NCBI GenBank assembly: GCA_040751815.1
Contig: JBFMHQ010000004.1
Location: forward strand, 12,756 to 76,755
Length of the DNA: 64,000 nt
Direction of reading: 5' to 3'
Source of the DNA: Bacillota bacterium
GTDB lineage: Bacteria; Bacillota; Desulfotomaculia; Desulfotomaculales; UBA12532
The translations under genes were made by a program, and so were the position numbers. Each line of letters opens with the position of its first letter. Positions within the stretch are counted from its first letter, which is position 1. The notes below the pieces were generated by a model that saw only the letters and a list, made by a program, of their open reading frames with translations, made no database searches and had not been told where the DNA came from. Positions 1-64,000 of the stretch are shown here, piece by piece.

Positions 1-1311
1 ACCATCCGCCGCTACTTCCTTTACAAAGGGTTCGAGGTAACCTTTATTCAAAATTTCACCGACATTGACGACAAGATTATCAACCGGGCGCGGGAGGAAG
101 GGGAGGACCCGGCGGTCCTGGCCGCGAAGTACGTGGCGGCCTACTTCGAAGACGCCGACGCCCTGCACGTGCGCCGCGCGGACGTGCACCCGAAGGTTTC
201 CGAGCACATTCCCGAGATCATCGCCCTCATCGAGCGCCTGCTTGCTCGGGGGTACGCTTACGTGGTCGACGGCGATGTCTACTTCGCCGTGCGGAAGTTT
301 CCGGGGTATGGGAAGCTCTCCGGACGCACCCTCGACGATATGCTGGCCGGGGCCCGGGTGGAGGTCGATCCGAAGAAGCGGGATCCCCTGGATTTCGCCC
401 TGTGGAAGGCGGCCCGGCCCGGGGAACCGTACTGGGAGAGCCCCTGGGGGCGCGGCCGGCCCGGCTGGCACATCGAGTGCTCGGCCATGGCCCTGAAGTA
501 CCTGGGTACGACGTTTGATATCCACGGCGGGGGCGCGGACCTCATCTTCCCCCACCATGAAAACGAGATCGCCCAGTCTGAAGCGGCCACCGGTGAACCC
601 TTCGCCCGTTACTGGGTACACAACGGTTTCATCACCGTCCGGGAGGAGAAGATGTCAAAGTCCCTGGGGAACATCTTCCTGGTGCGGGATCTCCTGCGGC
701 AGTACCCGGCCGCGGTGCTGCGGCTCTTCCTCCTTTCCACCCACTACCGCAGCCCCCTGGACTTCAACACCGACAAGATGGCCGCCGCGGAGCGGGGCCT
801 GGCACGGCTGAAAAACAGCCTGGTGCTCCTGCGGGAAGCCGAGGCAAGGGCGGTGGATGAATGCGGCCCCGAGGAGGCCGCCCTCCTGGAACGCCTTGAC
901 GAACTGCGAGGGCGTTTCGAGGCGGGCATGGACGACGACTTCAATACCGCGGCGGCCCTGGCGGCGCTTTACGACCTGGCCCACGAGGTCAACGGCTACC
1001 TCCACAACCGCGCCCGCCCGTCGCGGCAGGTGCTCCGCACGGCGCAGGCGCTGTTCGAGGGCTGGAACGAGGTTCTGGGTATTTTCCCTGTGCGGGAGGG
1101 GCGTATCGTGCTGGAGGAGAAAGAACTCGGCGACAACCTGGCGCTGGGGCTCCTGGAGCTGCTCATCGCCGTGCGCCAGGAGGCGCGTGGGCGCAAGGAT
1201 TTCGCCACCGCCGACCGCATCCGCGAGGGCCTCAAGAACCTGGGGATCCTGCTGGAGGATACGCCCGGGGGCGTGCGCTGGAAGAGGGCCGTGGGCGGGC
1301 ATGGGCGCTAA
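1..1311 (+). CDS. cysS: cysteine--tRNA ligase (5' end lies outside the window)
   Basis: Frame 1 is open from base 1 and is the same frame as track ORF 133..1311. Translation has [10 protein letters not shown] and the class I KMSKS motif (KMSKSLGN). Confidence 0.95.
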
Positions 1312-2041
1312 GACGCTGCAGGTAACCTTGATCGCCCATACGCCTTTCCCCGAGCAGGTCATCTCCCTGGCGGGGCGTCGCTGCTATTCCGCCCTCGACA
1401 ACGCCGGGCTGAGGACGCGGGCGGAGCAGGATGACCCCGGTGAGTTTATCGGCAGGCTTACCGCCATGGGCCACGTCACGCCCATTGAGCACGCCTCCTT
1501 CACCTTCGCCGTGGAAGGCGTTTCGAGGAGTCTTTTGGCCCAGATCACCCGGCACCGCATCGCCAGCTTTTCGGTGCAGTCGCAGCGGTACGTGGGGGAG
1601 GTGGCGGCGAAGAACCCCGACGGCGTCTTCGACTATGTGGTCCCGCCCCGCATCCGCGCGCTGGGGCCGGATGCGGTGGAGGAGTTCACGCGGCAGATGC
1701 GCCAGATCCAGGGCTGGTACGACCGGTGGGTGGAGCAACTGGGCGGCGGCCGCGACGCTTACGAGGATGCCAGGTTCGTCCTGCCCAACGCTGCGGAAAC
1801 GAAGTTCATCGTCACCATGAACGCCCGTGAGCTTCTGCATTTTTTCACCCTGCGGCTCTGCTTCCGCGCCCAGTGGGAGATACGTGCCCTGGCGGAGGAG
1901 ATGCTTGGCCTCGTGCGGCGGGTGGCACCGGCGGTCTTCGCCAACGCGGGTCCGGCCTGCGTGCGCGGTCCCTGTCCCGAGGGGGAGATGAACTGCGGCC
2001 GGATCCAGGAAGCCAGGGAAAGGTACCGGCGTAAAGAGTGA
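1301..2041 (+). CDS. thyX: FAD-dependent thymidylate synthase ThyX
   Basis: RHRIASFSVQSQRY matches the ThyX RHRxxSxxxxSxR signature. ATG at 1301 (MGAKTLQ) overlaps the cysS stop. The upstream part of track ORF 857..2041 is out-of-frame overlap with cysS. Confidence 0.9.
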   Translation: MGAKTLQVTLIAHTPFPEQVISLAGRRCYSALDNAGLRTRAEQDDPGEFIGRLTAMGHVTPIEHASFTFAVEGVSRSLLAQITRHRIASFSVQSQRYVGEVAAKNPDGVFDYVVPPRIRALGPDAVEEFTRQMRQIQGWYDRWVEQLGGGRDAYEDARFVLPNAAETKFIVTMNARELLHFFTLRLCFRAQWEIRALAEEMLGLVRRVAPAVFANAGPACVRGPCPEGEMNCGRIQEARERYRRKE

Positions 2042-2769
2042 GGGAAGACGTGATCTGCGGGCGTAACCCGGTACGTGAAGCGCTGCGTGCCGGGCGCCCC
2101 CTGCACAAGCTGCTCCTGGCCCGGGACGGCGGCGGCGTCCTGCGGGAAATCGCCGCCCTGGCGCGGGCGCGGGGCGTGCCCGTGCAGTTTGCCGACCGGG
2201 CCGCCCTGGACCGGGCGGCGGGCGGGGTGCGGCACCAGGGCGTGGTCTGCTTCGCAGCGCCCGTGGCGTACGCGGACCTGGACGATGTGGTGGCGGGGAA
2301 GAAGGATCCCTTCCTGGTTGCCCTGGCCGGGGTGCAGGACCCGCAGAACCTGGGCGCGGTGATCCGCACCGCCGAGGCGGCAGGGGCCGACGGGGTGGTC
2401 ATCCCTGCCCGGCGGGCGGCAGGTGTTACGCCGGCGGTGGCCCGGGCTTCGGCCGGTGCCGTGGCCCATCTCCCCATCGCCCGCGTCCCCAACCTGGCGC
2501 AATCCCTGGGGCGGCTGAAAGAGAAGGGGTTGTGGGTGGTGGGCGCCGACCCGCAGGCCCCCACGGTTTACTGGGACGCAGACCTGGGGGGAGCGCTGGT
2601 CCTGGTCATCGGCGGCGAGGAAGCGGGTCTCGGGCGCTCCGTGCGCGAGGCCTGCGACCTCCTGGTGCGGGTGCCTATGGTGGGGAAGGTCGGCTCCCTT
2701 AACGCGTCGGTGGCGGCGGCGCTCCTCATTTACGAGGCGTTCCGGCAGAGGAGGCGCCATGGCAGCTAA
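2038..2769 (+). CDS. rlmB: 23S rRNA 2'-O-methyltransferase, SpoU/TrmH family (RlmB-like)
   Basis: N-terminal GRNPVREAL and C-terminal GKVGSLNASVAAALLIYE SpoU motifs. Sits after cysS as in other Firmicutes. 4-nt overlap with thyX. Confidence 0.85.
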   Translation: MREDVICGRNPVREALRAGRPLHKLLLARDGGGVLREIAALARARGVPVQFADRAALDRAAGGVRHQGVVCFAAPVAYADLDDVVAGKKDPFLVALAGVQDPQNLGAVIRTAEAAGADGVVIPARRAAGVTPAVARASAGAVAHLPIARVPNLAQSLGRLKEKGLWVVGADPQAPTVYWDADLGGALVLVIGGEEAGLGRSVREACDLLVRVPMVGKVGSLNASVAAALLIYEAFRQRRRHGS

Positions 2770-3271
2770 AGAATACCTCCTTGTGGACGGGTACAACGTC
2801 ATCTTCAACGCGCCGGAATTGAAATCCCTCGCCGATCTGGAGCATGCCCGGGCACGTCTGGTGCATCTCCTGGTGAATTACGCCGCCCTTTCCGGGCGGC
2901 AGGTCATCGTCGTCTTCGACGCGCACCGCGTAGCGGGCGGCACGGAACGGGTCATCGAGGAAAGCGGCGTTACCGTCGTTTTCACCGCCGCGGGGGAAAC
3001 GGCCGACAGCGTCATCGAGCGGCTGGCCGGCACCCTGGCGCAGAAGGGCCTGGTGTACGTGGTTACCGCCGACTACGCCGAGCAGCGGGTGGTCCTGGGG
3101 CAGGGAGCCTACCGGACACCTCCTTCCGAATTCTGGCAGCAGGTGCAGGCCGCTTCCCGCGAGGCCGCGGCCCGCCCCGGCGAGAAGCAGGCGGAACGCT
3201 ACCTGGAGGAACGCCTGGCGGAGGACGTTCGGAGGGAACTCGACGCCTGGCGGCGGGGTAAAACTATGTGA
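2759..3271 (+). CDS. yacP: NYN-domain ribonuclease YacP/Rae1-like
   Basis: The LLVDGYNVI N-terminus is typical of YacP. Conserved position immediately upstream of sigH. Confidence 0.8.
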   Translation: MAAKEYLLVDGYNVIFNAPELKSLADLEHARARLVHLLVNYAALSGRQVIVVFDAHRVAGGTERVIEESGVTVVFTAAGETADSVIERLAGTLAQKGLVYVVTADYAEQRVVLGQGAYRTPPSEFWQQVQAASREAAARPGEKQAERYLEERLAEDVRRELDAWRRGKTM

Positions 3272-3291
3272 ATAGTCGGACTAATTTTACC

Positions 3292-3320
3292 TTGACGCCC
3301 GTCCAGGCCGTCGTTATAAT
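3292..3320 (+). promoter_or_regulatory. sigmaA-type promoter for sigH
   Basis: TTGACG (3292-3297), 17-nt spacer, TATAAT (3315-3320), about 60 nt upstream of the sigH start. Confidence 0.6.
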
Positions 3321-3379
3321 ACAAGTGTATTATATTCCCCCGCACCAACAACCCCAGCATAAAGTGGAGGGGAGACAGG

Positions 3380-4027
3380 TTGAGCCTCAATCCGCAGTAC
3401 TCCGCGGTGCGCAGTTTCCACGAGATGGAGGACGAAGACATTGTCGGATATGCGCGGGAAGGCGACGACCAGGCTCTGGAGTACCTGATCAACAAGTACA
3501 AGCACTTTGTGCGGGCGAAGGCGAGATCCTACTTTCTTGTCGGGGCGGACCGGGAGGATATCATCCAGGAGGGAATGATCGGGCTTTATAAAGCTATCCG
3601 TGATTTCCGCCTGGACAAACTTTCCTCCTTCCGGGCGTTCGCGGAGCTCTGCATCACGCGGCAGATCATTACGGCCATCAAAACGGCGACCCGCCAGAAA
3701 CACATCCCCCTCAATTCCTATGTCTCCCTGAATAAGCCCCTTTACGACGACGACTCGGACCGTACCCTCCTCGACATTATCTCCGGCACCAGGATCACCG
3801 ATCCCGAGGAACTGGTCATCAGCCGGGAAGAGTGCGACAACATCGGGGACAAGATCAGCGAACTCCTGAGTTCGCTGGAGTGGAAGGTGCTCACCTCGTA
3901 CCTGGAGGGGAAGTCGTACCAGGAGATCGCGGACGAGCTGCACCGCCACGTCAAGTCCATCGACAACGCCCTGCAGCGCGTCAAGCGCAAGCTCGAAAAA
4001 TACCTTGAGCGGCGGGATGTTTGCTGA
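3380..4027 (+). CDS. sigH: RNA polymerase sporulation sigma factor SigH
   Basis: DDQALEYLINKYKHFVRAKARSYFLVGADREDIIQEGMIGLYKAIRDF is a close match to SigH region 2. TTG start follows a GGAGGGGAG SD. Confidence 0.9.
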   Translation: MSLNPQYSAVRSFHEMEDEDIVGYAREGDDQALEYLINKYKHFVRAKARSYFLVGADREDIIQEGMIGLYKAIRDFRLDKLSSFRAFAELCITRQIITAIKTATRQKHIPLNSYVSLNKPLYDDDSDRTLLDIISGTRITDPEELVISREECDNIGDKISELLSSLEWKVLTSYLEGKSYQEIADELHRHVKSIDNALQRVKRKLEKYLERRDVC

Positions 4028-4064
4028 TTAATTGGCCAGCTTCGGGCGTCCGCCCTCCCTGGGG

Positions 4065-5327
4065 TCACCTCCTGGGCAGTACGGCGGACCTCAACGCGTT
4101 CCACATTGTGTCGCCGGCCAGACCCAGCCTCCAGAGGGCGATTCCGCCAAGCCCGTACCGCTTGGCGATACCGATCTTGGTACGGATGCTCACCGGCGTT
4201 TCGCCCGCCAGGGAGATGCCGAGGATGAGCTTTTCCGGCGGGACGGCCTCCCTGGCCAGGGCCACCGCCTGCGTGACGAGGTTCACCGGTTCCGGCCGGG
4301 ACCCGTAGTCGTAGGCCATGACGATTATGCGGTCGGCAAGCTCCCCCAGGGCCTTGTAGTCATAACCCCTGTAGGCGCTGTTGGGCGCGTGGAGGGTGAG
4401 GGTCAGGTGCAGGTTGGCGGCTTTCGCCTCCCCGGACAGGAGCCGGACAAACCTGGTGAAGCTCTCGCGCACCGCCGCCAGCCGCTCGCCACTGTCCCGG
4501 TAACCGAGGCCCTCGAAGTCAAGGTTCACGCCCTGGTAAAGCGCCGCTTCCCGCATTATGCCGCCGACGGCCCTGGCCATGGCCGCTTCGCTGGCGAGGA
4601 GGGAAGAAATGGTACTGTCCCCGTCCGTCACGTGGACGACCATTTCGGTTTTGAGGTTGTGCGCCGCGGCCGCTTCCAGGACCTTCTCCCAGCCGGGGGG
4701 CCTTTGCCAGCCGGTCCTGCTCCTGGTGAGGAGGTTCCCCTCCGCGTCCAGGCTGTACCACCCCAGCGCCAGCTCTCCCACCACGTCGGTGTTTCCGGCG
4801 GCAGCTTCCGGGTAACGTGTCCCGAAAAGGTCCGTCCAGCTGCTGGTCCGGTCGTCGCCCAGGGCGTAAAACCCGATGACCGCCATCTCCCGGGGCGGGG
4901 AGAAAATTACGGCCCCTTTGAGGGTCTCATCCCATTCTACCCCGCAGTTGAACGCTTCGCCGAAGAACCGGAGCGGTATAAGGGTCCGGCCGTTGACGAT
5001 TTGCGGGGGGACGTCCAGGACGATGGGGTTCTCGTTCCGGTAAGCGATCCTGTTGCCGATCTGGAGCCGGACGGAAGTCGTTCCGTCGGTGGCGCTCACC
5101 GTTCGCGTGGCTCCATCCCAGGCAACCTGGATGTTCAGGGCCTCCGCTATGGCCCGGAAGGGGACCAGCATCCGATCGTTTAGGATAACCGGCGGCACGT
5201 CGAAGGCTACCGGCAACCCGTCGACGAGCACCGGGAGGCTGCCGGTGGTTCCGTGCGCGGCGGCCGGCAGGGCCAGACCGCCGGCCAGGAGGACGGCGAG
5301 GGCGAGGATGAAAAACGGCCTTTTCAT
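4065..5327 (-). CDS. secreted glycoside hydrolase family 18 protein with N-terminal copper-amine-oxidase-like (stalk) domain (YaaH/YdhD-like)
   Basis: Signal peptide MKRPFFILALAVLLAGGLALPAAAHG. Stalk-domain pattern LVPFRAIAEALNIQVAWDGATRTV. GH18-like GVNLDFEGL catalytic block. Confidence 0.75.
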   Translation of the reverse strand: MKRPFFILALAVLLAGGLALPAAAHGTTGSLPVLVDGLPVAFDVPPVILNDRMLVPFRAIAEALNIQVAWDGATRTVSATDGTTSVRLQIGNRIAYRNENPIVLDVPPQIVNGRTLIPLRFFGEAFNCGVEWDETLKGAVIFSPPREMAVIGFYALGDDRTSSWTDLFGTRYPEAAAGNTDVVGELALGWYSLDAEGNLLTRSRTGWQRPPGWEKVLEAAAAHNLKTEMVVHVTDGDSTISSLLASEAAMARAVGGIMREAALYQGVNLDFEGLGYRDSGERLAAVRESFTRFVRLLSGEAKAANLHLTLTLHAPNSAYRGYDYKALGELADRIIVMAYDYGSRPEPVNLVTQAVALAREAVPPEKLILGISLAGETPVSIRTKIGIAKRYGLGGIALWRLGLAGDTMWNALRSAVLPRR

Positions 5328-5521
5328 TTTTCTCCTCCTGCGGCGGCAAACTATTTAAACAAAAATTGGCCGCCGGTGGCGGTAAATCCTGCCTTTCCGG
5401 AGGCGTAACATTTCCGGTGCCAACCCCGGCGCTGCGACAACTAAAACCACCGCTTTTCCACCGGCCCGCCTTGTGGTAGTCTTAGTAAAGAAGCGCCGGA
5501 CTCCGGCAGGGAGGGAAAAGC

Positions 5522-6712
5522 GTGCGGGCAGCCGAAATCGTTCCGGGCGTTTACTGGGTGGGCGTCTTAGACTGGGATATCCGCTACTTCCACGGGCGCG
5601 CGTACAGCACCCACCGCGGCACGACTTACAACGCCTACCTCATTAAGGACGAGAAGACGGTCCTGGTTGACACGGTGTACGGGCCGTTTGCGGGGGAGTT
5701 GCTGGAGAACCTGAGGAACCTTATCGACCCGGCGGGGATCGACTGCGTGGTGGTGAACCATATCGAAACCGACCACGCGGGGGCGCTGCCGGAGGTCATG
5801 CGCGTTGCGCCGCGGGCGAAGATCTACTGCACCAGGCAGGCGGCGGAGGGGTTGCGCCGGCAGTACGGCTCCGCCTGGGAGATAAACGAGGTGAAAACGG
5901 GGGACAGGCTCTCCATCGGGCGGCGCAGCCTGGTCTTCATCCCGGCCCCCATGCTCCACTGGCCCGATTCTATGTTCACCTACGTTCCCGAGGACGAACT
6001 CCTGCTTCCCAACGACGCCTTCGGTCAGCATTACGCCACCAATTTCCGTTTCGACGACCAGGTGGACCAGGCGGCCCTGATGGAGGAGGCGGCCAAATAC
6101 TACGCCAATATCCTCTACCCGTTCAGCGCCCTGGTGCTGAAAAAGCTGGCCGAGATCCGCGAACTGGGCCTGAAGATCAAAGTGATCGCCCCGAGCCACG
6201 GGGTGGTCTGGCGTGGCGCCCCGGACAGGATCATGACCGCCTACGCGCGCTGGGCGGGCGGGGAGGCGGAACCGCGGGTGCTGGTGGTCTACGACACCAT
6301 GTGGGAAAGCACGGCGCGGCTGGCCCGGGCCATCGTAACCGGCGTGACGGAAACCGGGTGCGCGTGCTGTCAGTACAGGATCGCCGTCACCGACCACAGC
6401 GACGTAATGAAGGAGGTACTTCTTTCGCGGGCGCTGGTGGTCGGTTCTCCCACCATCAACCGCGGCTACCTGCCGACCCTGGCGCCGTTCCTCGACGATC
6501 TGGTGGGCCTGAAGCCGGCGAAGCGCGCCGGCGCGGCCTTCGGTTCCTACGGCTGGAGTGGCGAGGCAGTCGGGGAAATCGAAGAGAAGCTTAAAAAGGC
6601 CGGGGTCGACCTGGTGGCCCCGGGCCTGAAAGTGAAGTGGGTGCCCGGCGCGGAAGACCTGGCCGCAGCCCGTGAACTGGGGCGGCAGGTGGCCGCCCGG
6701 GTTATGGGGTAG
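5522..6712 (+). CDS. flavodiiron protein (FprA-type O2/NO reductase: metallo-beta-lactamase plus flavodoxin domains)
   Basis: The N-terminus VPGVYWVGVLDWDIRYFHG...YNAYLI and the HIETDH diiron motif (HxExDH) are typical of class A FDPs. GTG start follows GGGAGGGAAAAGC. Confidence 0.85.
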   Translation: MRAAEIVPGVYWVGVLDWDIRYFHGRAYSTHRGTTYNAYLIKDEKTVLVDTVYGPFAGELLENLRNLIDPAGIDCVVVNHIETDHAGALPEVMRVAPRAKIYCTRQAAEGLRRQYGSAWEINEVKTGDRLSIGRRSLVFIPAPMLHWPDSMFTYVPEDELLLPNDAFGQHYATNFRFDDQVDQAALMEEAAKYYANILYPFSALVLKKLAEIRELGLKIKVIAPSHGVVWRGAPDRIMTAYARWAGGEAEPRVLVVYDTMWESTARLARAIVTGVTETGCACCQYRIAVTDHSDVMKEVLLSRALVVGSPTINRGYLPTLAPFLDDLVGLKPAKRAGAAFGSYGWSGEAVGEIEEKLKKAGVDLVAPGLKVKWVPGAEDLAAARELGRQVAARVMG

Positions 6713-6715
6713 GGT

Positions 6716-7501
6716 ATGGCGATGCGTCTGGCGGTGGCCCAACTGGCCGTGGGTGAGGACCTGGCGCGCAACGCGTGCCGCATCGCGGCCTTCATGGAAA
6801 AAGCGGCCCGGCACGGCGTGGACCTGGTGTGCTTCCCCGAGATGAGTCTCACCGGGTACCACCCCGCGGTTCTTGGCGAGCCGGAGTTGAACGCGCGCGT
6901 GGAGGCGGCGCTGGCGGAACTGGCGTCCGCCGGCCGCGACCTCGGGGTCGGCGCCATCGTGGGGCACGGCTGGCGAATGGGCGACGCCCTCTTCAACCGG
7001 GCCAGCGTGCTCCTGCCCGACGGGCGGCGGTTCTGCTACGACAAGTTGCACCCGACGGAGGAAGAGTTGAAATATTTCCGGCGAGGTGCGGAAATCCTCT
7101 GTTTTCCCTTCGGGGAGCGGCGGGCCGGCGTGATCATCTGCCGCGACCAGAACGACCCCTTCCTGGCGCGACGGCTCAGGGAGGAAGGGGCGGGCGTCCT
7201 TTTCATCCTCGCCGCGCACTACTATAAACCGAAGGAGGCCCGCTGGAAGGTGGAAAAGAACCGGGCCCTGCCCATTGCCCGGGCGGTGGAAAACAAGATG
7301 CACGTGCTCCTGGCCAACACGGTGGGGAGCCACCTTGGCATGGTCAGCCTGGGCAACAGCCTCATCGTCGATCCCGACGGGTGTGTCGTGGCCGCCGCAG
7401 GTGAGGCCGAAGAGACGCTTCTCACCCTTTCCCTGGACGGGCTCGAGATTCAGGGAGCGCCGGGGGCGGTGCAGCTTGAAGGAATGCGGCCCCGAAGTTG
7501 A
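6716..7501 (+). CDS. carbon-nitrogen hydrolase (nitrilase superfamily)
   Basis: Candidate Glu-Lys-Cys triad context: CFPEMSLTGY, YDKLHP, GVIICRDQ. 3-nt gap after the FDP gene. Confidence 0.8.
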   Translation: MAMRLAVAQLAVGEDLARNACRIAAFMEKAARHGVDLVCFPEMSLTGYHPAVLGEPELNARVEAALAELASAGRDLGVGAIVGHGWRMGDALFNRASVLLPDGRRFCYDKLHPTEEELKYFRRGAEILCFPFGERRAGVIICRDQNDPFLARRLREEGAGVLFILAAHYYKPKEARWKVEKNRALPIARAVENKMHVLLANTVGSHLGMVSLGNSLIVDPDGCVVAAAGEAEETLLTLSLDGLEIQGAPGAVQLEGMRPRS

Positions 7502-8747
7502 TCTGGTAAAGACACTGGTAAGCCTTTCCCGGAGCCTGGATTTTTCGCACCGGGGGCTCCTGCTGCACCACCTGCGGGTAACCCTGGTGGCGCTTCGCCT
7601 GGGAAGGGAAGCGGGGCTTGCCGGCAGGGACCTCCTCGATCTGTTCCGGGCGGCGGTGGTGCATGACGCCGGCGCGGTGACGTGGCCGGAGAAGGCGGCC
7701 CTGGAAGAGTTCGACGTGCGGGATCCCTGGGACCACTGCCGGCGCGGCCATGCCTTCCTGGACGGTGTGTCCCTCATGGGTTCTGCGGGCCGGATCATCC
7801 TTTCCCATCACGACCGCTGGGCCGGCGGCAACCCGTCGGGCCTGGCGGGGCAGGATATTCCCCTGGCCGCCCGCATTATTCATCTGGCCGACCGGGTAGA
7901 CGTTCTGCTCCGCGACGGTCCCGTTCTTGACCAGCGCGAGGGCATCCTGCGCCGCGCCCGCGAAGGGGCGGGGCGAATTTTCGATCCCCACCTGGTCGGC
8001 CTCCTGGAGGAGGTGGCGGGCCGCCCGAGCTTCTGGCTGGACCTTGTTTCCCCCTGGGTGGCGGAGCGGGTGCTGGCGCTGGTGCCGCCGGCCGTGGCCC
8101 CGGTAGCCTGGGACGAGCTGCGCGCCCTGGCCGGTGTTTTTGCCCGCGTGGTGGACGCCAAGAGCCGTTTCACCTACCGGCACTCGCGTGGCGTGGCCGG
8201 TGTCGCGCGCCTCCTCGGGGAGCGGCTGGGCTTTTCCGCCACGGACGGCGTCCTCCTTGAAGTTGCCGGCCTGCTCCACGACCTGGGGAAGCTCACGGTG
8301 CCCGAGGAGATCCTGGAAAAACCCGGGCCGCTCACCAGAACGGAGTACAACGTGATGATGCAGCACCCCTATTATACCTACTGGCTGCTGCAGCCGGTGG
8401 CGGCGCAGTTCCCCCTGGCTGCATGGGCCGCCTACCACCACGAGCGGCTCGACGGCACCGGGTACCCCTTTCGCCTGCCCGGTGAAAAGCTCGACCTGGG
8501 GGCGCGTGTCGTCGCCGTGGCCGACGTCTTCACGGCCCTGCGGGAGGAGCGGCCGTACCGGCCGGGGCTTGATTGGGCGAAAAGCGTACGCCTCATCGGC
8601 GAGATGGCAAGGACGGGCGCCCTGGACGGGGAAGTGGTGGCGGCCCTCCTCGCTTCCCGCCGGGAAATCGACGCCCTCTGGGCCGGGCTCACGGCGCAAA
8701 GTAACGACAGGCTGGAGGAAGGGAGTTCTTCAGACCGACCGGAATGA
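7476..8747 (+). CDS. tandem HD-GYP domain protein (putative c-di-GMP phosphodiesterase)
   Basis: Module 1: VVHDAG ... SHHDRWAGGNPSG (GYP lost). Module 2: LLHDLGK ... YHHERLDGTGYPFRL (canonical). The start is uncertain; TTG 7476 was chosen and track ORF 7275 overlaps the previous gene. Confidence 0.75.
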   Translation: MKECGPEVDLVKTLVSLSRSLDFSHRGLLLHHLRVTLVALRLGREAGLAGRDLLDLFRAAVVHDAGAVTWPEKAALEEFDVRDPWDHCRRGHAFLDGVSLMGSAGRIILSHHDRWAGGNPSGLAGQDIPLAARIIHLADRVDVLLRDGPVLDQREGILRRAREGAGRIFDPHLVGLLEEVAGRPSFWLDLVSPWVAERVLALVPPAVAPVAWDELRALAGVFARVVDAKSRFTYRHSRGVAGVARLLGERLGFSATDGVLLEVAGLLHDLGKLTVPEEILEKPGPLTRTEYNVMMQHPYYTYWLLQPVAAQFPLAAWAAYHHERLDGTGYPFRLPGEKLDLGARVVAVADVFTALREERPYRPGLDWAKSVRLIGEMARTGALDGEVVAALLASRREIDALWAGLTAQSNDRLEEGSSSDRPE

Positions 8748-9646
8748 TTGCGGTTTCTACCAGCTGGTTCACCCGTGGCGCATACACCCCGGAAGGGGTC
8801 GTACGGGGCCTCCTGGAACTGGGGGCCGACGGTGTGGAGCTTGATTTCCGCCTCGGGCCGGAAGAATTCACGGCCCTGCGGCGGTTGGTGCGGCAGGCGG
8901 GGATACCGGTGACGAGCCTGCACAACTTCTGCCCAGTTCCCGACCTGGCGAAAAAGGCGGAGGATCCTTTTCTCTTCACCGCCGCGGACGAGCGCGAGCG
9001 TGAGCTTGCCCTGCGCTACACCCTGGGGACGCTGGAGCGCGCGGCGGAGGTGGAGGCGGCCGCCGTGGTGCTGCACCTGGGGGAGGTCCCGGGCTGCGCC
9101 TCCCTGGCCGACGAGCTTTACGCCCGGCACGCAGCCGGCGCCCCGGACGGCGAGATGGAAGAACTCCGGCGGCAGCTGGCGGCGGCGCGCGCAGTCGAGG
9201 GCCCGAAATGCCTCGACCGGGCCCTCCTTGCCCTGGACCGGGTCGCCGGACGGGCGGAAAAGCTGGGCCTGAAGATCGGTATCGAGAACCGCTACCACTT
9301 CCACGAGGTGCCTTCGCCGGAGGAGATGGACCGCATCCTGCGGGAGTTTGCCGGGGCCCCCCTGGGCGTCTGGTACGACACTGGCCACGCCCACCACTGG
9401 GAGGTCATGGGCTGGGCGGCGCCGGGGGAGCTTCTGGACCGCTTCGCTCCTTCACTGGTGGGTGTGCACCTGCACGACGCCCGCGGCAGGGAAGACCACA
9501 GGTCGCCTGGCATGGGGGAGATCGACTTCGCGGCGGTGGCCGCGCACCTCGGTCCGGAAATACTCCGGGTGGCCGAGGCCCACGGCAAGGAGGACCTGGC
9601 CACCTACCGGGAAGGCCTGGCCCACCTGCGCCGCCTCGGTTTTTGA
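8744..9646 (+). CDS. sugar phosphate isomerase/epimerase (xylose-isomerase-like TIM barrel)
   Basis: LELGADGVELDF, LHLGE, IGIENRYHF and VHLHD blocks are typical of AP_endonuc_2/TIM-barrel family proteins. 4-nt overlap with the HD-GYP gene. Confidence 0.7.
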   Translation: MIAVSTSWFTRGAYTPEGVVRGLLELGADGVELDFRLGPEEFTALRRLVRQAGIPVTSLHNFCPVPDLAKKAEDPFLFTAADERERELALRYTLGTLERAAEVEAAAVVLHLGEVPGCASLADELYARHAAGAPDGEMEELRRQLAAARAVEGPKCLDRALLALDRVAGRAEKLGLKIGIENRYHFHEVPSPEEMDRILREFAGAPLGVWYDTGHAHHWEVMGWAAPGELLDRFAPSLVGVHLHDARGREDHRSPGMGEIDFAAVAAHLGPEILRVAEAHGKEDLATYREGLAHLRRLGF

Positions 9647-9700
9647 GGGCCGTTCCGGGTTGACACCCGGCAACGGGTTTTGCTACATTAAATTATACAA

Positions 9701-9775
9701 GCCGGCGTAGCTCAACGGCAGAGCAGCTGATTTGTAATCAGCAGGTTGCGGGTTCGAATCCGGCCGCCGGCTCCA
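9701..9775 (+). tRNA. tRNA-Thr (anticodon UGU), CCA encoded
   Basis: Manual cloverleaf: acceptor GCCGGCG/CGCCGGC, D arm GCTC-AACGGCA-GAGC, anticodon arm GCTGA-TTTGTAA-TCAGC, T arm GCGGG-TTCGAAT-CCGGC (one G:G mismatch at 51:63). Confidence 0.85.
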
Positions 9776-9838
9776 AGAAAATCAAGGTTTCCGGGGTTGG
9801 CACGAAAACTTAGGGGGTCGGCTGACGTTAATTTGACA

Positions 9839-10018
9839 TCAACCGGCCCCCGGTTTGTCTGTTAACTTTGCTACCCTTCCTTTGTAGGAAGGGTTTTTTA
9901 TCGCGGCCAGGATGTGGTCCATCTTTTCCGCCGCCCGCTCCTTCAATCCCGGCATCGCCTTGGGGTAGGTGTCCAGGGTAATGGTGATGGGCCTGTTGCC
10001 AAACTCCACAAGTAGGAT
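9839..10018 (-). pseudogene. tyrosine recombinase (phage integrase) C-terminal remnant
   Basis: Minus-strand frame reads ILLVEFGNRPITITLDTYPKAMPGLKERAAEKMDHILAAIKNPS..., matching the LGH..I..T.D.Y.H tail that holds the catalytic Tyr. No upstream catalytic core (stop immediately upstream). Confidence 0.6.
9873..9900 (+). terminator. rho-independent terminator
   Basis: Stem ACCCTTCC / GGAAGGGT with a 5-6 nt loop, followed by TTTTTT. Confidence 0.6.
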
Positions 10019-10134
10019 TTATGTGACAAATGTAAAATTTCAACCATACAGTGCTAATCTGGAGAACGATAGCGTAATGATGGGATATCAAAGACCTCGG
10101 CTCAGAATCTATCCCAGCATCCGTACATCGCGGC

Positions 10135-10600
10135 ATGTTTGAGACATACCGTCGGTTTGGCACGAAGCCGAAAGAATACCGACTTACAGCTGAGGCGTTA
10201 TTGCGCCGCATTCTGCGTGGGGAGGACATTCCTACCATTTCCAAGGTTTGGTGGATCTTTATCTGGCGGTGGAAGCGGAGTTTTACCTGGCTATCGGCGG
10301 CTATGATCTCGATAGAATCACTGGGACATCACCCTGCGTTTCTCCCCCGGTGGTGAGCGCTTTATTCCTCTTGGTATAGCGCAAGTGGAGGAGGCAACCT
10401 ATCCAAGGGAGGTTGTTTATGGACTCCACGAAGGTCCTGACTAGATCTTGGAACTATCGAGATTGCGCTTTTGCCAAAATCAGACCTGAATCCAGGAAGG
10501 TCGCTTTGTTCTGCGAAACGGCGGATGTGTACAGCGCCTGGCGGACTACCTCTGGTGTTTCTGCAACGGCTCGATAATGACGCCCGATTAAGGCGAGAGC
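10135..10600 (+). pseudogene. B3/4-domain protein (PheT B3/B4-like) pseudogene with multiple frameshifts
   Basis: Three frames in succession read RLTAEALLRRILRGEDIPTIS, then GLVDLYLAVEAEFYLAIGGYDLDRITG, then DITLRFSPGGERFIPLGIAQVEEATYPREVVYGLHEGPD*, then SWNYRDCAFAKIRPESRKVALFCETAD. Together these follow the B3/4 family order. Confidence 0.5.
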
Positions 10601-10677
10601 AGGGCTTGTAGAACCGAGGTGTTCTCGGCTAGGCTTGTAAAGAGAAGGTACCAGGAATGGAAGCAAAAGGTGACATC

Positions 10678-11106
10678 ATGTTTCTTTTTTATCTTTCCAT
10701 GAGCCTAACAGTATTATCAAATGTGCTCTATCACATTTTTCAAAAGTTGACTCCTCCCAACGTTAATCCCATGGCCGCCCTGGCGGTGACCTATGCTACA
10801 GCTATGATTATCTGCTTTGCCCTTATTCCTCTTTATCCACCGAGGACAAATCTGATCGAGTCTATTCGCCATTTGAATTGGACCAGTTTTGCTTTAGCTA
10901 TTGCAATCACTGGGCTAGAACTCGGTTTCTTATTGGCCTATCGAGCCGGGTGGAATCTTAGTTTAGCTGCTATTGTCTCAAATGTGACTGTAACACTTAT
11001 GATGGTTCCTATTGGTCTGTTCTTCTTCAAAGAGACATTATCGCTTGTAAATTTCATCGGTATCGTTATTTGCATCGTCGGGCTGGTGATGGTCACTCAA
11101 AAATAA
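10678..11106 (+). CDS. small DMT-superfamily (EamA-like) membrane transporter
   Basis: About 4 hydrophobic helices (FLFYLSMSLTVLSNVLYHIF, MAALAVTYATAMIICFALI, FALAIAITGLELGFLLAY, IGIVICIVGLVMV). Low-GC codon usage. ATG 10678 is preferred over track start 10657. Confidence 0.6.
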   Translation: MFLFYLSMSLTVLSNVLYHIFQKLTPPNVNPMAALAVTYATAMIICFALIPLYPPRTNLIESIRHLNWTSFALAIAITGLELGFLLAYRAGWNLSLAAIVSNVTVTLMMVPIGLFFFKETLSLVNFIGIVICIVGLVMVTQK

Positions 11107-11308
11107 CGCTTGATGTTGACTTTTACGTGCTGCGCAATACCCGGTACCCGGCGGTTCTTCTGAGTGTCTCTTTCCTACCAACGCCGGGGATACCGCCAGG
11201 CTCGGGGGCAGTGAGGTTTTGAGATTCCTACAGTAGGTTGACGCGGTCCTCCCGGCTCCATTGACTTGCTAAACCATCCTTCCTGTGTTATAATCAAAAC
11301 TGCAACGT

Positions 11309-11384
11309 CGCGGGGTGGAGCAGCCGGAAGCTCGTCGGGCTCATAACCCGAAGGTCGTTGGTTCAAATCCAACCCCCGCAACCA
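11309..11384 (+). tRNA. initiator tRNA-fMet (anticodon CAU)
   Basis: C1:A72 mismatch (CGCGGGG...CCCCGCA-ACCA), three G:C pairs closing the anticodon stem (GGGCTCATAACCC), T arm GTTGG-TTCAAAT-CCAAC. Confidence 0.9.
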
Positions 11385-11460
11385 GCCCATATAGCTCAGG
11401 AGGCAGAGCGTATCCTTGGTAAGGATAAGGTCGCCGGTTCGAATCCGGCTATGGGCTCCA
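11385..11460 (+). tRNA. tRNA-Thr (anticodon GGU)
   Basis: Acceptor GCCCATA/TATGGGC, anticodon arm TATCC-TTGGTAA-GGATA, T arm GCCGG-TTCGAAT-CCGGC. Starts directly after the CCA of the previous tRNA. Confidence 0.9.
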
Positions 11461-11468
11461 TTTTTTCA

Positions 11469-11544
11469 GGCGGCGTAGCTCAGCTGGTAGAGCAAGCGGT
11501 TCATACCCGCTGCGTCGGGGGTTCGAGTCCCTCCGCCGCTACCA
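11469..11544 (+). tRNA. elongator tRNA-Met (anticodon CAU)
   Basis: Acceptor GGCGGCG/CGCCGCT (G:U at pair 7:66), anticodon arm AGCGG-TTCATAC-CCGCT, T arm GGGGG-TTCGAGT-CCCTC (G:U at pair 51:63). Resembles Bacillus elongator tRNA-Met, recalled from memory. Confidence 0.8.
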
Positions 11545-11551
11545 TGAAGGG

Positions 11552-11583
11552 AAAACCGCCGGAGTGCTGCGGCGGTTTTTTTA
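11552..11583 (+). terminator. rho-independent terminator after the tRNA cluster
   Basis: AAAACCGCCG ... CGGCGGTTTTTTT hairpin with a T-run. Confidence 0.7.
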
Positions 11584-11780
11584 TTTCCGGGGTGTTTATA
11601 AAGGCGGAAAGGGCGTTTTGCCTCTCCCCGCCTTTTCCGGTTCCGGCAGGACCCGTCCCATAGTTGGCGCGTAAGATTCCGGCGCGGCCAGAAGGATTTT
11701 TCTCCCGCGGCGACGAATAAACTCCCTTATTCCAGGGTAAATTTTTCCCAACTCTTGCTAGGCGAGGGAGGCTCAACCCT

Positions 11781-12983
<1,203 letters not shown>

Positions 12984-13006
12984 GGCCGGGGATCGTCTCC
13001 CCGGCC
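12984..13006 (+). terminator. hairpin after tuf copy 1 (weak U-tract)
   Basis: GGCCGGGG-atcgtct-CCCCGGCC directly after the stop codon, followed by CGCCTTTCG. Confidence 0.45.
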
Positions 13007-13017
13007 CGCCTTTCGCC

Positions 13018-13046
13018 TTGACATTGGATAATCCTTGTGATAAATT
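13018..13046 (+). promoter_or_regulatory. sigmaA-type promoter for rpmG-secE-nusG
   Basis: TTGACA (13018-13023), 17-nt spacer, TG-extended -10 TGaTAAATT (13038-13046). Confidence 0.55.
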
Positions 13047-13097
13047 CTAAGGCGTAAATTTTTGGCGTCTTTTTTTTGCCCTGCGGAGGTGTAACGG

Positions 13098-13247
13098 TTG
13101 CGGGTGACGATTACGCTGGCCTGTACCCAGTGCAAGCGGCGCAACTATACAACGACCAAGAACAAGAAGAACGACCCGGGGCGGCTGGAGTTTCGCAAGT
13201 ACTGCCGGTGGTGCGGAACCCATACCGTGCATAAGGAGACCAAATAG
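13098..13247 (+). CDS. rpmG: 50S ribosomal protein L33 (Cys4 zinc type)
   Basis: Not in the ORF track (49 aa). TTG start. [49 protein letters not shown]. Confidence 0.9.
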
Positions 13248-13272
13248 TCTGGAAGAGCGGGTTGGTTAAGGC

Positions 13273-13620
13273 ATGGCGGTTATGAAAAAGACCGAACAAA
13301 CGGGGAAGCCGGCGGCCAAGGCCCCCCGGAACAGGGCGGCGGTGAAGCCGCAGGGCAAAAACCCTGCGGGACCGGAAAAGGCCGAGAAACCGGCGGCCAA
13401 ATCCCAGAAACCGGCGCGGCGCTTCAATTTTGGTGGTTTTAAACGGGCACGGGAATTTTTCCAGGGCGTGGTGCAGGAGTTAAAAAAGGTCCACTGGCTC
13501 AACCGGCGCGAGACGCTGATTTACACAGCTGTAGTGGTTGTTTCCGTCGTGGTGGTCGGCCTCATTATCTGGATCGCCGATTCCATTCTCAGCACCCTTG
13601 TGCAACTGATCCTTACCTAG
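13273..13620 (+). CDS. secE: preprotein translocase subunit SecE with a long basic N-terminal extension
   Basis: The C-terminal 60 aa (FFQGVVQELKKVHWLNRRETLIYTAVVVVSVVVVGLIIW) match the SecE core. Position is between rpmG and nusG. Confidence 0.9.
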   Translation: MAVMKKTEQTGKPAAKAPRNRAAVKPQGKNPAGPEKAEKPAAKSQKPARRFNFGGFKRAREFFQGVVQELKKVHWLNRRETLIYTAVVVVSVVVVGLIIWIADSILSTLVQLILT

Positions 13621-13630
13621 GTGATTTTTT

Positions 13631-14167
13631 GTGGCTAAACGCTGGTATGTGGTGCACACTTACTCGGGATACGAGAACAAGGTTAAGGCCGATCTGGAGA
13701 AGCGCATCGCCTCCATGAACATGGGGGACTACATCTTCAACATTGTGGTCCCCGTAGAGGACGAGATCGAGATCAAAGACGGCCGGCGCAAGGTTTCCAA
13801 GCGTAAAATTTTCCCCGGGTACGTGCTGGTGGAAATGATTATGACCGACGATGCCTACCGGGTCGTGCGGAACACACCCGGCGTTACCGGTTTTGTCGGC
13901 AGCACCGGTGTTGGCGCCAAGCCCATCCCCCTCACCGACGAAGAGGCGGAGCAGATCATCCGGCAGATGATGGGCGAGGAACCCCGCTACCGCATCGACG
14001 TGGAGCCCGGAGAGAAGGTGCGCGTGGCCTCGGGGCCCTTCGAGAATTTTGTGGGCACGGTGGAAGAGGTCAATTTCGAGAAGGGAAAGCTGCGGGTGAT
14101 GATTTCTATGTTCGGGCGGGAGACGCCCATCGAGCTGGATTTCAGCCAGGTGGAGAAAATAGACTGA
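13631..14167 (+). CDS. nusG: transcription termination/antitermination factor NusG
   Basis: [19 protein letters not shown] domain and C-terminal KOW ([14 protein letters not shown]). Confidence 0.97.
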
Positions 14168-14180
14168 GGGAGGTGACGGG

Positions 14181-14609
14181 ATGGCAAAGAAGGTAATGGC
14201 GGTTGTCAAACTGCAGATTCCGGCTGGGAAGGCCACACCCGCACCACCTGTCGGTTCGGGCCTGGGGCCGTACGGCATCAACATCATGGCCTTCGTCAAG
14301 GAATATAACGAGCGCACTGCAGCGCAGGCCGGACTGATTATCCCCGTTGAGATAACCATTTACGAGGACCGGAGCTTCAGCTTTGTGACCAAGACACCCC
14401 CCGCTTCCGTCCTTTTGAAAAAGGCGGCGGGGATCGAGACCGCCTCCGGTGAGCCGAACCGGAAGAAGGTCGGCCAGGTAAGCCGGTCGAAGGTGCGGGA
14501 AATCGCGGAACTCAAGATGCAGGATCTCAACGCGGCCAGCGTGGAGGCCGCGATGCGGATGATCGAGGGCACGGCCCGCAGCATGGGCATCGAAATCGTG
14601 GAAGGTTAG
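14181..14609 (+). CDS. rplK: 50S ribosomal protein L11
   Basis: [16 protein letters not shown] and conserved operon position. Confidence 0.97.
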
Positions 14610-14658
14610 TGGGAGGTGTCCGGCAGGACACCGTCAGAACCACAGGGAGGGATGGAAT

Positions 14659-15354
14659 TTGCCGAAACACGGCAAAAAGTACAACGCCGGCAGGCAGGCG
14701 GTCGACCGCCTGACCCTGTACGACCCGGACGAGGCCCTGGAACTGGTCAAGAAGACGGCCTATGCCAGGTTCGACGAAACGGTAGAGGCGGCGGTGCGGC
14801 TGGGGGTCGATCCCCGGCACGCCGACCAGCAGGTGCGGGGCGCGGTGGTGCTTCCCCACGGCACCGGCAAGACGCGGAAGGTGCTGGTTTTCGCCCGCGG
14901 TGAAAAGGCCAGGGAGGCCGAGGAGGCGGGGGCGGATTACGTGGGCGCCGACGACCTGGTGGCCAGGATCCAGGAGGGGTGGCTTGATTTCGACGTGGCC
15001 ATTGCCACGCCGGACGTAATGGGCATGGTTGGGAAAATCGGCCGCATCCTGGGCCCGAAGGGCCTTATGCCGAACCCCAAAACGGGCACCGTCACCTTTG
15101 ACATCGGGCAGGCGGTGCGCGAGGCAAAGGCCGGCAAGATCCAGTACCGGGTTGACAAGGCGGGGATTATCCACGCCCCCATCGGCCGCGTTTCCTTCGA
15201 GACGGAGAAGCTCCTGGAGAACCTGCGCGCCCTGGTGGAGGCCCTCGTCCGGGCCAAGCCCCCGGCGGCCAAGGGCCAGTACATTAAAAGCATCTCGGTG
15301 TGCTCCACCATGGGGCCCGGCGTCAAGGTTAACGCGCGGAAGCTGGTGGGCTGA
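14659..15354 (+). CDS. rplA: 50S ribosomal protein L1
   Basis: [24 protein letters not shown] is typical of L1. TTG start. Confidence 0.97.
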
Positions 15355-15600
15355 TTCGCGAGCCCGGCAACCGGGCGGAACCTGCCCCTTGCGGGAACGT
15401 GGCGTGCCGCGGAAAAACGCGGCACACCGTCAAATTGCATAGTTTTTTACGGCTGTAGACAGTTGGTGCTCCGGCTTAATGGCACCCACCGGTGCCGCCA
15501 ACCGAGGCCGGCGGAATGGAAGCCGAACGAGGCCTCTGTATTGCCGTCTACAGGGGCCTTTAATTTTTCCGGGAAACCCAAAGAGGAGGTGAAGCATGCC
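15355..15600 (+). promoter_or_regulatory. probable L10 (rplJ) autoregulatory leader
   Basis: 246-nt untranslated gap between rplA and rplJ, where Firmicutes carry the L10 leader. The structure was not verified. Confidence 0.35.
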
Positions 15601-16131
15601 TTGCCGTTGACTCGGGAGGAGAAGGCGGTCCAGGTGGCGGACTTGAAGGAGAAACTGGCCCGGGCGAGGGTAACCGTCCTCACCGATTTCCGGGGGCTTG
15701 ATGTAGCGGCGATGACGCGCCTGCGCTGCCGCATCCGCGAAGCGGGCGGGCAATACAGGGTGGTCAAGAACACCCTCGCCCGGCGCGCCGCCGGGGAGGC
15801 GGGAATCGAGGGCCTCGACCCTTACCTCACCGGCCCCGTGGCCCTGGCCTTCGGTTTTGACGACCCGGTGGCCCTGCCCAGGATCTTTTCAGAGTTCGTC
15901 AGGGAATTCAAGCAGCTGGAAATCAAAGGCGGCATCCTGGAGGGGAGGGTCGTGCCGCCGGAAGCCATCCGCGCCCTGGCGGACCTGCCGCCGCGGGAGG
16001 TGCTGCTGGCCCAGGTGGTGGGCGGCTTCCAGGCGCCGCTGGCCGGGCTGGTGGGCGTGCTCCAGGGCACCATCCGCAAGCTGGTCTACGTCCTGGAGGC
16101 CGTGCGCGAGAAAAAAGCCGCCACGGCTTGA
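15601..16131 (+). CDS. rplJ: 50S ribosomal protein L10
   Basis: TTG 15601 follows AGAGGAGGTG. MPLTREEKAVQVADLKEKL. The upstream part of track ORF 15463 lies in the leader. Confidence 0.93.
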   Translation: MPLTREEKAVQVADLKEKLARARVTVLTDFRGLDVAAMTRLRCRIREAGGQYRVVKNTLARRAAGEAGIEGLDPYLTGPVALAFGFDDPVALPRIFSEFVREFKQLEIKGGILEGRVVPPEAIRALADLPPREVLLAQVVGGFQAPLAGLVGVLQGTIRKLVYVLEAVREKKAATA

Positions 16132-16202
16132 GGACGCCGGCGGAAACCTGCTTAATCGATTAAAATTCAAACTTAAAATCTGCGCGGGAGGTTTCGTAAA
16201 GC

Positions 16203-16589
16203 ATGTCCAAGGTAGGCGAGATCATCGAGGCGGTGAAGGGCCTGACGGTGCTGGAACTGGCCGAACTGGTGAAGGCCCTGGAGGAGGAGTTCGGCGTAAC
16301 GGCGGCCGCGCCGGTAGCGGTGGCGGCGGCACCGGCGGCCGGGCCGGCGGCGGCGCCGGCGGCCGCCGAGGAGGAGAAGACCGAGTTTGACGTGATCCTT
16401 ACGGTGGTGGGCGACAAGAAGATTAACGTCATCAAGGTGGTGCGCGAGGTCACCGGGCTCGGCCTCAAGGAGGCCAAGGACCTGGTGGACAACGCCCCGA
16501 AGCCGGTCAAGGAGAAGGTGAACAAGGAAGAGGCGGAGGCGATCAAGAAGAAGTTCGAAGAAGCCGGCGCCACGGTGGAGATCAAGTAG
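16203..16589 (+). CDS. rplL: 50S ribosomal protein L7/L12
   Basis: Ala/Pro hinge plus [24 protein letters not shown]. Confidence 0.97.
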
Positions 16590-16616
16590 CGTTTCCGGCG
16601 GCGTTTGTAAGGAAGA

Positions 16617-16640
16617 GGGAGGACGCGCGGCGGTCCTCCC
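16617..16640 (+). terminator. hairpin (partial terminator or attenuator) between rplL and rpoB
   Basis: GGGAGGAC-gcgcggcg-GTCCTCCC. Only a weak T-tract follows. Confidence 0.35.
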
Positions 16641-16672
16641 TCAGACTTTGCGATAAAGAAAGCAAGATTCCC

Positions 16673-16701
16673 TTGACACGGGGCAGGCAGTGTGCTATTA
16701 T
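16673..16701 (+). promoter_or_regulatory. sigmaA-type promoter upstream of rpoB
   Basis: TTGACA (16673-16678), 17-nt spacer, TGcTATTAT extended -10 (16693-16701). Confidence 0.55.
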
Positions 16702-16837
16702 TAAACATTGTCGCCGGCCTCAAAGGGTATCCTTTTGCCTTGCATGGTCCATAATAAACAGGCATGGGAGGCTACAGGGCCGGCACACGCCCGCAGAGGT
16801 TTGGTTTTTACTATTTTACTTCCCAGGGGGTTCGTAT

Positions 16838-20311
<3,474 letters not shown>

Positions 20312-20335
20312 GTTTTCAAGGAGGGAAGGCGGCGG

Positions 20336-23851
<3,516 letters not shown>

Positions 23852-23910
23852 CAAAAGATCCCGCCGGTGCTATTATTGTTAGGTGTGTGGCGCCGGAAGG
23901 AGGACTTACC

Positions 23911-24162
23911 GTGTCCCTGGAAAGGCTTAGCGAGGCCCGCAGGAAGACGGTGGGTTCCAAGCAAACCTTGAAAGCCATACAGCGGGGGCAAGCCAGGGTG
24001 GTGTACGTGGCCCGGAACGCCGAACCACACGTGGTGGGGCCGGTGCTTGAGGCCTGCCGGGCCCGGGAGGTACCAGTCATCGAGGTGCCCACGATGCGGG
24101 AACTGGGCCGGGCGTGCGGCATTGCCGTGAACTGCGCGGCGGCGGCGATCACGGAAGAGTAG
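23911..24162 (+). CDS. ybxF: ribosomal protein L7Ae-like (YbxF/RplGB family)
   Basis: GSKQTLKAIQRGQARVVYVARNAEPH. Position between rpoC and rpsL. GTG 23911 follows GGAAGGAGG. Confidence 0.8.
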   Translation: MSLERLSEARRKTVGSKQTLKAIQRGQARVVYVARNAEPHVVGPVLEACRAREVPVIEVPTMRELGRACGIAVNCAAAAITEE

Positions 24163-24244
24163 GTTAAACCTTGCCCCTTACCCGGATGGTAAGGGGTATA
24201 ATTTTGCCATATTTTAGGAATTTGTAATAAAGGGGGTGTATAGG

Positions 24245-24619
24245 GTGCCGACCATAAGTCAGCTGGTACGCAAGGGACGGCAAATGCGCGAGGTTAAGTC
24301 GTCGGCTCCTGCCCTGATGGCCAACCCGCAGCGGCGGGGAGTCTGTACCCGCGTGTACACAACCACGCCGAAAAAGCCCAACTCGGCTCTGCGGAAGGTG
24401 GCCCGGGTACGCCTGACCAACGGTTACGAGGTGACGGCCTACATCCCGGGCATCGGGCACAACCTGCAGGAACACTCGGTGGTGCTGGTGCGCGGCGGCC
24501 GGGTGAAGGACCTGCCGGGCGTGCGTTACCATATCATACGCGGCGCCCTGGACGCCGCCGGGGTGCAAAACCGCGCGCGGGGGCGCTCCAAGTACGGTGC
24601 CAAGAGACCCAAGAAGTGA
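24245..24619 (+). CDS. rpsL: 30S ribosomal protein S12
   Basis: [11 protein letters not shown] ... [19 protein letters not shown] 24245. Confidence 0.97.
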
Positions 24620-24631
24620 GGGGGGAGAAGC

Positions 24632-25102
24632 ATGCCACGCAGGGGACCGGTGCCCAGGCGGGACGTTTCGCCGGACCCGCTATACGGCAGCAAGGTGGTA
24701 ACCAAACTGATCAACCAGGTGATGCTGCAGGGGAAGAAGAGCGTAGCCGAGCGCATTTGCTACGGCGCCTTCGACCTTATCAGGCAAAAGACGGGGCGCG
24801 ACCCCCTGGAGGTCTTTGACCAGGCGCTGAAAAATACCATGCCGGTTGTGGAAACCAGGCCACGGCGCGTGGGCGGCGCCAACTACCAGGTTCCCGTCGA
24901 GGTGCGGCCCGAGCGGCGGCAAACCCTGGCCATCCGCTGGCTGGTCAACTTTGCCCGCGAGCGGACGGGAAAATCCATGCAGGAGCGGCTGGCGGCCGAA
25001 CTGCTCGACGCCGCGCAGGGTACGGGCGGGGCCGTCAAAAAGAAGGAAGATACCCACCGGATGGCGGAAGCGAACAAGGCTTTTGCCCACTACCGGTGGT
25101 AG
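24632..25102 (+). CDS. rpsG: 30S ribosomal protein S7
   Basis: [20 protein letters not shown]... Confidence 0.97.
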
Positions 25103-25151
25103 GGTGGTAAAAAAGATTCCGGCGTACATCGGCAGGGAGGTTTTTTCCGGT

Positions 25152-27221
25152 ATGGGGCGGCAATATCCGCTCGAAAAAACAAGAAATATAGGCATCATGG
25201 CGCACATCGACGCCGGTAAGACGACCACGACCGAGCGGATACTGTTCTACACCGGCCGGGTGCACAGGATCGGCGAGGTTGACGAAGGATCGGCGACGAT
25301 GGACTGGATGGTCCAGGAACAGGAGCGGGGGATCACCATCACCTCCGCCGCCACAACCTGTTTCTGGCGCGACCACCGGATTAACATTATTGACACGCCT
25401 GGACACGTGGATTTCACGGTCGAGGTAGAGCGCTCGCTGCGCGTGCTCGACGGTGCGGTGGCCATTTTTTGCTCTGTCGGCGGGGTCGAACCGCAGTCGG
25501 AGACGGTCTGGCGGCAGGCCGACAAGTACCACGTGCCCCGGATCGCCTACATCAACAAGATGGACCGGATCGGCGCCGACTTCTTCCGCAGCGTCGCCTC
25601 GCTCCAGGAGAAGCTGGAGGCCAATCCCGTGTGCATCCAGCTGCCCATCGGTGCGGAGGACCGTTTTTGCGGGGTGGTAGACCTCATTCATAACCGCGCC
25701 GTAATCTGGGTCGACGATCTGGGTACGCAGATGAAGGAACTTCCGGTGCCGGCCGAAATGCAGGAACTCGTGGCCGCCTACCGGGAGAAGCTCCTGGAGG
25801 CCGTGGCCGAGACCGATGAGGAACTGATGTTGAAGTACCTGGAGGGCGAGGAACTGACTCCGGAAGAGATCAAGCGCGGTCTGCGCAAGGGAACTCTGGC
25901 CACGAAGATGACGCCTGTGTTGTGCGGTTCCTCCTATAAGAACCGCGGCGTACAACTGTTGCTCGATGCCGTTGTGGACTTCCTGCCGTCGCCGCTGGAT
26001 ATCCCGGCGGTCCGCGGTATCGACCCGGCCACCGGCGAGGAAGGCCGCCGCGCCCCCCGGGACGACGAACCCTTCTCGGCACTGGCCTTCAAGATCATGG
26101 TCGATCCTTACGTAGGCAAGCTCACCTTCTTCCGCGTCTACTCCGGGCGCCTGACCAGCGGGTCCTACGTTTATAATTCCACCAAGAACCGGCGTGAGCG
26201 GGTTGGCCGGCTGGTTCTGATGCACGCCAACCACCGCGAGGAGGTGGATGCCGTCTACGCCGGTGACATTGCGGCGGCCGTCGGTTTGAAACTTACCACC
26301 ACCGGGGATACTCTGTGCGACGAGGAGCACCCGATTGTGCTCGAGTCGATGGATTTCCCGGAGCCGGTGATCTCGGTGGCCATCGAGCCTCGCACCAAGG
26401 CCGATCAGGATAAAATGGGGATTGCCCTGCAGCGCCTGGCAGAGGAGGATCCCACCTTCAAAGTGCACTTCGACCAGGAAACCGGCCAGACCATCGTTTC
26501 CGGCATGGGCGAGCTGCACCTGGAGATAATCGTGGACCGGCTCCTGCGAGAGTTCAGGGTGGGGGCCAACGTGGGCCGCCCGCAGGTGGCCTACAAGGAG
26601 TCCCTGCGCCGGCCAACCCGGGCGGAGGGGAAGTTCATCCGCCAGACGGGGGGCCGGGGCCAGTACGGGCACGTGGTGCTGGAGGTGGAGCCGCGCGAGC
26701 GGGGTGCCGGCTTCGAGTTCGTCAACAAGGTCGTCGGCGGCGTGGTGCCGAAGGAGTATGTGCCGGCGGTCGAGGCCGGGGTGCGCGAGGCTATGGAGAG
26801 CGGCGTCCTGTACGGCTACCCGGTGGTCGACGTGCGGGTGGCCCTGGTGGACGGTTCGTACCACCCTGTGGACTCGTCGGAAATGGCCTTCAAGGTGGCC
26901 GCCTCGCTGGCCTTCAAGAAGGCGGCGGAACAGGCCGAACCGCAATTGCTGGAACCTGTGATGCGCGTGGAGGTGGTTGTACCCGAGGAATATACGGGTG
27001 ACGTCATCGCCGACCTTAACGGCCGGCGCGGCCATATCGACGCCATGGAACTGCAGGGGAAGATGCGGGTCATCAGAAGCCGCGTGCCCCTGGCCGAGAT
27101 GTTCGGCTACGCCACCGAACTCAGGTCGCGCACCCAGGGACGGGGTACCTACACCATGCAGTTCGATCACTATGCGGAAGTGCCCCAGAGTATTGTGGAA
27201 AAGGTAACCAGACATCACTAA
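25152..27221 (+). CDS. fusA: elongation factor G
   Basis: [27 protein letters not shown]. The ATG 25152 start is approximate. Confidence 0.96.
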
Positions 27222-27254
27222 GCCAAGAACGCTTGCTGAGGAGGATGCTGAAGG

Positions 27255-28457
<1,203 letters not shown>

Positions 28458-28472
28458 GTGAGGAGGGAGCAG

Positions 28473-28781
28473 ATGCGCAGGCAAAAGATCCGCATCCGCC
28501 TGCGGGCCTTCGACCACAAGATGCTCGACCAGTCGGCGCAGAAGATCGTGGAAACGGCCCGGCGCACCGGGGCGTCCGTGGCCGGCCCGATTCCCCTGCC
28601 CACCGAGAAGAACATCTATACCATTCTCCGGTCACCGCACAAGGATAAGGATTCGCGGGAGCAGTTCGAGATCCGGACCCACAAGCGCCTGATCGACATT
28701 CTGGAACCCACGGCGAAGACGGTGGATGCGCTGATGCGTCTCGACCTGCCGGCGGGGGTCGAAATAGAAATCAAGCTGTAA
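28473..28781 (+). CDS. rpsJ: 30S ribosomal protein S10
   Basis: [22 protein letters not shown] 28473 follows GGTGAGGAGGGAG. Confidence 0.96.
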
Positions 28782-28805
28782 CCCGGATGGCGGGAGGTGG
28801 ACGTT

Positions 28806-29438
28806 TTGCCCAAGGGAATTATCGGCGTTAAGGTCGGCATGAGCCAGTTCTTCACGCCCGAGGGGCTGGCGGTGCCGGTGACCCTCATCGAAGCCGGCCC
28901 GTGCCGGGTGGTCCAGACCAGGACCGCCGCGCGCGACGGCTACGAGGCGGTCCAGCTGGGCTTCCGTGAAATAAAGGAGTGGCGCGCGAACAAACCCCTG
29001 CGGGGGCATTTTGCCCGCGCGGGGCTGAAACCCCTGCGTTACCTGCGCGAGATAAGGGTTGACGATGCCGGCCGGTACCAGGTCGGCCAGGAGGTCAGAT
29101 GCGACCTCTTTCAGCCCGGGGAGCGCGTGGATGTCACCGGCATCACCAAGGGGCGCGGCTTCGCCGGCGGCATCAAGCGGCACGGTTTCCACCGGGGGCC
29201 CATGGCCCACGGGTCCAAGTACCACCGCCGTCCGGGGGCCCTGGCGGCCAAAGCCCCGGCGCGTGTTTTCAAGGGCCGTAAGCTGCCCGGACACTACGGG
29301 GTGGAGCGGGTCACGGTGCAGAACCTGGAAGTGGTGCACGTCGACCCGGAGAAGAACCTCCTGGCGGTGAAGGGTGCCGTTCCCGGGCCGCGCGGCGGCC
29401 TGGTCATCGTCAGGGAAGCCGTGAAGGCCGGCCGGTGA
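28806..29438 (+). CDS. rplC: 50S ribosomal protein L3
   Basis: [18 protein letters not shown] 28806 (track start is GTG 28797). Confidence 0.95.
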
Positions 29439-29452
29439 AAGGAGGGCGCAAG

Positions 29453-30079
29453 GTGCCAAGAGTAGCCGTATACAACACCCAGGGCGAGCAGGTGGGGGAG
29501 ATCGACCTGAAGGACGAGATCTTCGGCGTCCCGGTGAACAGGGCGTTGCTCCACGAGGTCATGGTCATGTACGGGGCCAACCGGCGGCGCGGCACCCACG
29601 ATACGAAGACCAGGGCGGAGGTTTCCGGCGGGGGCCGGAAGCCCTGGCGGCAGAAGGGTACCGGGCGCGCGCGGCACGGCAGCATCAGGTCCCCCATCTG
29701 GCGCGGCGGCGGCATTGTTTTCGGGCCGCACCCGCGCGACTACAGCTACCAGGTGCCGAAAAAGGTGCGGCGCCTGGCCCTGAAGAACGCCCTTTCGGCC
29801 CGCGTGCAGGAGGGCCGGCTCCTGGTCCTGGATAAACTGGAGCTGGAGGCGCCCAGGACCAAGGAAATCGTCAACATCCTGCGCAACCTGAAGATTGACG
29901 ACGCGACCCTGGTGGTTACCGGGGAAAGAAACGAGAACGTAGCCCTTTCGTCGCGCAACCTGCCCGGCGTGCAGTCCACGGAGGCGTCTTTTCTCAACGC
30001 CTTCGACATCCTGCGCCACGGGACGCTGGTGATGACCAGGGATGCGGTGGCCAGGATAGAGGAGGTGCTGGCCGGATGA
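29453..30079 (+). CDS. rplD: 50S ribosomal protein L4
   Basis: [22 protein letters not shown] 29453 follows AAGGAGGG. Confidence 0.95.
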
Positions 30080-30363
30080 AGGACGTACGCGATGTGATTA
30101 TCCGGCCGGTGGTTACGGAGAAGTCCATGGCCCTGCTGGAGCAGAACAAGTATACCTTCCTGGTGCACCCGCAGGCCAACAAGACCGAGATCAAGAAGGC
30201 CGTGGAGGAGCTTTTCAAGGTCAAGGTGCTGAAGGTGAACACCCTGCGGCGGCCCGGGAAGATGAAGCGGGTGCGCCGGGTGGCGGGTATGACGCCGGAG
30301 ACCAAGCGGGCCGTGGTGACCCTGCGCCCCGGCGACAAGATCGAGATCTTCGAAGGCGTATAG
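30076..30363 (+). CDS. rplW: 50S ribosomal protein L23
   Basis: [22 protein letters not shown]. Confidence 0.96.
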
Positions 30364-30470
30364 AATGGCCGTCGGTCGTCGGTCGCCGGTGGTCGGAGGG
30401 AGGGAGAGGGTAAGCGGTCGCCGGTGCCGGCGGGTCAACCACGACCGATATTTAAGGAGGGAATCAAGAC

Positions 30471-31295
30471 ATGGCGGTAAAGAAATACCGGCCGACTTCC
30501 CCGGGACGCCGGTTTGTCACGGTGGCGGACTTTAAAGAGCTCACCGCCACCGAACCGGAAAAATCCCTCGTCGCCCCGCTCCGGAAAACCGGAGGCCGCA
30601 ACAACCTGGGGCGCATCACGGTACGTCACCGCGGCGGCGGGCACAAGCGGCTGTACCGTATCATCGATTTCAAGCGGGACAAAGACGGGATCCCGGCACG
30701 TGTGGCCAGCATCGAGTACGACCCCAACCGGTCGGCGCGCATCGCCCTGTTGCATTACGCCGACGGGGAAAAGCGGTACATTCTGGCGCCTGTGGGTCTC
30801 GAGGTGGGCCAGACGGTGGTGTCCGGGCCGGAGGCCGATATCAAGGTCGGCAATACCCTGCCGCTCCGGAATATTCCCACCGGTACGCTGATCCACAACC
30901 TGGAATTGCGGCCGGGACAGGGGGCCAGGGTGGTGCGGTCCGCCGGGGCGGCGGCGCAGTTGATGGCCAAGGAAGGGGACTTTGCCCACGTCCGCCTGCC
31001 GTCCGGCGAGGTTCGTCTTTTCCCCCTGGCGTGCCGGGCCACCATCGGCCAGGTGGGCAACGTGGAGCACGAGAACATCAGTGTCGGGAAGGCCGGGCGC
31101 AACCGCTGGCTGGGGATCAGGCCGACGGTGCGCGGGGTGGTGATGAACCCGGTGGACCACCCCCACGGCGGCGGCGAGGGGCGCTCCCCCATCGGGCGCC
31201 ATCCGGTAACGCCGTGGGGCAAGCCGGCACTGGGGGTCAAGACCCGCAAAAAGAAGAAGGCCAGCGACCGGCTGATCGTACAGCGGCGCAAGTAA
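30471..31295 (+). CDS. rplB: 50S ribosomal protein L2
   Basis: [15 protein letters not shown] ... [12 protein letters not shown]. Confidence 0.98.
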
Positions 31296-31307
31296 GGGGG
31301 TAGGCAT

Positions 31308-31592
31308 GTGGGTCGATCACTCAAGAAAGGGCCGTACTGCGATCCAAAGCTTCTGGCCAGGATCGAAGCGATGAATAAGAAGGGCGAGAAAAGGGTTATC
31401 AAGACCTGGTCCCGGAGGTCGACCATCTTCCCCCAGATGATCGGCCACACCATCGCCGTCTACGACGGACGCAAGCACGTGCCCATTTATATAACCGAGG
31501 AAATGGTCGGGCATAAACTGGGCGAGTTTGCGCCGACCCGTACCTTCCGCGGGCACGGGGCGCACACCGAGCGGTCTACAGCCTTGAAGTAG
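31308..31592 (+). CDS. rpsS: 30S ribosomal protein S19
   Basis: GRSLKKGPY ... [16 protein letters not shown]. Confidence 0.97.
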
Positions 31593-31604
31593 GGGGGGAC
31601 GAAG

Positions 31605-31946
31605 GTGCAGACGAGGGCGGTTGCCAGGTACATACGGATCGCGCCGTACAAGGTACGGCAGGTAGTCGACCTGATCAGGGGCAAGCAGGTCGACGAAGCC
31701 CTGGCCATCCTGCGTTTCACGCCCAAAAGGGCGGCGCGGGTGGTGGCCAAGGTCATAAAATCGGCGGCGGCCAACGCCGAGCACAACCACGACATGCTGC
31801 GCGACGAGCTGGTGATCAGCCAGGCTTACGTGGACCAGGGCCCCACCCTCAAGCGCTGGATGCCGCGCGCCTACGGCCGCGCCAATGTAAGAAGAAGGCG
31901 CACGAGCCACGTCACCATCGTCGTATCGGACGGGAAGGAGGGATAG
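31605..31946 (+). CDS. rplV: 50S ribosomal protein L22
   Basis: [21 protein letters not shown]. Confidence 0.96.
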
Positions 31947-31948
31947 GT

Positions 31949-32608
31949 TTGGGGCAGAAGGTCGATCCGCGGGGATTGCGGCTGGGTATTATTCGCGACT
32001 GGGACGCCAGGTGGTACGCCGACAAGAAAAACTTTGCCTCCCTTCTCCTGGAGGACGTTAAGATAAGAAAACACATCAAAAAGAAGCTGTACCAGGCCGG
32101 CATTTCGCGCATCCAGATCGAGCGCACGGCCAACCGCATCCGCATCGGTATCCACACGGCCAAGCCGGGCATCGTTATCGGCCGCGGCGGCGCCGAGGTG
32201 GAGGCCCTGCGCAAGGAGCTGGAGCAAATGACCGGCCGGCAGGTTAACATCAACATTATTGAAGTAAAGGTCCCTGAACTCGATGCCCAGCTGGTGGCCG
32301 AGAACGTGGCTTCCCAGATTGAAAGGCGCGTGGCCTTTCGCCGGGCTATGAAGCAGGTCGTCGGCCGGGCCATGAAGATGGGGGCCAAAGGCATCAAGGT
32401 CGCGGTTTCCGGCCGGCTGGCGGGCGCGGAGATTGCACGTACGGAGTGGTACACCGAGGGCAAGGTACCGCTGCACACCCTGCGGGCGGACATCGATTAC
32501 GGGTTCGCGGAGGCCGACACCACATACGGGAAGATCGGCGTCAAAGTCTGGATTTACAAGGGTGAAGTGCTGCCGGAAAAGGCCCTCGATGAAGGAGGCA
32601 GGCGCTGA
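31949..32608 (+). CDS. rpsC: 30S ribosomal protein S3
   Basis: [13 protein letters not shown] ... KH domain. Confidence 0.97.
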
Positions 32609-33039
32609 TGCTGACGCCCAAGCGGGTCAAATTCAGAAAGCAGCACCGGGGCCGCATGACCGGGAAGGCCAAGGCGGGCACCGAGGTCCTTTACGGGGAA
32701 TTCGGTTTACAGGCGCTGGAACCCGCGTGGATCACCAGCCAGCAGATTGAGGCGGCCCGCATCGCCGTCACGCGCCACGTCAAGCGCGGCGGGAAGGTCT
32801 GGATCAGGATTTTCCCGGATAAACCGGTAACCGCCAAACCGGCCGAGACGCGCATGGGAAGCGGCAAGGGTTCGCCGGAATACTGGGTGGCGGTTGTCAA
32901 ACCCGGGAGGATCATGTTCGAGCTGGCAGGCGTGCCGGAGGAAGTAGCGCGGGAGGCGCTGCGCCTGGCGTCGCACAAGCTGCCGTGCAAGGCCAGGATC
33001 GTAAAACGCGCGGAAGTGGGTGAGGCCGGTGAAGGCTAG
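32608..33039 (+). CDS. rplP: 50S ribosomal protein L16
   Basis: [17 protein letters not shown]. Confidence 0.97.
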
Positions 33040-33232
33040 GGAAATCAGGGAAATGAGCGACGAGGAGTTGAAAAAGAAGCTGGCCGAATCCAAGGACGAG
33101 CTGTTTCGCCTGCGCTTTCAGCATGCGACGGGGCACCTGGATAACCCGATGAAGCTGAAGGAAGTGAAGCGGCGCATAGCGCGCCTGAGAACCGTGATGC
33201 GCGAAAGGGAGCTGGGCATCGGCCACGGCTAG
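33029..33232 (+). CDS. rpmC: 50S ribosomal protein L29
   Basis: [34 protein letters not shown] 33029 (track start is 33020). Confidence 0.93.
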
Positions 33233-33295
33233 GAATGTGTTTCAAAACTAGTTTTGCAGCGGACTCCCAGGAGGCGCCGCAAGGAGGGAAAGGAC

Positions 33296-33598
33296 ATGGA
33301 AAGAGGCCTTCGCAAGACGCGTACGGGTTATGTGGTCAGCAACAAGATGGACAAAACGGTGGTTGTGGCGGTGGAAAGGCTGGTGCGCCACCCGCTCTAC
33401 GGGCGCACCGTGCGCCGGACCACCAAATTCCTGGCCCATGACGAAAATAACGCCTGTTCCCCGGGAGACAGGGTGCTGATTATGGAGACGCGCCCTCTGT
33501 CGCGCCGCAAGCGGTGGCGCGTGGTGGAAATCCTCCGCCGGGCGGAAGAGGCGGCACCGGGAGGTATGGACGTTGATTCAGGTGCAAACGGTGCTTAG
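33296..33598 (+). CDS. rpsQ: 30S ribosomal protein S17 (short C-terminal extension overlapping rplN)
   Basis: [35 protein letters not shown] 33296 follows AAGGAGGGAAAGG. Confidence 0.94.
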
Positions 33599-33941
33599 CG
33601 CGGCCGACAACACCGGCGCCAGGAAACTCATGTGCATCCGCATCCTGGGCAGTTCCTTCCGCCGCTACGCGTCCGTGGGAGATATCATCGTCTGTTCCGT
33701 CAAGGAGGCGGCGCCCGGCGGCGTGGTGAAGAAGGGCGACGTTGTGAAGGCCGTGGTCGTCCGGACGAACAAGGAGATCAGGCGGCCCGACGGGTCGAGC
33801 ATCAGGTTCGACGAAAACGCCGCCGTGCTGATCCGGGACGATAAGAGCCCGCGCGGGACGCGCATTTTCGGCCCGGTGGCGCGCGAGTTGCGCGACCGGG
33901 ACTTTATGAAAATCATATCCCTTGCCCCGGAGGTGCTCTAG
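33573..33941 (+). CDS. rplN: 50S ribosomal protein L14
   Basis: [22 protein letters not shown]. Confidence 0.97.
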
Positions 33942-33943
33942 AT

Positions 33944-34261
33944 ATGGCCGTACGGATTCGCAAGGGGGACGCGGTTCTGGTAACAACGGGTAAGGACGCC
34001 GGCAAGAAAGGTAAGGTGCTGGCCGTCCTGCCGCGGCGCAACCGGGTTATCGTCGAGGGCGTGAACGTCGTCAAGCGGCACACCCGCCCGACGCGAAAAG
34101 TGCCGCAGGGTGGGATCGTGGAGAAGGAAGCCCCCATCCACGCCTCCAACGTGATGCTTCTCTGCACCAGGTGCCACCAGCCGACCCGCGTCGCCCGGCG
34201 CGTGCTCGAGGACGGGCGCAAGGTGCGGGCCTGCAAAAAGTGCGGCGAAGTAATAGGATAG
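33944..34261 (+). CDS. rplX: 50S ribosomal protein L24
   Basis: KOW motif [21 protein letters not shown]. Confidence 0.96.
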
Positions 34262-34292
34262 CTGCGCCAGGAACCGGAAGGAGGCTAGGTTC

Positions 34293-34835
34293 ATGTCCGG
34301 GTTGAAGGAGAAGTACCTGGAAGAAGTCGTGCCCGCCATGATGCAGAAATTCGGCTACAGGAACAAGCTCCAGGTACCCCGGCTGGAAAAGGTGGTCATC
34401 AACATGGGCCTCGGGGAGGCGATCCAGAACCCGAAGGCCATCGATGCCGCCGTGGCGGATTTGAAGGCCATCACCGGGCAGAAGCCGGTGGTGACCCGGG
34501 CCAAGAAATCCATTGCGGCCTTCAAGGTCCGCAAGGGGATGCAGATCGGGGCCAAGGTCACGTTGCGCGGCCGGCGCATGTACGACTTCTTCGAGAAACT
34601 GGTGAACGTTGCCCTGCCCCGGGTGCGGGATTTTCGCGGCGTGTCTCCCGCGGCCTTTGACGGGCGGGGAAACTATACCCTCGGCATCCGGGAGCAGCTT
34701 ATTTTCCCGGAAATCGATTACGACAAAATAGACCGGGTGCGCGGCATGGATATCACCTTCGTTACCACGGCCAGGAGCGACGAAGAAGCACGTGAGATGC
34801 TGCGCCTGATGGGCATGCCGTTCCAGAAGCACTAA
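34293..34835 (+). CDS. rplE: 50S ribosomal protein L5
   Basis: [21 protein letters not shown] ... [10 protein letters not shown]. Confidence 0.97.
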
Positions 34836-34849
34836 AAGGAGGGGAGTGC

Positions 34850-35035
34850 GTGGCCAGAAAGGCGTTGGTTATCAAGGCAAACCGGCAGCAAAAGTTCCGG
34901 GTGCGGCAGTACAACCGCTGTAAGCTGTGCGGGCGGCCCCGCGCTTACATGCGCAAGTTCGGCGTCTGCCGCATCTGTTTCCGGCAGCTTTGCTACCGCG
35001 GGGAGATTCCCGGCATCCGCAAGGCGAGCTGGTGA
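34850..35035 (+). CDS. rpsN: 30S ribosomal protein S14 type Z (zinc form)
   Basis: 61 aa with CKLCGRP...CRICFR. Confidence 0.95.
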
Positions 35036-35081
35036 ACGGGGCTTGTCGCCGGAGCCAGTCCCGAAAGGAGGTCGGCACAAG

Positions 35082-35477
35082 ATGATGACGGATCCGGTCG
35101 CGGATCTCTTAACGCGGATAAGGAACGCGAACATGGTCTATCACGAGACGGTGGAGGTACCCGCTTCCCGGCTCAAGAAGGCCATCGTCGAGATTTTGAA
35201 GGCGGAAGGGTACATCAAGAACTACGAGGTCGTACAGGACGGCGCGAGAACAACCCTGCGCATCCACCTCAAGTACGGCAGCAACAAGGAGCGCGTAATA
35301 AGCGGCATCAAACGCATCTCGAAACCCGGCCTGCGGGTCTACGCCCAGAAGGACGAGATACCACGGGTCCTGGGAGGTCTGGGGATCGCCATCCTGTCCA
35401 CATCGAAGGGCGTTATGACCGACAGGCAGGCCAGGAAACTGGGCATCGGCGGCGAGGTACTCTGCTACGTCTGGTAG
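35082..35477 (+). CDS. rpsH: 30S ribosomal protein S8
   Basis: [19 protein letters not shown] 35082. Confidence 0.96.
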
Positions 35478-35499
35478 TCAGGTGGGAGGTTTTCGGCAT

Positions 35500-36042
35500 A
35501 TGTCGCGTGTAGGTAGAAAGCCTGTGGAAATTCCCCGCGGCGTTGACGTTCAGGTCGAGGGGAATACGGTGACCGTTAAGGGACCCCGGGGACAGTTGCG
35601 CCGGGAGCTGCCTCCGGGCATTGCGGTCACGGTGGAGAACGGCAGGCTTGTGGTGGAGCGCCGGGACGATGAGGACCGGCAGAAAGCGTTGCACGGGCTG
35701 GCCCGGACCCTGTTAGCCGATATGGTACAGGGCGTGGCCGCCGGGTTTCAGAAGTCCCTGGAACTGGTGGGCGTGGGTTACCGGGCGGCCAGGCAGGGCA
35801 GAAAGCTCATCCTTACGGTCGGGTATTCCCACCCGGTGGAAATCGAACCGCCGGAGGGGATAGAAATCGAGGTGCCGGCGGCCAACAAGATCGTGGTTAA
35901 AGGCGCCGATAAAGAACTCGTCGGCCAGGTAGCGGCGCGCATCAGGAGTGTCAGGGAGCCGGAGCCCTACAAGGGGAAAGGCATAAGGTACGAAGGTGAA
36001 TATATCCGGGCCAAGGCCGGGAAGGCCGGCGCCAAGAAATAG
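35500..36042 (+). CDS. rplF: 50S ribosomal protein L6
   Basis: [20 protein letters not shown] 35500. Confidence 0.96.
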
Positions 36043-36063
36043 CAGCACAAGGAGGGGTGGCCT

Positions 36064-36432
36064 TTGCTTAAAAAACTCAGCCGGGCCGAGTCGCGCGCGC
36101 GCCGGCGGCTCAGGGTCAGGAAAAAAGTTTTCGGCACCGGCGAGCGCCCGCGCCTGAACGTCTTCCGCAGCGGCCGGCATATGTACGCCCAGATCATCGA
36201 CGACGAGCGCGGGGTTACCCTCTGCGCGGCATCCACCCTTTCGCCGGAACTGCGGCAGGAGATCACCAGGACCGCGACGGTGGAGGCGGCGCGCGCCGTT
36301 GGGCGGTTAATCGCCGCAAAGGCGCAGGCCAGGGGAATAAAGAAGGTCGTTTTCGACCGCGCGGGGTACCTCTATCACGGACGGGTGGCCGCCCTGGCCG
36401 AGGGAGCAAGAGAGGGTGGCCTGGAGTTTTAG
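36064..36432 (+). CDS. rplR: 50S ribosomal protein L18
   Basis: [13 protein letters not shown] ... [26 protein letters not shown]. Confidence 0.96.
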
Positions 36433-36460
36433 ACCTTAAGCAAAGGGGGGAAGGCAGGGC

Positions 36461-36976
36461 TTGAGCCGGATTGACGCCTCAAAACTTGAGCTTTCCGAAA
36501 AGGTTGTTTTCATCAACCGGACCGCCAAGGTGGTGAAGGGCGGGCGGCGTTTCAGCTTCTCCGCCCTGGTGGTCGTTGGCGACGGCGCCGGGCACGTGGG
36601 CGCCGGGCTGGGCAAGGCGGCGGAAGTGCCGGAGGCGATCCGCAAAGGGATCGAGGACGCCAAGAAAAACCTGATCAGGGTGCCCCTCAGCGGCACCACC
36701 ATTCCGCACGAGGTAACCGGCGAATTCGGTGCGGGGCGGGTGCTGCTGCGGCCGGCTGCGCCCGGTACCGGCGTGATTGCCGGGGGTCCGGTACGCGCCA
36801 TTATGGAACTGGCGGGCATCCGGGACATTCTTACGAAATCGCTGGGCTCCAACAACGCCAACAACGTGGTGCGTGCCACCATGGAGGCCCTTAAGGCGCT
36901 GAAGACGCCGGAGCAGGTGGCGCGTCTGCGGGGCAAAGAGATCAAGGGTCCCGGCGGGCGGGAGGTAAGCGCTTAA
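36461..36976 (+). CDS. rpsE: 30S ribosomal protein S5
   Basis: [27 protein letters not shown]. Confidence 0.96.
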
Positions 36977-36977
36977 G

Positions 36978-37154
36978 ATGGCGGTTAAAATCACCCTGGT
37001 GCGGAGTCTCATCGGCAAGTCCGAGGAGCAGCGGGCCACGGTCAGGTCCCTGGGACTGCGGCGCCGTCACCAGGCGGTCGTCAGGGAGGACACCCCCCAG
37101 CTCCGGGGCATGCTGGCGCGTGTACGGCACCTGGTAAAGATCGAAGAGGTTTAG
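36978..37154 (+). CDS. rpmD: 50S ribosomal protein L30
   Basis: Not in the ORF track (58 aa). [29 protein letters not shown]. Confidence 0.9.
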
Positions 37155-37167
37155 GAGGTGCGCGAGT

Positions 37168-37605
37168 TTGCGGTTTCACGACTTGCAACCGGCGCCCGGG
37201 GCCCGGAAGCGCCCGAAGCGCAAGGGGCAGGGAATTGCCGCCGGCCAGGGCAAGACTGCCGGGCGGGGGCACAAGGGGCAAAAAGCCCGGTCGGGCGGCG
37301 GCGTGCGGCGCGGTTTTGAAGGCGGGCAGATGCCCCTCACCCGGCGCCTCCCGAAGCGGGGCTTTTTCAACGAGTTTAAAAAGGAATATGCCGTGGTAAA
37401 CGTCGCCGCGCTCAACCGTTTCGATGACGGGACGGTGGTGACGCCGGAATTGTTGCGGGCCGAGCGCCTGGTAAGAAAACCCCTCGACGTGAAGATTCTT
37501 GGGAACGGGGACCTCAAGCGGTCGCTGGTGGTCAGGGCGCACGCCTTTTCCGAAGCGGCCGCGCAGAAGATCGCCGCCGCCGGCGGGAAGGCCGAGGTGA
37601 TTTAG
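37168..37605 (+). CDS. rplO: 50S ribosomal protein L15
   Basis: [38 protein letters not shown]. Confidence 0.96.
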
Positions 37606-38883
37606 TTGCAGTTTTTCGATTCCCTGCAGGCGGCCCTCAAGGTAACGGAGCTCCGGAACAAGCTGCTCTTCACCCTGGGCATGCTCTTGATCTTCCGGGT
37701 CGGGGCGCACATCCCGACGCCGGGGGTGCGGCCGGAGGCCGTAGAAGAATTGCTCAGGACCGGTGCGGGGGCGATACTGGGGTTCTTTGACGTCATCTCG
37801 GGAGGTGCCTTCAAGAACCTCTCGATATTCGCCATGGGTATCATCCCGTACATCAACGCCTCGATCATCATGCAGCTCCTGACGGTGGTCATCCCCAGGC
37901 TGGAACGGCTGGCCAAGGAAGGAGAAGAGGGGCGGAAGAAGATCGTCCAGTACACCCGGTACGGCACGGCGGTCCTGGCCTTCCTGCAGGCCATCGGCAT
38001 GTCGGTGGCCCTGCGGCACAAGGGGGTACTGGTGGCCCCGTCGGTCTTCAATTACATTTACGTGGCCCTCATCCTGACGGCGGGCACCGTGTTTCTCATG
38101 TGGCTGGGCGAGCAGATCACCGAAAAGGGGATCGGTAACGGCATCTCCCTTTTGATCTTCGCCGGCATCGTTTCCCGCCTGCCCGCCGGCATGGTACGCC
38201 TTTTCCAGTACCTGGAGGCCGGGACCATCAGCGTGTTCAACATGGTGGGGCTGGCGGTGATCGGCGCCCTGGTGATCGCGGCGGTGGTAATGGTTAACGA
38301 GGGGCAGCGCCGCATCCCGGTGCAGTACGCCAAACGTGTGGTCGGGCGGCGGGTATACGGCGGCCAGACCACCTACCTCCCGCTGCGGGTCAATCAGGCG
38401 GGGGTCATCCCGGTGATCTTCGCCTCTTCGCTCTTGATGTTTCCGGAACAGCTGGCGTCGTGGTTCCGGGGGAATGCGTTTGCCGACTGGTACATGCGCT
38501 TTCTCGGCTGGGGCACCTTCATGCACACGGCCCTCTACGCGCTGCTGATCATCGGGTTCACCTACTTCTATACCGCCGTGATCATGAACCCGGTTGACGT
38601 GGCCGACAACATCAAGAAATACGGCGGCTTCATTCCCGGCATCAGGCCGGGGCGGCCCACGGCGGAGTACATCAGCCGGGTGATGGCGCGCATCACCCTG
38701 GCCGGCGCGGTCTTTCTGGCGCTGATTGCCATCCTGCCGAATTTTGTGCTGGTGGCTACAAAAATTCCCAACATTTATTTCGGTGGTACCGCCCTTTTGA
38801 TCGTCGTCGGTGTGGCCCTGGAAACCATGAAACAGGTGGAGGCGCATCTTCTGATGCGCTCTTACCAGGGGTTCATCAAGTGA
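37606..38883 (+). CDS. secY: preprotein translocase subunit SecY
   Basis: 10-TM protein with [15 protein letters not shown] and [10 protein letters not shown]. Confidence 0.97.
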
Positions 38884-38896
38884 GGCGTGGCGGTAC

Positions 38897-39643
38897 GTGA
38901 TTACCCGGAAGTCCACCAGGGAACTCAGGTACATGCGTGACGCGGGCCGGGTTGTGGCGCAGGTATTCCGGGAACTCGAAAAGGCCATCGCTCCCGGTGT
39001 AACCACGGGGGAACTCAACGCCCTGGCCGAGGATTTCATCGCGCGGCAGGGCGCACGCCCGGCCTTTAAGGGGCTGTACGGCTTCCCGGCTGCCATCTGC
39101 ACCTCGGTGAACGAACAGGTGGTGCACGGGATACCCGGTTTAAGGAGGCTGGAGGACGGGGATATTATCAGTATTGACATTGGGGCGGAAATAAATGGAT
39201 ACTACGGTGATGCCGCCGTGACCTTTCCCGTGGGGGAGATCTCCTCCGGGGCGCGGCGGTTGCTCGACGTGACCCGCGGCGCCCTGTACGCCGGCATCGA
39301 AATGGCGCGCAGCGGCAACCGGCTGGGCGACATTTCCCATGCCATCCAGTCGTACGTGGAGCGGCACGGGTACAACGTGGTGCGGGATTACGTGGGGCAC
39401 GGTATCGGCCGGGAGATGCACGAAGACCCGCAGGTGCCCAATTTCGGCCGTCCGGGACGCGGTCCCCGGCTGGAACCGGGAATGACCCTGGCCATCGAAC
39501 CCATGGTAAACGCGGGTACCCACGAGGTGCGGACGCTGGAGGACAGGTGGACGGTGGTGACGCGCGACGGGAGTCTTTCGGCCCACTTCGAGCACACGGT
39601 GGCCATCACCAACGGCGCCGCCGAGATTCTTACGCGGCTCTGA
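38897..39643 (+). CDS. map: type I methionine aminopeptidase
   Basis: VVHGIP ... [12 protein letters not shown] ... [14 protein letters not shown] ... EHTV metal ligands. Confidence 0.95.
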
Positions 39644-39678
39644 CAAACCCGTTGCCGGACGAACGGGAGGGCAGGAGC

Positions 39679-39960
39679 ATGCACGAGGAGATCGGACCCG
39701 GGCGAGTGGTGACCTCCCTCGCCGGGCGCGACGCGGGCAGGTTTTACATCGTTCTGGGGGTCAGCGACGGGCGTGTCCTGGTGGTTGACGGTCTTTCCCG
39801 CCGGGTTCAGAACGCCAAGCGGAAAAACCCCCGGCATTTGCGTGCGTGTTCTTACGTAGCGGAAGAGGTGAGGGGTAAGGTGGCACGCGGCGAGCGGGTG
39901 ACGGATGCCGAAATAAGACGGGCGCTGCAGGCTTTTCTGGAGAAGGAGGGGGGCAAATGA
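39679..39960 (+). CDS. KOW-domain RNA-binding protein (L14E-like) found between map and infA in Clostridia
   Basis: [24 protein letters not shown]-like motif. ATG 39679 follows GGGAGGGCAGGAG. Confidence 0.7.
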
Positions 39961-40172
39961 GCAAAGAGGTTATCGAGGTCGAAGGTACCGTTATCGAACC
40001 CCTCCCCAATGCTATGTTCCGCGTCGAGCTGCCCAACGGGCACAAGGTTCTGGCGCACGTTTCGGGCAGGATACGGATGAATTTTATCCGTATTCTTCCG
40101 GGTGACAGGGTGCTCCTGGAGCTTTCCCCCTATGATCTCACCCGGGGCAGGATTATATACCGGTATAAATAA
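39957..40172 (+). CDS. infA: translation initiation factor IF-1
   Basis: [48 protein letters not shown]. Confidence 0.97.
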
Positions 40173-40191
40173 GCCGACGGGAGGGGTTGCC

Positions 40192-40305
40192 TTGAAGGTA
40201 AGGCCGTCTGTTAAACTAATCTGTGAGAAATGCAAGATCATCCGCCGCAAGGGCCGGGTTATCGTTATATGCGAGAATCCCAAGCACAAGCAGCGGCAAG
40301 GATAA
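40192..40305 (+). CDS. rpmJ: 50S ribosomal protein L36
   Basis: TTG start. [37 protein letters not shown] (37 aa). Confidence 0.92.
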
Positions 40306-40320
40306 GGGGGTGAAGGGGCT

Positions 40321-40692
40321 TTGGCACGTATCGCCGGGATCGACCTGCCACGCGACAAGCGGGTGGAGGTGGCCCTCACCTACATTTTCGGCATCGGCCG
40401 TTCCACGTCCAGGCGGGTACTGGCGGCAACCGGGGTTAATCCCGATACCCGCGTGAAGAGCCTGACCGAGGACGAAATTACGCGCCTGCGGGAATACATC
40501 GACAGGAACCTCAAAGTGGAAGGCGACCTGCGCCGCGAGGTAGCCATGAACATCAAGCGCCTCAGCGACATTGGTTGCTACCGCGGGATTCGGCACCGGC
40601 GCGGTCTCCCGGTCCGGGGGCAGCGCACCAGAACCAATGCCCGGACGCGCAAGGGGCCGCGGAAGACGGTCGGCGTCCGCAGGAAGAAATAA
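40321..40692 (+). CDS. rpsM: 30S ribosomal protein S13
   Basis: [25 protein letters not shown]. Confidence 0.97.
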
Positions 40693-40704
40693 GGGGGGGA
40701 TACA

Positions 40705-41091
40705 TTGGCACGCCGCACGCGAACCAAGAAGAAGGAAAGGAAACACGTGGAACAGGGCATCGCCCATATCAAATCCACGTTCAACAACACGCTGATAACC
40801 ATTTCGGACCTGCAGGGAAACACAATTACCTGGGCCAGCGCCGGCACAGTAGGGTTTAAAGGGTCGCGCAAGAGCACGCCCTTCGCCGCGCAGCTGGCTG
40901 CGGAAAAGGCGGCCCGGGAAGCCGTGGAACACGGCATGAAGGAGGTCGCCGTCTACGTGAAGGGCCCGGGATCGGGCCGGGAGGCGGCGATCCGCTCGTT
41001 GCAGGCCGCGGGGTTGCAGGTAAACCTGATCAAGGATGTAACGCCGCTGCCGCATAACGGTTGCCGGCCGCCGAAGCGCCGGCGGGTCTAG
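40705..41091 (+). CDS. rpsK: 30S ribosomal protein S11
   Basis: [18 protein letters not shown] ... [11 protein letters not shown]. Confidence 0.97.
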
Positions 41092-41109
41092 TAAACAAGG
41101 GGGTAGATT

Positions 41110-41736
41110 ATGGCGAGATACACGGGGCCACGCTGCCGGCTCTGCCGCCGGGAGGGTGTGAAGCTTTACCTCAAGGGGGACCATTGCTATTCACCGCGCT
41201 GCGCCCTGGAGCGGCGGCCCTATCCGCCGGGGCAGCACGGGCGCGGCCGCAAGAAGGTGACCGAGTACGCCTTGCAGATCAGGGAAAAGCAGAAGGCGCG
41301 GCGCATTTACGGGGTCATGGAGACCCAGTTCCGCAACTACTTTGCCAGGGCCGAACGCCAGCCGGGCATTACGGGTGAGAATCTCCTGCGGTTGCTGGAA
41401 CGCCGGCTGGATAACGTCGTTTACCGGCTCGGTCTGGCGGCATCGCGGAACGAGGCCCGGCAACTGGTACGGCACGGCCATTTCCTGGTCAACGGCCGCA
41501 AGGTCAACATTCCTTCGTACCAGGTGCGGGTAGGCGATACCATCACCGTGCGGGAGAAAAGCCGCTCCATGCCCAGGATGCAGGAGTTGATGGAACGGGC
41601 GGCCGAGAAGGCGCCGCCGGCCTGGCTGACCTACGAACCGGAGCAGGCGACGGGGCGGGTTATCGCCCTCCCCGCACGCGAACAGATCGATGTGCCCGTG
41701 AAGGAACACCTGATCGTGGAGCTGTACTCGCGCTGA
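41110..41736 (+). CDS. rpsD: 30S ribosomal protein S4
   Basis: [24 protein letters not shown]. Confidence 0.97.
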
Positions 41737-41761
41737 TCGGGTGGACCAGGAGGGGGTCTTG

Positions 41762-42709
41762 ATGCTCGAAATCGAAAAACCGAGAATCGAATGCGTGAAT
41801 CTGGATGACGGCGGCAGCTACGGCAGGTTCGTCATCGAACCGCTGGAGCGGGGCTTCGGCACCACCCTGGGGAATTCCCTGCGCCGGGTGCTCCTCTCCT
41901 CCCTGCCTGGGGCGGCGGTGACGGCGGTGAAGATCGACGGCGTGCTCCACGAGTTCAGCACCATCCCCGGCGTGCGTGAGGACGTGACGGAGATCATCCT
42001 GAACCTGAAGGAGCTGCGCCTGAGGCTGCACACCGAGGAAGAGAAGACCCTGCGCATTGAAGCCGACCAGCCGGGAGAAGTCCGCGCCCGCGACATCATC
42101 GCCGACGCCGACGTGGAGATTTTAAACCCGGATCTCTACATCGCCACCCTGGCCGACGGGGGGCGGCTCTTCGCCGACATCACGGTGGCCAGGGGCCGCG
42201 GCTATGTGCCGGCGGAGAAGAACAAGAAGGGGAATCATGTCATCGGGGTCATCCCGGTGGACGCCGTCTTCTCCCCGGTGCGCAAGGTCAATTTCCTGGT
42301 TGACAAGACGCGGGTGGGCCACGAGACGAGCCTTGACAAGTTGACCCTCGAGGTCTGGACGGACGGGAGCATCCGTCCCGACGAGGCGGTGGGCCTGGCG
42401 GCGCGCATCCTTTGCGAGCACCTGCGCCTTTTCACCAACCTTACCGAGTCGGTCAACGACGTAGAAATAATGGTGGAGAAGGAAGAAGAGAAGAAGAACA
42501 AGATCCTGGAGATGCCCATCGAGGAGCTCGAGCTTTCGGTGCGGTCCTACAACTGCCTGAAACGCGCCGGGATCAACACCGTTGAGGACCTCATCCAGCG
42601 CAACGAGGAAGAGATGATGAAGGTGCGCAACCTGGGGAAGAAGTCGCTGGAGGAAGTGGTCAAGAAGCTCAACGAGTACGGCCTTAGCCTGCGTAAGGAC
42701 GACGAATAA
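41762..42709 (+). CDS. rpoA: DNA-directed RNA polymerase subunit alpha
   Basis: [10 protein letters not shown] ... [20 protein letters not shown] 41762 follows AGGAGGGGG. Confidence 0.96.
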
Positions 42710-42720
42710 GGGGGGTAAGT

Positions 42721-43059
42721 ATGGGTTACCGGAAGCTGGGAGTCAAGACCGACCACCGGCGGGCGCTTTTGCGCAGCCAGGTGACCTCCCTTTTCAAACA
42801 CGGGCGGATCACCACCACCGAGCCGCGGGCCAAGGAGGTGCGGGCCGTGGCCGAGAAGATGATCACCCTGGCGAAGCGGGGGGATCTGGCCGCGCGGCGC
42901 CAGGTGCTGGCCTACGTCTGGGAGGAGGATGTGGTGCGCAAGCTCTTCAACAACATCGCCACCCGGTACGAGGAGCGGGCCGGCGGCTATACCCGCATCG
43001 TCAAGGTCGGTTACCGCCAGGGGGACGGCGCCGCGCTGGTGGTGCTGGAACTGGTCTAG
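42721..43059 (+). CDS. rplQ: 50S ribosomal protein L17
   Basis: [33 protein letters not shown]. Confidence 0.97.
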
Positions 43060-43061
43060 GT

Positions 43062-43799
43062 ATGCGCAACATTAAGGTTATCCTGGCCTATGACGGAACC
43101 CGCTACGCCGGTTTCCAGAAACAGCCGGGCGGGGTGCTAACGCTCCAGGGCGTCCTGGAGGAGAGCCTCGCGCGGCTGGCCGGGAGGGAGGTCAGGGTAA
43201 CGGCGGCCGGCCGGACCGATGCGGGCGTGCACGCGCGGGGGCAGGTCGTCAATTTTTTTACCGACTGGACCATACCCACAGACCGGGTTGTCCCGGCACT
43301 GAACGGGCTCCTGCCCGACGACATCGCCGCCCTCGCGGCGGAAGAGGTCCCGCCGGATTTTCACGCCCGGAAGAGCGCCCGGGCCAAGACCTACGTCTAC
43401 ACCGTCTATAATGCCCCGGTGCGCCACCCGCTGCACCGGCTCTATGCCCTGCATACGGCACAGCCGCTGGACGTGGCGGCTATGCAGGCGGCGGCGGCGC
43501 AACTGGTGGGCAACCACGACTTCAGCTCCTTCCAGAATACCGGCCGGCCGGTGGTTTCGGCGGTGCGCAGCCTTTTTGCGGCGGAAGTCGACCGGGACGG
43601 CCCCTTCATCCGCTTTACCTTTCGCGCCGACGGCTTCCTCTACCAGATGGTGCGCATCATGGTCGGCACCCTGCTGGAAGTCGGCCTGGGCCGGCTTGAC
43701 GCCGGCGCCGTGCGGGAGATTCTGGCGGCCCGTGACCGGCGCCTGGCCGGACCCACCGCACCGCCCCACGGGTTGTGCCTCGAGAAGGTGGAGTACTGA
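43062..43799 (+). CDS. truA: tRNA pseudouridine(38-40) synthase
   Basis: [14 protein letters not shown] ... [15 protein letters not shown] catalytic Asp motif. Confidence 0.93.
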
Positions 43800-43902
43800 A
43801 CGGTCATCGGTTAGAGGGCGTCGGACTCAGAAACAGGGGGCTTGAGCTGGTCCGACTCCAACACGCGTAAGCACCGCGAGGCATCCGAAAAAAGAGAATA
43901 GG

Positions 43903-43923
43903 GCCGGCCGGAAGCCGGCCGGC
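43903..43923 (-). terminator. GC-rich hairpin terminator (minus-strand U-tract; may also stop truA readthrough)
   Basis: GCCGGCCGG-aag-CCGGCCGGC. The A-run upstream on the + strand becomes a T-run after the hairpin on the - strand. Confidence 0.6.
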
Positions 43924-43947
43924 GCGCGTTAGTGGGGGAAGGTAGCA

Positions 43948-44667
43948 TTACAGGGCAAGCTTATAGTCGATGAAGACCGAGGCGGTGATCTCCACCTGGC
44001 CCGGTACAACGGGGACTCCGCCGTCCCCACCCGCGCCCTCGTACATCTTGTACGCGGGGACGGGGCTGAAGATGTTCTCCACCCGGACGGCGGCAAAGCC
44101 GGCGATCCTGGCCCCGAGGGCCTGCGCCACCGCCTCCGCCCTGGCCCGCGCGTCCCGTACCGCTTCCTGGAGGGCGCGAGTGCGCTCGGCGGCATCGTTC
44201 TTCTTGTAGAAGTGGATGCCGTAGCTCTGATTAGCTCCCGCCGCAAAGGCGGCGTCCAGCACCGCCCCGACCTTGGCCGGGTCGTCCACGGTCACCCGGA
44301 TGTTGTTATTCACCCGGTAACCCCTGATGGGCGGTGCGGAACCTTTAACCGGTTCCTCGTAGATGGGCCACACGCTGAACTCCACCGTCTGGATCCTCTC
44401 CCGGGGAATCCCGAGTTTCGTCACGGCGTTGATGACGGCGGCGGCCACGCGGCTGTTCTCCTGCTGGGCCTCCCGTGCCGTTTTTCCCGTGGTGGTTACC
44501 CCCACGGTGACGTCAGCGGTATCGGGCGCCACGGCAACGCGGCCGGTACCTGTCACCGAAAGGACGACGGCGTCGGGCACCTCAGGCTCCGCGGCACCGG
44601 CAGCGCCGGCAGCGGCCAGGAGAAATAACGCGGCCAGGATTGTGATCGGCAGTGCCTTCTTGTGCAC
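43948..44667 (-). CDS. SIMPL-domain (DUF541) secreted protein
   Basis: GTG 44667 follows GGAGGTG. Signal-like KKALPITILAALFLLAAAGAAGA. Body pattern TGTGRVAVAPDTADVTVGV...EAQQENS...PGQVEITASV is typical of SIMPL. Confidence 0.75.
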   Translation of the reverse strand: MHKKALPITILAALFLLAAAGAAGAAEPEVPDAVVLSVTGTGRVAVAPDTADVTVGVTTTGKTAREAQQENSRVAAAVINAVTKLGIPRERIQTVEFSVWPIYEEPVKGSAPPIRGYRVNNNIRVTVDDPAKVGAVLDAAFAAGANQSYGIHFYKKNDAAERTRALQEAVRDARARAEAVAQALGARIAGFAAVRVENIFSPVPAYKMYEGAGGDGGVPVVPGQVEITASVFIDYKLAL

Positions 44668-45012
44668 GATTTCACCTCCGGCAAATAATCCCTCCCACCC
44701 GCCCTTTCCCTTCATCGTTATAAATCCCCCCGGGGCTTTTTTGTGACAGGCCGGGGACCGGCCCGGTTCCCTGGGGCAGGAAATCGCCCGTGATCCGCCA
44801 AGAAAAGTTGTGAAGGAGCAGATAGCAGCGCTGCTGCGTACGGGCAACTGGGGCGGTTTAGTCGATGCCGTGCGCACGGGCAGGAAGGCATGGAGCCGCC
44901 TGATACGCGCCCTGTACCTCGAGGACGAGTTTCTCGGGTGGCAGGCGGTGGAGGGCTCCGGGGCGTAGGCCCTGTAGAAGTGCCGCGCGTCAGGCGGGGA
45001 CCAGGCCGGAGG

Positions 45013-45852
45013 TCAGAGATCGCGGCGGCCGAAGACGTGGACGGCGAGGGCCAGGGCAACGGCCGCGTAAAGCAGGGTGTAGACGATCATCCAGATGCTC
45101 GGCTCGGACAGGCTGCCCATGGGCCCCATCTGGCGCAGGACGGCCAGGGGGTCGGCACTGGCAGCCGTGAGGACCGCCACCATCTTGCGGTAGAGGGCGT
45201 CGACGGGCATGACGAGGCTGGAAATAATGCCGATCCGCTCCATGGCGGCGTTATCGATGAGGGCACCGATCTGCTCCACGGTCCCCCCGACGAACCCCAC
45301 CACGTAGAGGGCAAAGACGGCGATACCGTTGGCCAGGGTCGGCAGGAGCGTGCTGCCCAGGAGGGTGACGGCCAGGAGTACCAGCGGTACCAGGCAGAAG
45401 AGGCCCAGGGCGCGTAGCGGCCCCTCCACCCCGACGCCGGTGTAGTGGTTTACAATTCCCACCACGGTGCCGGAGAAAAGCACGGCGTAAAGGAGCAGGA
45501 GACCGGCAAGCCCCAGGTACTTGCCGCCGATGACGGCGGCACGGGAGACGGGCCGGGTAACGATGGTCTGCAGAACGCCGTTCTCTATCTCCGCCGATAC
45601 CGCTCCTGTAGCGGCGAAGATGGTCATCAGGACGATGATGAAGTTGCCGAAGAAAAGGCCCAGGACCAGAAGCTGGCTGTTGAGAACGGAACCGATCAGC
45701 GGATCGTGGCGCGCAATGTCCGGCAGGTGCCGGGCAGCCTCGCGCACCCCCAGGGTGTAAAGGATCAGGAAGGCTGCGGTGAGCAGCACGGTCAGCAGCA
45801 GGAGCTTCCGGCGAAGGGCCTCCTTGAAAGTGAGGACGGCGATGGTAAACAT
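45013..45852 (-). CDS. ABC-2 type transporter permease
   Basis: 6 predicted TM helices. N-terminus MFTIAVLTFKEALRRKLLL is typical of ABC-2/NosY-like permeases. Follows the ATPase with a 2-nt gap. Confidence 0.8.
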   Translation of the reverse strand: MFTIAVLTFKEALRRKLLLLTVLLTAAFLILYTLGVREAARHLPDIARHDPLIGSVLNSQLLVLGLFFGNFIIVLMTIFAATGAVSAEIENGVLQTIVTRPVSRAAVIGGKYLGLAGLLLLYAVLFSGTVVGIVNHYTGVGVEGPLRALGLFCLVPLVLLAVTLLGSTLLPTLANGIAVFALYVVGFVGGTVEQIGALIDNAAMERIGIISSLVMPVDALYRKMVAVLTAASADPLAVLRQMGPMGSLSEPSIWMIVYTLLYAAVALALAVHVFGRRDL

Positions 45853-45854
45853 GG

Positions 45855-46760
45855 CTAGTTACCTCCCTGCACGACGTCGACGAACAGGTCCTCGAGGGAC
45901 CGCTGCACGCTTACCAGGCGGTAAAGGGCGGCGCCGTGCTCCACCACAAGGCGGGCCAGCCCCGGAATCTCCGCGCGGTCGCCCACCGTAAGGCGCAGGA
46001 CGCCACCGTTCCTTTTTACCTCCCGCCCGGCAGCGGCCAGGGCCGCTTCCAGCGCCGGGGTGCTCCCTTCGATTTCCATTTCGACCTCCAACGCCGGCGC
46101 CAGAAGATCCCGCAGCGCCCCCTGGGTCACGATTTCACCCCGGTTGATGATCGCCACGGTGTCGCAGACCATCTCCACCTCGCTCAGGAGGTGGCTGTTG
46201 AGAAAAACGGTCTTGCCCCGGGCCCGCAGGGCGAGCATGAGCTCCCGCATCTCCCGGCGGCCCAGCGGGTCCAGGGCCGATGTGGGCTCGTCGAGGAAGA
46301 CCAGGTCCGGATCGCCGATCAGGGCGCAGGCCACGCCCAGGCGCTGTTGCATCCCCTTGGAATAGTTCCTTATTTTCTGTCTTTCGCGCCCGGTGAGCCC
46401 CACCAGATCCAGCACCTCGGGGATGCGCCGGCGCGTCTCGCGGGCCGGCAGGCCGCAGAGGGCGCCGTGAACCGCCAGAAGCTCCGCCCCGGTCAGCCAG
46501 TCGTGGTAACGGAAGTTCTCGGGGAGGTAGCCGATGCGCCGCCGGATCGCGACGTCCCCCAGGGGCCGGCCCAGAAGCCAGGCCCGGCCGGAGGTGGGGT
46601 GCAGGAGCCCCACCAGGGTTTTAACCAGGGTGGTCTTGCCGGCCCCGTTCGGACCCAGGAAGCCGAAGATGTGGCCTCGGGGGACGGTCATGTTGATGTT
46701 GCGGCACCCGAGCCGGCCCCCGTAGAGCTTGGTCAGGTTTTCGACAACTATGGCCGCCAT
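45855..46760 (-). CDS. ABC transporter ATP-binding protein
   Basis: Walker A GPNGAGKTT, signature YSKGMQQR, Walker B LVFLDEPTSALD. Confidence 0.92.
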   Translation of the reverse strand: MAAIVVENLTKLYGGRLGCRNINMTVPRGHIFGFLGPNGAGKTTLVKTLVGLLHPTSGRAWLLGRPLGDVAIRRRIGYLPENFRYHDWLTGAELLAVHGALCGLPARETRRRIPEVLDLVGLTGRERQKIRNYSKGMQQRLGVACALIGDPDLVFLDEPTSALDPLGRREMRELMLALRARGKTVFLNSHLLSEVEMVCDTVAIINRGEIVTQGALRDLLAPALEVEMEIEGSTPALEAALAAAGREVKRNGGVLRLTVGDRAEIPGLARLVVEHGAALYRLVSVQRSLEDLFVDVVQGGN

Positions 46761-46764
46761 GGCG

Positions 46765-47886
46765 CTACCGCAGGGAGGCGGCCAGGTCCAGGGCCTCCCG
46801 GAGGCTCAGGGGGCCCTGAACGTAGTAGAGAACGCCGTCGCGCTGCCAGATCAGGTTGGAAGAAGGTGAGTTGCCGCCGGCGTGCGGCGGGAAGACGAAG
46901 ATACCCGGCCGGCCGTCAACGGTGACCTCCGTGGTCGGCCCCTCGGCGGGCAAGGGCAGGGTGTGCTGCCAGTCGCCGATGGCCGCCAGCTGCCGGCGCA
47001 GGTTCTCCGGCAGGCCCGGGATGTTCAGGAGGGCATCCCGCACCGCGGCCACGTCGACCCCCGGCGGTACGATCAGCTCCGGGCTGCGGGCCTGCACCAC
47101 GACGAGGAGTTTCCCGGCCGCCGGCCCGGCGCCGCGGTAGTACGCAGCTAGAACGGGGGGGATCTTGAAGGTAAACGTTTTCCCTTCCAGACCGGCCGGC
47201 AGCAGGTGCCTGCCGCCCAGGGAGCGCAGAAGCGCGTTGACATTTTCCACCTTCGGCGTGAAGGATACCTCCTGCGGCGTGCTCAGGTGCAGTTCGGGGT
47301 TGGCGAACCCGGCAGGCAGGCGGGACGGCATGCGCACGGGGAAGTCCAGGGCCTGCCGTGCCTCGGCCAGGGTTACCGGACGCACGTTTATTTCACTGCT
47401 GACGGTCACCTCGCCCAGGCTTTCGAGATCGATGTGCCCGCCCCGGGCGAGGACGCGTTCAAGCTGGGCCATATCCCGCTCGGTAATCTTGATCACCTTG
47501 AAACGTTCCACGCGCAAGACCTGCAGAAATTCCCCGGCCAGGCTGCGCACCGGGCCGAAGCTAAAGGCAAACACCAGGGCCGCGGCAGTGGCCAGAGCGG
47601 CCCAGAACTTTTTGTTGCGCAAGGCGGACACTCCTTTCTCCTGGAATAAGGATGGTTTGTACCGGGAGGAACGGAACTTCTGCCAGGCCTCCTGAGCGTC
47701 TTTTTCTGCCGCGGTGCCGGCATACCTGTCCAGGCACCCCGTAACCCAGGCTTCGTTTTCCCGGAGGGTTTGCAGGCGGGCGCAGCAGGCGGGGCAGCCG
47801 GCTAGGTGACGGCCGATGCGGGCCGCCTGCCGGCGGGAAGTTTCTCCGTCAAGGAACGCCTGAAGGCTTCCCTCGCTGTAGCACAT
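46765..47886 (-). CDS. anti-sigma factor (zf-HC2 N-terminus, single TM, DUF4367-like extracytoplasmic domain)
   Basis: ATG 47886. MCYSEGSLQAFLDGETS...HLAGCPACCARL zf-HC2 motif. TM helix FWAALATAAALVFAF. Sits directly downstream of the ECF sigma gene. Confidence 0.75.
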   Translation of the reverse strand: MCYSEGSLQAFLDGETSRRQAARIGRHLAGCPACCARLQTLRENEAWVTGCLDRYAGTAAEKDAQEAWQKFRSSRYKPSLFQEKGVSALRNKKFWAALATAAALVFAFSFGPVRSLAGEFLQVLRVERFKVIKITERDMAQLERVLARGGHIDLESLGEVTVSSEINVRPVTLAEARQALDFPVRMPSRLPAGFANPELHLSTPQEVSFTPKVENVNALLRSLGGRHLLPAGLEGKTFTFKIPPVLAAYYRGAGPAAGKLLVVVQARSPELIVPPGVDVAAVRDALLNIPGLPENLRRQLAAIGDWQHTLPLPAEGPTTEVTVDGRPGIFVFPPHAGGNSPSSNLIWQRDGVLYYVQGPLSLREALDLAASLR

Positions 47887-48400
47887 CCTTCGACCCTCCC
47901 TCCCCGATGTAAAGGTTTTTGAATCTGGCCCGGGCGCGGGCCAGCACGGTGCCCACGGCATTCCTTTTTATACCCAGCGCGGCGGCAATTTCGGCGTAGC
48001 TTGCGCCGCTGTACCTTAACCACAGGCAGGCGCGGTCGCGGGCGGAAAGTTTGGCCAGCGCCGCCTGGACCCGGGAGGTCTCGTCGCGCCGGAGGACACT
48101 GTCGGCCACGTCCTCCGCTCCTTCCCACGGCCCGGTGCGGGCGGTTTGGGCCGCTTCGCGGTGCGCCCGGCGGCGCTCGCTACGCAGGTGGTTGGCGGCC
48201 AGGTTGGCGGCGACCCGGAAAAGCCAGGCGCGGATGTTGGTCATGTCTGGCGGCGGGGACCGGTAAAGGCGCAGGAAGGTTTCCTGCGTCACGTCGTCGG
48301 CCGCCGTCCCGTCGCCCACGATGCCGCGCACCACCCGCAGCACCGCCGCGTAATGGCGCAGGAACAGGTATTCGAAATCGCCAGCCGGCGGATGATCCAC
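47849..48400 (-). CDS. ECF-family RNA polymerase sigma factor
   Basis: Region 2 DDVTQETFLRLY ... AWLFRVAANLAANHLR. Region 4 YAEIAAALGIKRNAVGTVLARAR. Confidence 0.88.
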   Translation of the reverse strand: MDHPPAGDFEYLFLRHYAAVLRVVRGIVGDGTAADDVTQETFLRLYRSPPPDMTNIRAWLFRVAANLAANHLRSERRRAHREAAQTARTGPWEGAEDVADSVLRRDETSRVQAALAKLSARDRACLWLRYSGASYAEIAAALGIKRNAVGTVLARARARFKNLYIGEGGSKDVLQRGKPSGVP

Positions 48401-48560
48401 AACCCAAACCCTTTCAGGAACGCATTCCTGAATATATTAACACCACGGGGTATGTTTTTGTAACCCAGTGGACAGAGGACGGGAGCGAGGACGTTTCCAC
48501 GCTCCCGGTGGTGTCCGGTTTCTGTCAACCTGTTACTGGTAAATTCTGGCGGAACCTGTA

Positions 48561-48589
48561 TTGACACCAATAAGCTTCTGGCCTATAAT
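48561..48589 (+). promoter_or_regulatory. consensus sigmaA promoter for smpB-ssrA
   Basis: TTGACA (48561-48566), 17-nt spacer, TATAAT (48584-48589). Confidence 0.65.
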
Positions 48590-48653
48590 GAAATTCGTAC
48601 CGAGTCTGTTCGCGAGGGCGGTGAAAGCGGGGTGATTTAACCTGTCGGTCAAG

Positions 48654-49094
48654 GTGGTATGCCAGAACAGGAAAGCGTGGCACGATTACCAGATACTCGA
48701 GACTTACGAGGCCGGCATGGTGCTCACCGGGACCGAGGTTAAATCCCTCCGTGCCGGGCGGGCCAACCTGAAGGACAGCTTTGCCCGGATTGGCGACGGC
48801 GAGTTGTGGCTTGAAAACATGCATATCAGCCCTTACGAGCAGGGAAACCGCTTTAACCACGATCCCAAACGGGCGCGCAAGCTCCTGATGCACAAGGAGG
48901 AAATTATGCGCCTGTGGGGGCGGACCCGCGAGAAGGGGCTTGCGCTTATCCCTCTCAAGGTGTATTTTAAGAACGGCCGGGCCAAGGTGGAGCTGGCCCT
49001 GGCCAGGGGCAGGAAGATTTACGACAAGCGCGAGGACATTGCCCGCCGCGAAGCACAGCGGCAGATGGAGCGCGCCCTGCGCGGCAGGGCATAA
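48654..49094 (+). CDS. smpB: SsrA-binding protein SmpB
   Basis: [29 protein letters not shown] ... [12 protein letters not shown] start with a very short N-terminus. Confidence 0.93.
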
Positions 49095-49101
49095 AACATT
49101 T

Positions 49102-49453
49102 GGGGGCGACGAGGTTTCGACGGGGGAAGCGGTAACGAGGGGAGCGAGCCGGGGTCGTCACCAGCCCGTAAGACGGTGGCAAGGCAATAAACGCCAACAA
49201 GACCGAAGTAGCTCTGGCCGCTTAATCAGGCCGGCATCCTGCCGGTTCCCGCCCGCGGAGCCGGCTAGGGTGTCAACCTAGCGGGCTTGCCGGCGGGCCG
49301 CTTCTCGGAGGCCTGCCGGGACATCCATCGAGATAGCCTGCGCGCAGCCCGGCTGCGGGCGGCCCGCAGGCGAAAGCAGTACGCAGCCTGCGCTCGGAGA
49401 GCCTCTCGGGGTCGTTCCTCCGGACAGGGGTTCGACTCCCCTCGCCTCCACCA
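49102..49453 (+). ncRNA. ssrA: tmRNA (ssrA), predicted tag ANKTEVALAA
   Basis: 5' GGGGGCGACGAGGTTTCGACGGGG pairs with 3' CGCCTCC-ACCA, including the G3:U70 alanine identity pair. T arm GGGGTTCGACTCCCC. In-frame GCC AAC AAG ACC GAA GTA GCT CTG GCC GCT TAA at 49193-49225. Confidence 0.93.
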
Positions 49454-49626
49454 TTAAAATCCACAACCACTTTGAGGAATAGATCGACGTGGTCCTCGTG
49501 GACCACGACTTTGTCTACATAGGTAGCCACGACTCTCTTACAGGCTTGAGGATCGCCCGCGAGTATGTCCTGCCTGTGCTTTTCCAAGAGCGCGGCGATC
49601 ATCTCCTCGGTTAGTTCGCCGGTCTC
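49454..49626 (-). pseudogene. site-specific (serine-type?) recombinase C-terminal remnant reading into the tmRNA 3' end
   Basis: Minus frame ETGELTEEMIAALLEKHRQDILAGDPQACKRVVATYVDKVVVHEDHVDLFLKVVVDF continues in frame across the ssrA acceptor/T arm. A stop lies immediately upstream (49627-49629) and there is no catalytic domain. Confidence 0.4.
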
Positions 49627-49691
49627 TTAAGAATAGGCCATTAACATATCCGTTACTCCTTGATCAGCAGCCATACATTAGGAAGTATTTA

Positions 49692-50076
49692 TTGGCCCTT
49701 TATGATAACTTACTGGACTATCGGAATGAAGTAGTCCACCGTAACCGTTTCCATGTTGCCGACGACAGGCTCATAATTTCCACCGCCCGCAAAGAGCCTC
49801 GAATTAGACCGCGGACGCCTTGGGGCACTGGTCAAAGTTGCCGTGTCTGTAGCGGATATGCTTGCCGGTGCCGCGGCCCACGACCAAGAGGCAGATGCTT
49901 GGCTTAAGTACCACCTTGATCGGATCTATGACCTGCATGAGTTGCCGGCATTTGGTCAAACGCAACTCCTGCGCGTAAACGTGGAGCTAAAGGTCGAAGG
50001 GGAAAACGAGGTATTTAGGGCGGACTTACGTGCCATGTGGGACGTGCTCACCAGAATCTACCGAATGCCACTATAG
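49692..50076 (+). pseudogene. frameshifted hypothetical gene with a HEPN-like RNxxxH motif
   Basis: LLDYRNEVVHRNRFHVADDRLI resembles the DUF86/HEPN RNxxxH block. Track ORFs 49692..49907 and 49843..50076 overlap in two frames. Confidence 0.25.
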
Positions 50077-50404
50077 TTGCCGACCTGAAGATTCTGGGGC
50101 TGTTGGGCGGTGAGCCGGTGGCGAGCTGGGTTTTCCCCGCTGGCTCGGTTCCCGATAGTGAAGTGTTGGAACTACAGAGCAGTAGCTATGTAGAACACCA
50201 ATATCTACTATGCGTGAGTAATGGGCAAGTCGTTGCAGACATGGATACGTGACAAAACCCCTGACGGTCATGGCTCTCCGCACGTAGCGGCCGCACTCGC
50301 CCCTTTTCCCGATCCATTTTAGCCCCCTTCTTACCCGTCTTTCACGCCAGCTCGACCCCTTATTCGACGTCGAAGGCCAAAATCATGCCTGGCAAGGAAA
50401 ATTT

Positions 50405-50602
50405 TTGAAAATCTCACACAGGCTGTTAGTTGACAACCTAAAAAGTCACCTGGAGCAAGCCGAGTACGAGGCTTGGAACGCGCTGGCCCGTTACAAGTTT
50501 TTGATGTTTGCTTACTGGGCTTCTATATGGGTGCATTTAAACCGCTTGGGGGGCTTTAAAGGGCATACGGTGACCGGGCGCGGTTGCGTCTGGTTCTTAT
50601 AG
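50405..50602 (+). CDS. hypothetical small protein
   Basis: 65-aa ORF (ALARYKFLMFAYWASIWVHLNRLGG) followed by a terminator at 50649. Confidence 0.4.
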   Translation: MKISHRLLVDNLKSHLEQAEYEAWNALARYKFLMFAYWASIWVHLNRLGGFKGHTVTGRGCVWFL

Positions 50603-50648
50603 AGACTCCGCTGTTGACAATGGTGTTATGTACCTAGTTCATCGTTCA

Positions 50649-50676
50649 ACCCGCCTGTTGGCGGGTCTTATTTTTT
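50649..50676 (+). terminator. rho-independent terminator
   Basis: ACCCGCC-tgtt-GGCGGGT followed by CTTATTTTTT. Confidence 0.65.
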
Positions 50677-50914
50677 GGGGGCGGTCAGTGTGAACGGGCA
50701 GGGCGACATCGGAGTTACGTGGAGCGAGATGAGCGATCGCCTTCAAGTTATCAGGCGGGCGCTGTACTGGCTTGAGGCGGCCGTCGAGGCCAGAAGCGTG
50801 CACGATCTCGTAATACAACTTTCCACAATCGAGGACGAACTGCGATGGCTGCGAATGGGTACGGATTCACTCGAAACGCCGGGTGAGGTGGTGCGGAATG
50901 CCGCTGCGCTTTAA
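50675..50914 (+). CDS. hypothetical protein (start probably GTG 50690)
   Basis: ORF track only. No recognisable motif. Confidence 0.3.
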   Translation: MGAVSVNGQGDIGVTWSEMSDRLQVIRRALYWLEAAVEARSVHDLVIQLSTIEDELRWLRMGTDSLETPGEVVRNAAAL

Positions 50915-51068
50915 GTCGTTCGCGGATGTCGGCGTCTACCTTGGGGTAATCCCGCGCGTGGCCGTCATGCGGCACGCCCTGGAAAGTTACCGTGAAAAAG
51001 TACTTAAATGGGTCGGGTACCCGTTGACGGAAGAGGAAGCGGAGGACCATCTGCGGGAAGTCGTGTAG
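50898..51068 (+). CDS. hypothetical small protein, possibly HTH/excisionase-like
   Basis: MPLRFKSFADVGVYLGVIPRVAVMRHAL resembles an AlpA/MerR-type HTH. Weak. Confidence 0.3.
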   Translation: MPLRFKSFADVGVYLGVIPRVAVMRHALESYREKVLKWVGYPLTEEEAEDHLREVV

Positions 51069-51280
51069 CGCGGGCAGCCCGGGCGGCGGCTTCCCGGCGG
51101 GGCGCGCGAATACGTGCTGGACGGCCTGGCGGTGGCCGCGCGCGAGGACGCCGGCGGGATCATCGTGGTTTTGACCTGCCAGGGGGACCGCGAGTGGGTC
51201 AAGTGGCGGTGGCGGCAGGAGGTGCGGCGACGGTGGTCGCGCAAGGCTTTAGCGGCACTGTAGCCGGTTTCAGCAGGTGA

Positions 51281-51607
51281 GTACTTTGCGAGTATGCGAT
51301 TTTCGTCCCCGCGTCCTGGGGGAAAGAAGCGGTCAGGAACCTGCGGCGCGACCCCAGGTCAAGGGCGGTCCCCGTCGTAGTCGTGGGCGGCGGCCGGGAG
51401 TTCGTGCACGCCGGCGCGGACAGGTGCGTCGGGCGAATTACAGACGCGTTGGTGGATGAGGTTGCCGCCCTGGCGGACCGGCTGCGCTCTCTGTGGGAGA
51501 GGGCGGAGACGGACCCGCTCACCGGTTTGTACACCCGCGGCTTCTGGGACGTCTGGCTTCAGGAGCAAGTACGGTTGGGAAGGCGCCAGGAAAGGGGGGT
51601 TCCCAAG
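51281..51607 (+). pseudogene. response-regulator diguanylate cyclase (REC-GGDEF) remnant
   Basis: Frame open from 51281: ...KEAVRNLRRDPRSRAVPVVVVGGGREFVHAGADRCVG (end of a REC domain), a linker, then ETDPLTGLYTRGFW (start of a GGDEF domain). It then breaks off. No REC N-terminus and no GGDEF active site. Confidence 0.5.
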
Positions 51608-51772
51608 TTGAGCAAGCTCGTGCGGATACTCCGCGAGAAGCGCGGGCCCACCTTGGTCGAGTGGGCCGCCCTGGGGGTGCTCATCATCCTGGCGGTCTGG
51701 GCGGCGACCCAGGCGCTGGGCGTGAGCATCGGCGGCGTATTCCAGGACATCACAGGAAGGTTGGGACATTGA
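51608..51772 (+). CDS. Flp/Fap-family type IVb pilin (orphan)
   Basis: TTG 51608 (or GTG 51620) follows GGGGGG. MSKLVRILREKRG/PTLVEWAALGVLIILAVWAATQALG matches the Flp G/xxxxE(Y/W) cleavage motif plus hydrophobic helix. Confidence 0.6.
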   Translation: MSKLVRILREKRGPTLVEWAALGVLIILAVWAATQALGVSIGGVFQDITGRLGH

Positions 51773-51779
51773 CTGTGGC

Positions 51780-51808
51780 GCCGGGGGGGAGCCCCGGCAT
51801 TTTTATTT
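51780..51808 (+). terminator. rho-independent terminator after the Flp gene
   Basis: GCCGGGG-gggag-CCCCGGC followed by ATTTTTATTT. Confidence 0.65.
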
Positions 51809-51912
51809 GAGATGCAAAAACCGTATGTTAATTAGCGAACGACAATACTTCCATTCCACTCCCGACCGGCGCCCCGAAGAATGCCGAATGCTTTCGTGGA
51901 AATTTTCGACGA

Positions 51913-53709
51913 TCACAACGGCCCGATTCCGGGGCCCACGGCATTCGAAGGCGGAGAAACACCGTAGGCGTTGTAGGCTCTGACACGATAAACGTGCAGG
52001 TACCAGGCGTACGGGGGAGAATCTTCGTACGCGGTAACGTTTGGGCCTACCCGTGCTATTTCGGTGAAGCTTGCAGAAACGTCTTGCCGTTCGATAATGA
52101 AACCATCTTCGTTGGTGGAGTTATCGTCCCAGGTTAGCCTGATTCTCCCTTCTGGCAATACTTCGGCCACGAGATTTGATGGGGCGTTGGGAATGCTGGG
52201 GGTGGTGGCCGTCGATACGTTGGAATAGTCCGAGGTAGCCGCGGCCTTATAGGCACGGACGCGGTAGGTGTAGGTGGTGCCCGGGTGCAGGCCGGTGTCC
52301 ACGTAACTCGTAACGTTGGCAGGGACACTTGCGATTTCAACGAAGTTCAGGGAACTCGCGGTGCGCCTTTCGATGCGGAACCCGTCTTCATGGAGCGAGT
52401 TATCCCGCCAGGTCAGCTTGACCTCGGTGGCCGCGATGGCCGTGGCAACCAAGTTCGAAGGTGGTTCGAGAACGATTGGCGTCGTAACCGTCGCTTCGTT
52501 CGAATAGCCTGAGGTCCCTGCGGCATTAAAGGCCAGAATGCGGTAGGTATAAGTGGTATTGCCCTCGACGGCACGGTCTGTGTAACTCGTGGCTTGCCCG
52601 ATCAGGGTGGCCACCCGCAGGAATGCCCCGGCCAGCCCTGCCCGGCGTTCAATAACAAATCCGTCCGCGCCGCTTCCGTTGGTTATCCAGGTGAGGTCCA
52701 CCTGGCCCGGCACTACGGCGGCAGCCGCCAGACCTGACGGATCTGGCGGAACATTCACCGGGAAGGTGGCCCGCACATCGATAATCGTCATCATGCCGCC
52801 CGGGTACTCATCGCTGTTGACGAGGTGCAGCAGTTCCCGGTCGTAAAGGTATTGCTCTCCCGCCGGAGGGGTATATACCAGGTCGCACGTCTGGCCCGGC
52901 CCTATGGTGACGGCGTTTTTGAGATAGCTGGCGTCCAACAGAGCGTTACGGCGGGGCCAGGCGTCCTCGGCGATTACACGCGCGGGTCCCCCGGCTATGG
53001 CCAGGGTATGGGGCAGGAAGCCGGCGTTGATCACACGCAGCAGGACTCTGGCGCCGGAAAGCACGTGGACACGGGCGGTAAGCGGTTGGGTGGACGTGTA
53101 GGGCGGCGCTATACAGTCTGGGAAGGGACGCCCGTTGATCAGCCAGTACCGGGGCGCGTAGCCGAGCGGATTGTAGGGGGTGCCGGCGGGAATGATGTCG
53201 TGCGCCGCGGGATCCAGTTCACTCAGGATTATCAAGGCCTCAACATCGTAACCACTGCCGGTGTCAGCACCGTACGCGGTGCGCAGGGATGGATCTGCGC
53301 CGTCATAGTCGGCCGGCCTCACAATCAGTGCGCCGTACAGACCCATCTGGACCTGCCGTTCGGGGCCGGTCCCCCCTTCGTAGCGGAAGGTTCCGGGGCG
53401 GGAGACAGGGAAGCTGTAGACCACACTCCTCCCGGGATCCGCAGGACGGTCCAGGGAGATTAGCCGGCCTTCGCCGTCGAGGACCGGATCCGGGGTAAGG
53501 TCCTGTCCCGGAAAGATGAGGCACACGGGTTCGTTTAATCTGTTGTGCAGCGTAATCTCTACCGTGTCCCCCACGCGGGCTTCAATGACCGGCCCGGGCA
53601 GTTGTGGTGCCGCGGTCGGATTTGTGGCGATGCCCCAAAACACTGTGGGAACACCGCCGGGCAAGGAGGCGATACCGGGGCGTACCCAGAACTGTTTTCG
53701 TACCAGCAT
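51913..53709 (-). CDS. two-cupredoxin-domain multicopper-oxidase-like protein lacking all copper ligands, fused to three fibronectin type III domains
   Basis: Paralogous to the next two genes (QLPGPVI, RQVQMGLYGALIVRPA, RYWLINGR, PGGMMT). The ligand positions read EGG, PHTLAIAG and LLHLVN. The C-terminal approx. 290 aa contain 3 repeats of the L.W......DGF.IER........Y.D..L...T.Y.YRV.A.N form. Confidence 0.8.
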   Translation of the reverse strand: MLVRKQFWVRPGIASLPGGVPTVFWGIATNPTAAPQLPGPVIEARVGDTVEITLHNRLNEPVCLIFPGQDLTPDPVLDGEGRLISLDRPADPGRSVVYSFPVSRPGTFRYEGGTGPERQVQMGLYGALIVRPADYDGADPSLRTAYGADTGSGYDVEALIILSELDPAAHDIIPAGTPYNPLGYAPRYWLINGRPFPDCIAPPYTSTQPLTARVHVLSGARVLLRVINAGFLPHTLAIAGGPARVIAEDAWPRRNALLDASYLKNAVTIGPGQTCDLVYTPPAGEQYLYDRELLHLVNSDEYPGGMMTIIDVRATFPVNVPPDPSGLAAAAVVPGQVDLTWITNGSGADGFVIERRAGLAGAFLRVATLIGQATSYTDRAVEGNTTYTYRILAFNAAGTSGYSNEATVTTPIVLEPPSNLVATAIAATEVKLTWRDNSLHEDGFRIERRTASSLNFVEIASVPANVTSYVDTGLHPGTTYTYRVRAYKAAATSDYSNVSTATTPSIPNAPSNLVAEVLPEGRIRLTWDDNSTNEDGFIIERQDVSASFTEIARVGPNVTAYEDSPPYAWYLHVYRVRAYNAYGVSPPSNAVGPGIGPL

Positions 53710-53713
53710 GGTC

Positions 53714-54949
53714 TCATCTCCTCTCCCCGGAGGGAGTCTTTTGCGAACGGAGCAAGCCCGTGTGGGGGCCGAGGCTTCCGGTAGGAAAAATGCCGATCAT
53801 GGTCATCATGCCGCCGGGAAACTTACCCCAGTTGGTGATCTGCGGTTCTTGGTGGGAGTGGAGCATAAAGTAGTACTCGCCCATTGTGTTGAAGGATGTT
53901 ACGCCTACAGGTATATCGCTCTTTATCCCCAGGTAGGGGCTGCCGCTCCACATCGTCCACCCTGCGCCCCCGATGGTCTGGTTGCGAGGGTTGGGAAGTA
54001 ACGTCGGGATGGGGTTCGTTACCGGATCGTAGCCCAAACCGTGCCATTCGAAGATCTGATCGTAAGTCTGGCCGCAGCCGACCAGCACCGTGAAGTGCTT
54101 GTGAGATAAGTCCTGCGTGCCGTTCCTCAGCAGCCGGCCGTCCGTTGCGACGACCCGGGTATGGTTGCCGTGAGGGTGCAGGGGGTGGTTGTCGACGCCC
54201 GCGCCGGCGTAGCGCAGGAGCACCTTTTCGCCCGGCTCCGCCATGATCATTGACCCGTATGGCTGCTGGGGAAGGTAGCCTGCCCCGTCGGGAAACATCG
54301 TATCGGGGGCACAGCGTCCGTTGATCGTCCAGTAGCGCGGCCTGTACGTGCCGGCCAGGAAGGGTTGCCCCAGTCGGACGGCCTCGTGCAGCAGCGGGTC
54401 GATCTCCCCGAGTACCAGAAGGTATTCGCGGTCGAATTCCGTTTCCGTTCCCGTCCCGTATGCCGTCCAGGTCGTCCGGTCCACGGGATCAAACCCGGCC
54501 GGGCGGACGATAATAACGCCATACAGGCCCATCTGCACCTGGCGGTGCATGGCCGTTCCGCTGTAATACAGGTAGGTTCCCGGGTTGAGTGCCGTGAAAC
54601 GGTAGGTCACCGTGCCGCCGGGAGGTGCGTAATCGGTGAGCGATATCAGGCGTCCGTTTGCGTACACGGGTTTAACGGGTGCGGTGCCGCTCTCGCTTGC
54701 GTTGAGCACCCCGCTCTGACCGGGGAACAAGATGGAGACGTTTTCGGGAAGCTCGTTGGTCAGCTTAACGGTAATCGTATCGCCCTGGTTAACCACGATC
54801 AATGGGCCCGGGAGTTGCGCCGGCCTCTCAGGCTGGTCCGTGTAACCCCATATGTAGATGCTTGCGCCGTCCGGGGTAATAATGTAACCCTCAGTGGCGC
54901 GCAGGTTGACGGTCACCGCCGTGCTTGCCTGGACAACCTCGGTTTGCAT
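53714..54949 (-). CDS. two-domain multicopper-oxidase-like protein retaining only the domain-2 trinuclear-site histidines
   Basis: Domain 1 motifs lost (VSILFPGQ; YLYYSGTAMH). Domain 2 keeps NHPLHPHGNH (54161-54190) and LHSHQ (53852-53860), with Ser in place of the T1 Cys. Confidence 0.8.
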   Translation of the reverse strand: MQTEVVQASTAVTVNLRATEGYIITPDGASIYIWGYTDQPERPAQLPGPLIVVNQGDTITVKLTNELPENVSILFPGQSGVLNASESGTAPVKPVYANGRLISLTDYAPPGGTVTYRFTALNPGTYLYYSGTAMHRQVQMGLYGVIIVRPAGFDPVDRTTWTAYGTGTETEFDREYLLVLGEIDPLLHEAVRLGQPFLAGTYRPRYWTINGRCAPDTMFPDGAGYLPQQPYGSMIMAEPGEKVLLRYAGAGVDNHPLHPHGNHTRVVATDGRLLRNGTQDLSHKHFTVLVGCGQTYDQIFEWHGLGYDPVTNPIPTLLPNPRNQTIGGAGWTMWSGSPYLGIKSDIPVGVTSFNTMGEYYFMLHSHQEPQITNWGKFPGGMMTMIGIFPTGSLGPHTGLLRSQKTPSGERR

Positions 54950-54967
54950 AGCATCTTCCTCCTCATC

Positions 54968-56002
54968 TTATAGCCCTGGCCCGGCCTGCGGCGGCAGGGT
55001 ACCGGCGCTTATCTCAACGTACGTCATCATCCCGCCCGGAGAAATTCCTGCATTGTTGTTTTTGTGATAACCCCTGTTGAACAACGGATAAACCCCGGGT
55101 TGCTGTGGTTCGATGATGGCGTCAACGGTCTGCCCGGCGCCGAAGTAAAGCACGTCGCGCCGGTGCGACAGGTCCTCACCGTTAAGGCCGCGCAGCAGCT
55201 GGGCATCGCGCGCGACGATTTTCATGGGCAGCCCGAGGATGGTGATGGCGTGCTGCTCATAGCCGAGGTTGACAAACCGTAAAAGCACCTTTTCCCCGGC
55301 GTTGGCCCGTATCAAGCACGGGTAGGGTTGCTGCGCCAAATCGCCTCGGGGTGTTATATCTGTGGTGTCCGGGTAAGCGCGGCCGTTGATCAACCAGTAA
55401 GCCGGGCGGTACTCGGTCCAGTCGTATTCCTGGGCGTTGAGGGTTTGCGTATGGGCCGAAGGGTCAAGTTCCGTGAGAACGAGAAAGTACTCCCGGTCAA
55501 AGGCCGTTCCCGTACCGGCCCCGTAGGCCGTCTTGAGCTGGGGATCTGCGGGATTATAGTCGGCGGGGCGGGCGATTAAGGGCCCGATCATGCCCATCTG
55601 AATATGTTCCACCGGCTCGAAGTGGCAATGGTACATGTAAGTGCCGGGATCCCTGGGTTCGTAGTAGTAAACGAAGTTGCGGCCTACGGGCACGGCAAAC
55701 GACGCCTCGGGCACCCCGTCCCAGAGCGGGATCTGGTTGCGAAAGCCGTGCCAGTGGATGGTATGTGAATCGTCAAGGTCCGGGCGCTGCGGCGTTCCCA
55801 GGTTGGTTAGAGTCAATTCCACCCTCCAACCAACCGCAACGTCCAGGAGCGGGGCTGGCAGCTGGGCCTTGCCCCGGTATCCGAATATCTCGTTTTCGGG
55901 GATTCCCGTTAGGTCGACAAAACCGAAAATGTAATGTGTCGAGCCGTCGGGCATCCTGATAAAGCCGTCGGTTGCCCCGTAACGCAGCTGAACGAGTGGC
56001 AC
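54968..56002 (-). CDS. two-domain multicopper-oxidase-like protein retaining only domain-1 copper ligands (HWHG, HCH....H..M)
   Basis: HTIHWHGF (55745-55756) and YMYHCHFEPVEHIQMGM (HCH at 55622-55630). Domain 2 has no HxH motifs (YEQHAITILG; GYHKNNNAG). Confidence 0.8.
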   Translation of the reverse strand: MPLVQLRYGATDGFIRMPDGSTHYIFGFVDLTGIPENEIFGYRGKAQLPAPLLDVAVGWRVELTLTNLGTPQRPDLDDSHTIHWHGFRNQIPLWDGVPEASFAVPVGRNFVYYYEPRDPGTYMYHCHFEPVEHIQMGMIGPLIARPADYNPADPQLKTAYGAGTGTAFDREYFLVLTELDPSAHTQTLNAQEYDWTEYRPAYWLINGRAYPDTTDITPRGDLAQQPYPCLIRANAGEKVLLRFVNLGYEQHAITILGLPMKIVARDAQLLRGLNGEDLSHRRDVLYFGAGQTVDAIIEPQQPGVYPLFNRGYHKNNNAGISPGGMMTYVEISAGTLPPQAGPGL

Positions 56003-56047
56003 CAGAATACCCCCTTCCCTATTGACATAGAGGGTCTTTCCTGCCCC

Positions 56048-59000
56048 CTAACGGGCTTCGCAGGCGCCGATATCCACCGTTGGCCCCTGCGGCCTCGGCT
56101 TACCGTCGTGGTCGGTATCGGGCGCGTTGAAGGTCTCGCTGCCAACGGTTAGAGTAGAGGCGCCCCGGTCGATGACCGGCGAGTCAGGGTTGAGGTGGTA
56201 GTCGCCCTGGACTTCGGGGACGGCGGTGACGATCTTCACGGTCTTGAAATCCGGTTCCATGTTAAAGGCCACCGCGGTAACGGCGGTATCGTACGCGGCG
56301 ACAAAGGACGGGTCGCCGATAACGTTGGTAGGGTCGGGAGCGCCGTAAGGTTTGGAGAGGCTGCAGTATACCGGGCTGAACACCTCCGGTGTCGGGGTGC
56401 CGAAGACCTCGAGGTCAACGACGTTTATCGGTGTGGCGTCCCCTGTGGCACCGATACCGACAATGCCGCCGCGCCCTTCATTGGCGGTCTGGTCGTACCA
56501 ACCGGCGCGGTTATCCCAGAAGATGTTGTTAAAGAGGACGGGGTTGCTGAAGGGCGGGGAGCCCGGTGGCAAAATGGTCCTGAAAGCGGCGCTGTGCGCC
56601 TCGCTGACCAGGCCGGCCCCGTGCGGCCGGCCGTCGCTGTCTTCGGCCGTAGCCGTGGTGATGTTCTTGGCGATGGTGTTGTTGTAAATAACCACGTTGG
56701 ATGCGTCGTCCAGGGCAATGCCGCCCCCGAGGTCGGTCGAAACGTTGTTGGTGATGATATTGTTGTAAATGTTGATGCGGAAAGTACCCGGTTGCAGCAG
56801 GCGGATGCCGCCCCCGTCGTCGTTGGCCAGGTTGCCTTGGATGAGGTTGTTGTAGATGTCTACCGCCCCGGAACCGGGAGTGAAGGCATCAGGGGCCGCC
56901 GGCTGTTCGCCCCCGACGAAGATCCCTCCTCCTTCGTCAAAGGAGGCGTTGAAAAGGAACCTGTTATGGTAGATGCGCCCGCCGTGGCTGAGGCCGTAGT
57001 GGGACAGACCGCCACCGTATTCGGCGGAGTAGTTGCCGCAGACCTCGTTATGGTCGAACTCGTAGCCGTGGGCTCCGGAGAAAATCCCCACGCCACCGGC
57101 CAGGCTTATGCCGCCGTTGTTAAGGATCCGGTTGTGGTGGATGCGTACCCCGTCGTTGGCGTTATCGCCGGCATAGGGTCTGCCGATAGTGATCGCTCCC
57201 CCGAACCCGCCGCCGTTGCTTTGAATGGTATTGTTGCTAATTTCCAGGTACCGGCAATAGGCATTGACAAAAATCCCGCCGCCTTCTTCGCCTCTGGCGC
57301 CGGTGATGGTAAAGCCGTCGATTTGCGTCCGGAAGGCGGCGCCGAAATCCCCATCTCTGGCTACGACCGTGATCACCTGTCCGCGGGGTATTTCCTGGGA
57401 CCCGTCGAAGGTCAGCGAGGCGAGTTTGGTTTCCCAGGACCGTTGGTAGCTGGCGAAAAAGCGGCCGTCCAGTTTCGTTGCCTCGGGGCCCATTCCCTGC
57501 AGCTTTATGTTCTTGTAGACGATAGGGCTTTCGTAATAGACGCCGGGGTAGACGACAACCAGTGCTCCCGGGGGTGCAGCGTCGATGGCCGCCTGGATGG
57601 TTGTCGCGGGCGTTGCGTCGTAAATCGGGGGGCTATATCCGCCGCCCAGAACGTGTATCGTAATACCCTGCGTGCCGGAGATGCCGGCAGCGGTGGTCAC
57701 GACGAGTTGGGCCGGGCCGGCAGGAAAGTTTCTGGGGATGCGCACGGCAATGAGCGTATCGCTCCAGTACAACACGGGGATGGGCACGTTGTTGAGAAAA
57801 ACCGTTCCCCGGGTCCGGCCGAAGTTGCGCCCCCTGATATTTATCCTGCGGTTACCGGTTGGAGTGACGTAGACTCGGTTGACGCTCCCGACCTGTGGGA
57901 TCGCGGTGGTTTGGCAGACCGGCGGCCGGGAGAACTGTGCTCCCGGAATTCCCACGAAGGCCGTTATGGGGAAGAGGGCTACGTCGGCATACGTGGTTTT
58001 GCCGGGCCACACGTCGAAAACCATTTTCAGCGTCTGGTAGTTGGGGTTATAGTTCGCGTTGGGCCTGTCGGGATCGCCCGGGTCGTTGCCGACGATCTGG
58101 TACATTCCCGGCGCCACACCGGAGGGGGTTGGTACGTTGGCCGTATAGGTCGAAGGGAGGAGTACTTCGAAAACACCGTTGGCATCCGAATGAACCGTTT
58201 TGATCAGTTTTCCGGTATAATCCCGGATGCCGACCGGCGTGTGCGGGATGCCGCGCTTTTCGCCGTAATAGATAAAGGCAGGATCGGTCTCAAGGTTCAC
58301 GTCGTCCAGGAGGAACCCGACGATGCGGCCGGGCACCGGAACGTCTGTGTACAGGAAGAAGTCGGCCACCGCGTTTTGGCCGTATTTCACGGTTACGATT
58401 TTCGTGTCCCTGGTGTCGCCGTAATAGGGGGGCGGGGCCGTTTGGGCCACAAACTCATCACCCTCGTCTGTATTGACGCTTGTGGCGCTAAGAACCTTGT
58501 AGAGCGGTCTGGGCCGTCCCTCCACCGGATTGTACGGATCGGCGGGTGGTACAACCTGCACCAGGTAGGTCCCGGGGAGAAGCGGTTTTTCAACTGCCCC
58601 CGGGGCGCCGTAATAGGGGTCGAACCAGGTGTTGAACGCGTAACCGCCGTCAAAGGCGCCTTCCTTAATTTGATTGGAGCTATGCGGAACTTCAAGGCAG
58701 TTCGGGTCGGGGGTGCCGTCGGGCCTTACGCACCCGGCAGGATGCTGCCAGGCGTCGGTTTGTACGCTATTAATGAGGGTCTTTGTGCCGTCCTCGTTCA
58801 AGCGGTACAGGTTGACGGTGACGTTCGGGATGCCGGGTTCGTACTCTTCGGCTACGGCGTAGCGGGGGTCGAGCTCGTTGCGCATCGTCGCGTAGTAGAC
58901 AACCCCCGAGATACCCCCGTGGATCACATCGTCTGCCGTTCCAACCGTTCCGTCCGGCCCCGGCAGGGGGTATTCCCACATTCCCCAGTCGATACGGTTC

Positions 59001-60493
59001 GTCTTTGCCGCCCACGTAAGCACGGCCAGAGTAAGCACCCCGGGATGGGTGCTGGTGGGGCGCGGGGGGGCAATGCCGGCATCAGGGGTGGCGGTGGCAG
59101 CGGTAGGTCCGAAGCGCGTAAAGTCAAGCTCCGCCACGGCGAACCTTTCCAGTTCGAAAACCTCGTTCAGTGAGTACCAGCCCTCCGCGTCGGTTACGGT
59201 GCTGTATTGGACGCTGCCGTCCTTGAAGCGCGTGCCCACCGCGACGTTTGGGATGCCTTCTTCGACGTAATTTCCGTCGGCGTCTTTATCGCGTATGCCG
59301 TTGCCGTTCTCGTCGCGGAAGACCGTCCCGCTTATCCAGCCGAACCATCGCGGTATGCCGATATCGCCCATATCGACCGTTTCGCCTTCGCCGACCTGGA
59401 CCGTGCGGAAAGAAATGATGTGGTCGAGGGGCTCATCCCAAATAGCCATCTGGTACAGCCCCGCCGGCACGTGTTCTATTGTGAACGTGCCGTCCGGGTT
59501 GCCCCGGCCGGTGTAAACCTGCTCGTCGTTGCCGCCGATATCGGTCAGGGCAATCCAGGGGCGGTCGACCGGCCCACCGAGGATGAGGGGCCTGACCGGG
59601 GGTGTAAACTCGATGATGGTACGCACGCGGCCGATAATTGTGCCCGTCCCCGCTCCGGGAGCGAAGGCCATCGGCCTTACGAAGCCGATCCAGACGAGGG
59701 GCATCCGGAAACCTTCCCGTGGGCTGTATCCGTCGTTGCCCTCCTCCACCCAGGCATCGATCACGTGCGTGCCCTCAATGGTAGTCGTCTGGATCCAGTC
59801 CGTGCCGTCCGGGGGGATTGCCTGGACTTCGTATTTTCCCGGGGGAAGGTTTTCAATAACCGCGTCGCCGTTGGCGTCGGTCAGGATTACCCCGCCGGTA
59901 TTAGGAACGGGAATCGGCTTCCCTTCAGGGTCGAGGATAAGGTTTCCGCCGTCATCGCGTTGGTAAACGGTGCCGAGGGGATTGCCGAAATAGTCCACCG
60001 TTACCTCGCCTACCACGTCGCCGATGACGATCCGAAAGCCCGGGAGGCCGTGTTCCAGGGGCACGTCGTCTTCGCCGTTTACCGGGTGGTTATCCTCGAA
60101 AACGTGAACGCGAATCCTGGAAAGGGGCAGGGGATGGGGCTGCAGCTCAACCGTCACTGTACTGTCGCTATTCAGGTCGATCCAGTTGCCCCCCAGTTTA
60201 TGTCCGGGCGCTCTCACGGTGACAAGATATTTGCCGGCGGGCAGTAGGACTGCGGGCCGCACGGAATCCCCCGTGGCTACGACCGGACTGTGGCTCGCTC
60301 CCGGTTTCAGGGACGGCCAGTTCTCACGGTTTGGAGCGAATGGATCTCCTACATTGTCCTCGTTGACAATGAATTTGAAATCGGTGATAGGCGTGCCTGT
60401 TCCTGCCTGCAATACCCTTACGACAAGCCGAAACAGGCGAGCCTGTAACTTGCCCGGCACGGCCGGTTTCCTGCCATTGTCCGCGTCCTTCAT
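56048..60493 (-). CDS. 1481-aa multidomain protein: SdrD-B/Cna-B-like beta-sandwich repeats, IPT/TIG domain, right-handed beta-helix (PbH1 repeats, choice-of-anchor-Q-like end)
   Basis: ISGTVFRDENGNGIRDKDADGNYVEEGIPNVAVGT...TDAEGWYSL (SdrD-B-like). VNRVYVTPTGNRRINIRGRNFG...LVVTTAAGIS (IPT). Repeated ..NN.I..N blocks (ISNNTIQSN, HHNRILNN, IYNNLIQGN, IYNNIITNN, IYNNTIAKN). C-terminus DTDHDGKPRPQGPTVDIGACEAR. ATG follows GGAGG. Confidence 0.85.
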   Translation of the reverse strand: MKDADNGRKPAVPGKLQARLFRLVVRVLQAGTGTPITDFKFIVNEDNVGDPFAPNRENWPSLKPGASHSPVVATGDSVRPAVLLPAGKYLVTVRAPGHKLGGNWIDLNSDSTVTVELQPHPLPLSRIRVHVFEDNHPVNGEDDVPLEHGLPGFRIVIGDVVGEVTVDYFGNPLGTVYQRDDGGNLILDPEGKPIPVPNTGGVILTDANGDAVIENLPPGKYEVQAIPPDGTDWIQTTTIEGTHVIDAWVEEGNDGYSPREGFRMPLVWIGFVRPMAFAPGAGTGTIIGRVRTIIEFTPPVRPLILGGPVDRPWIALTDIGGNDEQVYTGRGNPDGTFTIEHVPAGLYQMAIWDEPLDHIISFRTVQVGEGETVDMGDIGIPRWFGWISGTVFRDENGNGIRDKDADGNYVEEGIPNVAVGTRFKDGSVQYSTVTDAEGWYSLNEVFELERFAVAELDFTRFGPTAATATPDAGIAPPRPTSTHPGVLTLAVLTWAAKTNRIDWGMWEYPLPGPDGTVGTADDVIHGGISGVVYYATMRNELDPRYAVAEEYEPGIPNVTVNLYRLNEDGTKTLINSVQTDAWQHPAGCVRPDGTPDPNCLEVPHSSNQIKEGAFDGGYAFNTWFDPYYGAPGAVEKPLLPGTYLVQVVPPADPYNPVEGRPRPLYKVLSATSVNTDEGDEFVAQTAPPPYYGDTRDTKIVTVKYGQNAVADFFLYTDVPVPGRIVGFLLDDVNLETDPAFIYYGEKRGIPHTPVGIRDYTGKLIKTVHSDANGVFEVLLPSTYTANVPTPSGVAPGMYQIVGNDPGDPDRPNANYNPNYQTLKMVFDVWPGKTTYADVALFPITAFVGIPGAQFSRPPVCQTTAIPQVGSVNRVYVTPTGNRRINIRGRNFGRTRGTVFLNNVPIPVLYWSDTLIAVRIPRNFPAGPAQLVVTTAAGISGTQGITIHVLGGGYSPPIYDATPATTIQAAIDAAPPGALVVVYPGVYYESPIVYKNIKLQGMGPEATKLDGRFFASYQRSWETKLASLTFDGSQEIPRGQVITVVARDGDFGAAFRTQIDGFTITGARGEEGGGIFVNAYCRYLEISNNTIQSNGGGFGGAITIGRPYAGDNANDGVRIHHNRILNNGGISLAGGVGIFSGAHGYEFDHNEVCGNYSAEYGGGLSHYGLSHGGRIYHNRFLFNASFDEGGGIFVGGEQPAAPDAFTPGSGAVDIYNNLIQGNLANDDGGGIRLLQPGTFRINIYNNIITNNVSTDLGGGIALDDASNVVIYNNTIAKNITTATAEDSDGRPHGAGLVSEAHSAAFRTILPPGSPPFSNPVLFNNIFWDNRAGWYDQTANEGRGGIVGIGATGDATPINVVDLEVFGTPTPEVFSPVYCSLSKPYGAPDPTNVIGDPSFVAAYDTAVTAVAFNMEPDFKTVKIVTAVPEVQGDYHLNPDSPVIDRGASTLTVGSETFNAPDTDHDGKPRPQGPTVDIGACEAR

Positions 60494-60525
60494 TTTGTGC
60501 GACCTCCAGTGAGTTCTGTAATATA

Positions 60526-60552
60526 TAAGTTATGCATCTTGGCATATTTTGT
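60526..60552 (-). promoter_or_regulatory. candidate sigmaK-type (mother-cell) promoter upstream of the four-gene operon
   Basis: Minus strand reads AC-N16-CATAACTTA (AC at 60551-60552, CATAnnnTA at 60526-60534), about 32 nt upstream of the ATG. The motif is short, so this is tentative. Confidence 0.3.
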
Positions 60553-60993
60553 CACAAATGGGAGACTACGCTAAACGCTGGGGGTGTCATGTTTACGGCA
60601 GGAAGGAATAGAACTCTGGATTATATAAGGGTAAGTGCCGCAAGGATAGAATACCCCGAAGGAAATAGAGATTGTAGAAATTGGTGCCGCGATTGGCTTC
60701 CTGAAATGGAGTGTCTCTAAGAGAGAATTGAGAGCGACATATGGTTTATTCTGGGGCACGCGAAAGGATTTTTGGAATCGACTCAGCGATAGCCTTTATG
60801 TAACTGAACAGGCCCCGGGGGTTTACGGCTTCGACAGGGTCGCAAAGTTACCCTGTAGCTTCGTCTGGTGATGCAGGGGGGATCTTCAGGAATTGCCACT
60901 TTCGGGGATGGAGACATGCTGCTTGGGGGAGAAGTATTCCGTCTGATGCCGATTGGGTTTAGAACCCGGAGCAGGTATCTATCTCTTCCCGCT

Positions 60994-61356
60994 CTAATAC
61001 AGCACGTCGAACGCGACCAAGGTGGCGGGCGCCTCGCAGGCCAGTTTCTTCGGTTTCTCGGCTGCGCAGGCGAAGCGGCGCATCACCCTGGCGAAGTCGG
61101 GCTGGTCGCCGGTGAACACGGTCAACTCGCCGTCGATGATCACGTCCCGCGCGGGCAGGGTCAGGCCCTGGAACTCGGGGAACTGCCCGGTGCAGCGCGT
61201 GCCGTGCCTGGTGTAGATTTCGATTTTCCCCGACGCGAAATCGGCGTGCAGGAGCGCCCGTATCCCGTCAATTTTGGGTTCGAATAGGTGCTCCTCACTA
61301 TCGAAAGGTACCTTACACTGTACCGGGAGCATCGGCTTGATCGCGGTAAAGAGCAT
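60994..61356 (-). pseudogene. ATP-dependent DNA ligase (LigD-type) N-terminal fragment
   Basis: Motif I EPKIDGIRAL, motif III VIIDGELTVF, motif IIIa LVAFDVLY, then a stop. Motifs IV-VI are absent. Confidence 0.6.
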
Positions 61357-61539
61357 TGCAGCAACCTCCAATACAAAATCGTGGCGCGGGTTGTCCCGTC
61401 ATTGCAACGGCTTTTTGCTGGTGAGGGAACCACACTTTACCTGATAAATAGACTCCTTTAACTATTTCCCATCGGTTATGCGTGTTAATGCTCACATTAT
61501 CTGACCGGTATTTGCTCTAATTGGCTGGCCGAGAAAGAG

Positions 61540-61560
61540 AACCGGCCGCGTGGGCCGGTT
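61540..61560 (-). terminator. hairpin terminator after the transposition ATPase
   Basis: AACCGGCC-gcgtg-GGCCGGTT overlaps the stop codon. T-rich tract follows on the minus strand (TCTCTTTCTC). Confidence 0.5.
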
Positions 61561-62366
61561 CACGACTCGTCTTCGAACTCCCCGAGGGCGCGCCTGGCCG
61601 TGGCCTCGTCGATGATGGATTTTTCCTGCAGGAACCCGTCCAGCAGGCAGGCGGTGCAGATGTTGTTGATCTTGCGGGGTATGCCCTTCGAGAAGTGGTA
61701 GATCACAGCCACGGCCTCGTCGGAGAACAGCGCGTGCTTGGCACCCGCCACCCGGAGGTGATGCTCGATATAGGCTTTCGTCTCCTGGGCCGAGAGCCCG
61801 CTCAAGTGAAACCGTAGATTCACCCGCTGGGCGATGGCCTCGAAGGTCTGCAGCCGCAGCCGGTGCCGCAGCTCGGTCTGGCCCACCAGGATCAGGGCCA
61901 TGGGCGAGGCGGCGTCCATTTGAAAATTGGTCAAGAACCGGATTTCCTCCAGCATGGCAGGACTGAGCAGGTGCCCCTCGTCGATGATGATTACCGGCTG
62001 CTTGTCGTGGTTCTTGTAGGCGTCCCAGAGAGCCTCGACGAGCTGCCGCCGGGCGTCGGCCGCGTGAAAGGCGGGCTTGAGCCCCATCTGGATGCAGAGT
62101 TCCCGGTAGAGATGCCGGGGTGTGAGGCCCGAGTGCGAGACGTACAGCACCCGGTAGTGCGCCGGGTCCAGCTGATGGGAGAGCGCCCGCACCGCGGTGG
62201 ACTTTCCGGCTCCCACCTCGCCGGTCAGAAGCCCGAAACCGCGCGTGCGCACCAGGTAGTTTAACCGCGCCAGGGTCTCCTTGACCTGCGCCGAAGGAAA
62301 CAGGTTCTCCGGCGCGATCTGGCGGCTGAAGGGCGTGGTGGTGAACCCGTAAAAGGCTTCAAACAC
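61560..62366 (-). CDS. AAA+ ATPase, ExeA/TniB-like transposition helper
   Basis: Walker A GEVGAGKST, Walker B VIIIDEGHLL. Typical partner of Mu/Tn552-type DDE transposases. Confidence 0.8.
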   Translation of the reverse strand: MFEAFYGFTTTPFSRQIAPENLFPSAQVKETLARLNYLVRTRGFGLLTGEVGAGKSTAVRALSHQLDPAHYRVLYVSHSGLTPRHLYRELCIQMGLKPAFHAADARRQLVEALWDAYKNHDKQPVIIIDEGHLLSPAMLEEIRFLTNFQMDAASPMALILVGQTELRHRLRLQTFEAIAQRVNLRFHLSGLSAQETKAYIEHHLRVAGAKHALFSDEAVAVIYHFSKGIPRKINNICTACLLDGFLQEKSIIDEATARRALGEFEDES

Positions 62367-63750
62367 TGGTTTCCTCCTCCCCTCCGGGCACGTGGAAGGT
62401 AATCCGCCCCAACTCCTCCTTCAGCGCGGCGGTATGTTTCTTGCGCAGCAGCTCCAGATAGCTCAGCCTGGGCAGCGGTTCGCTGGTGGCGTGATCTGGC
62501 GGCACCTCCACCCGCTCGTCGGTTTTGCGGCGCAGCTCCAGGGGCCGGGCCTCGCCCACGGCCTGCCCGTCGTAAAAGACCTGCAGGCGGCTTAAGTCAA
62601 AGGGGTCGTAGCGGATCTCGATGGTCACCCCGGCCAGGTGCGCCGGCGCCTCGTAGCGGTTGCCCTGGAAGCTAAAGCAGGCGGTCTTGTCCGTCTTGCG
62701 CTTTTCCCGCCACAGAAAGGCCGCGGTGAGGGCCAGGGGGTCGGCCAGACGGATCTCCCCGGGCCCCTTGGCGAAGCGTGCGGCCGGACATGAACCGGTC
62801 TCGGCGTGCACGTGGTGGTGGTAGAACTGCTCCAGCCAGGCCCAGAAGAACTCGTTGAGCTCTTCCAGGGTTTTAGGCTTCAGGCGCACCACCTCTGGGA
62901 TAAAGGACCGCTGCACCGTGCCGAAGAAGCGCTCCACCTTGCCCTTGCCCTCGGGCGCGTAGGGCCGAGCCGAAAGGTGTCTGATGCCCAAGTGGGCGCA
63001 CACCAGGGCGAACTGCCGGGACTGAAACACCGCGCCGTTGTCGCAGTAGACCCTGGCCGGGATCCCGCGCTTCAGGATGGCCTGCTTGAAGCAGTGCAAG
63101 AGACTCACCAGGTCCTCGGCAAAGTAGAACTGGGCGTGGCAGACCAGCCGCGAGTAGTCGTCCAGGAAGGCCACGAGATAGGTGCGGCGCTTCTTGTGGG
63201 GGTCCTGGGGATCAGGCAACCAGGGCCCGTAGCACACGTCGGCCTGCCACAGCTGGTTGGGTCCTTCCTGCTCGAAGCGGCGAAAAGTTTTGGCCGGCTG
63301 GGCGAGCAGCCGCCGGGTCTTGCCCAGGAGCCGCAAGTGCCGGGCCAGGGTGGAGACCTTCAACCCTCCGGGTTCCACGGGCGTTTCGGGGTCCATGACC
63401 AGTATGTCCACGATCTGCCGCACGCGGCGCTGGGGCAGCTCCTCCTTCAGGGCCACGGCCTTGGCCAGCACCTCCGGGCTTATGGCCCGGGGTCGGGAGC
63501 GGTCGCGGCGCGGCTTGGGCTTTAAGGCCTCGAAGCCTCCCTCCCGGTAGGCCTTCTGCCAGCGGCGCAAGGTCCGGGCCGAGACCTGCCGGTAACCGCC
63601 GCCGGGTAAAGCGTGCGGGCGGCTTAAGATTTCCCGGCGCCGGCGGCTCTTCTCGGCCCGGTCGAGGCCGGGCTCCAAAAGCGGGCTGATGATGCCGTAG
63701 CGAAACAGGGCCTCCTCGGTGGCGCGGTCTTCCGAGCGCATAACCCTCAC
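62359..63750 (-). CDS. DDE-type (rve) transposase with Mu-transposase-like C-terminal domain
   Basis: N-terminal HTH region. DDE candidates in WQADVCYG, VYCDNGAVF, PEGKGKVERFF. C-terminal ACFSFQGNRYEAP...IEIRYDPFDL is typical of the Mu transposase C-terminal domain. Confidence 0.85.
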   Translation of the reverse strand: MRVMRSEDRATEEALFRYGIISPLLEPGLDRAEKSRRRREILSRPHALPGGGYRQVSARTLRRWQKAYREGGFEALKPKPRRDRSRPRAISPEVLAKAVALKEELPQRRVRQIVDILVMDPETPVEPGGLKVSTLARHLRLLGKTRRLLAQPAKTFRRFEQEGPNQLWQADVCYGPWLPDPQDPHKKRRTYLVAFLDDYSRLVCHAQFYFAEDLVSLLHCFKQAILKRGIPARVYCDNGAVFQSRQFALVCAHLGIRHLSARPYAPEGKGKVERFFGTVQRSFIPEVVRLKPKTLEELNEFFWAWLEQFYHHHVHAETGSCPAARFAKGPGEIRLADPLALTAAFLWREKRKTDKTACFSFQGNRYEAPAHLAGVTIEIRYDPFDLSRLQVFYDGQAVGEARPLELRRKTDERVEVPPDHATSEPLPRLSYLELLRKKHTAALKEELGRITFHVPGGEEETSV

Positions 63751-64000
63751 CCCCGCCTACCAGCCTACCGCACCGGGCCGGGGCCGGGGAGACAGAATCT
63801 ATGTGGGACGGGATAGGGCGGCGACCGCCATCAAAAAGGCGAGGGCGTGCTGAGGGTCTGGCGCGCCCCAGGAAAGGCCCCGGAGGGTGCCGGCCTCCCA
63901 CAGCTCCAGGGCCGCGGCACAGGCCGGCGCCAGATAGCGCCGCAGCACCTCCCGGGTGGGGGCGCGGGCCCGGGGCACGTGGGACTCCTTACCACCTGGA

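What the first reader, a model, noticed from the sequence alone, without database searches (positions are those of the whole stretch)
51913..60493. Intact four-gene operon: giant beta-sandwich/IPT/beta-helix protein plus three paralogous two-domain multicopper-oxidase-like proteins
The minus-strand genes encode proteins of 1481, 344, 411 and 598 aa, with gaps of 45, 18 and 4 nt. Each gene has its own GGAGG-type SD. The block is preceded by a 500-nt low-GC leader and ends next to a convergent terminator. The three smaller proteins are clear paralogues. Shared blocks are QLPGP/QLPAP, (R/E)(Q/H)(V/I)QMG(L/M).G..I.RPA, TAYG.GTG, DREY.LVL.E.DP, RP.YW.INGR and PGGMMT. They have the two-cupredoxin layout of 2-domain MCOs. 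I know of no characterised system that pairs triplicated, differentially degenerate 2dMCO paralogues with an adhesin-like beta-helix giant. This is my best candidate in the window for a previously undescribed system.
Basis: partly seen in the sequence, partly recalled or inferred. Interest (0 to 1): 0.85.

Follow-up and report, generated by a model that had tools for sequence, protein, structure and literature searches.

The report
Split three-gene copper oxidase with giant partner
Four conserved genes appear to encode a copper oxidase whose single active site is shared between two different subunits, with a third copper-free subunit tethering it to a giant scaffold protein; multicopper oxidases are not known to be built this way, and the layout resembles a proposed evolutionary step toward human ceruloplasmin.

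Summary
Four intact minus-strand genes (G 1481 aa, A 344, B 411, C 598) have gaps of 45, 18 and 4 nt. A, B and C are 38-42% identical two-cupredoxin paralogues. G is an all-beta giant.

The copper ligands are split. A domain 1 keeps the full type-1 site plus two HxH motifs. B domain 2 keeps the other two HxH motifs. C has none. One complete T1 plus trinuclear centre therefore exists only at an A(d1):B(d2) interface.

The split is conserved in 68 loci from Bacillota, Chloroflexota, Actinomycetota, Myxococcota, Acidobacteriota and Proteobacteria. A, B and C are each monophyletic. Natural B-C and C-G fusions exist. Where B is lost, A's ligands decay.

Best reading: an obligate A-B-C pseudo-trimeric two-domain multicopper oxidase with one active site, tethered through C to scaffold G. 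Outside Bacillota, A carries a Tat or Sec signal and B, C and G carry Sec-type signals. In the Bacillota clade, including this window, none of the four does. A sigma-K-like promoter precedes G, which hints at assembly in the mother cell onto spores. That hint is speculative. The substrate is unknown.

I found no paper, solved structure or curated family model describing this arrangement. Rating: new variant of a known kind.

The parts
60526..60552 (-). Sigma-K-like promoter candidate: AC, 16 nt, CATAACTTA. It lies about 33 nt upstream of G's ATG.
   Evidence: Sequence read. The loose motif AC-N16/17-CATAnnnT is upstream of G in 9 of 31 Bacillota-clade loci, against 1.9 in shuffles (maximum 5 of 100), 1 on the reverse strand and 0 of 4 non-Bacillota loci. 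It is absent upstream of G in the closest Moorella loci. This is a candidate only.
60494..60993 (-). 500-nt low-GC spacer upstream of G. It contains the promoter candidate and the SD GGAGG at 60503-60507.
   Evidence: GC 0.48-0.50. No Rfam match even at E <= 1. No sigma-70 consensus match.
56048..60493 (-). G, 1481 aa, a giant all-beta scaffold. Residues 1-850 form a compact array of about 8 CnaB/SdrD-B/prealbumin-like beta-sandwiches. Residues 866-940 are IPT/TIG. Residues ~950-1430 are a right-handed beta-helix with a conserved (D/E)(D/E)GGG ladder. Residues 1432-1480 are a choice-of-anchor Q domain. It has no signal peptide and no sorting signal.
   Evidence: Pfam and NCBIfam. AF2 models: residues 851-1481 pLDDT 91.8, pTM 0.93; residues 1-850 pLDDT 85.6, pTM 0.85. 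Foldseek gives only generic beta-helix enzymes and tailspikes (TM <= 0.36) and pilins, SdrD and the B. anthracis TIE protein. 188 near-invariant residues in 60 orthologues, with a single conserved His and no Cys motif. In L075 and L079 it is fused to a C-like module.
54968..56002 (-). A, 344 aa, the catalytic subunit. Domain 1 carries the T1 copper ligands (H80, C126, H133, M138) and two HxH motifs of the trinuclear cluster (H83/H85, H125/H127). Domain 2 has lost both of its HxH motifs.
   Evidence: HTIHWHG at 55745-55765 and HCHFEPVEHIQMGM at 55589-55630. These align to the same motifs of 3G5W and 2ZWN. The ligands are kept in 78-80 of 82 orthologues.
53714..54949 (-). B, 411 aa, the complementing subunit. 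Domain 1 has no copper ligands. Domain 2 keeps HPLHPHG (residues 255-261) and HSH (residues 364-366), which are the other two HxH motifs of the trinuclear cluster. It has no T1 cysteine.
   Evidence: Window 54167-54187 and 53849-53863. The four His are kept in 69-72 of 77 orthologues. B is fused to a C-type module in P0261 and P0262.
51913..53709 (-). C, 598 aa, the copper-free subunit. It is a two-cupredoxin core with no copper ligands (residues 1-~330) followed by three fibronectin type III domains (residues ~331-598).
   Evidence: Pfam Cu-oxidase_3, Cu-oxidase and fn3. Ligand positions are non-His in 67 orthologues. It is the fastest-evolving class. Its C-terminal extension varies between lineages: none, fn3, or Big_13/Y_Y_Y/Ig_J. 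It is fused to G in L075 and L079.
51780..51798 (+). Intrinsic-terminator-like hairpin of the convergent small gene 51383-51772. It marks the 3' limit of the cassette.
   Evidence: GCCGGGGGGGAGCCCCGGC followed by ATTTTTATTT. On the minus strand no T-run follows it.

Best explanation
The four genes encode one machine.

A, B and C are descendants of a homotrimeric type-C two-domain multicopper oxidase (2dMCO). In such enzymes each trinuclear copper cluster (TNC) sits between domain 1 of one subunit and domain 2 of the next. After an ancient triplication the three copies specialised. A kept only the domain-1 half: T1 copper plus two HxH motifs. B kept only the domain-2 half: the other two HxH motifs. 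C lost all copper ligands.

They should therefore assemble as an obligate A-B-C pseudo-threefold ring. It has one live interface, d1(A):d2(B), and two copper-free interfaces, d1(B):d2(C) and d1(C):d2(A). A substrate is oxidised at A's T1 copper. Electrons pass through the Cys126-His125/His127 bridge to the single TNC. There O2 is reduced to water.

C acts as an adaptor. Its variable C-terminal Ig/fn3 domains, or a direct covalent fusion in some lineages, tie the oxidase to G. G is a rigid 1481-aa beta-sandwich/IPT/beta-helix scaffold with no cofactor of its own. It positions the oxidase on a surface or on a polymeric or mineral substrate.

Shown: the gene anatomy, the ligand split and its conservation, monophyly of the three classes, the fusions, and the signal-peptide distribution.

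Inferred: the ring stoichiometry and order, electron flow, and G as a scaffold.

Secondary and more speculative: in this Bacillota host the four signal-less proteins are made in the sporulating mother cell from a sigma-K-type promoter and are deposited on the spore surface, as CotA is. In other phyla the same machine is exported, A by Tat or Sec and the rest by Sec.

The substrate is unknown (metal ion or phenolic).
For: Ligand split. A has HTIHWHG and HCHx5Hx4M in domain 1 and no HxH in domain 2. B has the reverse. C has none. The alignment to 3G5W shows the homotrimeric relative has both halves in one chain.

Conservation. 68 loci have A full and B full. Individual ligands are kept in 78-80 of 82 A sequences and 69-72 of 77 B sequences.

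The interface location of the TNC in 2dMCOs is stated for the Nmar_1354 structure (PMC11761707).

The G-A-B-C quartet is conserved in cultured Limnochorda, Desulfoscipio and Thermacetogenium with unrelated flanks. It is present in about 75 of 79 genome loci across phyla.

A, B and C are each monophyletic (70/70, 68/68, 64/64) when rooted on lone 2dMCOs that keep all four HxH motifs.

Rosetta-stone fusions. B-C in P0261 and P0262. C-G in L075 and L079.

Co-loss. In L032 and L047, B and G are absent and A's ligands have decayed.

The replacements at dead sites are themselves conserved. Glu is found in domain 1 of B and C. Arg is found in domain 2 of A and C.

G has no conserved Cys/His cluster and gives confident all-beta models.

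Export signals. Outside Bacillota about 27 of 36 A sequences have SRRxFLK and most G, B and C have signal or anchor segments. In the Bacillota clade 0 of 42 A, 1 of 41 B, 0 of 38 C and 1 of 34 G do.

The sigma-K-like motif is present in the window and enriched among Bacillota loci.
Against: There is no direct evidence of a complex. No multimer model, co-purification or structure is available, and the tools could not model interfaces.

Stoichiometries other than 1:1:1 are not excluded.

Outside Bacillota A uses Tat in Chloroflexota and Actinomycetota while B uses Sec. The shared copper cluster would then have to be assembled after export, which is unusual.

In this window B has Tyr, not the usual Glu, at the 'dead' domain-1 position.

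G's role is inferred only from conservation and fusion. Its acidic beta-helix ladder could be catalytic or metal-binding.

For the spore idea, the promoter motif is short. It is found in only 9 of 31 loci and is missing from the closest Moorella loci. No expression or proteome data were found. The host is an uncultured MAG of unknown sporulation status.
Confidence: 0.72

Rival explanations
1. A and B form the active enzyme with a different architecture, for example an (AB)n or A3B3 assembly or an AB dimer. C is not part of the oxidase ring. It is a separate adaptor or decoy that merely binds G.
For: Only A and B carry ligands. C evolves fastest, with mean within-class distance 0.59 against 0.45. 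C is the subunit fused to G.
Against: C keeps the whole two-cupredoxin core and the conserved interface-type blocks (QMG..G..I.RPA, YW.INGR, PGGMMT) shared with A and B. B-C fusions place C in the same chain as B. The conserved Glu(d1)/Arg(d2) replacements fit a closed three-member ring. Known 2dMCOs are trimers.
Confidence: 0.13
2. The three paralogues act independently. A is a T1-only electron-transfer cupredoxin protein. B is a separate type-2/3 copper protein. C is a structural surface protein. They are co-located only because of tandem duplication.
For: No physical evidence for a complex. Tandem paralogues often diverge in function.
Against: Neither A nor B alone can build a trinuclear cluster, yet both half-sites are kept under strong constraint across phyla and always together. 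When B is missing, A decays. Order and spacing are conserved across phyla. Fusions exist.
Confidence: 0.05
3. In Bacillota the signal-less complex is a cytoplasmic, non-spore enzyme. It could be an O2-scavenging oxidase protecting strict anaerobes, or it could be released by lysis or an unknown route to the vegetative cell surface. It would not be a spore-surface component.
For: All four proteins lack export signals in the Bacillota clade. Many hosts are strict anaerobes, for which four-electron O2 reduction without reactive oxygen species would be useful (the MCO property is stated in PMC7036934). The sigma-K motif is absent from most loci.
Against: A 1481-aa adhesin-like Ig/beta-helix scaffold and fn3 domains are typical of surface structures. 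The same module is clearly extracytoplasmic in every other phylum. In endospore formers, mother-cell synthesis is the well-known route by which signal-less proteins reach a surface; CotA and the MnxG exosporium oxidase are precedents (own knowledge). The sigma-K-like motif is enriched.
Confidence: 0.35
4. The proteins are non-catalytic structural components of a surface layer or appendage, and the copper motifs are vestigial.
For: Two of the three paralogues are partly or wholly copper-free. G looks like an adhesin or pilin stalk.
Against: All twelve ligands of one complete T1 plus TNC site are kept in about 90% or more of orthologues across very distant phyla, while the other positions drifted. 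That pattern indicates purifying selection on catalysis.
Confidence: 0.04

Closest known systems
Type-C two-domain multicopper oxidases (Nitrosomonas europaea blue copper oxidase, PDB 3G5W; metagenomic mgLAC, PDB 2ZWN)
   Same: These are the closest solved relatives by sequence (E 3e-20 and 1e-15). They share the two-cupredoxin chain. T1 copper and HxxHxH / HCH..H..M lie in domain 1, and the partner HxH motifs lie in domain 2. The trinuclear cluster forms between subunits.
   Different: In those enzymes one gene makes a homotrimer with three identical active sites, and every chain has all four HxH motifs. Here the motifs are divided between two genes, a third gene has none, and a giant partner gene is always attached. 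None of the three window proteins has a complete ligand set.
Six-domain multicopper oxidases (ceruloplasmin, hephaestin)
   Same: The logic is the same: six cupredoxin domains in a pseudo-threefold ring with only one trinuclear cluster, at one of three equivalent interfaces (own knowledge; the 2d/3d/6d classification and the SLAC-ceruloplasmin resemblance are in PMC7036934).
   Different: Ceruloplasmin is one polypeptide and keeps several T1 sites. Here there are three polypeptides (two in the B-C fusion variants) and a single T1 site. No close sequence relationship was found.
Small laccase SLAC (type-B 2dMCO) and copper nitrite reductase
   Same: Trimeric two-cupredoxin enzymes with inter-subunit copper sites. 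They are weak sequence hits.
   Different: Both are homotrimers. SLAC has T1 in domain 2. Nitrite reductase has a mononuclear T2 site rather than a trinuclear cluster. The window's A plus B provide eight His in four HxH motifs, which is the MCO pattern.
Bacillus spore-surface oxidases: CotA laccase, and the Mnx complex (MnxG with MnxE/MnxF) of the exosporium
   Same: These are multicopper oxidases made without signal peptides in the mother cell and deposited on spores. Mnx is a multi-subunit MCO complex (own knowledge).
   Different: CotA is a monomeric three-domain MCO. MnxG is a large multidomain MCO whose accessory subunits are small non-MCO proteins. No sequence similarity beyond the superfamily was seen. 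Spore association of the present system is only a hypothesis.
NosD / CASH-type and 'pectin esterase' beta-helix proteins; MSCRAMM SdrD and Gram-positive pilins
   Same: G's C-terminal half is a right-handed parallel beta-helix. Its N-terminal half is an array of CnaB/SdrD-B-like beta-sandwiches.
   Different: The scores are far below family cut-offs: NosD TIGR04247 33.7 against 300, SdrD 22 against 2500. There is no Pectinesterase Pfam hit, no LPXTG or other sorting signal, and no signal peptide here. The database names given to G are generic.

Membership tests
Multicopper oxidase superfamily (catalytically competent MCO) | Cupredoxin-fold domains detectable by the Cu-oxidase Pfam models | tested here: met
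   A, B and C all exceed the Pfam gathering scores for Cu-oxidase_3 and for Cu-oxidase_2 or Cu-oxidase.
Multicopper oxidase superfamily (catalytically competent MCO) | Full ligand set in one protein: four HxH-type motifs (HXHG, HXH, HXXHXH, HCHXXXHXXXXM; PMC7036934) | tested here: not met
   No single chain has it. A has two motifs plus T1, B has two motifs, and C has none. The set is complete only for A and B together.
Type-C two-domain MCO (3G5W / mgLAC type) | Two cupredoxin domains with T1 copper ligands in domain 1 | tested here: met
   Met for A only: H80, C126, H133, M138, aligned to 3G5W. Not met for B or C.
Type-C two-domain MCO (3G5W / mgLAC type) | Domain 2 of the same chain supplies the partner HxH motifs, so that a homotrimer forms three clusters | tested here: not met
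   A's domain 2 has T/L and F/R at those positions. 3G5W has HAIHTHG and HDH there. Lone outgroup genes L081-L084 keep them.
Type-C two-domain MCO (3G5W / mgLAC type) | Homotrimeric quaternary structure | not testable with these tools
   No multimer prediction or interface output was available. The heterotrimer is inferred from ligand complementarity, fusions and co-occurrence.
Six-domain MCO (ceruloplasmin type) | Six cupredoxin domains in one polypeptide | tested here: not met
   Three separate genes here. The largest natural fusion found is B-C, with four domains.
Six-domain MCO (ceruloplasmin type) | A single trinuclear cluster per six-domain unit | tested here: inconclusive
   The ligand count allows exactly one cluster per A+B+C set. 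The assembly itself has not been shown.
CotA-type spore-coat oxidase | No secretion signal; mother-cell (sigma-K/sigma-E) transcription; presence in the spore coat | tested here: inconclusive
   No signals on any of the four proteins. A sigma-K-like motif is at 60526-60552, enriched at 9 of 31 loci against 1.9 expected but not universal. Coat localisation is not testable here.
CotA-type spore-coat oxidase | Monomeric three-domain MCO | tested here: not met
   Each chain has two cupredoxin domains.
NosD (nitrous oxide reductase maturation) | Score above the TIGR04247 or PF05048 thresholds, and a nosZDFYL context | tested here: not met
   TIGR04247 33.7 bits against a cut-off of 300. PF05048 22.2 against 23.6. 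No nos genes in any of the loci inspected.
Pectin esterase (name given to G by several sources) | Match to a pectinesterase family model | tested here: not met
   No pectinesterase model among the Pfam or NCBIfam hits at E <= 0.1. Foldseek matches to beta-helix glycosidases and lyases have TM <= 0.36 and 10-15% identity.

The most novel reading that the evidence does not exclude
This is a previously unrecognised, widely distributed oxidase machine: a genuine three-gene heterotrimeric multicopper oxidase with one active site. It would be a living equivalent of the hypothetical intermediate between homotrimeric two-domain oxidases and six-domain ceruloplasmin. It is permanently coupled to a giant beta-helix scaffold. 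In anaerobic endospore-forming Bacillota the whole machine has been re-routed from secretion to mother-cell assembly on the spore surface. There it would oxidise metals or cross-link or pigment the spore coat once the spore meets oxygen.
Probability: 0.25. Interest if true: 0.88.

Novelty: new variant of a known kind. Interest (0 to 1): 0.74.

Why it matters
As far as I could find, multicopper oxidases are described as single-gene enzymes: monomers, homotrimers, or one six-domain chain.

A conserved system in which one copper centre is built from two different gene products, with a third copper-free paralogue completing the ring, would be a new quaternary solution for this enzyme class. It would also be a natural test case for the proposed route from trimeric two-domain oxidases to ceruloplasmin-like enzymes. 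That route involves duplication, loss of redundant sites and fusion, and the B-C and C-G fusions found here look like steps along it.

There is a practical consequence. Heterologous expression of any one of these 'multicopper oxidase domain-containing proteins' alone should yield an inactive protein, and genome annotation currently misses the dependency.

The module is present in hundreds of sequence clusters, including cultured Moorella-group, Desulfotomaculales, Thermincola, Limnochorda, Chloroflexota and Myxococcus strains, so the model is directly testable.

Its obligatory giant partner, and the complete loss of export signals in endospore formers, point to an unexplored surface or spore biology of strict anaerobes.

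Tried and rejected
- Sigma-70, sigma-E and strict sigma-K scans. There is no sigma-70 consensus upstream of G and no sigma-E-type match in any locus. The strict sigma-K pattern is in only 4 of 31 loci. The promoter claim is therefore kept weak.
- Riboswitch or leader RNA in the 500-nt spacer: none, even at E <= 1.
- NosD-type copper or sulfur maturation role for G: rejected because scores are far below cut-offs and there is no nos context.
- 'Pectin esterase' or glycoside hydrolase role for G: there is no family match. Foldseek hits are generic beta-helices. It is not excluded that the acidic ladder binds cations or a polymer.
- Cytochrome or other redox cofactor in G: there is no CXXCH and only one conserved His.
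- Copper nitrite reductase reading: rejected because A plus B supply four HxH motifs (eight His), not a T2 site.
- Literature searches for a heteromeric 2dMCO, for MCOs in Moorella, Desulfotomaculum or Thermincola, and for the locus tag Desgi_072x found nothing relevant. The one 'heterotrimer' (Nmar_1354) is a proteolysed homotrimer.
- A fused or multimer AlphaFold run was considered and dropped. Only window or database sequences can be submitted, and no interface or contact output is returned.
- A conserved dedicated export system next to the cassette in Bacillota: none found. Flanks differ in every genome.

Full report
**1. Observation**

- G: 56048-60493, 1481 aa.
- A: 54968-56002, 344 aa, GTG start.
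- B: 53714-54949, 411 aa.
- C: 51913-53709, 598 aa.

The gaps are 45, 18 and 4 nt. Each ORF is maximal, so no upstream extension can hide a signal peptide.

Purine-rich SD sites precede all four genes. A's is a G-run rather than GGAGG. The 500-nt spacer upstream of G has GC 0.48-0.50, against about 0.60 in the genes. A + strand hairpin with a T-run at 51780-51798 terminates a small convergent gene.

Cu-oxidase models match A, B and C. C also has fn3. G has CarboxypepD_reg, SdrD_B, fn3_3, TIG and Beta_helix. NCBIfam adds a C-terminal choice-of-anchor Q domain to G. No NCBIfam model reaches its cut-off for any of the three oxidase-like proteins.

**2. The copper ligands are split, not randomly degenerate**

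- A has HTIHWHG (residues 80-86) and HCHFEPVEHIQMGM (residues 125-138) in domain 1. That is a full T1 site (H80, C126, H133, M138) plus two HxH pairs. Its domain 2 has lost both HxH pairs.
- B is the mirror image. Its domain 1 has nothing. Its domain 2 has HPLHPHG (residues 255-261) and HSH (residues 364-366).
- C has none.

The closest solved structures are the homotrimeric type-C 2dMCOs 3G5W and 2ZWN. The alignment to 3G5W shows both halves in its single chain: HTIHWHG and HCH..H..M in domain 1, HAIHTHG and HDH in domain 2.

[quoted passage not shown] So one complete T1 plus trinuclear centre can form here only where domain 1 of A meets domain 2 of B.

**3. Conservation**

A's relatives at about 60% identity occur in many Bacillota.

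In the cultured Limnochorda pilosa, Desulfoscipio gibsoniae and Thermacetogenium phaeum the same G-A-B-C quartet is present, with unrelated neighbours.

A scan of one genome per species returned 79 loci. About 75 of them carry the cassette. The order is G-A-B-C in Bacillota, Chloroflexota, Actinomycetota, Myxococcus, delta-type MAGs and Ramlibacter. It is A-B-G in Acidobacteriota and Gammaproteobacteria.

Ligand conservation:
- A's eight ligands are kept in 78-80 of 82 sequences.
- B's four histidines are kept in 69-72 of 77 sequences.
- The corresponding positions in A domain 2, B domain 1 and both domains of C are non-histidine.
- 68 loci have both halves intact. Most exceptions are truncated or frameshifted contigs.

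Two exceptions are informative. In L032 (Ammonifex MAG) and L047 (a Clostridia MAG), B and G are missing and A's ligands have decayed. Lone A-like genes outside the cassette (L081-L084: Ktedonobacteria, Fictibacillus) keep all four HxH motifs in one chain, as ordinary homotrimeric enzymes do.

In a neighbour-joining tree rooted on those singletons, A (70/70), B (68/68) and C (64/64) are each monophyletic. The triplication and the division of labour therefore predate the spread across phyla.

The replacements at dead sites are themselves conserved:
- Glu at the first His position of 'HCH' in domain 1 of B (56/77) and C (55/67).
- Arg at the last His position of domain 2 in A (65/82) and C (38/67).

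This fits salt bridges at two copper-free interfaces of a ring ordered d1(A):d2(B), d1(B):d2(C), d1(C):d2(A). That is an inference.

B-family proteins form 231 clusters (50% identity) at E <= 1e-30 in a 1.84-billion-protein library.

**4. Physical linkage**

Two kinds of natural fusion were found.
- B-C: P0261 and P0262 are single chains. Each has a signal peptide, then a B module with HPFHPHG and HSH, then a ligand-free C-type module.
- C-G: in L075 (Vicinamibacteria) and L079 (Thiohalomonadales), a C-like two-cupredoxin module is fused to the N-terminus of the G homologue.

Together with the invariant gene order, these tie B to C and C to G.

**5. What G is**

G is conserved along its whole length in 60 orthologues. 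It has 188 near-invariant residues, mostly Gly, Asn and Asp. It has one conserved His, no Cys motif and no CXXCH. The beta-helix rungs carry a conserved (D/E)(D/E)GGG ladder.

The AlphaFold2 models are confident.
- Residues 851-1481 (pLDDT 91.8, pTM 0.93) form an IPT domain plus a right-handed beta-helix. PDB matches are only generic: GH28, GH87, PL6, tailspikes, all with TM <= 0.36.
- Residues 1-850 (pLDDT 85.6, pTM 0.85) form a compact array of about eight beta-sandwiches. The closest structures are the B. anthracis TIE protein, SdrD and Gram-positive pilins.

Database names are generic: 'pectin esterase', 'SdrD B-like', 'choice-of-anchor Q', 'NosD domain'. Family thresholds are not met. I read G as a cofactor-less scaffold or binding module. 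A cation- or polymer-binding role for the acidic ladder is possible.

**6. Localisation**

Outside the Bacillota clade:
- About 27 of 36 A orthologues carry a canonical twin-arginine motif (SRRxFLK). These include essentially all Chloroflexota and Actinomycetota.
- The Proteobacteria, Myxococcota and Acidobacteriota versions carry Sec-type signals.
- G (24/26), B (32/36) and C (25/29) carry signal or anchor segments.

In the Bacillota clade the counts with any signal are 0/42 for A, 1/41 for B, 0/38 for C and 1/34 for G. The window's proteins have none. G also ends right after the choice-of-anchor Q domain, with no sorting signal.

The window comes from an uncultured 'MAG: Bacillota bacterium'. 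Its EF-Tu clusters with Desulfotomaculales and Peptococcaceae. The nearest cassettes are in Moorella and Neomoorella, at about 80% identity.

Carriers are overwhelmingly from endospore-forming lineages. L. pilosa and Desulforudis are counted among spore-formers in the bioRxiv preprint 10.1101/2022.02.25.481979.

About 33 nt upstream of G's ATG lies AC-N16-CATAACTTA (60526-60552). This matches the B. subtilis sigma-K consensus AC-16/17-CATAnnnTA (consensus from my own knowledge). A loose form of the motif is upstream of G in 9 of 31 Bacillota loci. That compares with 1.9 in shuffles (maximum 5 of 100), 1 on the reverse strand and 0 of 4 other loci. The Moorella loci lack it.

I therefore propose, at modest confidence, that in Bacillota the machine is made in the mother cell and deposited on the spore, as CotA and the Mnx complex are. 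A cytoplasmic O2-scavenging role is the main rival for localisation.

**7. Context in the window**

Positions 1 to about 48 kb hold sigH, the rpoBC genes and the ribosomal protein operons (GC3 about 0.85). smpB and the tmRNA (49102-49453) follow.

The cassette has lower GC3 (0.70-0.77). On one side it is bracketed by a recombinase fragment and about 1.9 kb of non-coding-looking DNA. On the other side are a truncated DNA ligase and a Mu-type transposase plus AAA ATPase pair. This layout is island-like and suggests horizontal acquisition.

**8. Comparison with what is known, and novelty**

The system works like a type-C 2dMCO in chemistry and like ceruloplasmin in architecture: six cupredoxin domains and one trinuclear cluster. 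It is not a member of either as defined. No chain has a full ligand set, the homotrimer criterion cannot hold, and it is not a single six-domain chain.

Searches for a multi-gene heteromeric MCO found none:
- Full-text papers.
- PDB sequences.
- Curated family models.

The Nmar_1354 'heterotrimer' is a proteolysed homotrimer. The paper library omits most subscription journals, so a prior description cannot be excluded.

I rate the system a new variant of a known kind.

**9. Verdict**

The finding is real, intact, strongly conserved and more interesting than first described.

| Claim | Confidence |
|---|---|
| Heteromeric single-site oxidase tethered to G | about 0.7 |
| Spore-surface reading | about 0.35 |
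| Substrate | unknown |

Noticed in passing
window 49102-51380: The tmRNA (49102-49453) follows smpB (48654-49094). Next to it is a recombinase-like C-terminal ORF fragment on the opposite strand (49273-49602), then about 1.9 kb of lower-GC DNA with only short ORFs and no Pfam or Rfam hits. This looks like the decayed end of an element integrated at the tmRNA gene.
   Followed up: partly
window 51383-51772 (+): A small convergent gene whose C-terminal part (…VEWAALGVLIILAVWAATQALG…) resembles an Flp-type pilin by eye. There is no Pfam hit for the long ORF. Its terminator is the hairpin at 51780-51798.
   Followed up: partly
window 60994-63750 (-): A truncated ATP-dependent DNA ligase (125 aa, PF01068) is followed by an AAA_22 ATPase (61560-62366) and an rve/Mu-transposase-C transposase (62359-63750). 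This is a transposon-like pair bordering the cassette. The cassette's GC3 (0.70-0.77) is lower than that of the core genes (about 0.85).
   Followed up: partly
window 11781-12983 and 27255-28457 (+): Two EF-Tu genes of 400 aa. The exact-sequence look-up returned two NCBI accessions for the same protein on the same 78-kb contig, so this is a tuf duplication with identical products.
   Followed up: no
window 60218-60493 (G N-terminus): NCBI's gene model for G in this MAG (P0140, 1389 aa) starts 92 residues downstream. However, the first ~90 residues (FKFIVNEDNVG…PSLKPGASHSPVV) are conserved in orthologues, and the ATG at 60493 has a GGAGG SD. The deposited start is probably wrong.
   Followed up: yes
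P0261, P0262 (database proteins); L075:10504-17079; L079:7744-14136: Natural fusions of cassette components: B-C in one chain (four cupredoxin domains), and a C-like module fused to the giant G protein in Acidobacteriota and Gammaproteobacteria.
   Followed up: yes
L032 (Ammonifex MAG) and L047 (Clostridia MAG): Decayed versions of the cassette. Only A- and C-like genes remain, B and G are absent, and A's copper ligands are mutated (LDRYCPRM and HYEHCYHM instead of HHHHCHHM).
   Followed up: partly
L009, L019, L043: Contigs binned as Betaproteobacteria, Ignavibacteriales and Actinomycetota carry signal-less, Bacillota-type cassettes at 61-71% identity to the window. This is either mis-binning or recent horizontal transfer.
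   Followed up: no
window 10657-11106 (+): An ORF of 149 aa beside the tRNA cluster has GC3 0.44, in a genome where genes have GC3 of about 0.85. It may be a foreign insertion or not a real gene.
   Followed up: no

Follow-up and report, generated by a model that had tools for sequence, protein, structure and literature searches.

In the window analysed, a stretch of 64,000 nucleotides of a Bacillota bacterium genome (contig JBFMHQ010000004.1, positions 12,756 to 76,755), four genes, here designated G, A, B and C, were found head to tail on the minus strand, separated by 45 nt (G/A), 18 nt (A/B, which lie in the same reading frame) and 4 nt (B/C). The features are listed in Table 1. The positions of the 344-, 411- and 598-aa proteins (A, B and C) in the initial annotation agreed with the ORF list, and all three proteins scored above the Pfam gathering scores of PF07732, PF07731 or PF00394. 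The giant protein G contained Ig-like domains (CarboxypepD_reg, SdrD_B and TIG), a right-handed beta-helix and a choice-of-anchor Q C-terminus; a PDB sequence search with it gave only a weak match to an Ig-like domain. Wherever the DNA of a locus reached far enough, A was preceded by G; judged by this arrangement, G is a fourth conserved partner, which the initial annotation had missed. The CATA box of a candidate sigma-K-like promoter element begins 41 nt upstream of the G start codon. At the other end, a GC-rich hairpin was followed by a T run on the plus strand only and preceded by an A run on the minus strand, and it was therefore scored as a plus-strand terminator. This hairpin probably marks the end of the operon, where the minus-strand transcript would likely terminate.

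Table 1. Genes, copper motifs and flanking elements of the G-A-B-C cassette (positions in the window).
Feature	Position	Strand	Evidence
G, 1481-aa giant protein, first gene of the cassette	56048..60493	-	ORF list, Pfam, NCBIfam
A, 344-aa two-domain MCO subunit	54968..56002	-	ORF list, Pfam, alignment, AlphaFold
A motif HTIHWHG, residues 80-86	55745..55765	-	translation check
A motif HCHFEPVEHIQMGM, residues 125-138	55589..55630	-	translation check
B, 411-aa two-domain MCO subunit	53714..54949	-	ORF list, Pfam, alignment, AlphaFold
B motif HPLHPHG, residues 255-261	54167..54187	-	translation check
B motif HSH, residues 364-366	53852..53860	-	translation check
B-specific insertion, ~55 residues, domain 2, just N-terminal of HSH	53879..54043	-	family alignment, AlphaFold
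C, whole 598-aa gene	51913..53709	-	ORF list
C, MCO-like part, two cupredoxin domains	52735..53709	-	Pfam, alignment
C, C-terminal fibronectin type III repeats and stop codon	51913..52734	-	Pfam
Candidate sigma-K-like promoter element AC-N16-CATAACTTA	60526..60552	-	pattern search
GC-rich hairpin, ~115 nt downstream of the C stop codon	51780..51798	.	terminator scoring

Copper ligands were assigned by motif-level alignment (HMMER to 3G5W and 2ZWN; profile-profile between A and B) combined with general knowledge of multicopper oxidases (MCOs). By sequence and by predicted fold, the closest solved relatives were the type C homotrimeric two-domain MCOs 3G5W and 2ZWN, which were also the top PDB fold matches of the A and B models (target-normalised TM-score 0.74-0.79). 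The His residues retained in the cassette aligned with ligand positions of these two enzymes.

Domain 1 of A contained a complete type-1 site (H80, C126, H133 and M138, by alignment to 3G5W) and four His of the trinuclear cluster (H83, H85, H125 and H127), with the triad H125-C126-H127. The HTIHWHG motif was identical to that of 3G5W and 2ZWN (HMMER alignment), and the Cys-to-His spacing of 7 in HCHFEPVEHIQMGM was the same as in 3G5W. Domain 2 was degenerate, with T254/L256 and F308/R310 at the places of the two HxH pairs (HMMER and profile-profile alignment). It had been proposed earlier that A keeps only the domain-1 ligand set, and this was confirmed, its motifs lying on the copper motifs of type C two-domain MCOs and both domain-2 HxH pairs being lost. 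The type-1 site suggested at the same time was correct as far as C126, H133 and M138 are concerned; its fourth ligand, H80, had not been named. All of H80, H83, H85, C126, H127, H133 and M138 were present in 83 of 83 A sequences, and H125 in 82 of 83. D95-G96, located C-terminal to HWHG, was invariant in the family alignment of A, and D95 falls where MCOs have their second-sphere Asp. The AlphaFold monomer of A (pLDDT 90) consisted of two beta-sandwich domains, with low confidence in the copper loops.

In B, the opposite half was found. Both HxH pairs of domain 2 (H258/H260 and H364/H366) were retained, HPLHPHG aligning with HAIHTHG and HSH with HDH of 3G5W (HMMER), and domain 1 was degenerate, with V71/L74/P76 in place of H..H.H and Y-S-G in place of HCH (HMMER and profile-profile alignment). 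The type-1 site and the HCH triad were thus present in A only and in neither B nor C. Among the B sequences with a residue at the site, H258/H260 were conserved in 79 of 79 and H364/H366 in 78 of 78; H255 was variable (Tyr in 42/80, His in 35/80). The alignments, together with near-invariance over 80 loci, upheld the claim that B has no domain-1 ligands and keeps only the domain-2 His. The reading of the Ser of HSH as a replaced type-1 Cys was valid only relative to the generic MCO motif, because domain 2 of type C enzymes normally reads HDH or HSH: the equivalent is HDH in 3G5W and 2ZWN and HSH in the complete type C protein P0316, and domain 2 has no type-1 site. The AlphaFold monomer of B (pLDDT 88.6) also consisted of two beta-sandwich domains. 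The B-specific insertion (residues 303-357) was modelled with a pLDDT of 55-62 and was strongly conserved, with many near-invariant residues between 313 and 354; it is a candidate interface or lid segment. Low model confidence in this insertion and in the copper loops of A would be expected of segments that become ordered only in the assembly. B was 100% identical to P0121, an NCBI protein labelled 'MAG: Bacillota bacterium'.

The pattern was compared in 80 further loci from Bacillota, Chloroflexota and Actinomycetota. The gene order G-A-B-C was constant in all of them where the DNA was long enough, and degenerate ligand positions were essentially never occupied by His. A more distant clade likewise showed the ligand split and the gene order, and the cassette was found at no fewer than 558 genome loci ranging from Bacillota to Actinomycetota (for example, Micromonospora and Kribbella). 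A small gene, E, was located downstream of C in 41 Actinomycetota/Chloroflexota loci and was absent from all Bacillota loci; its product has the consensus motifs YvVLD and MkQgH, and no Pfam family was matched by E or by the genes next to the fusion loci. As read from these alignments, the complementarity of the ligands is far beyond chance. The complete set of eight cluster His was found in A and B together and in no single gene product, in agreement with the initial annotation, according to which neither protein could form a complete site as a homotrimer. Since no single chain has both half-sites, a homotrimer of A, B or C could form no complete cluster. A non-enzymatic role, in which A, B and C would serve as scaffolds or structural proteins in the manner of FtsP/SufI, an MCO homologue that has no copper, and the remaining ligands would be relics, appears extremely improbable. 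The absence of ligands in C, its weak NCBIfam match to FtsP and the resemblance of G to a surface-structure protein are consistent with such a role. However, in three phyla, with overall identities of 45-80%, the twelve ligand residues showed little or no change, whereas neighbouring degenerate positions drifted; relics would not be expected to stay invariant in this way.

In the family alignment, all four copper motifs of C were devoid of ligands, as had been stated for the 598-aa protein, and its two-cupredoxin core was intact. In the C-terminal tail, two fibronectin type III (FN3) stretches passed Pfam, and the repeated sequence pattern suggested three. This tail differed by lineage, being absent or consisting of FN3, Big_13 Ig-like repeats or a dockerin. 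Ortholog bit scores were approximately 230-330 for C and 450-570 for A and B; on this measure, C is the fastest evolving of the three. Gene fusions were also found. Protein P0346 was a fusion of a B-type and a C-type unit located in an A-[BC] cassette, and many proteins of approximately 1400-2800 aa were fusions of a G-like and an A-type unit; in the two loci of the latter type that were examined, B and C genes came next. No fused three-unit (six-domain) protein was found among the best 150 representatives. In one locus (L087), A and B were accompanied by a tandem C-C gene, and therefore a simple ABC ring may not apply to every locus. It is conceivable, though unlikely, that A and B pair at one cluster in an A2B, AB2 or higher-order assembly rather than in a 1:1:1 ring, with C as a separate accessory or anchor. 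The faster divergence of C, its variable tails, the tandem gene and the hexameric and dodecameric assemblies among solved relatives would fit this arrangement. In contrast, C was present in every locus extending beyond B and retained its complete two-cupredoxin core together with QVQMGL-type motifs also seen in B, and the B-C fusion likewise argues for C as part of the ring.

The export signals differed between the phyla. In Actinomycetota and Chloroflexota, A carried a twin-arginine signal and B, C and G carried Sec-type signals, so all four proteins would be exported. Considering that in Actinomycetota A would leave the cell via Tat and B and C via Sec, the subunits would have to assemble and load copper outside the cell, a point against the heteromeric model. 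The use of two routes, by which the chains would not be exported pre-assembled, is compatible with A and B being separate homo-oligomers, A as a blue-copper electron-transfer or oxidase half-site and B as a copper-binding, chaperone-like protein, whose complementarity would be coincidental. This reading was judged very unlikely: the half-sets are the exact two halves of one known cluster and occurred together in all 80 loci, and the B-C and G-A fusions suggest one assembly. In addition, we know of no catalytic use in the two-domain MCO family for four His on one interface face.

No signal peptide was found on G, A, B or C in the Bacillota loci, including this organism, in which assembly should therefore be intracellular; this lack of export signals had been overlooked in the initial annotation. 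The mother cell would be the most likely site, followed by deposition on the endospore surface. In a first test, the strict sigma-K pattern was present upstream of G in only 2 of 24 loci. When better start sites were used for 28 Bacillota loci, -10 boxes resembling those of the mother-cell sigma factors (sigma-E/K, consensus borrowed from Bacillus subtilis) were found upstream of G in 10 loci versus 1.8 expected, and 18 of the 28 had none. The missing signal peptides and this modest, partial enrichment are hints of a location on the spore surface.

Because the ligand split and the gene order were conserved and natural B-C and G-A fusions exist, it may be concluded that the heteromeric reading is strongly supported by comparative evidence; physical association, stoichiometry, ring order, activity and location we infer. 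Most probably, A, B and C together make up one hetero-oligomeric MCO with a single catalytic unit, and G is its fourth partner. The subunits would form a 1:1:1 trimeric ring of the kind known for type C two-domain MCOs. Since the four motifs are split over two paralogues and the third has none, only one site per ring would be possible. Substrate would be oxidised at the type-1 copper in domain 1 of A (H80, C126, H133, M138), which the H125-C126-H127 triad would connect to the trinuclear cluster. Half of the cluster His would come from domain 1 of A (H83, H85, H125, H127) and half from domain 2 of B (H258, H260, H364, H366), and O2 would be reduced to water at the single A/B interface. This geometry requires that B precede A around the ring, giving the order B, A, C. 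C would be the copper-free paralogue that closes the ring and bears the lineage-variable Ig-like or FN3 tails, and G would tether or present the oxidase by means of its giant Ig-like/beta-helix structure. The fullest form of this model is held tentatively, at slightly less than an even chance: an obligate ABC heterotrimer whose three chains make up one six-domain ring bearing exactly one type-1/trinuclear unit. It would be a surviving intermediate on the way from homotrimeric two-domain MCOs to single-cluster six-domain MCOs and would be permanently coupled to the surface scaffold G; in endospore-forming Bacillota, the mother cell would assemble it and it would be presented on the spore.

Two-domain MCOs are considered to be homotrimeric, and laccases, nitrite reductases and ceruloplasmin are considered to descend from them. 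If the model is true, the cassette would show how symmetric copper enzymes turn asymmetric, with ligands divided among duplicated paralogues, at a stage when redundant sites have already been lost and gene fusion has not yet occurred. Enzymologists would obtain a two-domain MCO in which one type-1/trinuclear pair can be addressed on its own. Every member carries just the annotation 'multicopper oxidase domain-containing protein'; attempts to express single genes would therefore be expected to give inactive protein. The constancy of the giant surface protein and the dichotomy of export signals between the phyla would point to an unstudied oxidative function at the cell or spore surface.

Among known MCOs, CotA, the spore-coat laccase of Bacillus subtilis, and the exosporium Mnx complex (MnxG with MnxE/F) have no signal peptide, are made in the mother cell and are located on the spore surface. 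The cassette of this organism resembles them in lacking a signal peptide, its spore location being presumed. CotA is a monomeric three-domain MCO, and Mnx is a multi-subunit complex whose accessory subunits are not cupredoxin paralogues and give no cluster ligands. A literature search for spore-related MCOs in Moorella or Desulfotomaculum found nothing relevant.

FtsP/SufI resembles C in having cupredoxin folds from which all copper ligands are gone; however, FtsP is a three-domain periplasmic cell-division protein that is not encoded beside ligand-bearing paralogues. The ligand patterns led to the rejection of an FtsP-like reading. Copper nitrite reductase was rejected as well: A has HxxHxH and HCH, which is not the nitrite-reductase pattern, and TIGR02376 (NCBIfam) gave 35-47 bits against a cut-off of 296.

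In the literature searched for heterotrimeric or heteromeric two-domain MCOs, the sole 'heterotrimer' was the proteolytic alpha-alpha-alpha' trimer of Nmar_1354 from Nitrosopumilus maritimus (PDB 9CCK; PMC11761707). This enzyme was among the top fold matches, but its asymmetry arises because one of the copies, all products of one gene, has lost a pendant domain, and no ligands are divided between paralogues. No description of a split-site cassette of paralogous MCOs was found in the searchable literature.

Two-domain laccases have been described as homotrimers with the active site at the interface of two monomers (PMC3192119, which cites Nakamura and Go 2005, its ref. 27, for the A/B/C classification of two-domain enzymes only). 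The type C enzymes, the Nitrosomonas europaea blue copper oxidase (3G5W) and the metagenomic mgLAC (2ZWN), consist, like A, B and C, of two cupredoxin domains. They share with A the domain-1 type-1 site, HTIHWHG and the HCHx5Hx4M layout, and with B the domain-2 motifs HxxHxHG and H[DS]H; their cluster is formed where domain 1 of one chain meets domain 2 of the next. Of the type C traits, two domains with a domain-1 type-1 site are found in A; B and C share the fold but not the site. In type C enzymes, one gene gives a homotrimer with three complete sites, whereas here the four motifs are divided over two paralogues with a third one empty, no signal peptide is present (in this organism) and a giant partner is always encoded upstream.

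A path from two-domain trimers to six-domain MCOs was reportedly proposed by Nakamura and Go in 2005. Six-domain MCOs of the ceruloplasmin type form a pseudo-threefold ring whose only trinuclear cluster is located at the junction of the first and the last domain. They are single polypeptides, whereas the cassette consists of three separate genes for three chains with one type-1 site instead of three, and the homology is at the level of the cupredoxin domain only. Nevertheless, the order A-C-B around the ring would copy the ceruloplasmin-type layout, an analogy that we infer for the single-cluster ring.

The proteins A, B and C, encoded with G by four tightly packed minus-strand genes in the order G-A-B-C (gaps of 45, 18 and 4 nt), all matched Pfam multicopper oxidase (MCO) families above cut-off. 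In sequence searches of the PDB, A and B gave their best matches to 3G5W (Nitrosomonas europaea) and 2ZWN (mgLAC), both type C two-domain multicopper oxidases (2dMCOs). The same structures were the top Foldseek matches of the AlphaFold models of A (pLDDT 90, pTM 0.91) and B (pLDDT 88.6, pTM 0.89), with target-normalised TM-scores of 0.74-0.79. A, B and C belong to the MCO superfamily and are closely related to type C 2dMCOs. The models were confident except for the copper loops of A (residues 80-100 and 120-140) and a conserved 55-residue insertion of B (residues 303-357), which would fit segments ordered only in the assembly. The nearest named relatives were from Moorella and Neomoorella (A ~80% identical), and B was 100% identical to an NCBI protein of 'MAG: Bacillota bacterium'. 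Public names were generic ('multicopper oxidase domain-containing protein', 'copper oxidase') or automatic labels ('ferroxidase', 'manganese oxidase').

In the initial annotation, A was proposed to hold only the domain-1 copper set, B only the domain-2 His set and C none. When ligand homology was checked by alignment to the 2dMCO structures, the retained motifs fell on the copper-binding motifs of 3G5W and 2ZWN. The A domain-1 motif HTIHWHG was the same, residue for residue, in both structures, and HCHFEPVEHIQMGM of A was aligned to HCHVNVNEHVTMRGM, with a Cys-to-His spacing of 7 in both; in B domain 2, NHPLHPHG was aligned to HAIHTHG and LHSH to IHDH. The coordinates of every motif were confirmed by translation. 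Reciprocal losses emerged when the A and B families were aligned profile to profile: A H80/H83/H85 lay opposite B V71/L74/P76, A HCH opposite Y-S-G, B H258/H260 opposite A T254/L256, and B H364/H366 opposite A F308/R310. No copper ligand was found in C at any of the four motif sites, and none of the 76 C sequences aligned had a ligand set. The proposed distribution, with domain 2 of A and domain 1 of B degenerate, was therefore upheld. The type-1 site suggested for A was also present, with H80 as a fourth ligand that had gone unnamed. The Ser of HSH in B, however, does not replace a type-1 Cys: 3G5W and 2ZWN have HDH, and HSH is found in P0316, a complete type C protein. Because the closest relatives carry HDH or HSH and type C domain 2 has no type-1 site, domain 2 of B is an ordinary type C domain 2, and no type-1 copper has been lost from it.

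In the domain-2 HxxHxH motif, the first His corresponds to a type-1 ligand position in domains having one. It was kept in 80 of 83 A sequences (H251) and 73 of 76 C sequences (H234) despite the loss of their cluster His, and the position of B H255 was occupied by Tyr in 42 sequences and His in 35, although B retains its cluster His.

In type C enzymes (3G5W, 2ZWN), type-1 copper and four cluster His reside in domain 1, and the remaining four cluster His come from domain 2 of the neighbouring chain. The motif layout of A and B agreed with this placement. By homology, a trinuclear cluster would be possible only at the interface of A domain 1 and B domain 2. The electron path inside A (type-1 Cu - C126 - H125/H127 - cluster) would be unbroken, and A retained the invariant D95-G96 after HWHG, as in MCOs. 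Two-domain laccases are homotrimers whose active site forms between two monomers (PMC3192119). In such a ring, an A/B cluster would place B before A, giving the order B, A, C, with C as the copper-free occupant of the third position. C carries a lineage-specific tail: none, FN3 repeats (at the C-terminus of C in the window), Big_13 repeats or dockerin. The association, stoichiometry and activity of the A/B/C assembly are predictions of this analysis.

When one genome per species was scanned, 558 loci encoding A relatives emerged, and the best 80 of these were fetched. They came from Bacillota (Moorella, Thermincola, Desulfallas, Peptococcaceae, Symbiobacteriaceae), Actinomycetota (Micromonospora, Kribbella, Actinoplanes, Terrabacter and others) and Chloroflexota; Limnochorda pilosa and Desulfoscipio gibsoniae (Bacillota) were found separately. 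All fetched loci with enough DNA had G-A-B-C on one strand. Ligands H80, H83, H85, C126, H127, H133 and M138 of A were present in 83/83 sequences and H125 in 82/83; among B sequences with a residue at the site, H258 and H260 were present in 79/79 and H364 and H366 in 78/78. HxH was restored at the degenerate positions in no sequence across the fetched loci, and the second domain-2 pair of A is now [YF]-x-R (R310 in 81/83). Since the ligands were kept while orthologue identity fell as low as ~45% overall, these twelve residues are under strong selection, which argues against vestigial sites.

In an exhaustive HMMER search, 1.84 billion representatives yielded 4712 relatives of A, of which the long ones were read. 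Many proteins of ~1400-2800 aa had a G-like region in front of an A-type unit at the C-terminus (HT[VI]H[FWY]HG, YHCHVEAxEHMQMGM, domain 2 without HxH). In the two loci examined, the genes that came next encoded a B-type protein with LHPFHFHG, WHSH and a degenerate domain 1, and a C-type protein devoid of ligands. P0346 (884 aa), encoded directly behind an A gene, joined a B-type and a C-type unit through ~170 residues. These G-A and B-C fusions are classical Rosetta-stone evidence for the four products being parts of one assembly. One variant locus carried, besides A and B, a tandem C-C gene with dockerin, a warning that a simple 1:1:1 ring may not be universal. Four independent comparative lines, namely ligand homology, cross-phylum conservation, strict synteny and fusions, thus support the heteromeric reading first put forward from the sequence, and it is considered probable that A and B form a split-site heteromer partnered by C and G.

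In the G-A fusions P0272, P0264, P0279 and P0313, the two parts were separated by a Gly/Ser-rich segment, a Cys, a hydrophobic helix containing basic residues and, last before the A-type unit, another hydrophobic stretch that is signal-like. This junction looks like a C-terminal sorting signal and a new signal peptide kept within a single ORF, suggesting that the product is processed into two proteins. In P0336 (745 aa), complete and half-degenerate units were mixed in another way: the protein joined a complete type C unit to a B-like one, whose domain 1 was degenerate and whose domain 2 carried HAMHLHG and HDH, and had a small cupredoxin at its C-terminus.

In Actinomycetota and Chloroflexota, A carried a twin-arginine signal (e.g. 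LSRRSFLGG) and B, C and G carried Sec-type signals; therefore, assembly and copper receipt would take place outside the cell. No export signal was found on G, A, B or C in any Bacillota locus, and in the window no N-terminal signal peptide was found even with the ORFs taken at their longest possible length. G contained CarboxypepD_reg, SdrD_B, TIG Ig-like and right-handed beta-helix domains and a 'choice-of-anchor Q' C-terminus. CotA and MnxG are coat/exosporium proteins of mother-cell origin, and the extracellular-type architecture of G without an export signal in endospore-forming lineages recalls such proteins. A sigma-K-like candidate, AC-N16-CATAACTTA, lay upstream of G. Within 130 nt upstream of G, sigma-K/sigma-E-like -10 boxes were found in 10 of 28 non-redundant Bacillota loci, versus 1.8 on average in dinucleotide shuffles (0/300 reached 10 loci) and 2 in the reverse-complement control; the other 18 had none. 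The full sigma-K pattern occurred in 5/28 loci versus 0.17 expected, and an earlier test with the strict pattern gave 2/24. These boxes are only suggestive of mother-cell expression in Bacillota. The combination of an exact 1:1:1 ring and placement on the spore surface in Bacillota is regarded as tentative, slightly short of an even chance.

A fifth small gene (~150-165 aa product, N-terminal hydrophobic segment, conserved YvVLD and MkQgH motifs, no Pfam family matched) was located directly 3' of C in 41 Actinomycetota/Chloroflexota loci and one or two genes past C in two G-A-fusion loci. A six-frame HMM search (E <= 10) did not find it in any Bacillota locus or the window. Its product may serve as a factor for copper loading or assembly outside the cytoplasm. 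The copper-handling neighbours CopC-CopD and SCO1/SenC were each seen in a single locus.

The cassette may lie within an island inserted at ssrA; the region just past the tmRNA gene had lower GC and short ORFs only, with no Pfam matches. The AAA_22 and rve/Mu-transposase-C genes form a Tn7/Mu-like transposition module. The ligase ORF matched PF01068, the adenylation domain of ATP-dependent DNA ligases, in its first half only (positions 17-124 of 204, E 1.3e-12). The Flp/Fap match of the pilin-like ORF was weak (E 0.034, below cut-off), and a hairpin came next. The T run of this hairpin is on the plus strand only, so it is a putative end of the minus-strand operon. The presence of ABC transporter pairs beyond smpB in the window and behind C in L. 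pilosa is probably a coincidence.

Features of the window (plain coordinates) and of fetched loci of other genomes (L numbers)
Feature	Position	Strand	Remark
G	56048-60493	-	1481 aa
A	54968-56002	-	344 aa
B	53714-54949	-	411 aa
C	51913-53709	-	598 aa
A H251	55250-55252	-	
B H255	54185-54187	-	
C H234	53008-53010	-	
Sigma-K-like candidate	60526-60552	-	CATA box starts 41 nt before G start codon
GC-rich hairpin	51780-51798		~115 nt downstream of C stop codon
Flp/Fap pilin-like small ORF end	51596-51772	+	GPTLVEW, then hydrophobic stretch
Truncated ligase ORF	60997-61356	-	120 aa; between transposition genes and G
AAA_22 (TniB-like) ATPase	61560-62366	-	immediately upstream of cassette
rve/Mu-transposase-C protein	62359-63750	-	immediately upstream of cassette
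smpB-like ORF	48654-49094	+	read by eye
tmRNA gene	49102-49453	+	tag ANKTEVALAA; behind smpB-like ORF
ORF resembling recombinase C-terminal remnant	49273-49602	-	overlaps tmRNA 3' end
ECF-type sigma factor	47849-48400	-	beyond smpB
zf-HC2 anti-sigma-like protein	46765-47961	-	beyond smpB
ABC-2 transporter pair	45013-46760	-	beyond smpB
ABC_tran/ABC2_membrane pair	L001:13457-15311		L. pilosa; directly 3' of C
Fifth small gene	L057:13470-13937, L084:4622-5116, L085:12237-12686, L086:18659-19105		and 40 further loci
CopC-CopD fusion	L084:5113-6966		behind fifth gene
SCO1/SenC protein	L086:7032-7652	opposite to cassette	upstream of cassette
P0336	L088:578-2815		

Full-text literature searches turned up no heteromeric 2dMCO of natural origin. 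What is called a 'heterotrimer' in Nmar_1354 arises by proteolysis of a single gene product (PMC11761707); its heterogeneity lies within the product of one gene, whereas A, B and C are encoded by separate paralogous genes. By definition, each chain of a type C 2dMCO carries all four copper motifs, and its homotrimer contains three sites; no chain among A, B and C has all four. The predicted A/B/C ring would functionally be like a six-domain ceruloplasmin-type MCO in having a single cluster, but it would be built from three chains instead of one.

What the first reader, a model, noticed from the sequence alone, without database searches (positions are those of the whole stretch)
56048..60493. 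1481-aa surface-protein-like giant without any export signal or wall anchor
The domain order is read from motifs. The first approx. 860 aa contain several SdrD-B/Cna-B/carboxypeptidase-regulatory-like beta-sandwiches. An IPT/TIG domain follows at approx. aa 865-950. An approx. 500-aa PbH1 beta-helix then ends in a choice-of-anchor-Q-like DxDxDG…DIGACE motif. All of these are typical of extracellular adhesins or polysaccharide-active enzymes. Yet the N-terminus (MKDADNGRKPAVPGKLQARLFRLVVRVLQ) has no Sec or Tat signal peptide. There is also no LPXTG, SLH or other anchor. The ORF track already gives the longest possible N-terminus. The three MCO-like proteins likewise lack Sec or Tat signals, although bacterial MCOs are usually Tat substrates. 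NosD-like beta-helix proteins assist copper-centre assembly, which hints at a possible maturation role.
Basis: partly seen in the sequence, partly recalled or inferred. Interest (0 to 1): 0.6.

Follow-up and report, generated by a model that had tools for sequence, protein, structure and literature searches.

The report
Signal-less giant partner of spore oxidase
This 1481-residue adhesin-like protein heads a four-gene copper-oxidase operon whose proteins are secreted in other phyla but have all lost their export signals in spore-forming Bacillota, so it is most likely built onto the spore surface from inside the mother cell.

Summary
The ORF at 56048-60493 (-) is real. It has about six or seven SdrD-B/CnaB-like beta-sandwiches, a TIG domain, a right-handed beta-helix and a choice-of-anchor-Q cap. 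It has no Sec, Tat, lipoprotein or LPXTG signal and no membrane segment.

It is the first gene of an operon (giant plus three multicopper-oxidase-like genes) found intact in 68 of 69 informative loci from Bacillota, Chloroflexota and Actinomycetota.

- **Other phyla:** the giant carries a Sec signal, MCO-1 a Tat signal, and MCO-2 and MCO-3 Sec signals. The loci also carry a two-component system, CopC/CopD and an S8 protease.
- **Bacillota:** in all ~30 loci, all four proteins lack signals and these accessory genes are gone.
- **Tree:** the signal-less proteins form one clade nested inside signal-bearing lineages, which fits a single loss.
- **Spore genes:** 28 of 29 signal-less genomes plus this one encode SpoIVA; 0 of 30 signal-bearing genomes do.
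- **Promoter:** a sigmaK-type promoter (AC-N16-CATAACTTA) sits 41 nt upstream, and this -10 motif is enriched upstream of the Bacillota genes.

Best reading (about 0.55): a mother-cell-made, spore-surface scaffold for the oxidase, analogous to CotA or Mnx. Location is inferred, not shown. The NosD-like maturation idea is not supported. The scan had noted related operons in two other genomes.

The parts
60551..60552 (-). Candidate -35 element 'AC' of a sigmaK-type promoter
   Evidence: Read directly from the sequence: gtgAC, then a 16-nt spacer, then CATAACTTA. The genome's own sigK gene has AC-N17-CATATCATT upstream.
60526..60534 (-). Candidate -10 element CATAACTTA (mother-cell sigmaK/sigmaE type), 41 nt upstream of the ATG
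   Evidence: CATAnnnT[AG] occurs at -75..-25 in 12/30 Bacillota loci against 6/180 control upstream regions (p=8e-8). The strict form CATAnnnTA occurs in 6/30, against 0/30 on the opposite strand. In 8 further loci, 2 have the strict form in that window and 1 at -92.
60503..60507 (-). Ribosome-binding site GGAGG
   Evidence: it lies 9 nt before the ATG at 60491-60493.
56048..60493 (-). Giant protein gene, 1481 aa (P0001), first gene of the operon
   Evidence: More than 500 homologues at 45-81% identity.
60437..60493 (-). Short variable N-terminal tail (residues 1-19). It is not a signal peptide and contains RKPAV.
   Evidence: pLDDT is below 50 for residues 1-15. KD15 maximum is 0.93. An [EKR]P[AV]x motif occurs in 11/81 homologue tails against 0.56 in shuffles.
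57899..60436 (-). Array of about six or seven beta-sandwich domains (CarboxypepD_reg / SdrD_B / SpaA-CnaB-like), residues 20-865, with an invariant DxNxNG calcium-loop motif at 394-398
   Evidence: Pfam. Model pTM 0.83. Fold matches to the TIE protein 6fwv, SdrD and the pilins BcpA/SpaA. Invariant columns in A1.
57614..57898 (-). IPT/TIG domain (residues 866-960)
   Evidence: PF01833 29.1 bits. CGTase E-domain matches. Model.
56201..57613 (-). Right-handed parallel beta-helix (residues ~961-1431) with repeated (D/E)(D/E)GGG turns
   Evidence: PF13229. Model pLDDT 92. Weak fold matches to GH28, PL9 and PL6 beta-helices. Invariant columns in A2.
56054..56200 (-). Choice-of-anchor-Q C-terminal cap (residues 1432-1480, DTDHDG...DIGACE). 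The protein ends here with no sorting signal.
   Evidence: NF041518 36.2 bits against a cut-off of 25. C-terminus read.
54968..56002 (-). MCO-like protein 1 (344 aa), signal-less here and Tat-dependent in other phyla
   Evidence: Pfam Cu-oxidase_3/_2. N-termini compared across loci.
53714..54949 (-). MCO-like protein 2 (411 aa), signal-less here and carrying a Sec signal in other phyla
51913..53709 (-). MCO-like protein 3 (598 aa) with C-terminal FN3 repeats, signal-less here and carrying a Sec signal in other phyla

Best explanation
The 1481-aa protein is the large structural subunit of a conserved four-protein module: the giant plus three multicopper-oxidase-like proteins. In Chloroflexota and Actinomycetota the module is exported by Sec and Tat and works outside the cell.

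On the branch leading to the endospore-forming Bacillota, all four proteins lost their signal peptides in one step. The neighbouring genes were lost too: a two-component system, CopC/CopD, an S8 protease and the small membrane protein c2.

I infer the following for these bacteria. The operon is transcribed late in sporulation in the mother cell, from a sigmaK/sigmaE-type promoter. The proteins fold and take up copper in the mother-cell cytoplasm. They are then laid directly on the outside of the engulfed forespore (coat, crust or exosporium), so no secretion signal or wall anchor is needed.

Within the complex, the compact beta-sandwich array, the TIG domain and the beta-helix would act as a scaffold. 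It would hold the oxidase subunits and bind a surface polymer. This parallels CotA laccase and the MnxEFG manganese oxidase on Bacillus spores.

**Shown:** the domain architecture, the absence of signals, the operon conservation, the single nested signal-less clade, the spore genes in the hosts, and the promoter motif.

**Inferred:** the time and place of expression, the spore location and the scaffold role.
For: 1. **Tight operon.** 68 of 69 loci with enough downstream sequence have three MCO-like genes directly after the giant.
2. **Export in other phyla.** Orthologous giants have classical Sec signals (KD15 2.0-3.2). MCO-1 has SRRxFLK Tat signals. MCO-2 and MCO-3 have Sec signals.
3. **Concerted loss.** In about 30 Bacillota loci, all four proteins start within about 1-30 residues of the conserved domain. 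For the giant, no 15-residue hydrophobicity window exceeds 1.7; the MCO partners show one isolated exception from an over-extended ORF start.
4. **Single nested clade.** The signal-less proteins form one clade (support 100). It sits ladder-wise inside signal-bearing lineages (P0078; then the P0081/P0084/L021 group; then P0105; then the main clade).
5. **Spore genes.** SpoIVA scores above cut-off in 28 of 29 signal-less genomes and in the window's genome, and in 0 of 30 signal-bearing genomes. The window's genome also has Spo0A, sigmaK and sigmaE.
6. **Promoter.** AC-N16-CATAACTTA lies 41 nt upstream of the ATG. CATAnnnT[AG] is found in 12/30 Bacillota upstream regions against 6/180 controls (p=8e-8), 2/30 on the opposite strand, and 1/50 non-Bacillota regions. 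In 8 further loci, the strict motif is in that window in 2 and at -92 in 1. The -10/-35 consensus is from PMC3789822.
7. **Accessory genes.** Environmental regulation and copper-delivery genes flank the signal-bearing operons (response regulator 36/51, c2 37/51, CopCD 15/51). They are nearly absent from signal-less loci (3/30, 0/30, 0/30).
8. **Selection.** Identity of 55-81% over about 1500 aa across several Bacillota classes shows the signal-less form is under purifying selection.
[quoted passage not shown] CotA as a signal-less outer-coat laccase is from my own knowledge.
Against: - No expression or localisation data exist.
- The SpoIVA correlation reflects one evolutionary event in one clade, so it counts as a single observation.
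- Only about a quarter to 40% of Bacillota loci show a recognisable CATA-type -10. The broader pattern was partly defined after I had looked at the data.
- The strict sigmaK motif is not enriched genome-wide (24 found, 23.5 expected).
- The loss of conserved cysteine pairs does not track signal loss. The signal-bearing sister P0078 lacks most of them too.
- The scaffold role of the giant is pure inference.
Confidence: 0.55

Rival explanations
1. The complex still works outside vegetative cells. It leaves by a signal-independent route: an unrecognised dedicated secretion system, autolysis, or membrane-vesicle release.
For: The domains are of extracellular type. The calcium-loop motif of the SdrD-B domain is invariant in both clades. 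Orthologues are secreted.
Against: No transporter or any other gene is conserved next to the four genes in about 30 Bacillota loci. All four proteins, including a former Tat substrate, would need the same unknown route. The giant has no conserved C-terminal or N-terminal export tag shared across the whole clade.
Confidence: 0.15
2. The module was re-purposed for a cytoplasmic role in vegetative cells, for example intracellular copper handling or oxidation of a cytoplasmic substrate.
For: Absence of signals alone predicts a cytoplasmic location. The first MCO partner was ancestrally a Tat substrate, so it folds in the cytoplasm.
Against: Arrays of Ig-like, CnaB and TIG domains with a beta-helix are very rarely cytoplasmic. 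Many hosts are strict anaerobes, for which an O2-dependent cytoplasmic oxidase makes little sense (my own knowledge). The mother-cell-type promoter motif is enriched. The restriction to SpoIVA-positive genomes is left unexplained.
Confidence: 0.15
3. The beta-helix of the giant is a NosD-like assembly factor that loads copper into the three oxidase subunits, wherever the complex sits.
For: There are weak partial matches to NosD models over about 70 residues. In L. pilosa an ABC ATPase plus ABC-2 permease pair follows the operon.
Against: The scores are far below cut-off (33.7 against 300; 22.2 against 23.6). There is no NosD hit by profile in the PDB or in the top 50 fold matches. The ABC pair is not conserved in other loci. 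The matches cover only generic PbH1 repeats.
Confidence: 0.1
4. The signal-less genes are decaying relics of a once-secreted system.
For: In this window the operon lies in an ssrA-linked island. A transposon and, according to first-reader scan notes I did not check, broken genes lie nearby.
Against: Reading frames of about 1500 aa are intact, and all three partners are retained in about 30 genomes of several classes at 55-81% identity. Invariant motifs are kept.
Confidence: 0.03

Closest known systems
Secreted orthologous operon of Chloroflexota and Actinomycetota (uncharacterised; e.g. loci L048, L056, L096)
   Same: It has the same four genes in the same order and the same domain core (37-62% identity over residues ~33-1479).
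   Different: - The orthologues carry Sec and Tat signals and four or five extra conserved Cys pairs.
- They often carry C-terminal extensions (DUF11-like repeats and others).
- Their neighbours are a two-component system, CopC/CopD, an S8 protease and the c2 membrane protein.
- All of these features are missing here.
Mnx complex (MnxG with MnxE3F3), the manganese oxidase of marine Bacillus spores
   Same: It is a multi-subunit multicopper-oxidase complex encoded by one operon, and the oxidation is carried out by spores rather than vegetative cells (PMC5622069).
   Different: Mnx has one large MCO plus two ~12-kDa accessory proteins. It has no 160-kDa beta-sandwich/beta-helix subunit and no sequence relationship to the giant. 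The spore location of the present complex is only inferred.
CotA, the outer spore-coat laccase of Bacillus subtilis
   Same: It is a multicopper oxidase without a signal peptide, made in the mother cell under sigmaK and deposited on the spore (my own knowledge).
   Different: CotA is a single three-domain enzyme with no partner proteins. Here there are three two-domain-like MCO paralogues plus the giant.
SdrD / Cna-B MSCRAMM adhesins and Gram-positive pilins (SdrD, BcpA, SpaA, B. anthracis TIE protein)
   Same: The beta-sandwich domains share fold and motifs: PF17210 and PF13620 hits, and top fold matches to 6fwv, 10ps, 3kpt and 5f44.
   Different: It has no signal peptide, no LPXTG, no ligand-binding A region and no sortase context. 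The array is predicted to be compact (pTM 0.83), and it is highly conserved rather than variable.
NosD, the periplasmic beta-helix of the N2O-reductase assembly machinery
   Same: Both are right-handed beta-helices with PbH1 repeats associated with a copper enzyme.
   Different: It scores far below the family cut-offs. There is no nosZ or nosFY context and no export signal, and NosD was not recovered by PDB profile or fold search.
Beta-helix polysaccharide hydrolases and lyases (GH28, PL9, PL6), the source of the database label 'pectin esterase'
   Same: They share the general right-handed beta-helix fold.
   Different: TM-scores are only 0.22-0.36 at about 10-13% identity. No pectinesterase family was among the Pfam matches. 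Catalytic residues were not examined.

Membership tests
LPXTG-anchored MSCRAMM adhesins (SdrD type) | N-terminal Sec (YSIRK-type) signal peptide | tested here: not met
   KD15 maximum is 0.93 in the first 40 residues, and there is no hydrophobic core.
LPXTG-anchored MSCRAMM adhesins (SdrD type) | C-terminal LPXTG sorting signal with a membrane segment | tested here: not met
   There is no LPXTG-like motif. KD19 maximum is 1.32. The protein ends ...DIGACEAR.
LPXTG-anchored MSCRAMM adhesins (SdrD type) | SdrD B-repeat domain | tested here: met
   PF17210 scores 61.6 bits against 29.7. The full-length model NF012181 scores only 22.4 against 2500.
NosD (nitrous-oxide reductase maturation protein) | Score above the family cut-off (TIGR04247 / PF05048) | tested here: not met
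   33.7 against 300 bits, and 22.2 against 23.6 bits. No NosD chain was found by profile search of the PDB.
NosD (nitrous-oxide reductase maturation protein) | Genetic linkage to nosZ and the NosF/NosY ABC transporter | tested here: not met
   No conserved ABC pair flanks the operon in about 80 loci, and the partners are MCO-like rather than NosZ.
Choice-of-anchor Q domain proteins (NF041518) | Domain score above cut-off at the C-terminus of a beta-helix | tested here: met
   36.2 bits against 25, at residues 1432-1480.
Pectinesterase / pectate lyase (database label 'pectin esterase') | Match to a pectinesterase or pectate-lyase family model | tested here: not met
   Pfam lists only the generic Beta_helix PF13229. 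Fold matches have TM 0.22-0.36.
Giant + three MCO operon family (uncharacterised) | Giant gene immediately followed by three MCO-like genes on the same strand | tested here: met
   True in the window and in 68 of 69 informative loci.
Mother-cell-made spore-surface proteins (functional class; CotA, Mnx, BclA) | Host is an endospore former | tested here: met
   The window's genome has SpoIVA at 829 bits, Spo0A at 416, sigmaK at 352 and sigmaE at 415, all above cut-off. 28 of 29 other carriers have SpoIVA.
Mother-cell-made spore-surface proteins (functional class; CotA, Mnx, BclA) | SigmaE/sigmaK-dependent transcription | tested here: inconclusive
   A consensus-like AC-N16-CATAACTTA is present, and the motif is enriched across loci. 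There is no transcript evidence, and many loci lack a clear motif.
Mother-cell-made spore-surface proteins (functional class; CotA, Mnx, BclA) | Physical presence in the coat or exosporium | not testable with these tools
   This needs spore proteomics or microscopy. The only spore proteome I found (Moorella thermoacetica, PMC8745062) does not mention a multicopper oxidase or laccase; whether that species carries the operon was not tested.

The most novel reading that the evidence does not exclude
The four signal-less proteins, including a 160-kDa subunit and a former Tat substrate, are exported from vegetative Bacillota cells by a secretion route that needs no recognisable signal and is not encoded next to the operon. 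That would be an undescribed export pathway. The evidence does not exclude it. It is less likely than spore-surface assembly from the mother cell, which would itself be a new example of a whole secreted enzyme complex re-routed by the loss of its signals.
Probability: 0.1. Interest if true: 0.85.

Novelty: new variant of a known kind. Interest (0 to 1): 0.6.

Why it matters
- **A clean natural experiment in protein targeting.** If the spore reading is right, the same four-protein copper-oxidase machine is secreted by Sec and Tat in two phyla. In endospore formers it reaches a topologically equivalent surface simply by dropping all four signals and changing its promoter.
- **A new spore-surface oxidase.** It would add an uncharacterised type with a 160-kDa scaffold to CotA and Mnx. 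The carriers are largely anaerobic, environmentally important spore formers (Desulfotomaculia, Moorellia, Limnochordia). Their spore surfaces are almost unstudied and could matter for metal or organic oxidation and for spore persistence in oxic settings.
- **An annotation fix.** The widespread database label 'pectin esterase' for this family is not supported.

Tried and rejected
1. **NosDFY-like maturation.** The L. pilosa locus has an ABC ATPase plus ABC-2 permease after the operon, and the window has such a pair about 5 kb away. The pair is not conserved elsewhere, and the NosD scores are far below cut-off. Rejected.
2. **Cysteine loss as proof of cytoplasmic folding.** Secreted orthologues have four or five extra conserved Cys pairs that are absent in the signal-less clade. 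The signal-bearing sister P0078 also lacks most of them. The loss may only reflect cysteine avoidance in Bacillota exoproteins. Downgraded to weak evidence.
3. **Genome-wide sigmaK motif.** There are 24 hits against 23.5 expected, so no global enrichment. Several hits do precede ORFs that look, by eye only, like spore genes (CotJA-like, YqfC-like).
4. **Spore proteome of Moorella thermoacetica** (PMC8745062). It does not mention a multicopper oxidase or laccase; whether that species carries the operon was not tested. Uninformative.
5. **PDB sequence and profile searches.** Only TIG-domain matches were found.
6. **Literature searches for the family.** Nothing was found.
8. **Conserved N-terminal targeting tag.** An [EKR]P[AV]x motif exists in only 11 of 81 tails, so it is not clade-wide.
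Full report
**1. Observation**

The ORF 56048-60493 on the minus strand encodes 1481 residues. A GGAGG lies 9 nt before the ATG, and the frame is open for only 12 more codons upstream. Homologues align from residue ~17 onward. The annotated start is therefore right, and the 1389-aa gene-caller product (P0002) is too short.

- SdrD_B (61.6 bits), CarboxypepD_reg (57.9 bits) and fn3_3.
- TIG at residues 866-940.
- Beta_helix, plus a sub-threshold NosD match near residues 1215-1286.
- choice_anch_Q at residues 1432-1480 (36.2 bits against a cut-off of 25).

AlphaFold models built on 37-sequence alignments agree:
- Residues 1-865 form an all-beta array of about six or seven sandwiches. The pTM is unusually high for a multi-domain chain (0.83, pLDDT 83.6).
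- Residues 856-1481 form a TIG domain followed by a long right-handed beta-helix (pLDDT 92.3, pTM 0.93).

Fold searches return Gram-positive adhesin and pilin domains for the first part: the B. anthracis TIE protein, SdrD, BcpA and SpaA. For the second part they return generic polysaccharide-active beta-helices (GH28, PL9, PL6; TM 0.22-0.36) plus CGTase E-domains.

There is no signal or anchor:
- The maximum 15-residue hydrophobicity in the first 40 residues is 0.93.
- The maximum 19-residue window anywhere is 1.32.
- There is no Tat motif, lipobox or LPXTG.
- The three downstream MCO-like proteins are equally signal-less.

**2. The family and its operon**

The protein belongs to a large, strongly conserved family. 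More than 500 homologues score below E 1e-3, with 55-81% identity among Bacillota. A genome scan gave 79 loci. I called ORFs in them and clustered the products. In 68 of the 69 loci with at least 3.6 kb downstream, three MCO-like genes follow the giant on the same strand. The one exception, L023, is a truncated 1131-aa variant. So the giant is the first gene of a fixed four-gene module. The module occurs in Bacillota, Chloroflexota and Actinomycetota (Cryobacterium, Lacisediminihabitans, Frigoribacterium, Nocardioides). An earlier scan note (e1-3561203) treats the three oxidase paralogues. I did not re-examine their copper sites.

**3. The key result: export signals differ by clade**

In Chloroflexota and Actinomycetota:
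- The giant has a classical Sec signal peptide (for example MTQSTPMNTIRTRGNAWRRSASLLMILIMLMGTFAPFTFASPARA; KD15 2.0-3.2).
- MCO-1 has a twin-arginine signal (SRRDFLKLAGG).
- MCO-2 and MCO-3 have Sec-type signals.

In every one of about 30 Bacillota loci, including the window, all four proteins begin within about 1-30 residues of the conserved domain, without a hydrophobic core.

Maximum-likelihood trees place all signal-less giants in one clade (support 99-100). That clade is nested ladder-wise within signal-bearing lineages. The sister is P0078, whose four proteins all carry Sec-type signals (locus L095). Next comes a clade containing P0081, P0084 and L021, then P0105, then the main Chloroflexota/Actinomycetota clade. 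Unless the root lies inside the signal-less clade, the signals are ancestral and were lost once.

The same branch lost the accessory genes that flank signal-bearing operons:

| Accessory gene | Signal-bearing loci | Signal-less loci |
|---|---|---|
| Histidine kinase | 33/51 | 3/30 |
| Response regulator | 36/51 | 3/30 |
| Small membrane protein c2 | 37/51 | 0/30 |
| CopC/CopD | 15/51 | 0/30 |

An S8 protease also accompanies many signal-bearing operons.

**4. Why the signals may be dispensable**

Every signal-less carrier looks like an endospore former.
- The window's genome encodes SpoIVA (829 bits), Spo0A (416), sigmaK (352) and sigmaE (415), all above the curated cut-offs.
- SpoIVA is found above cut-off in 28 of the 29 other genomes with a signal-less operon. 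The one miss is a 7.6-kb contig binned as Desulfovibrio.
- SpoIVA is found in none of 30 genomes with the signal-bearing operon.

This correlation stems from a single evolutionary event. It is therefore consistent with the model rather than statistical proof of it.

Proteins made in the mother cell reach the forespore surface without crossing a membrane. This is why coat and exosporium proteins such as CotA lack signal peptides (my own knowledge). It is also how the multi-subunit Mnx multicopper oxidase comes to act on spores and not vegetative cells (PMC5622069).

**5. Promoter**

The minus strand reads gtgAC-N16-CATAACTTA, with the CATA box 41 nt upstream of the ATG. In B. subtilis and C. 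difficile, the mother-cell sigma factors share a CATA-type -10. The -35 is 'AC' for sigmaK and 'ATA' for sigmaE (PMC3789822).

In this genome, sigK itself is preceded by AC-N17-CATATCATT, and spoIVA by ATA-N16-CATATATA.

Across loci:
- CATAnnnT[AG] lies at -75..-25 in 12 of 30 Bacillota loci, against 6 of 180 control upstream regions from the same loci (Fisher p=8e-8).
- It occurs in 2 of 30 on the opposite strand. Shuffles give a mean of 1.2 and a maximum of 5.
- It occurs in 1 of 50 non-Bacillota regions, even though those windows were 300 nt long.
- The a-priori strict form CATAnnnTA occurs in 6 of 30 (0 of 30 on the opposite strand).
It lies at -92 in one more.

Caveats:
- The broader pattern was partly chosen after I had seen the data.
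- Related loci are not independent.
- Many loci lack a clear box.
- The full sigmaK motif is not enriched genome-wide (24 against 23.5 expected). Several of its 14 gene-proximal hits do precede ORFs that look by eye like spore genes.

**6. What did not hold up**

- Secreted orthologues carry four or five conserved Cys pairs that are absent from the signal-less clade. The signal-bearing sister P0078 lacks most of them too. So this is not specific evidence for cytoplasmic folding.
- The NosD idea fails on several counts. Scores are far below cut-off. There is no NosD hit by PDB profile or in the top 50 fold matches. There is no conserved NosFY-like transporter.
- No paper on the family was found.

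**7. Context in this window**

The operon lies downstream of smpB (48654-49094) and the tmRNA gene (49102-49453). The stretch has lower G+C (0.57-0.61 against 0.62-0.67). A Mu-like transposase and AAA ATPase pair lies at 61560-63750.

The closest giants are from Neomoorella (79-81% identity). The nearest genome by taxonomy that carries the operon appears to be Desulfurispora (same order, 69% identity).

Only 16 of 400 sampled genomes of the phylum carry the gene. The module is therefore an accessory, probably horizontally mobile trait. This fits the well-known variability of outer spore layers (my own knowledge).

**8. Conclusion**

The finding is real, and it extends beyond the one protein. 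An extracellular-type scaffold protein and its three oxidase partners lost all export signals together in endospore-forming Bacillota.

The best explanation (about 0.55) is assembly on the spore surface from the mother cell, with the giant as scaffold or anchor. The rivals are:
- signal-independent export (0.15);
- a vegetative cytoplasmic role (0.15);
- a NosD-like maturation role (0.1);
- gene decay (0.03).

Localisation and timing remain untested.

Noticed in passing
window 51383-51772 (+): An ORF ends in a Flp-type pilin-like sequence (…RGPTLVEWAALGVLIILAVWAATQALG…) just downstream of the operon on the opposite strand. A first-reader note (e1-3561201) reports the same.
   Followed up: no
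window 48654-49453 (+) and 49454-64000: smpB is followed by a tmRNA gene (49102-49453, tag ANKTEVALAA). The operon lies in the lower-GC stretch after it, next to a Mu-like transposase plus AAA ATPase pair (61560-63750). This looks like an ssrA-linked island.
   Followed up: partly
L023:10001-13249: A Thermoanaerobacterales MAG carries a truncated 1131-aa relative of the giant (matching residues 36-1080, so without the beta-helix). No MCO-like genes follow it. It is the only exception to the four-gene rule.
   Followed up: no
L095 (Logan SRR31155647 contig), genes 223-8052: This is the sister lineage to the signal-less clade, at 62% identity. All four proteins carry Sec-type signals, and MCO-1 has a Sec-like rather than a Tat signal. 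It already lacks most of the extra Cys pairs. The host taxon is unknown.
   Followed up: partly
L013, L016, L031 (and L004): MAGs labelled Ignavibacteriales, Actinomycetota and Betaproteobacteria carry the Bacillota-type signal-less operon and also encode SpoIVA above cut-off. Their taxonomic labels or binning are probably wrong. The 'Desulfovibrio' MAG contig L004 is probably misbinned.
   Followed up: partly
e.g. L056:22286-22804, L048:20753-21250, L096:18404-18898: An uncharacterised protein of about 170 aa with a single membrane segment (cluster c2, no Pfam match) follows MCO-3 in 37 of 51 signal-bearing loci and is absent from all signal-less loci. It may be an assembly or anchoring factor of the secreted form.
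   Followed up: partly
window 60437-60493 (-) and homologue N-termini: A short motif [EKR]P[AV][AFVILS] (RKPAV here; KEPVF and EEPAF elsewhere) recurs in the otherwise variable N-terminal tails of 11 of 81 Bacillota-type homologues (0.56 expected from shuffles). Its function is unknown. It could be a targeting or processing tag in a subclade.
   Followed up: partly
residues ~1150-1270 of P0001 (window ~56680-57040): Successive beta-helix turns carry nearly invariant acidic-glycine motifs (AEYGGG, DEGGG, NDDGGG, TDLGGG) forming a ladder on one face. This may be a cation- or polymer-binding surface.
   Followed up: no
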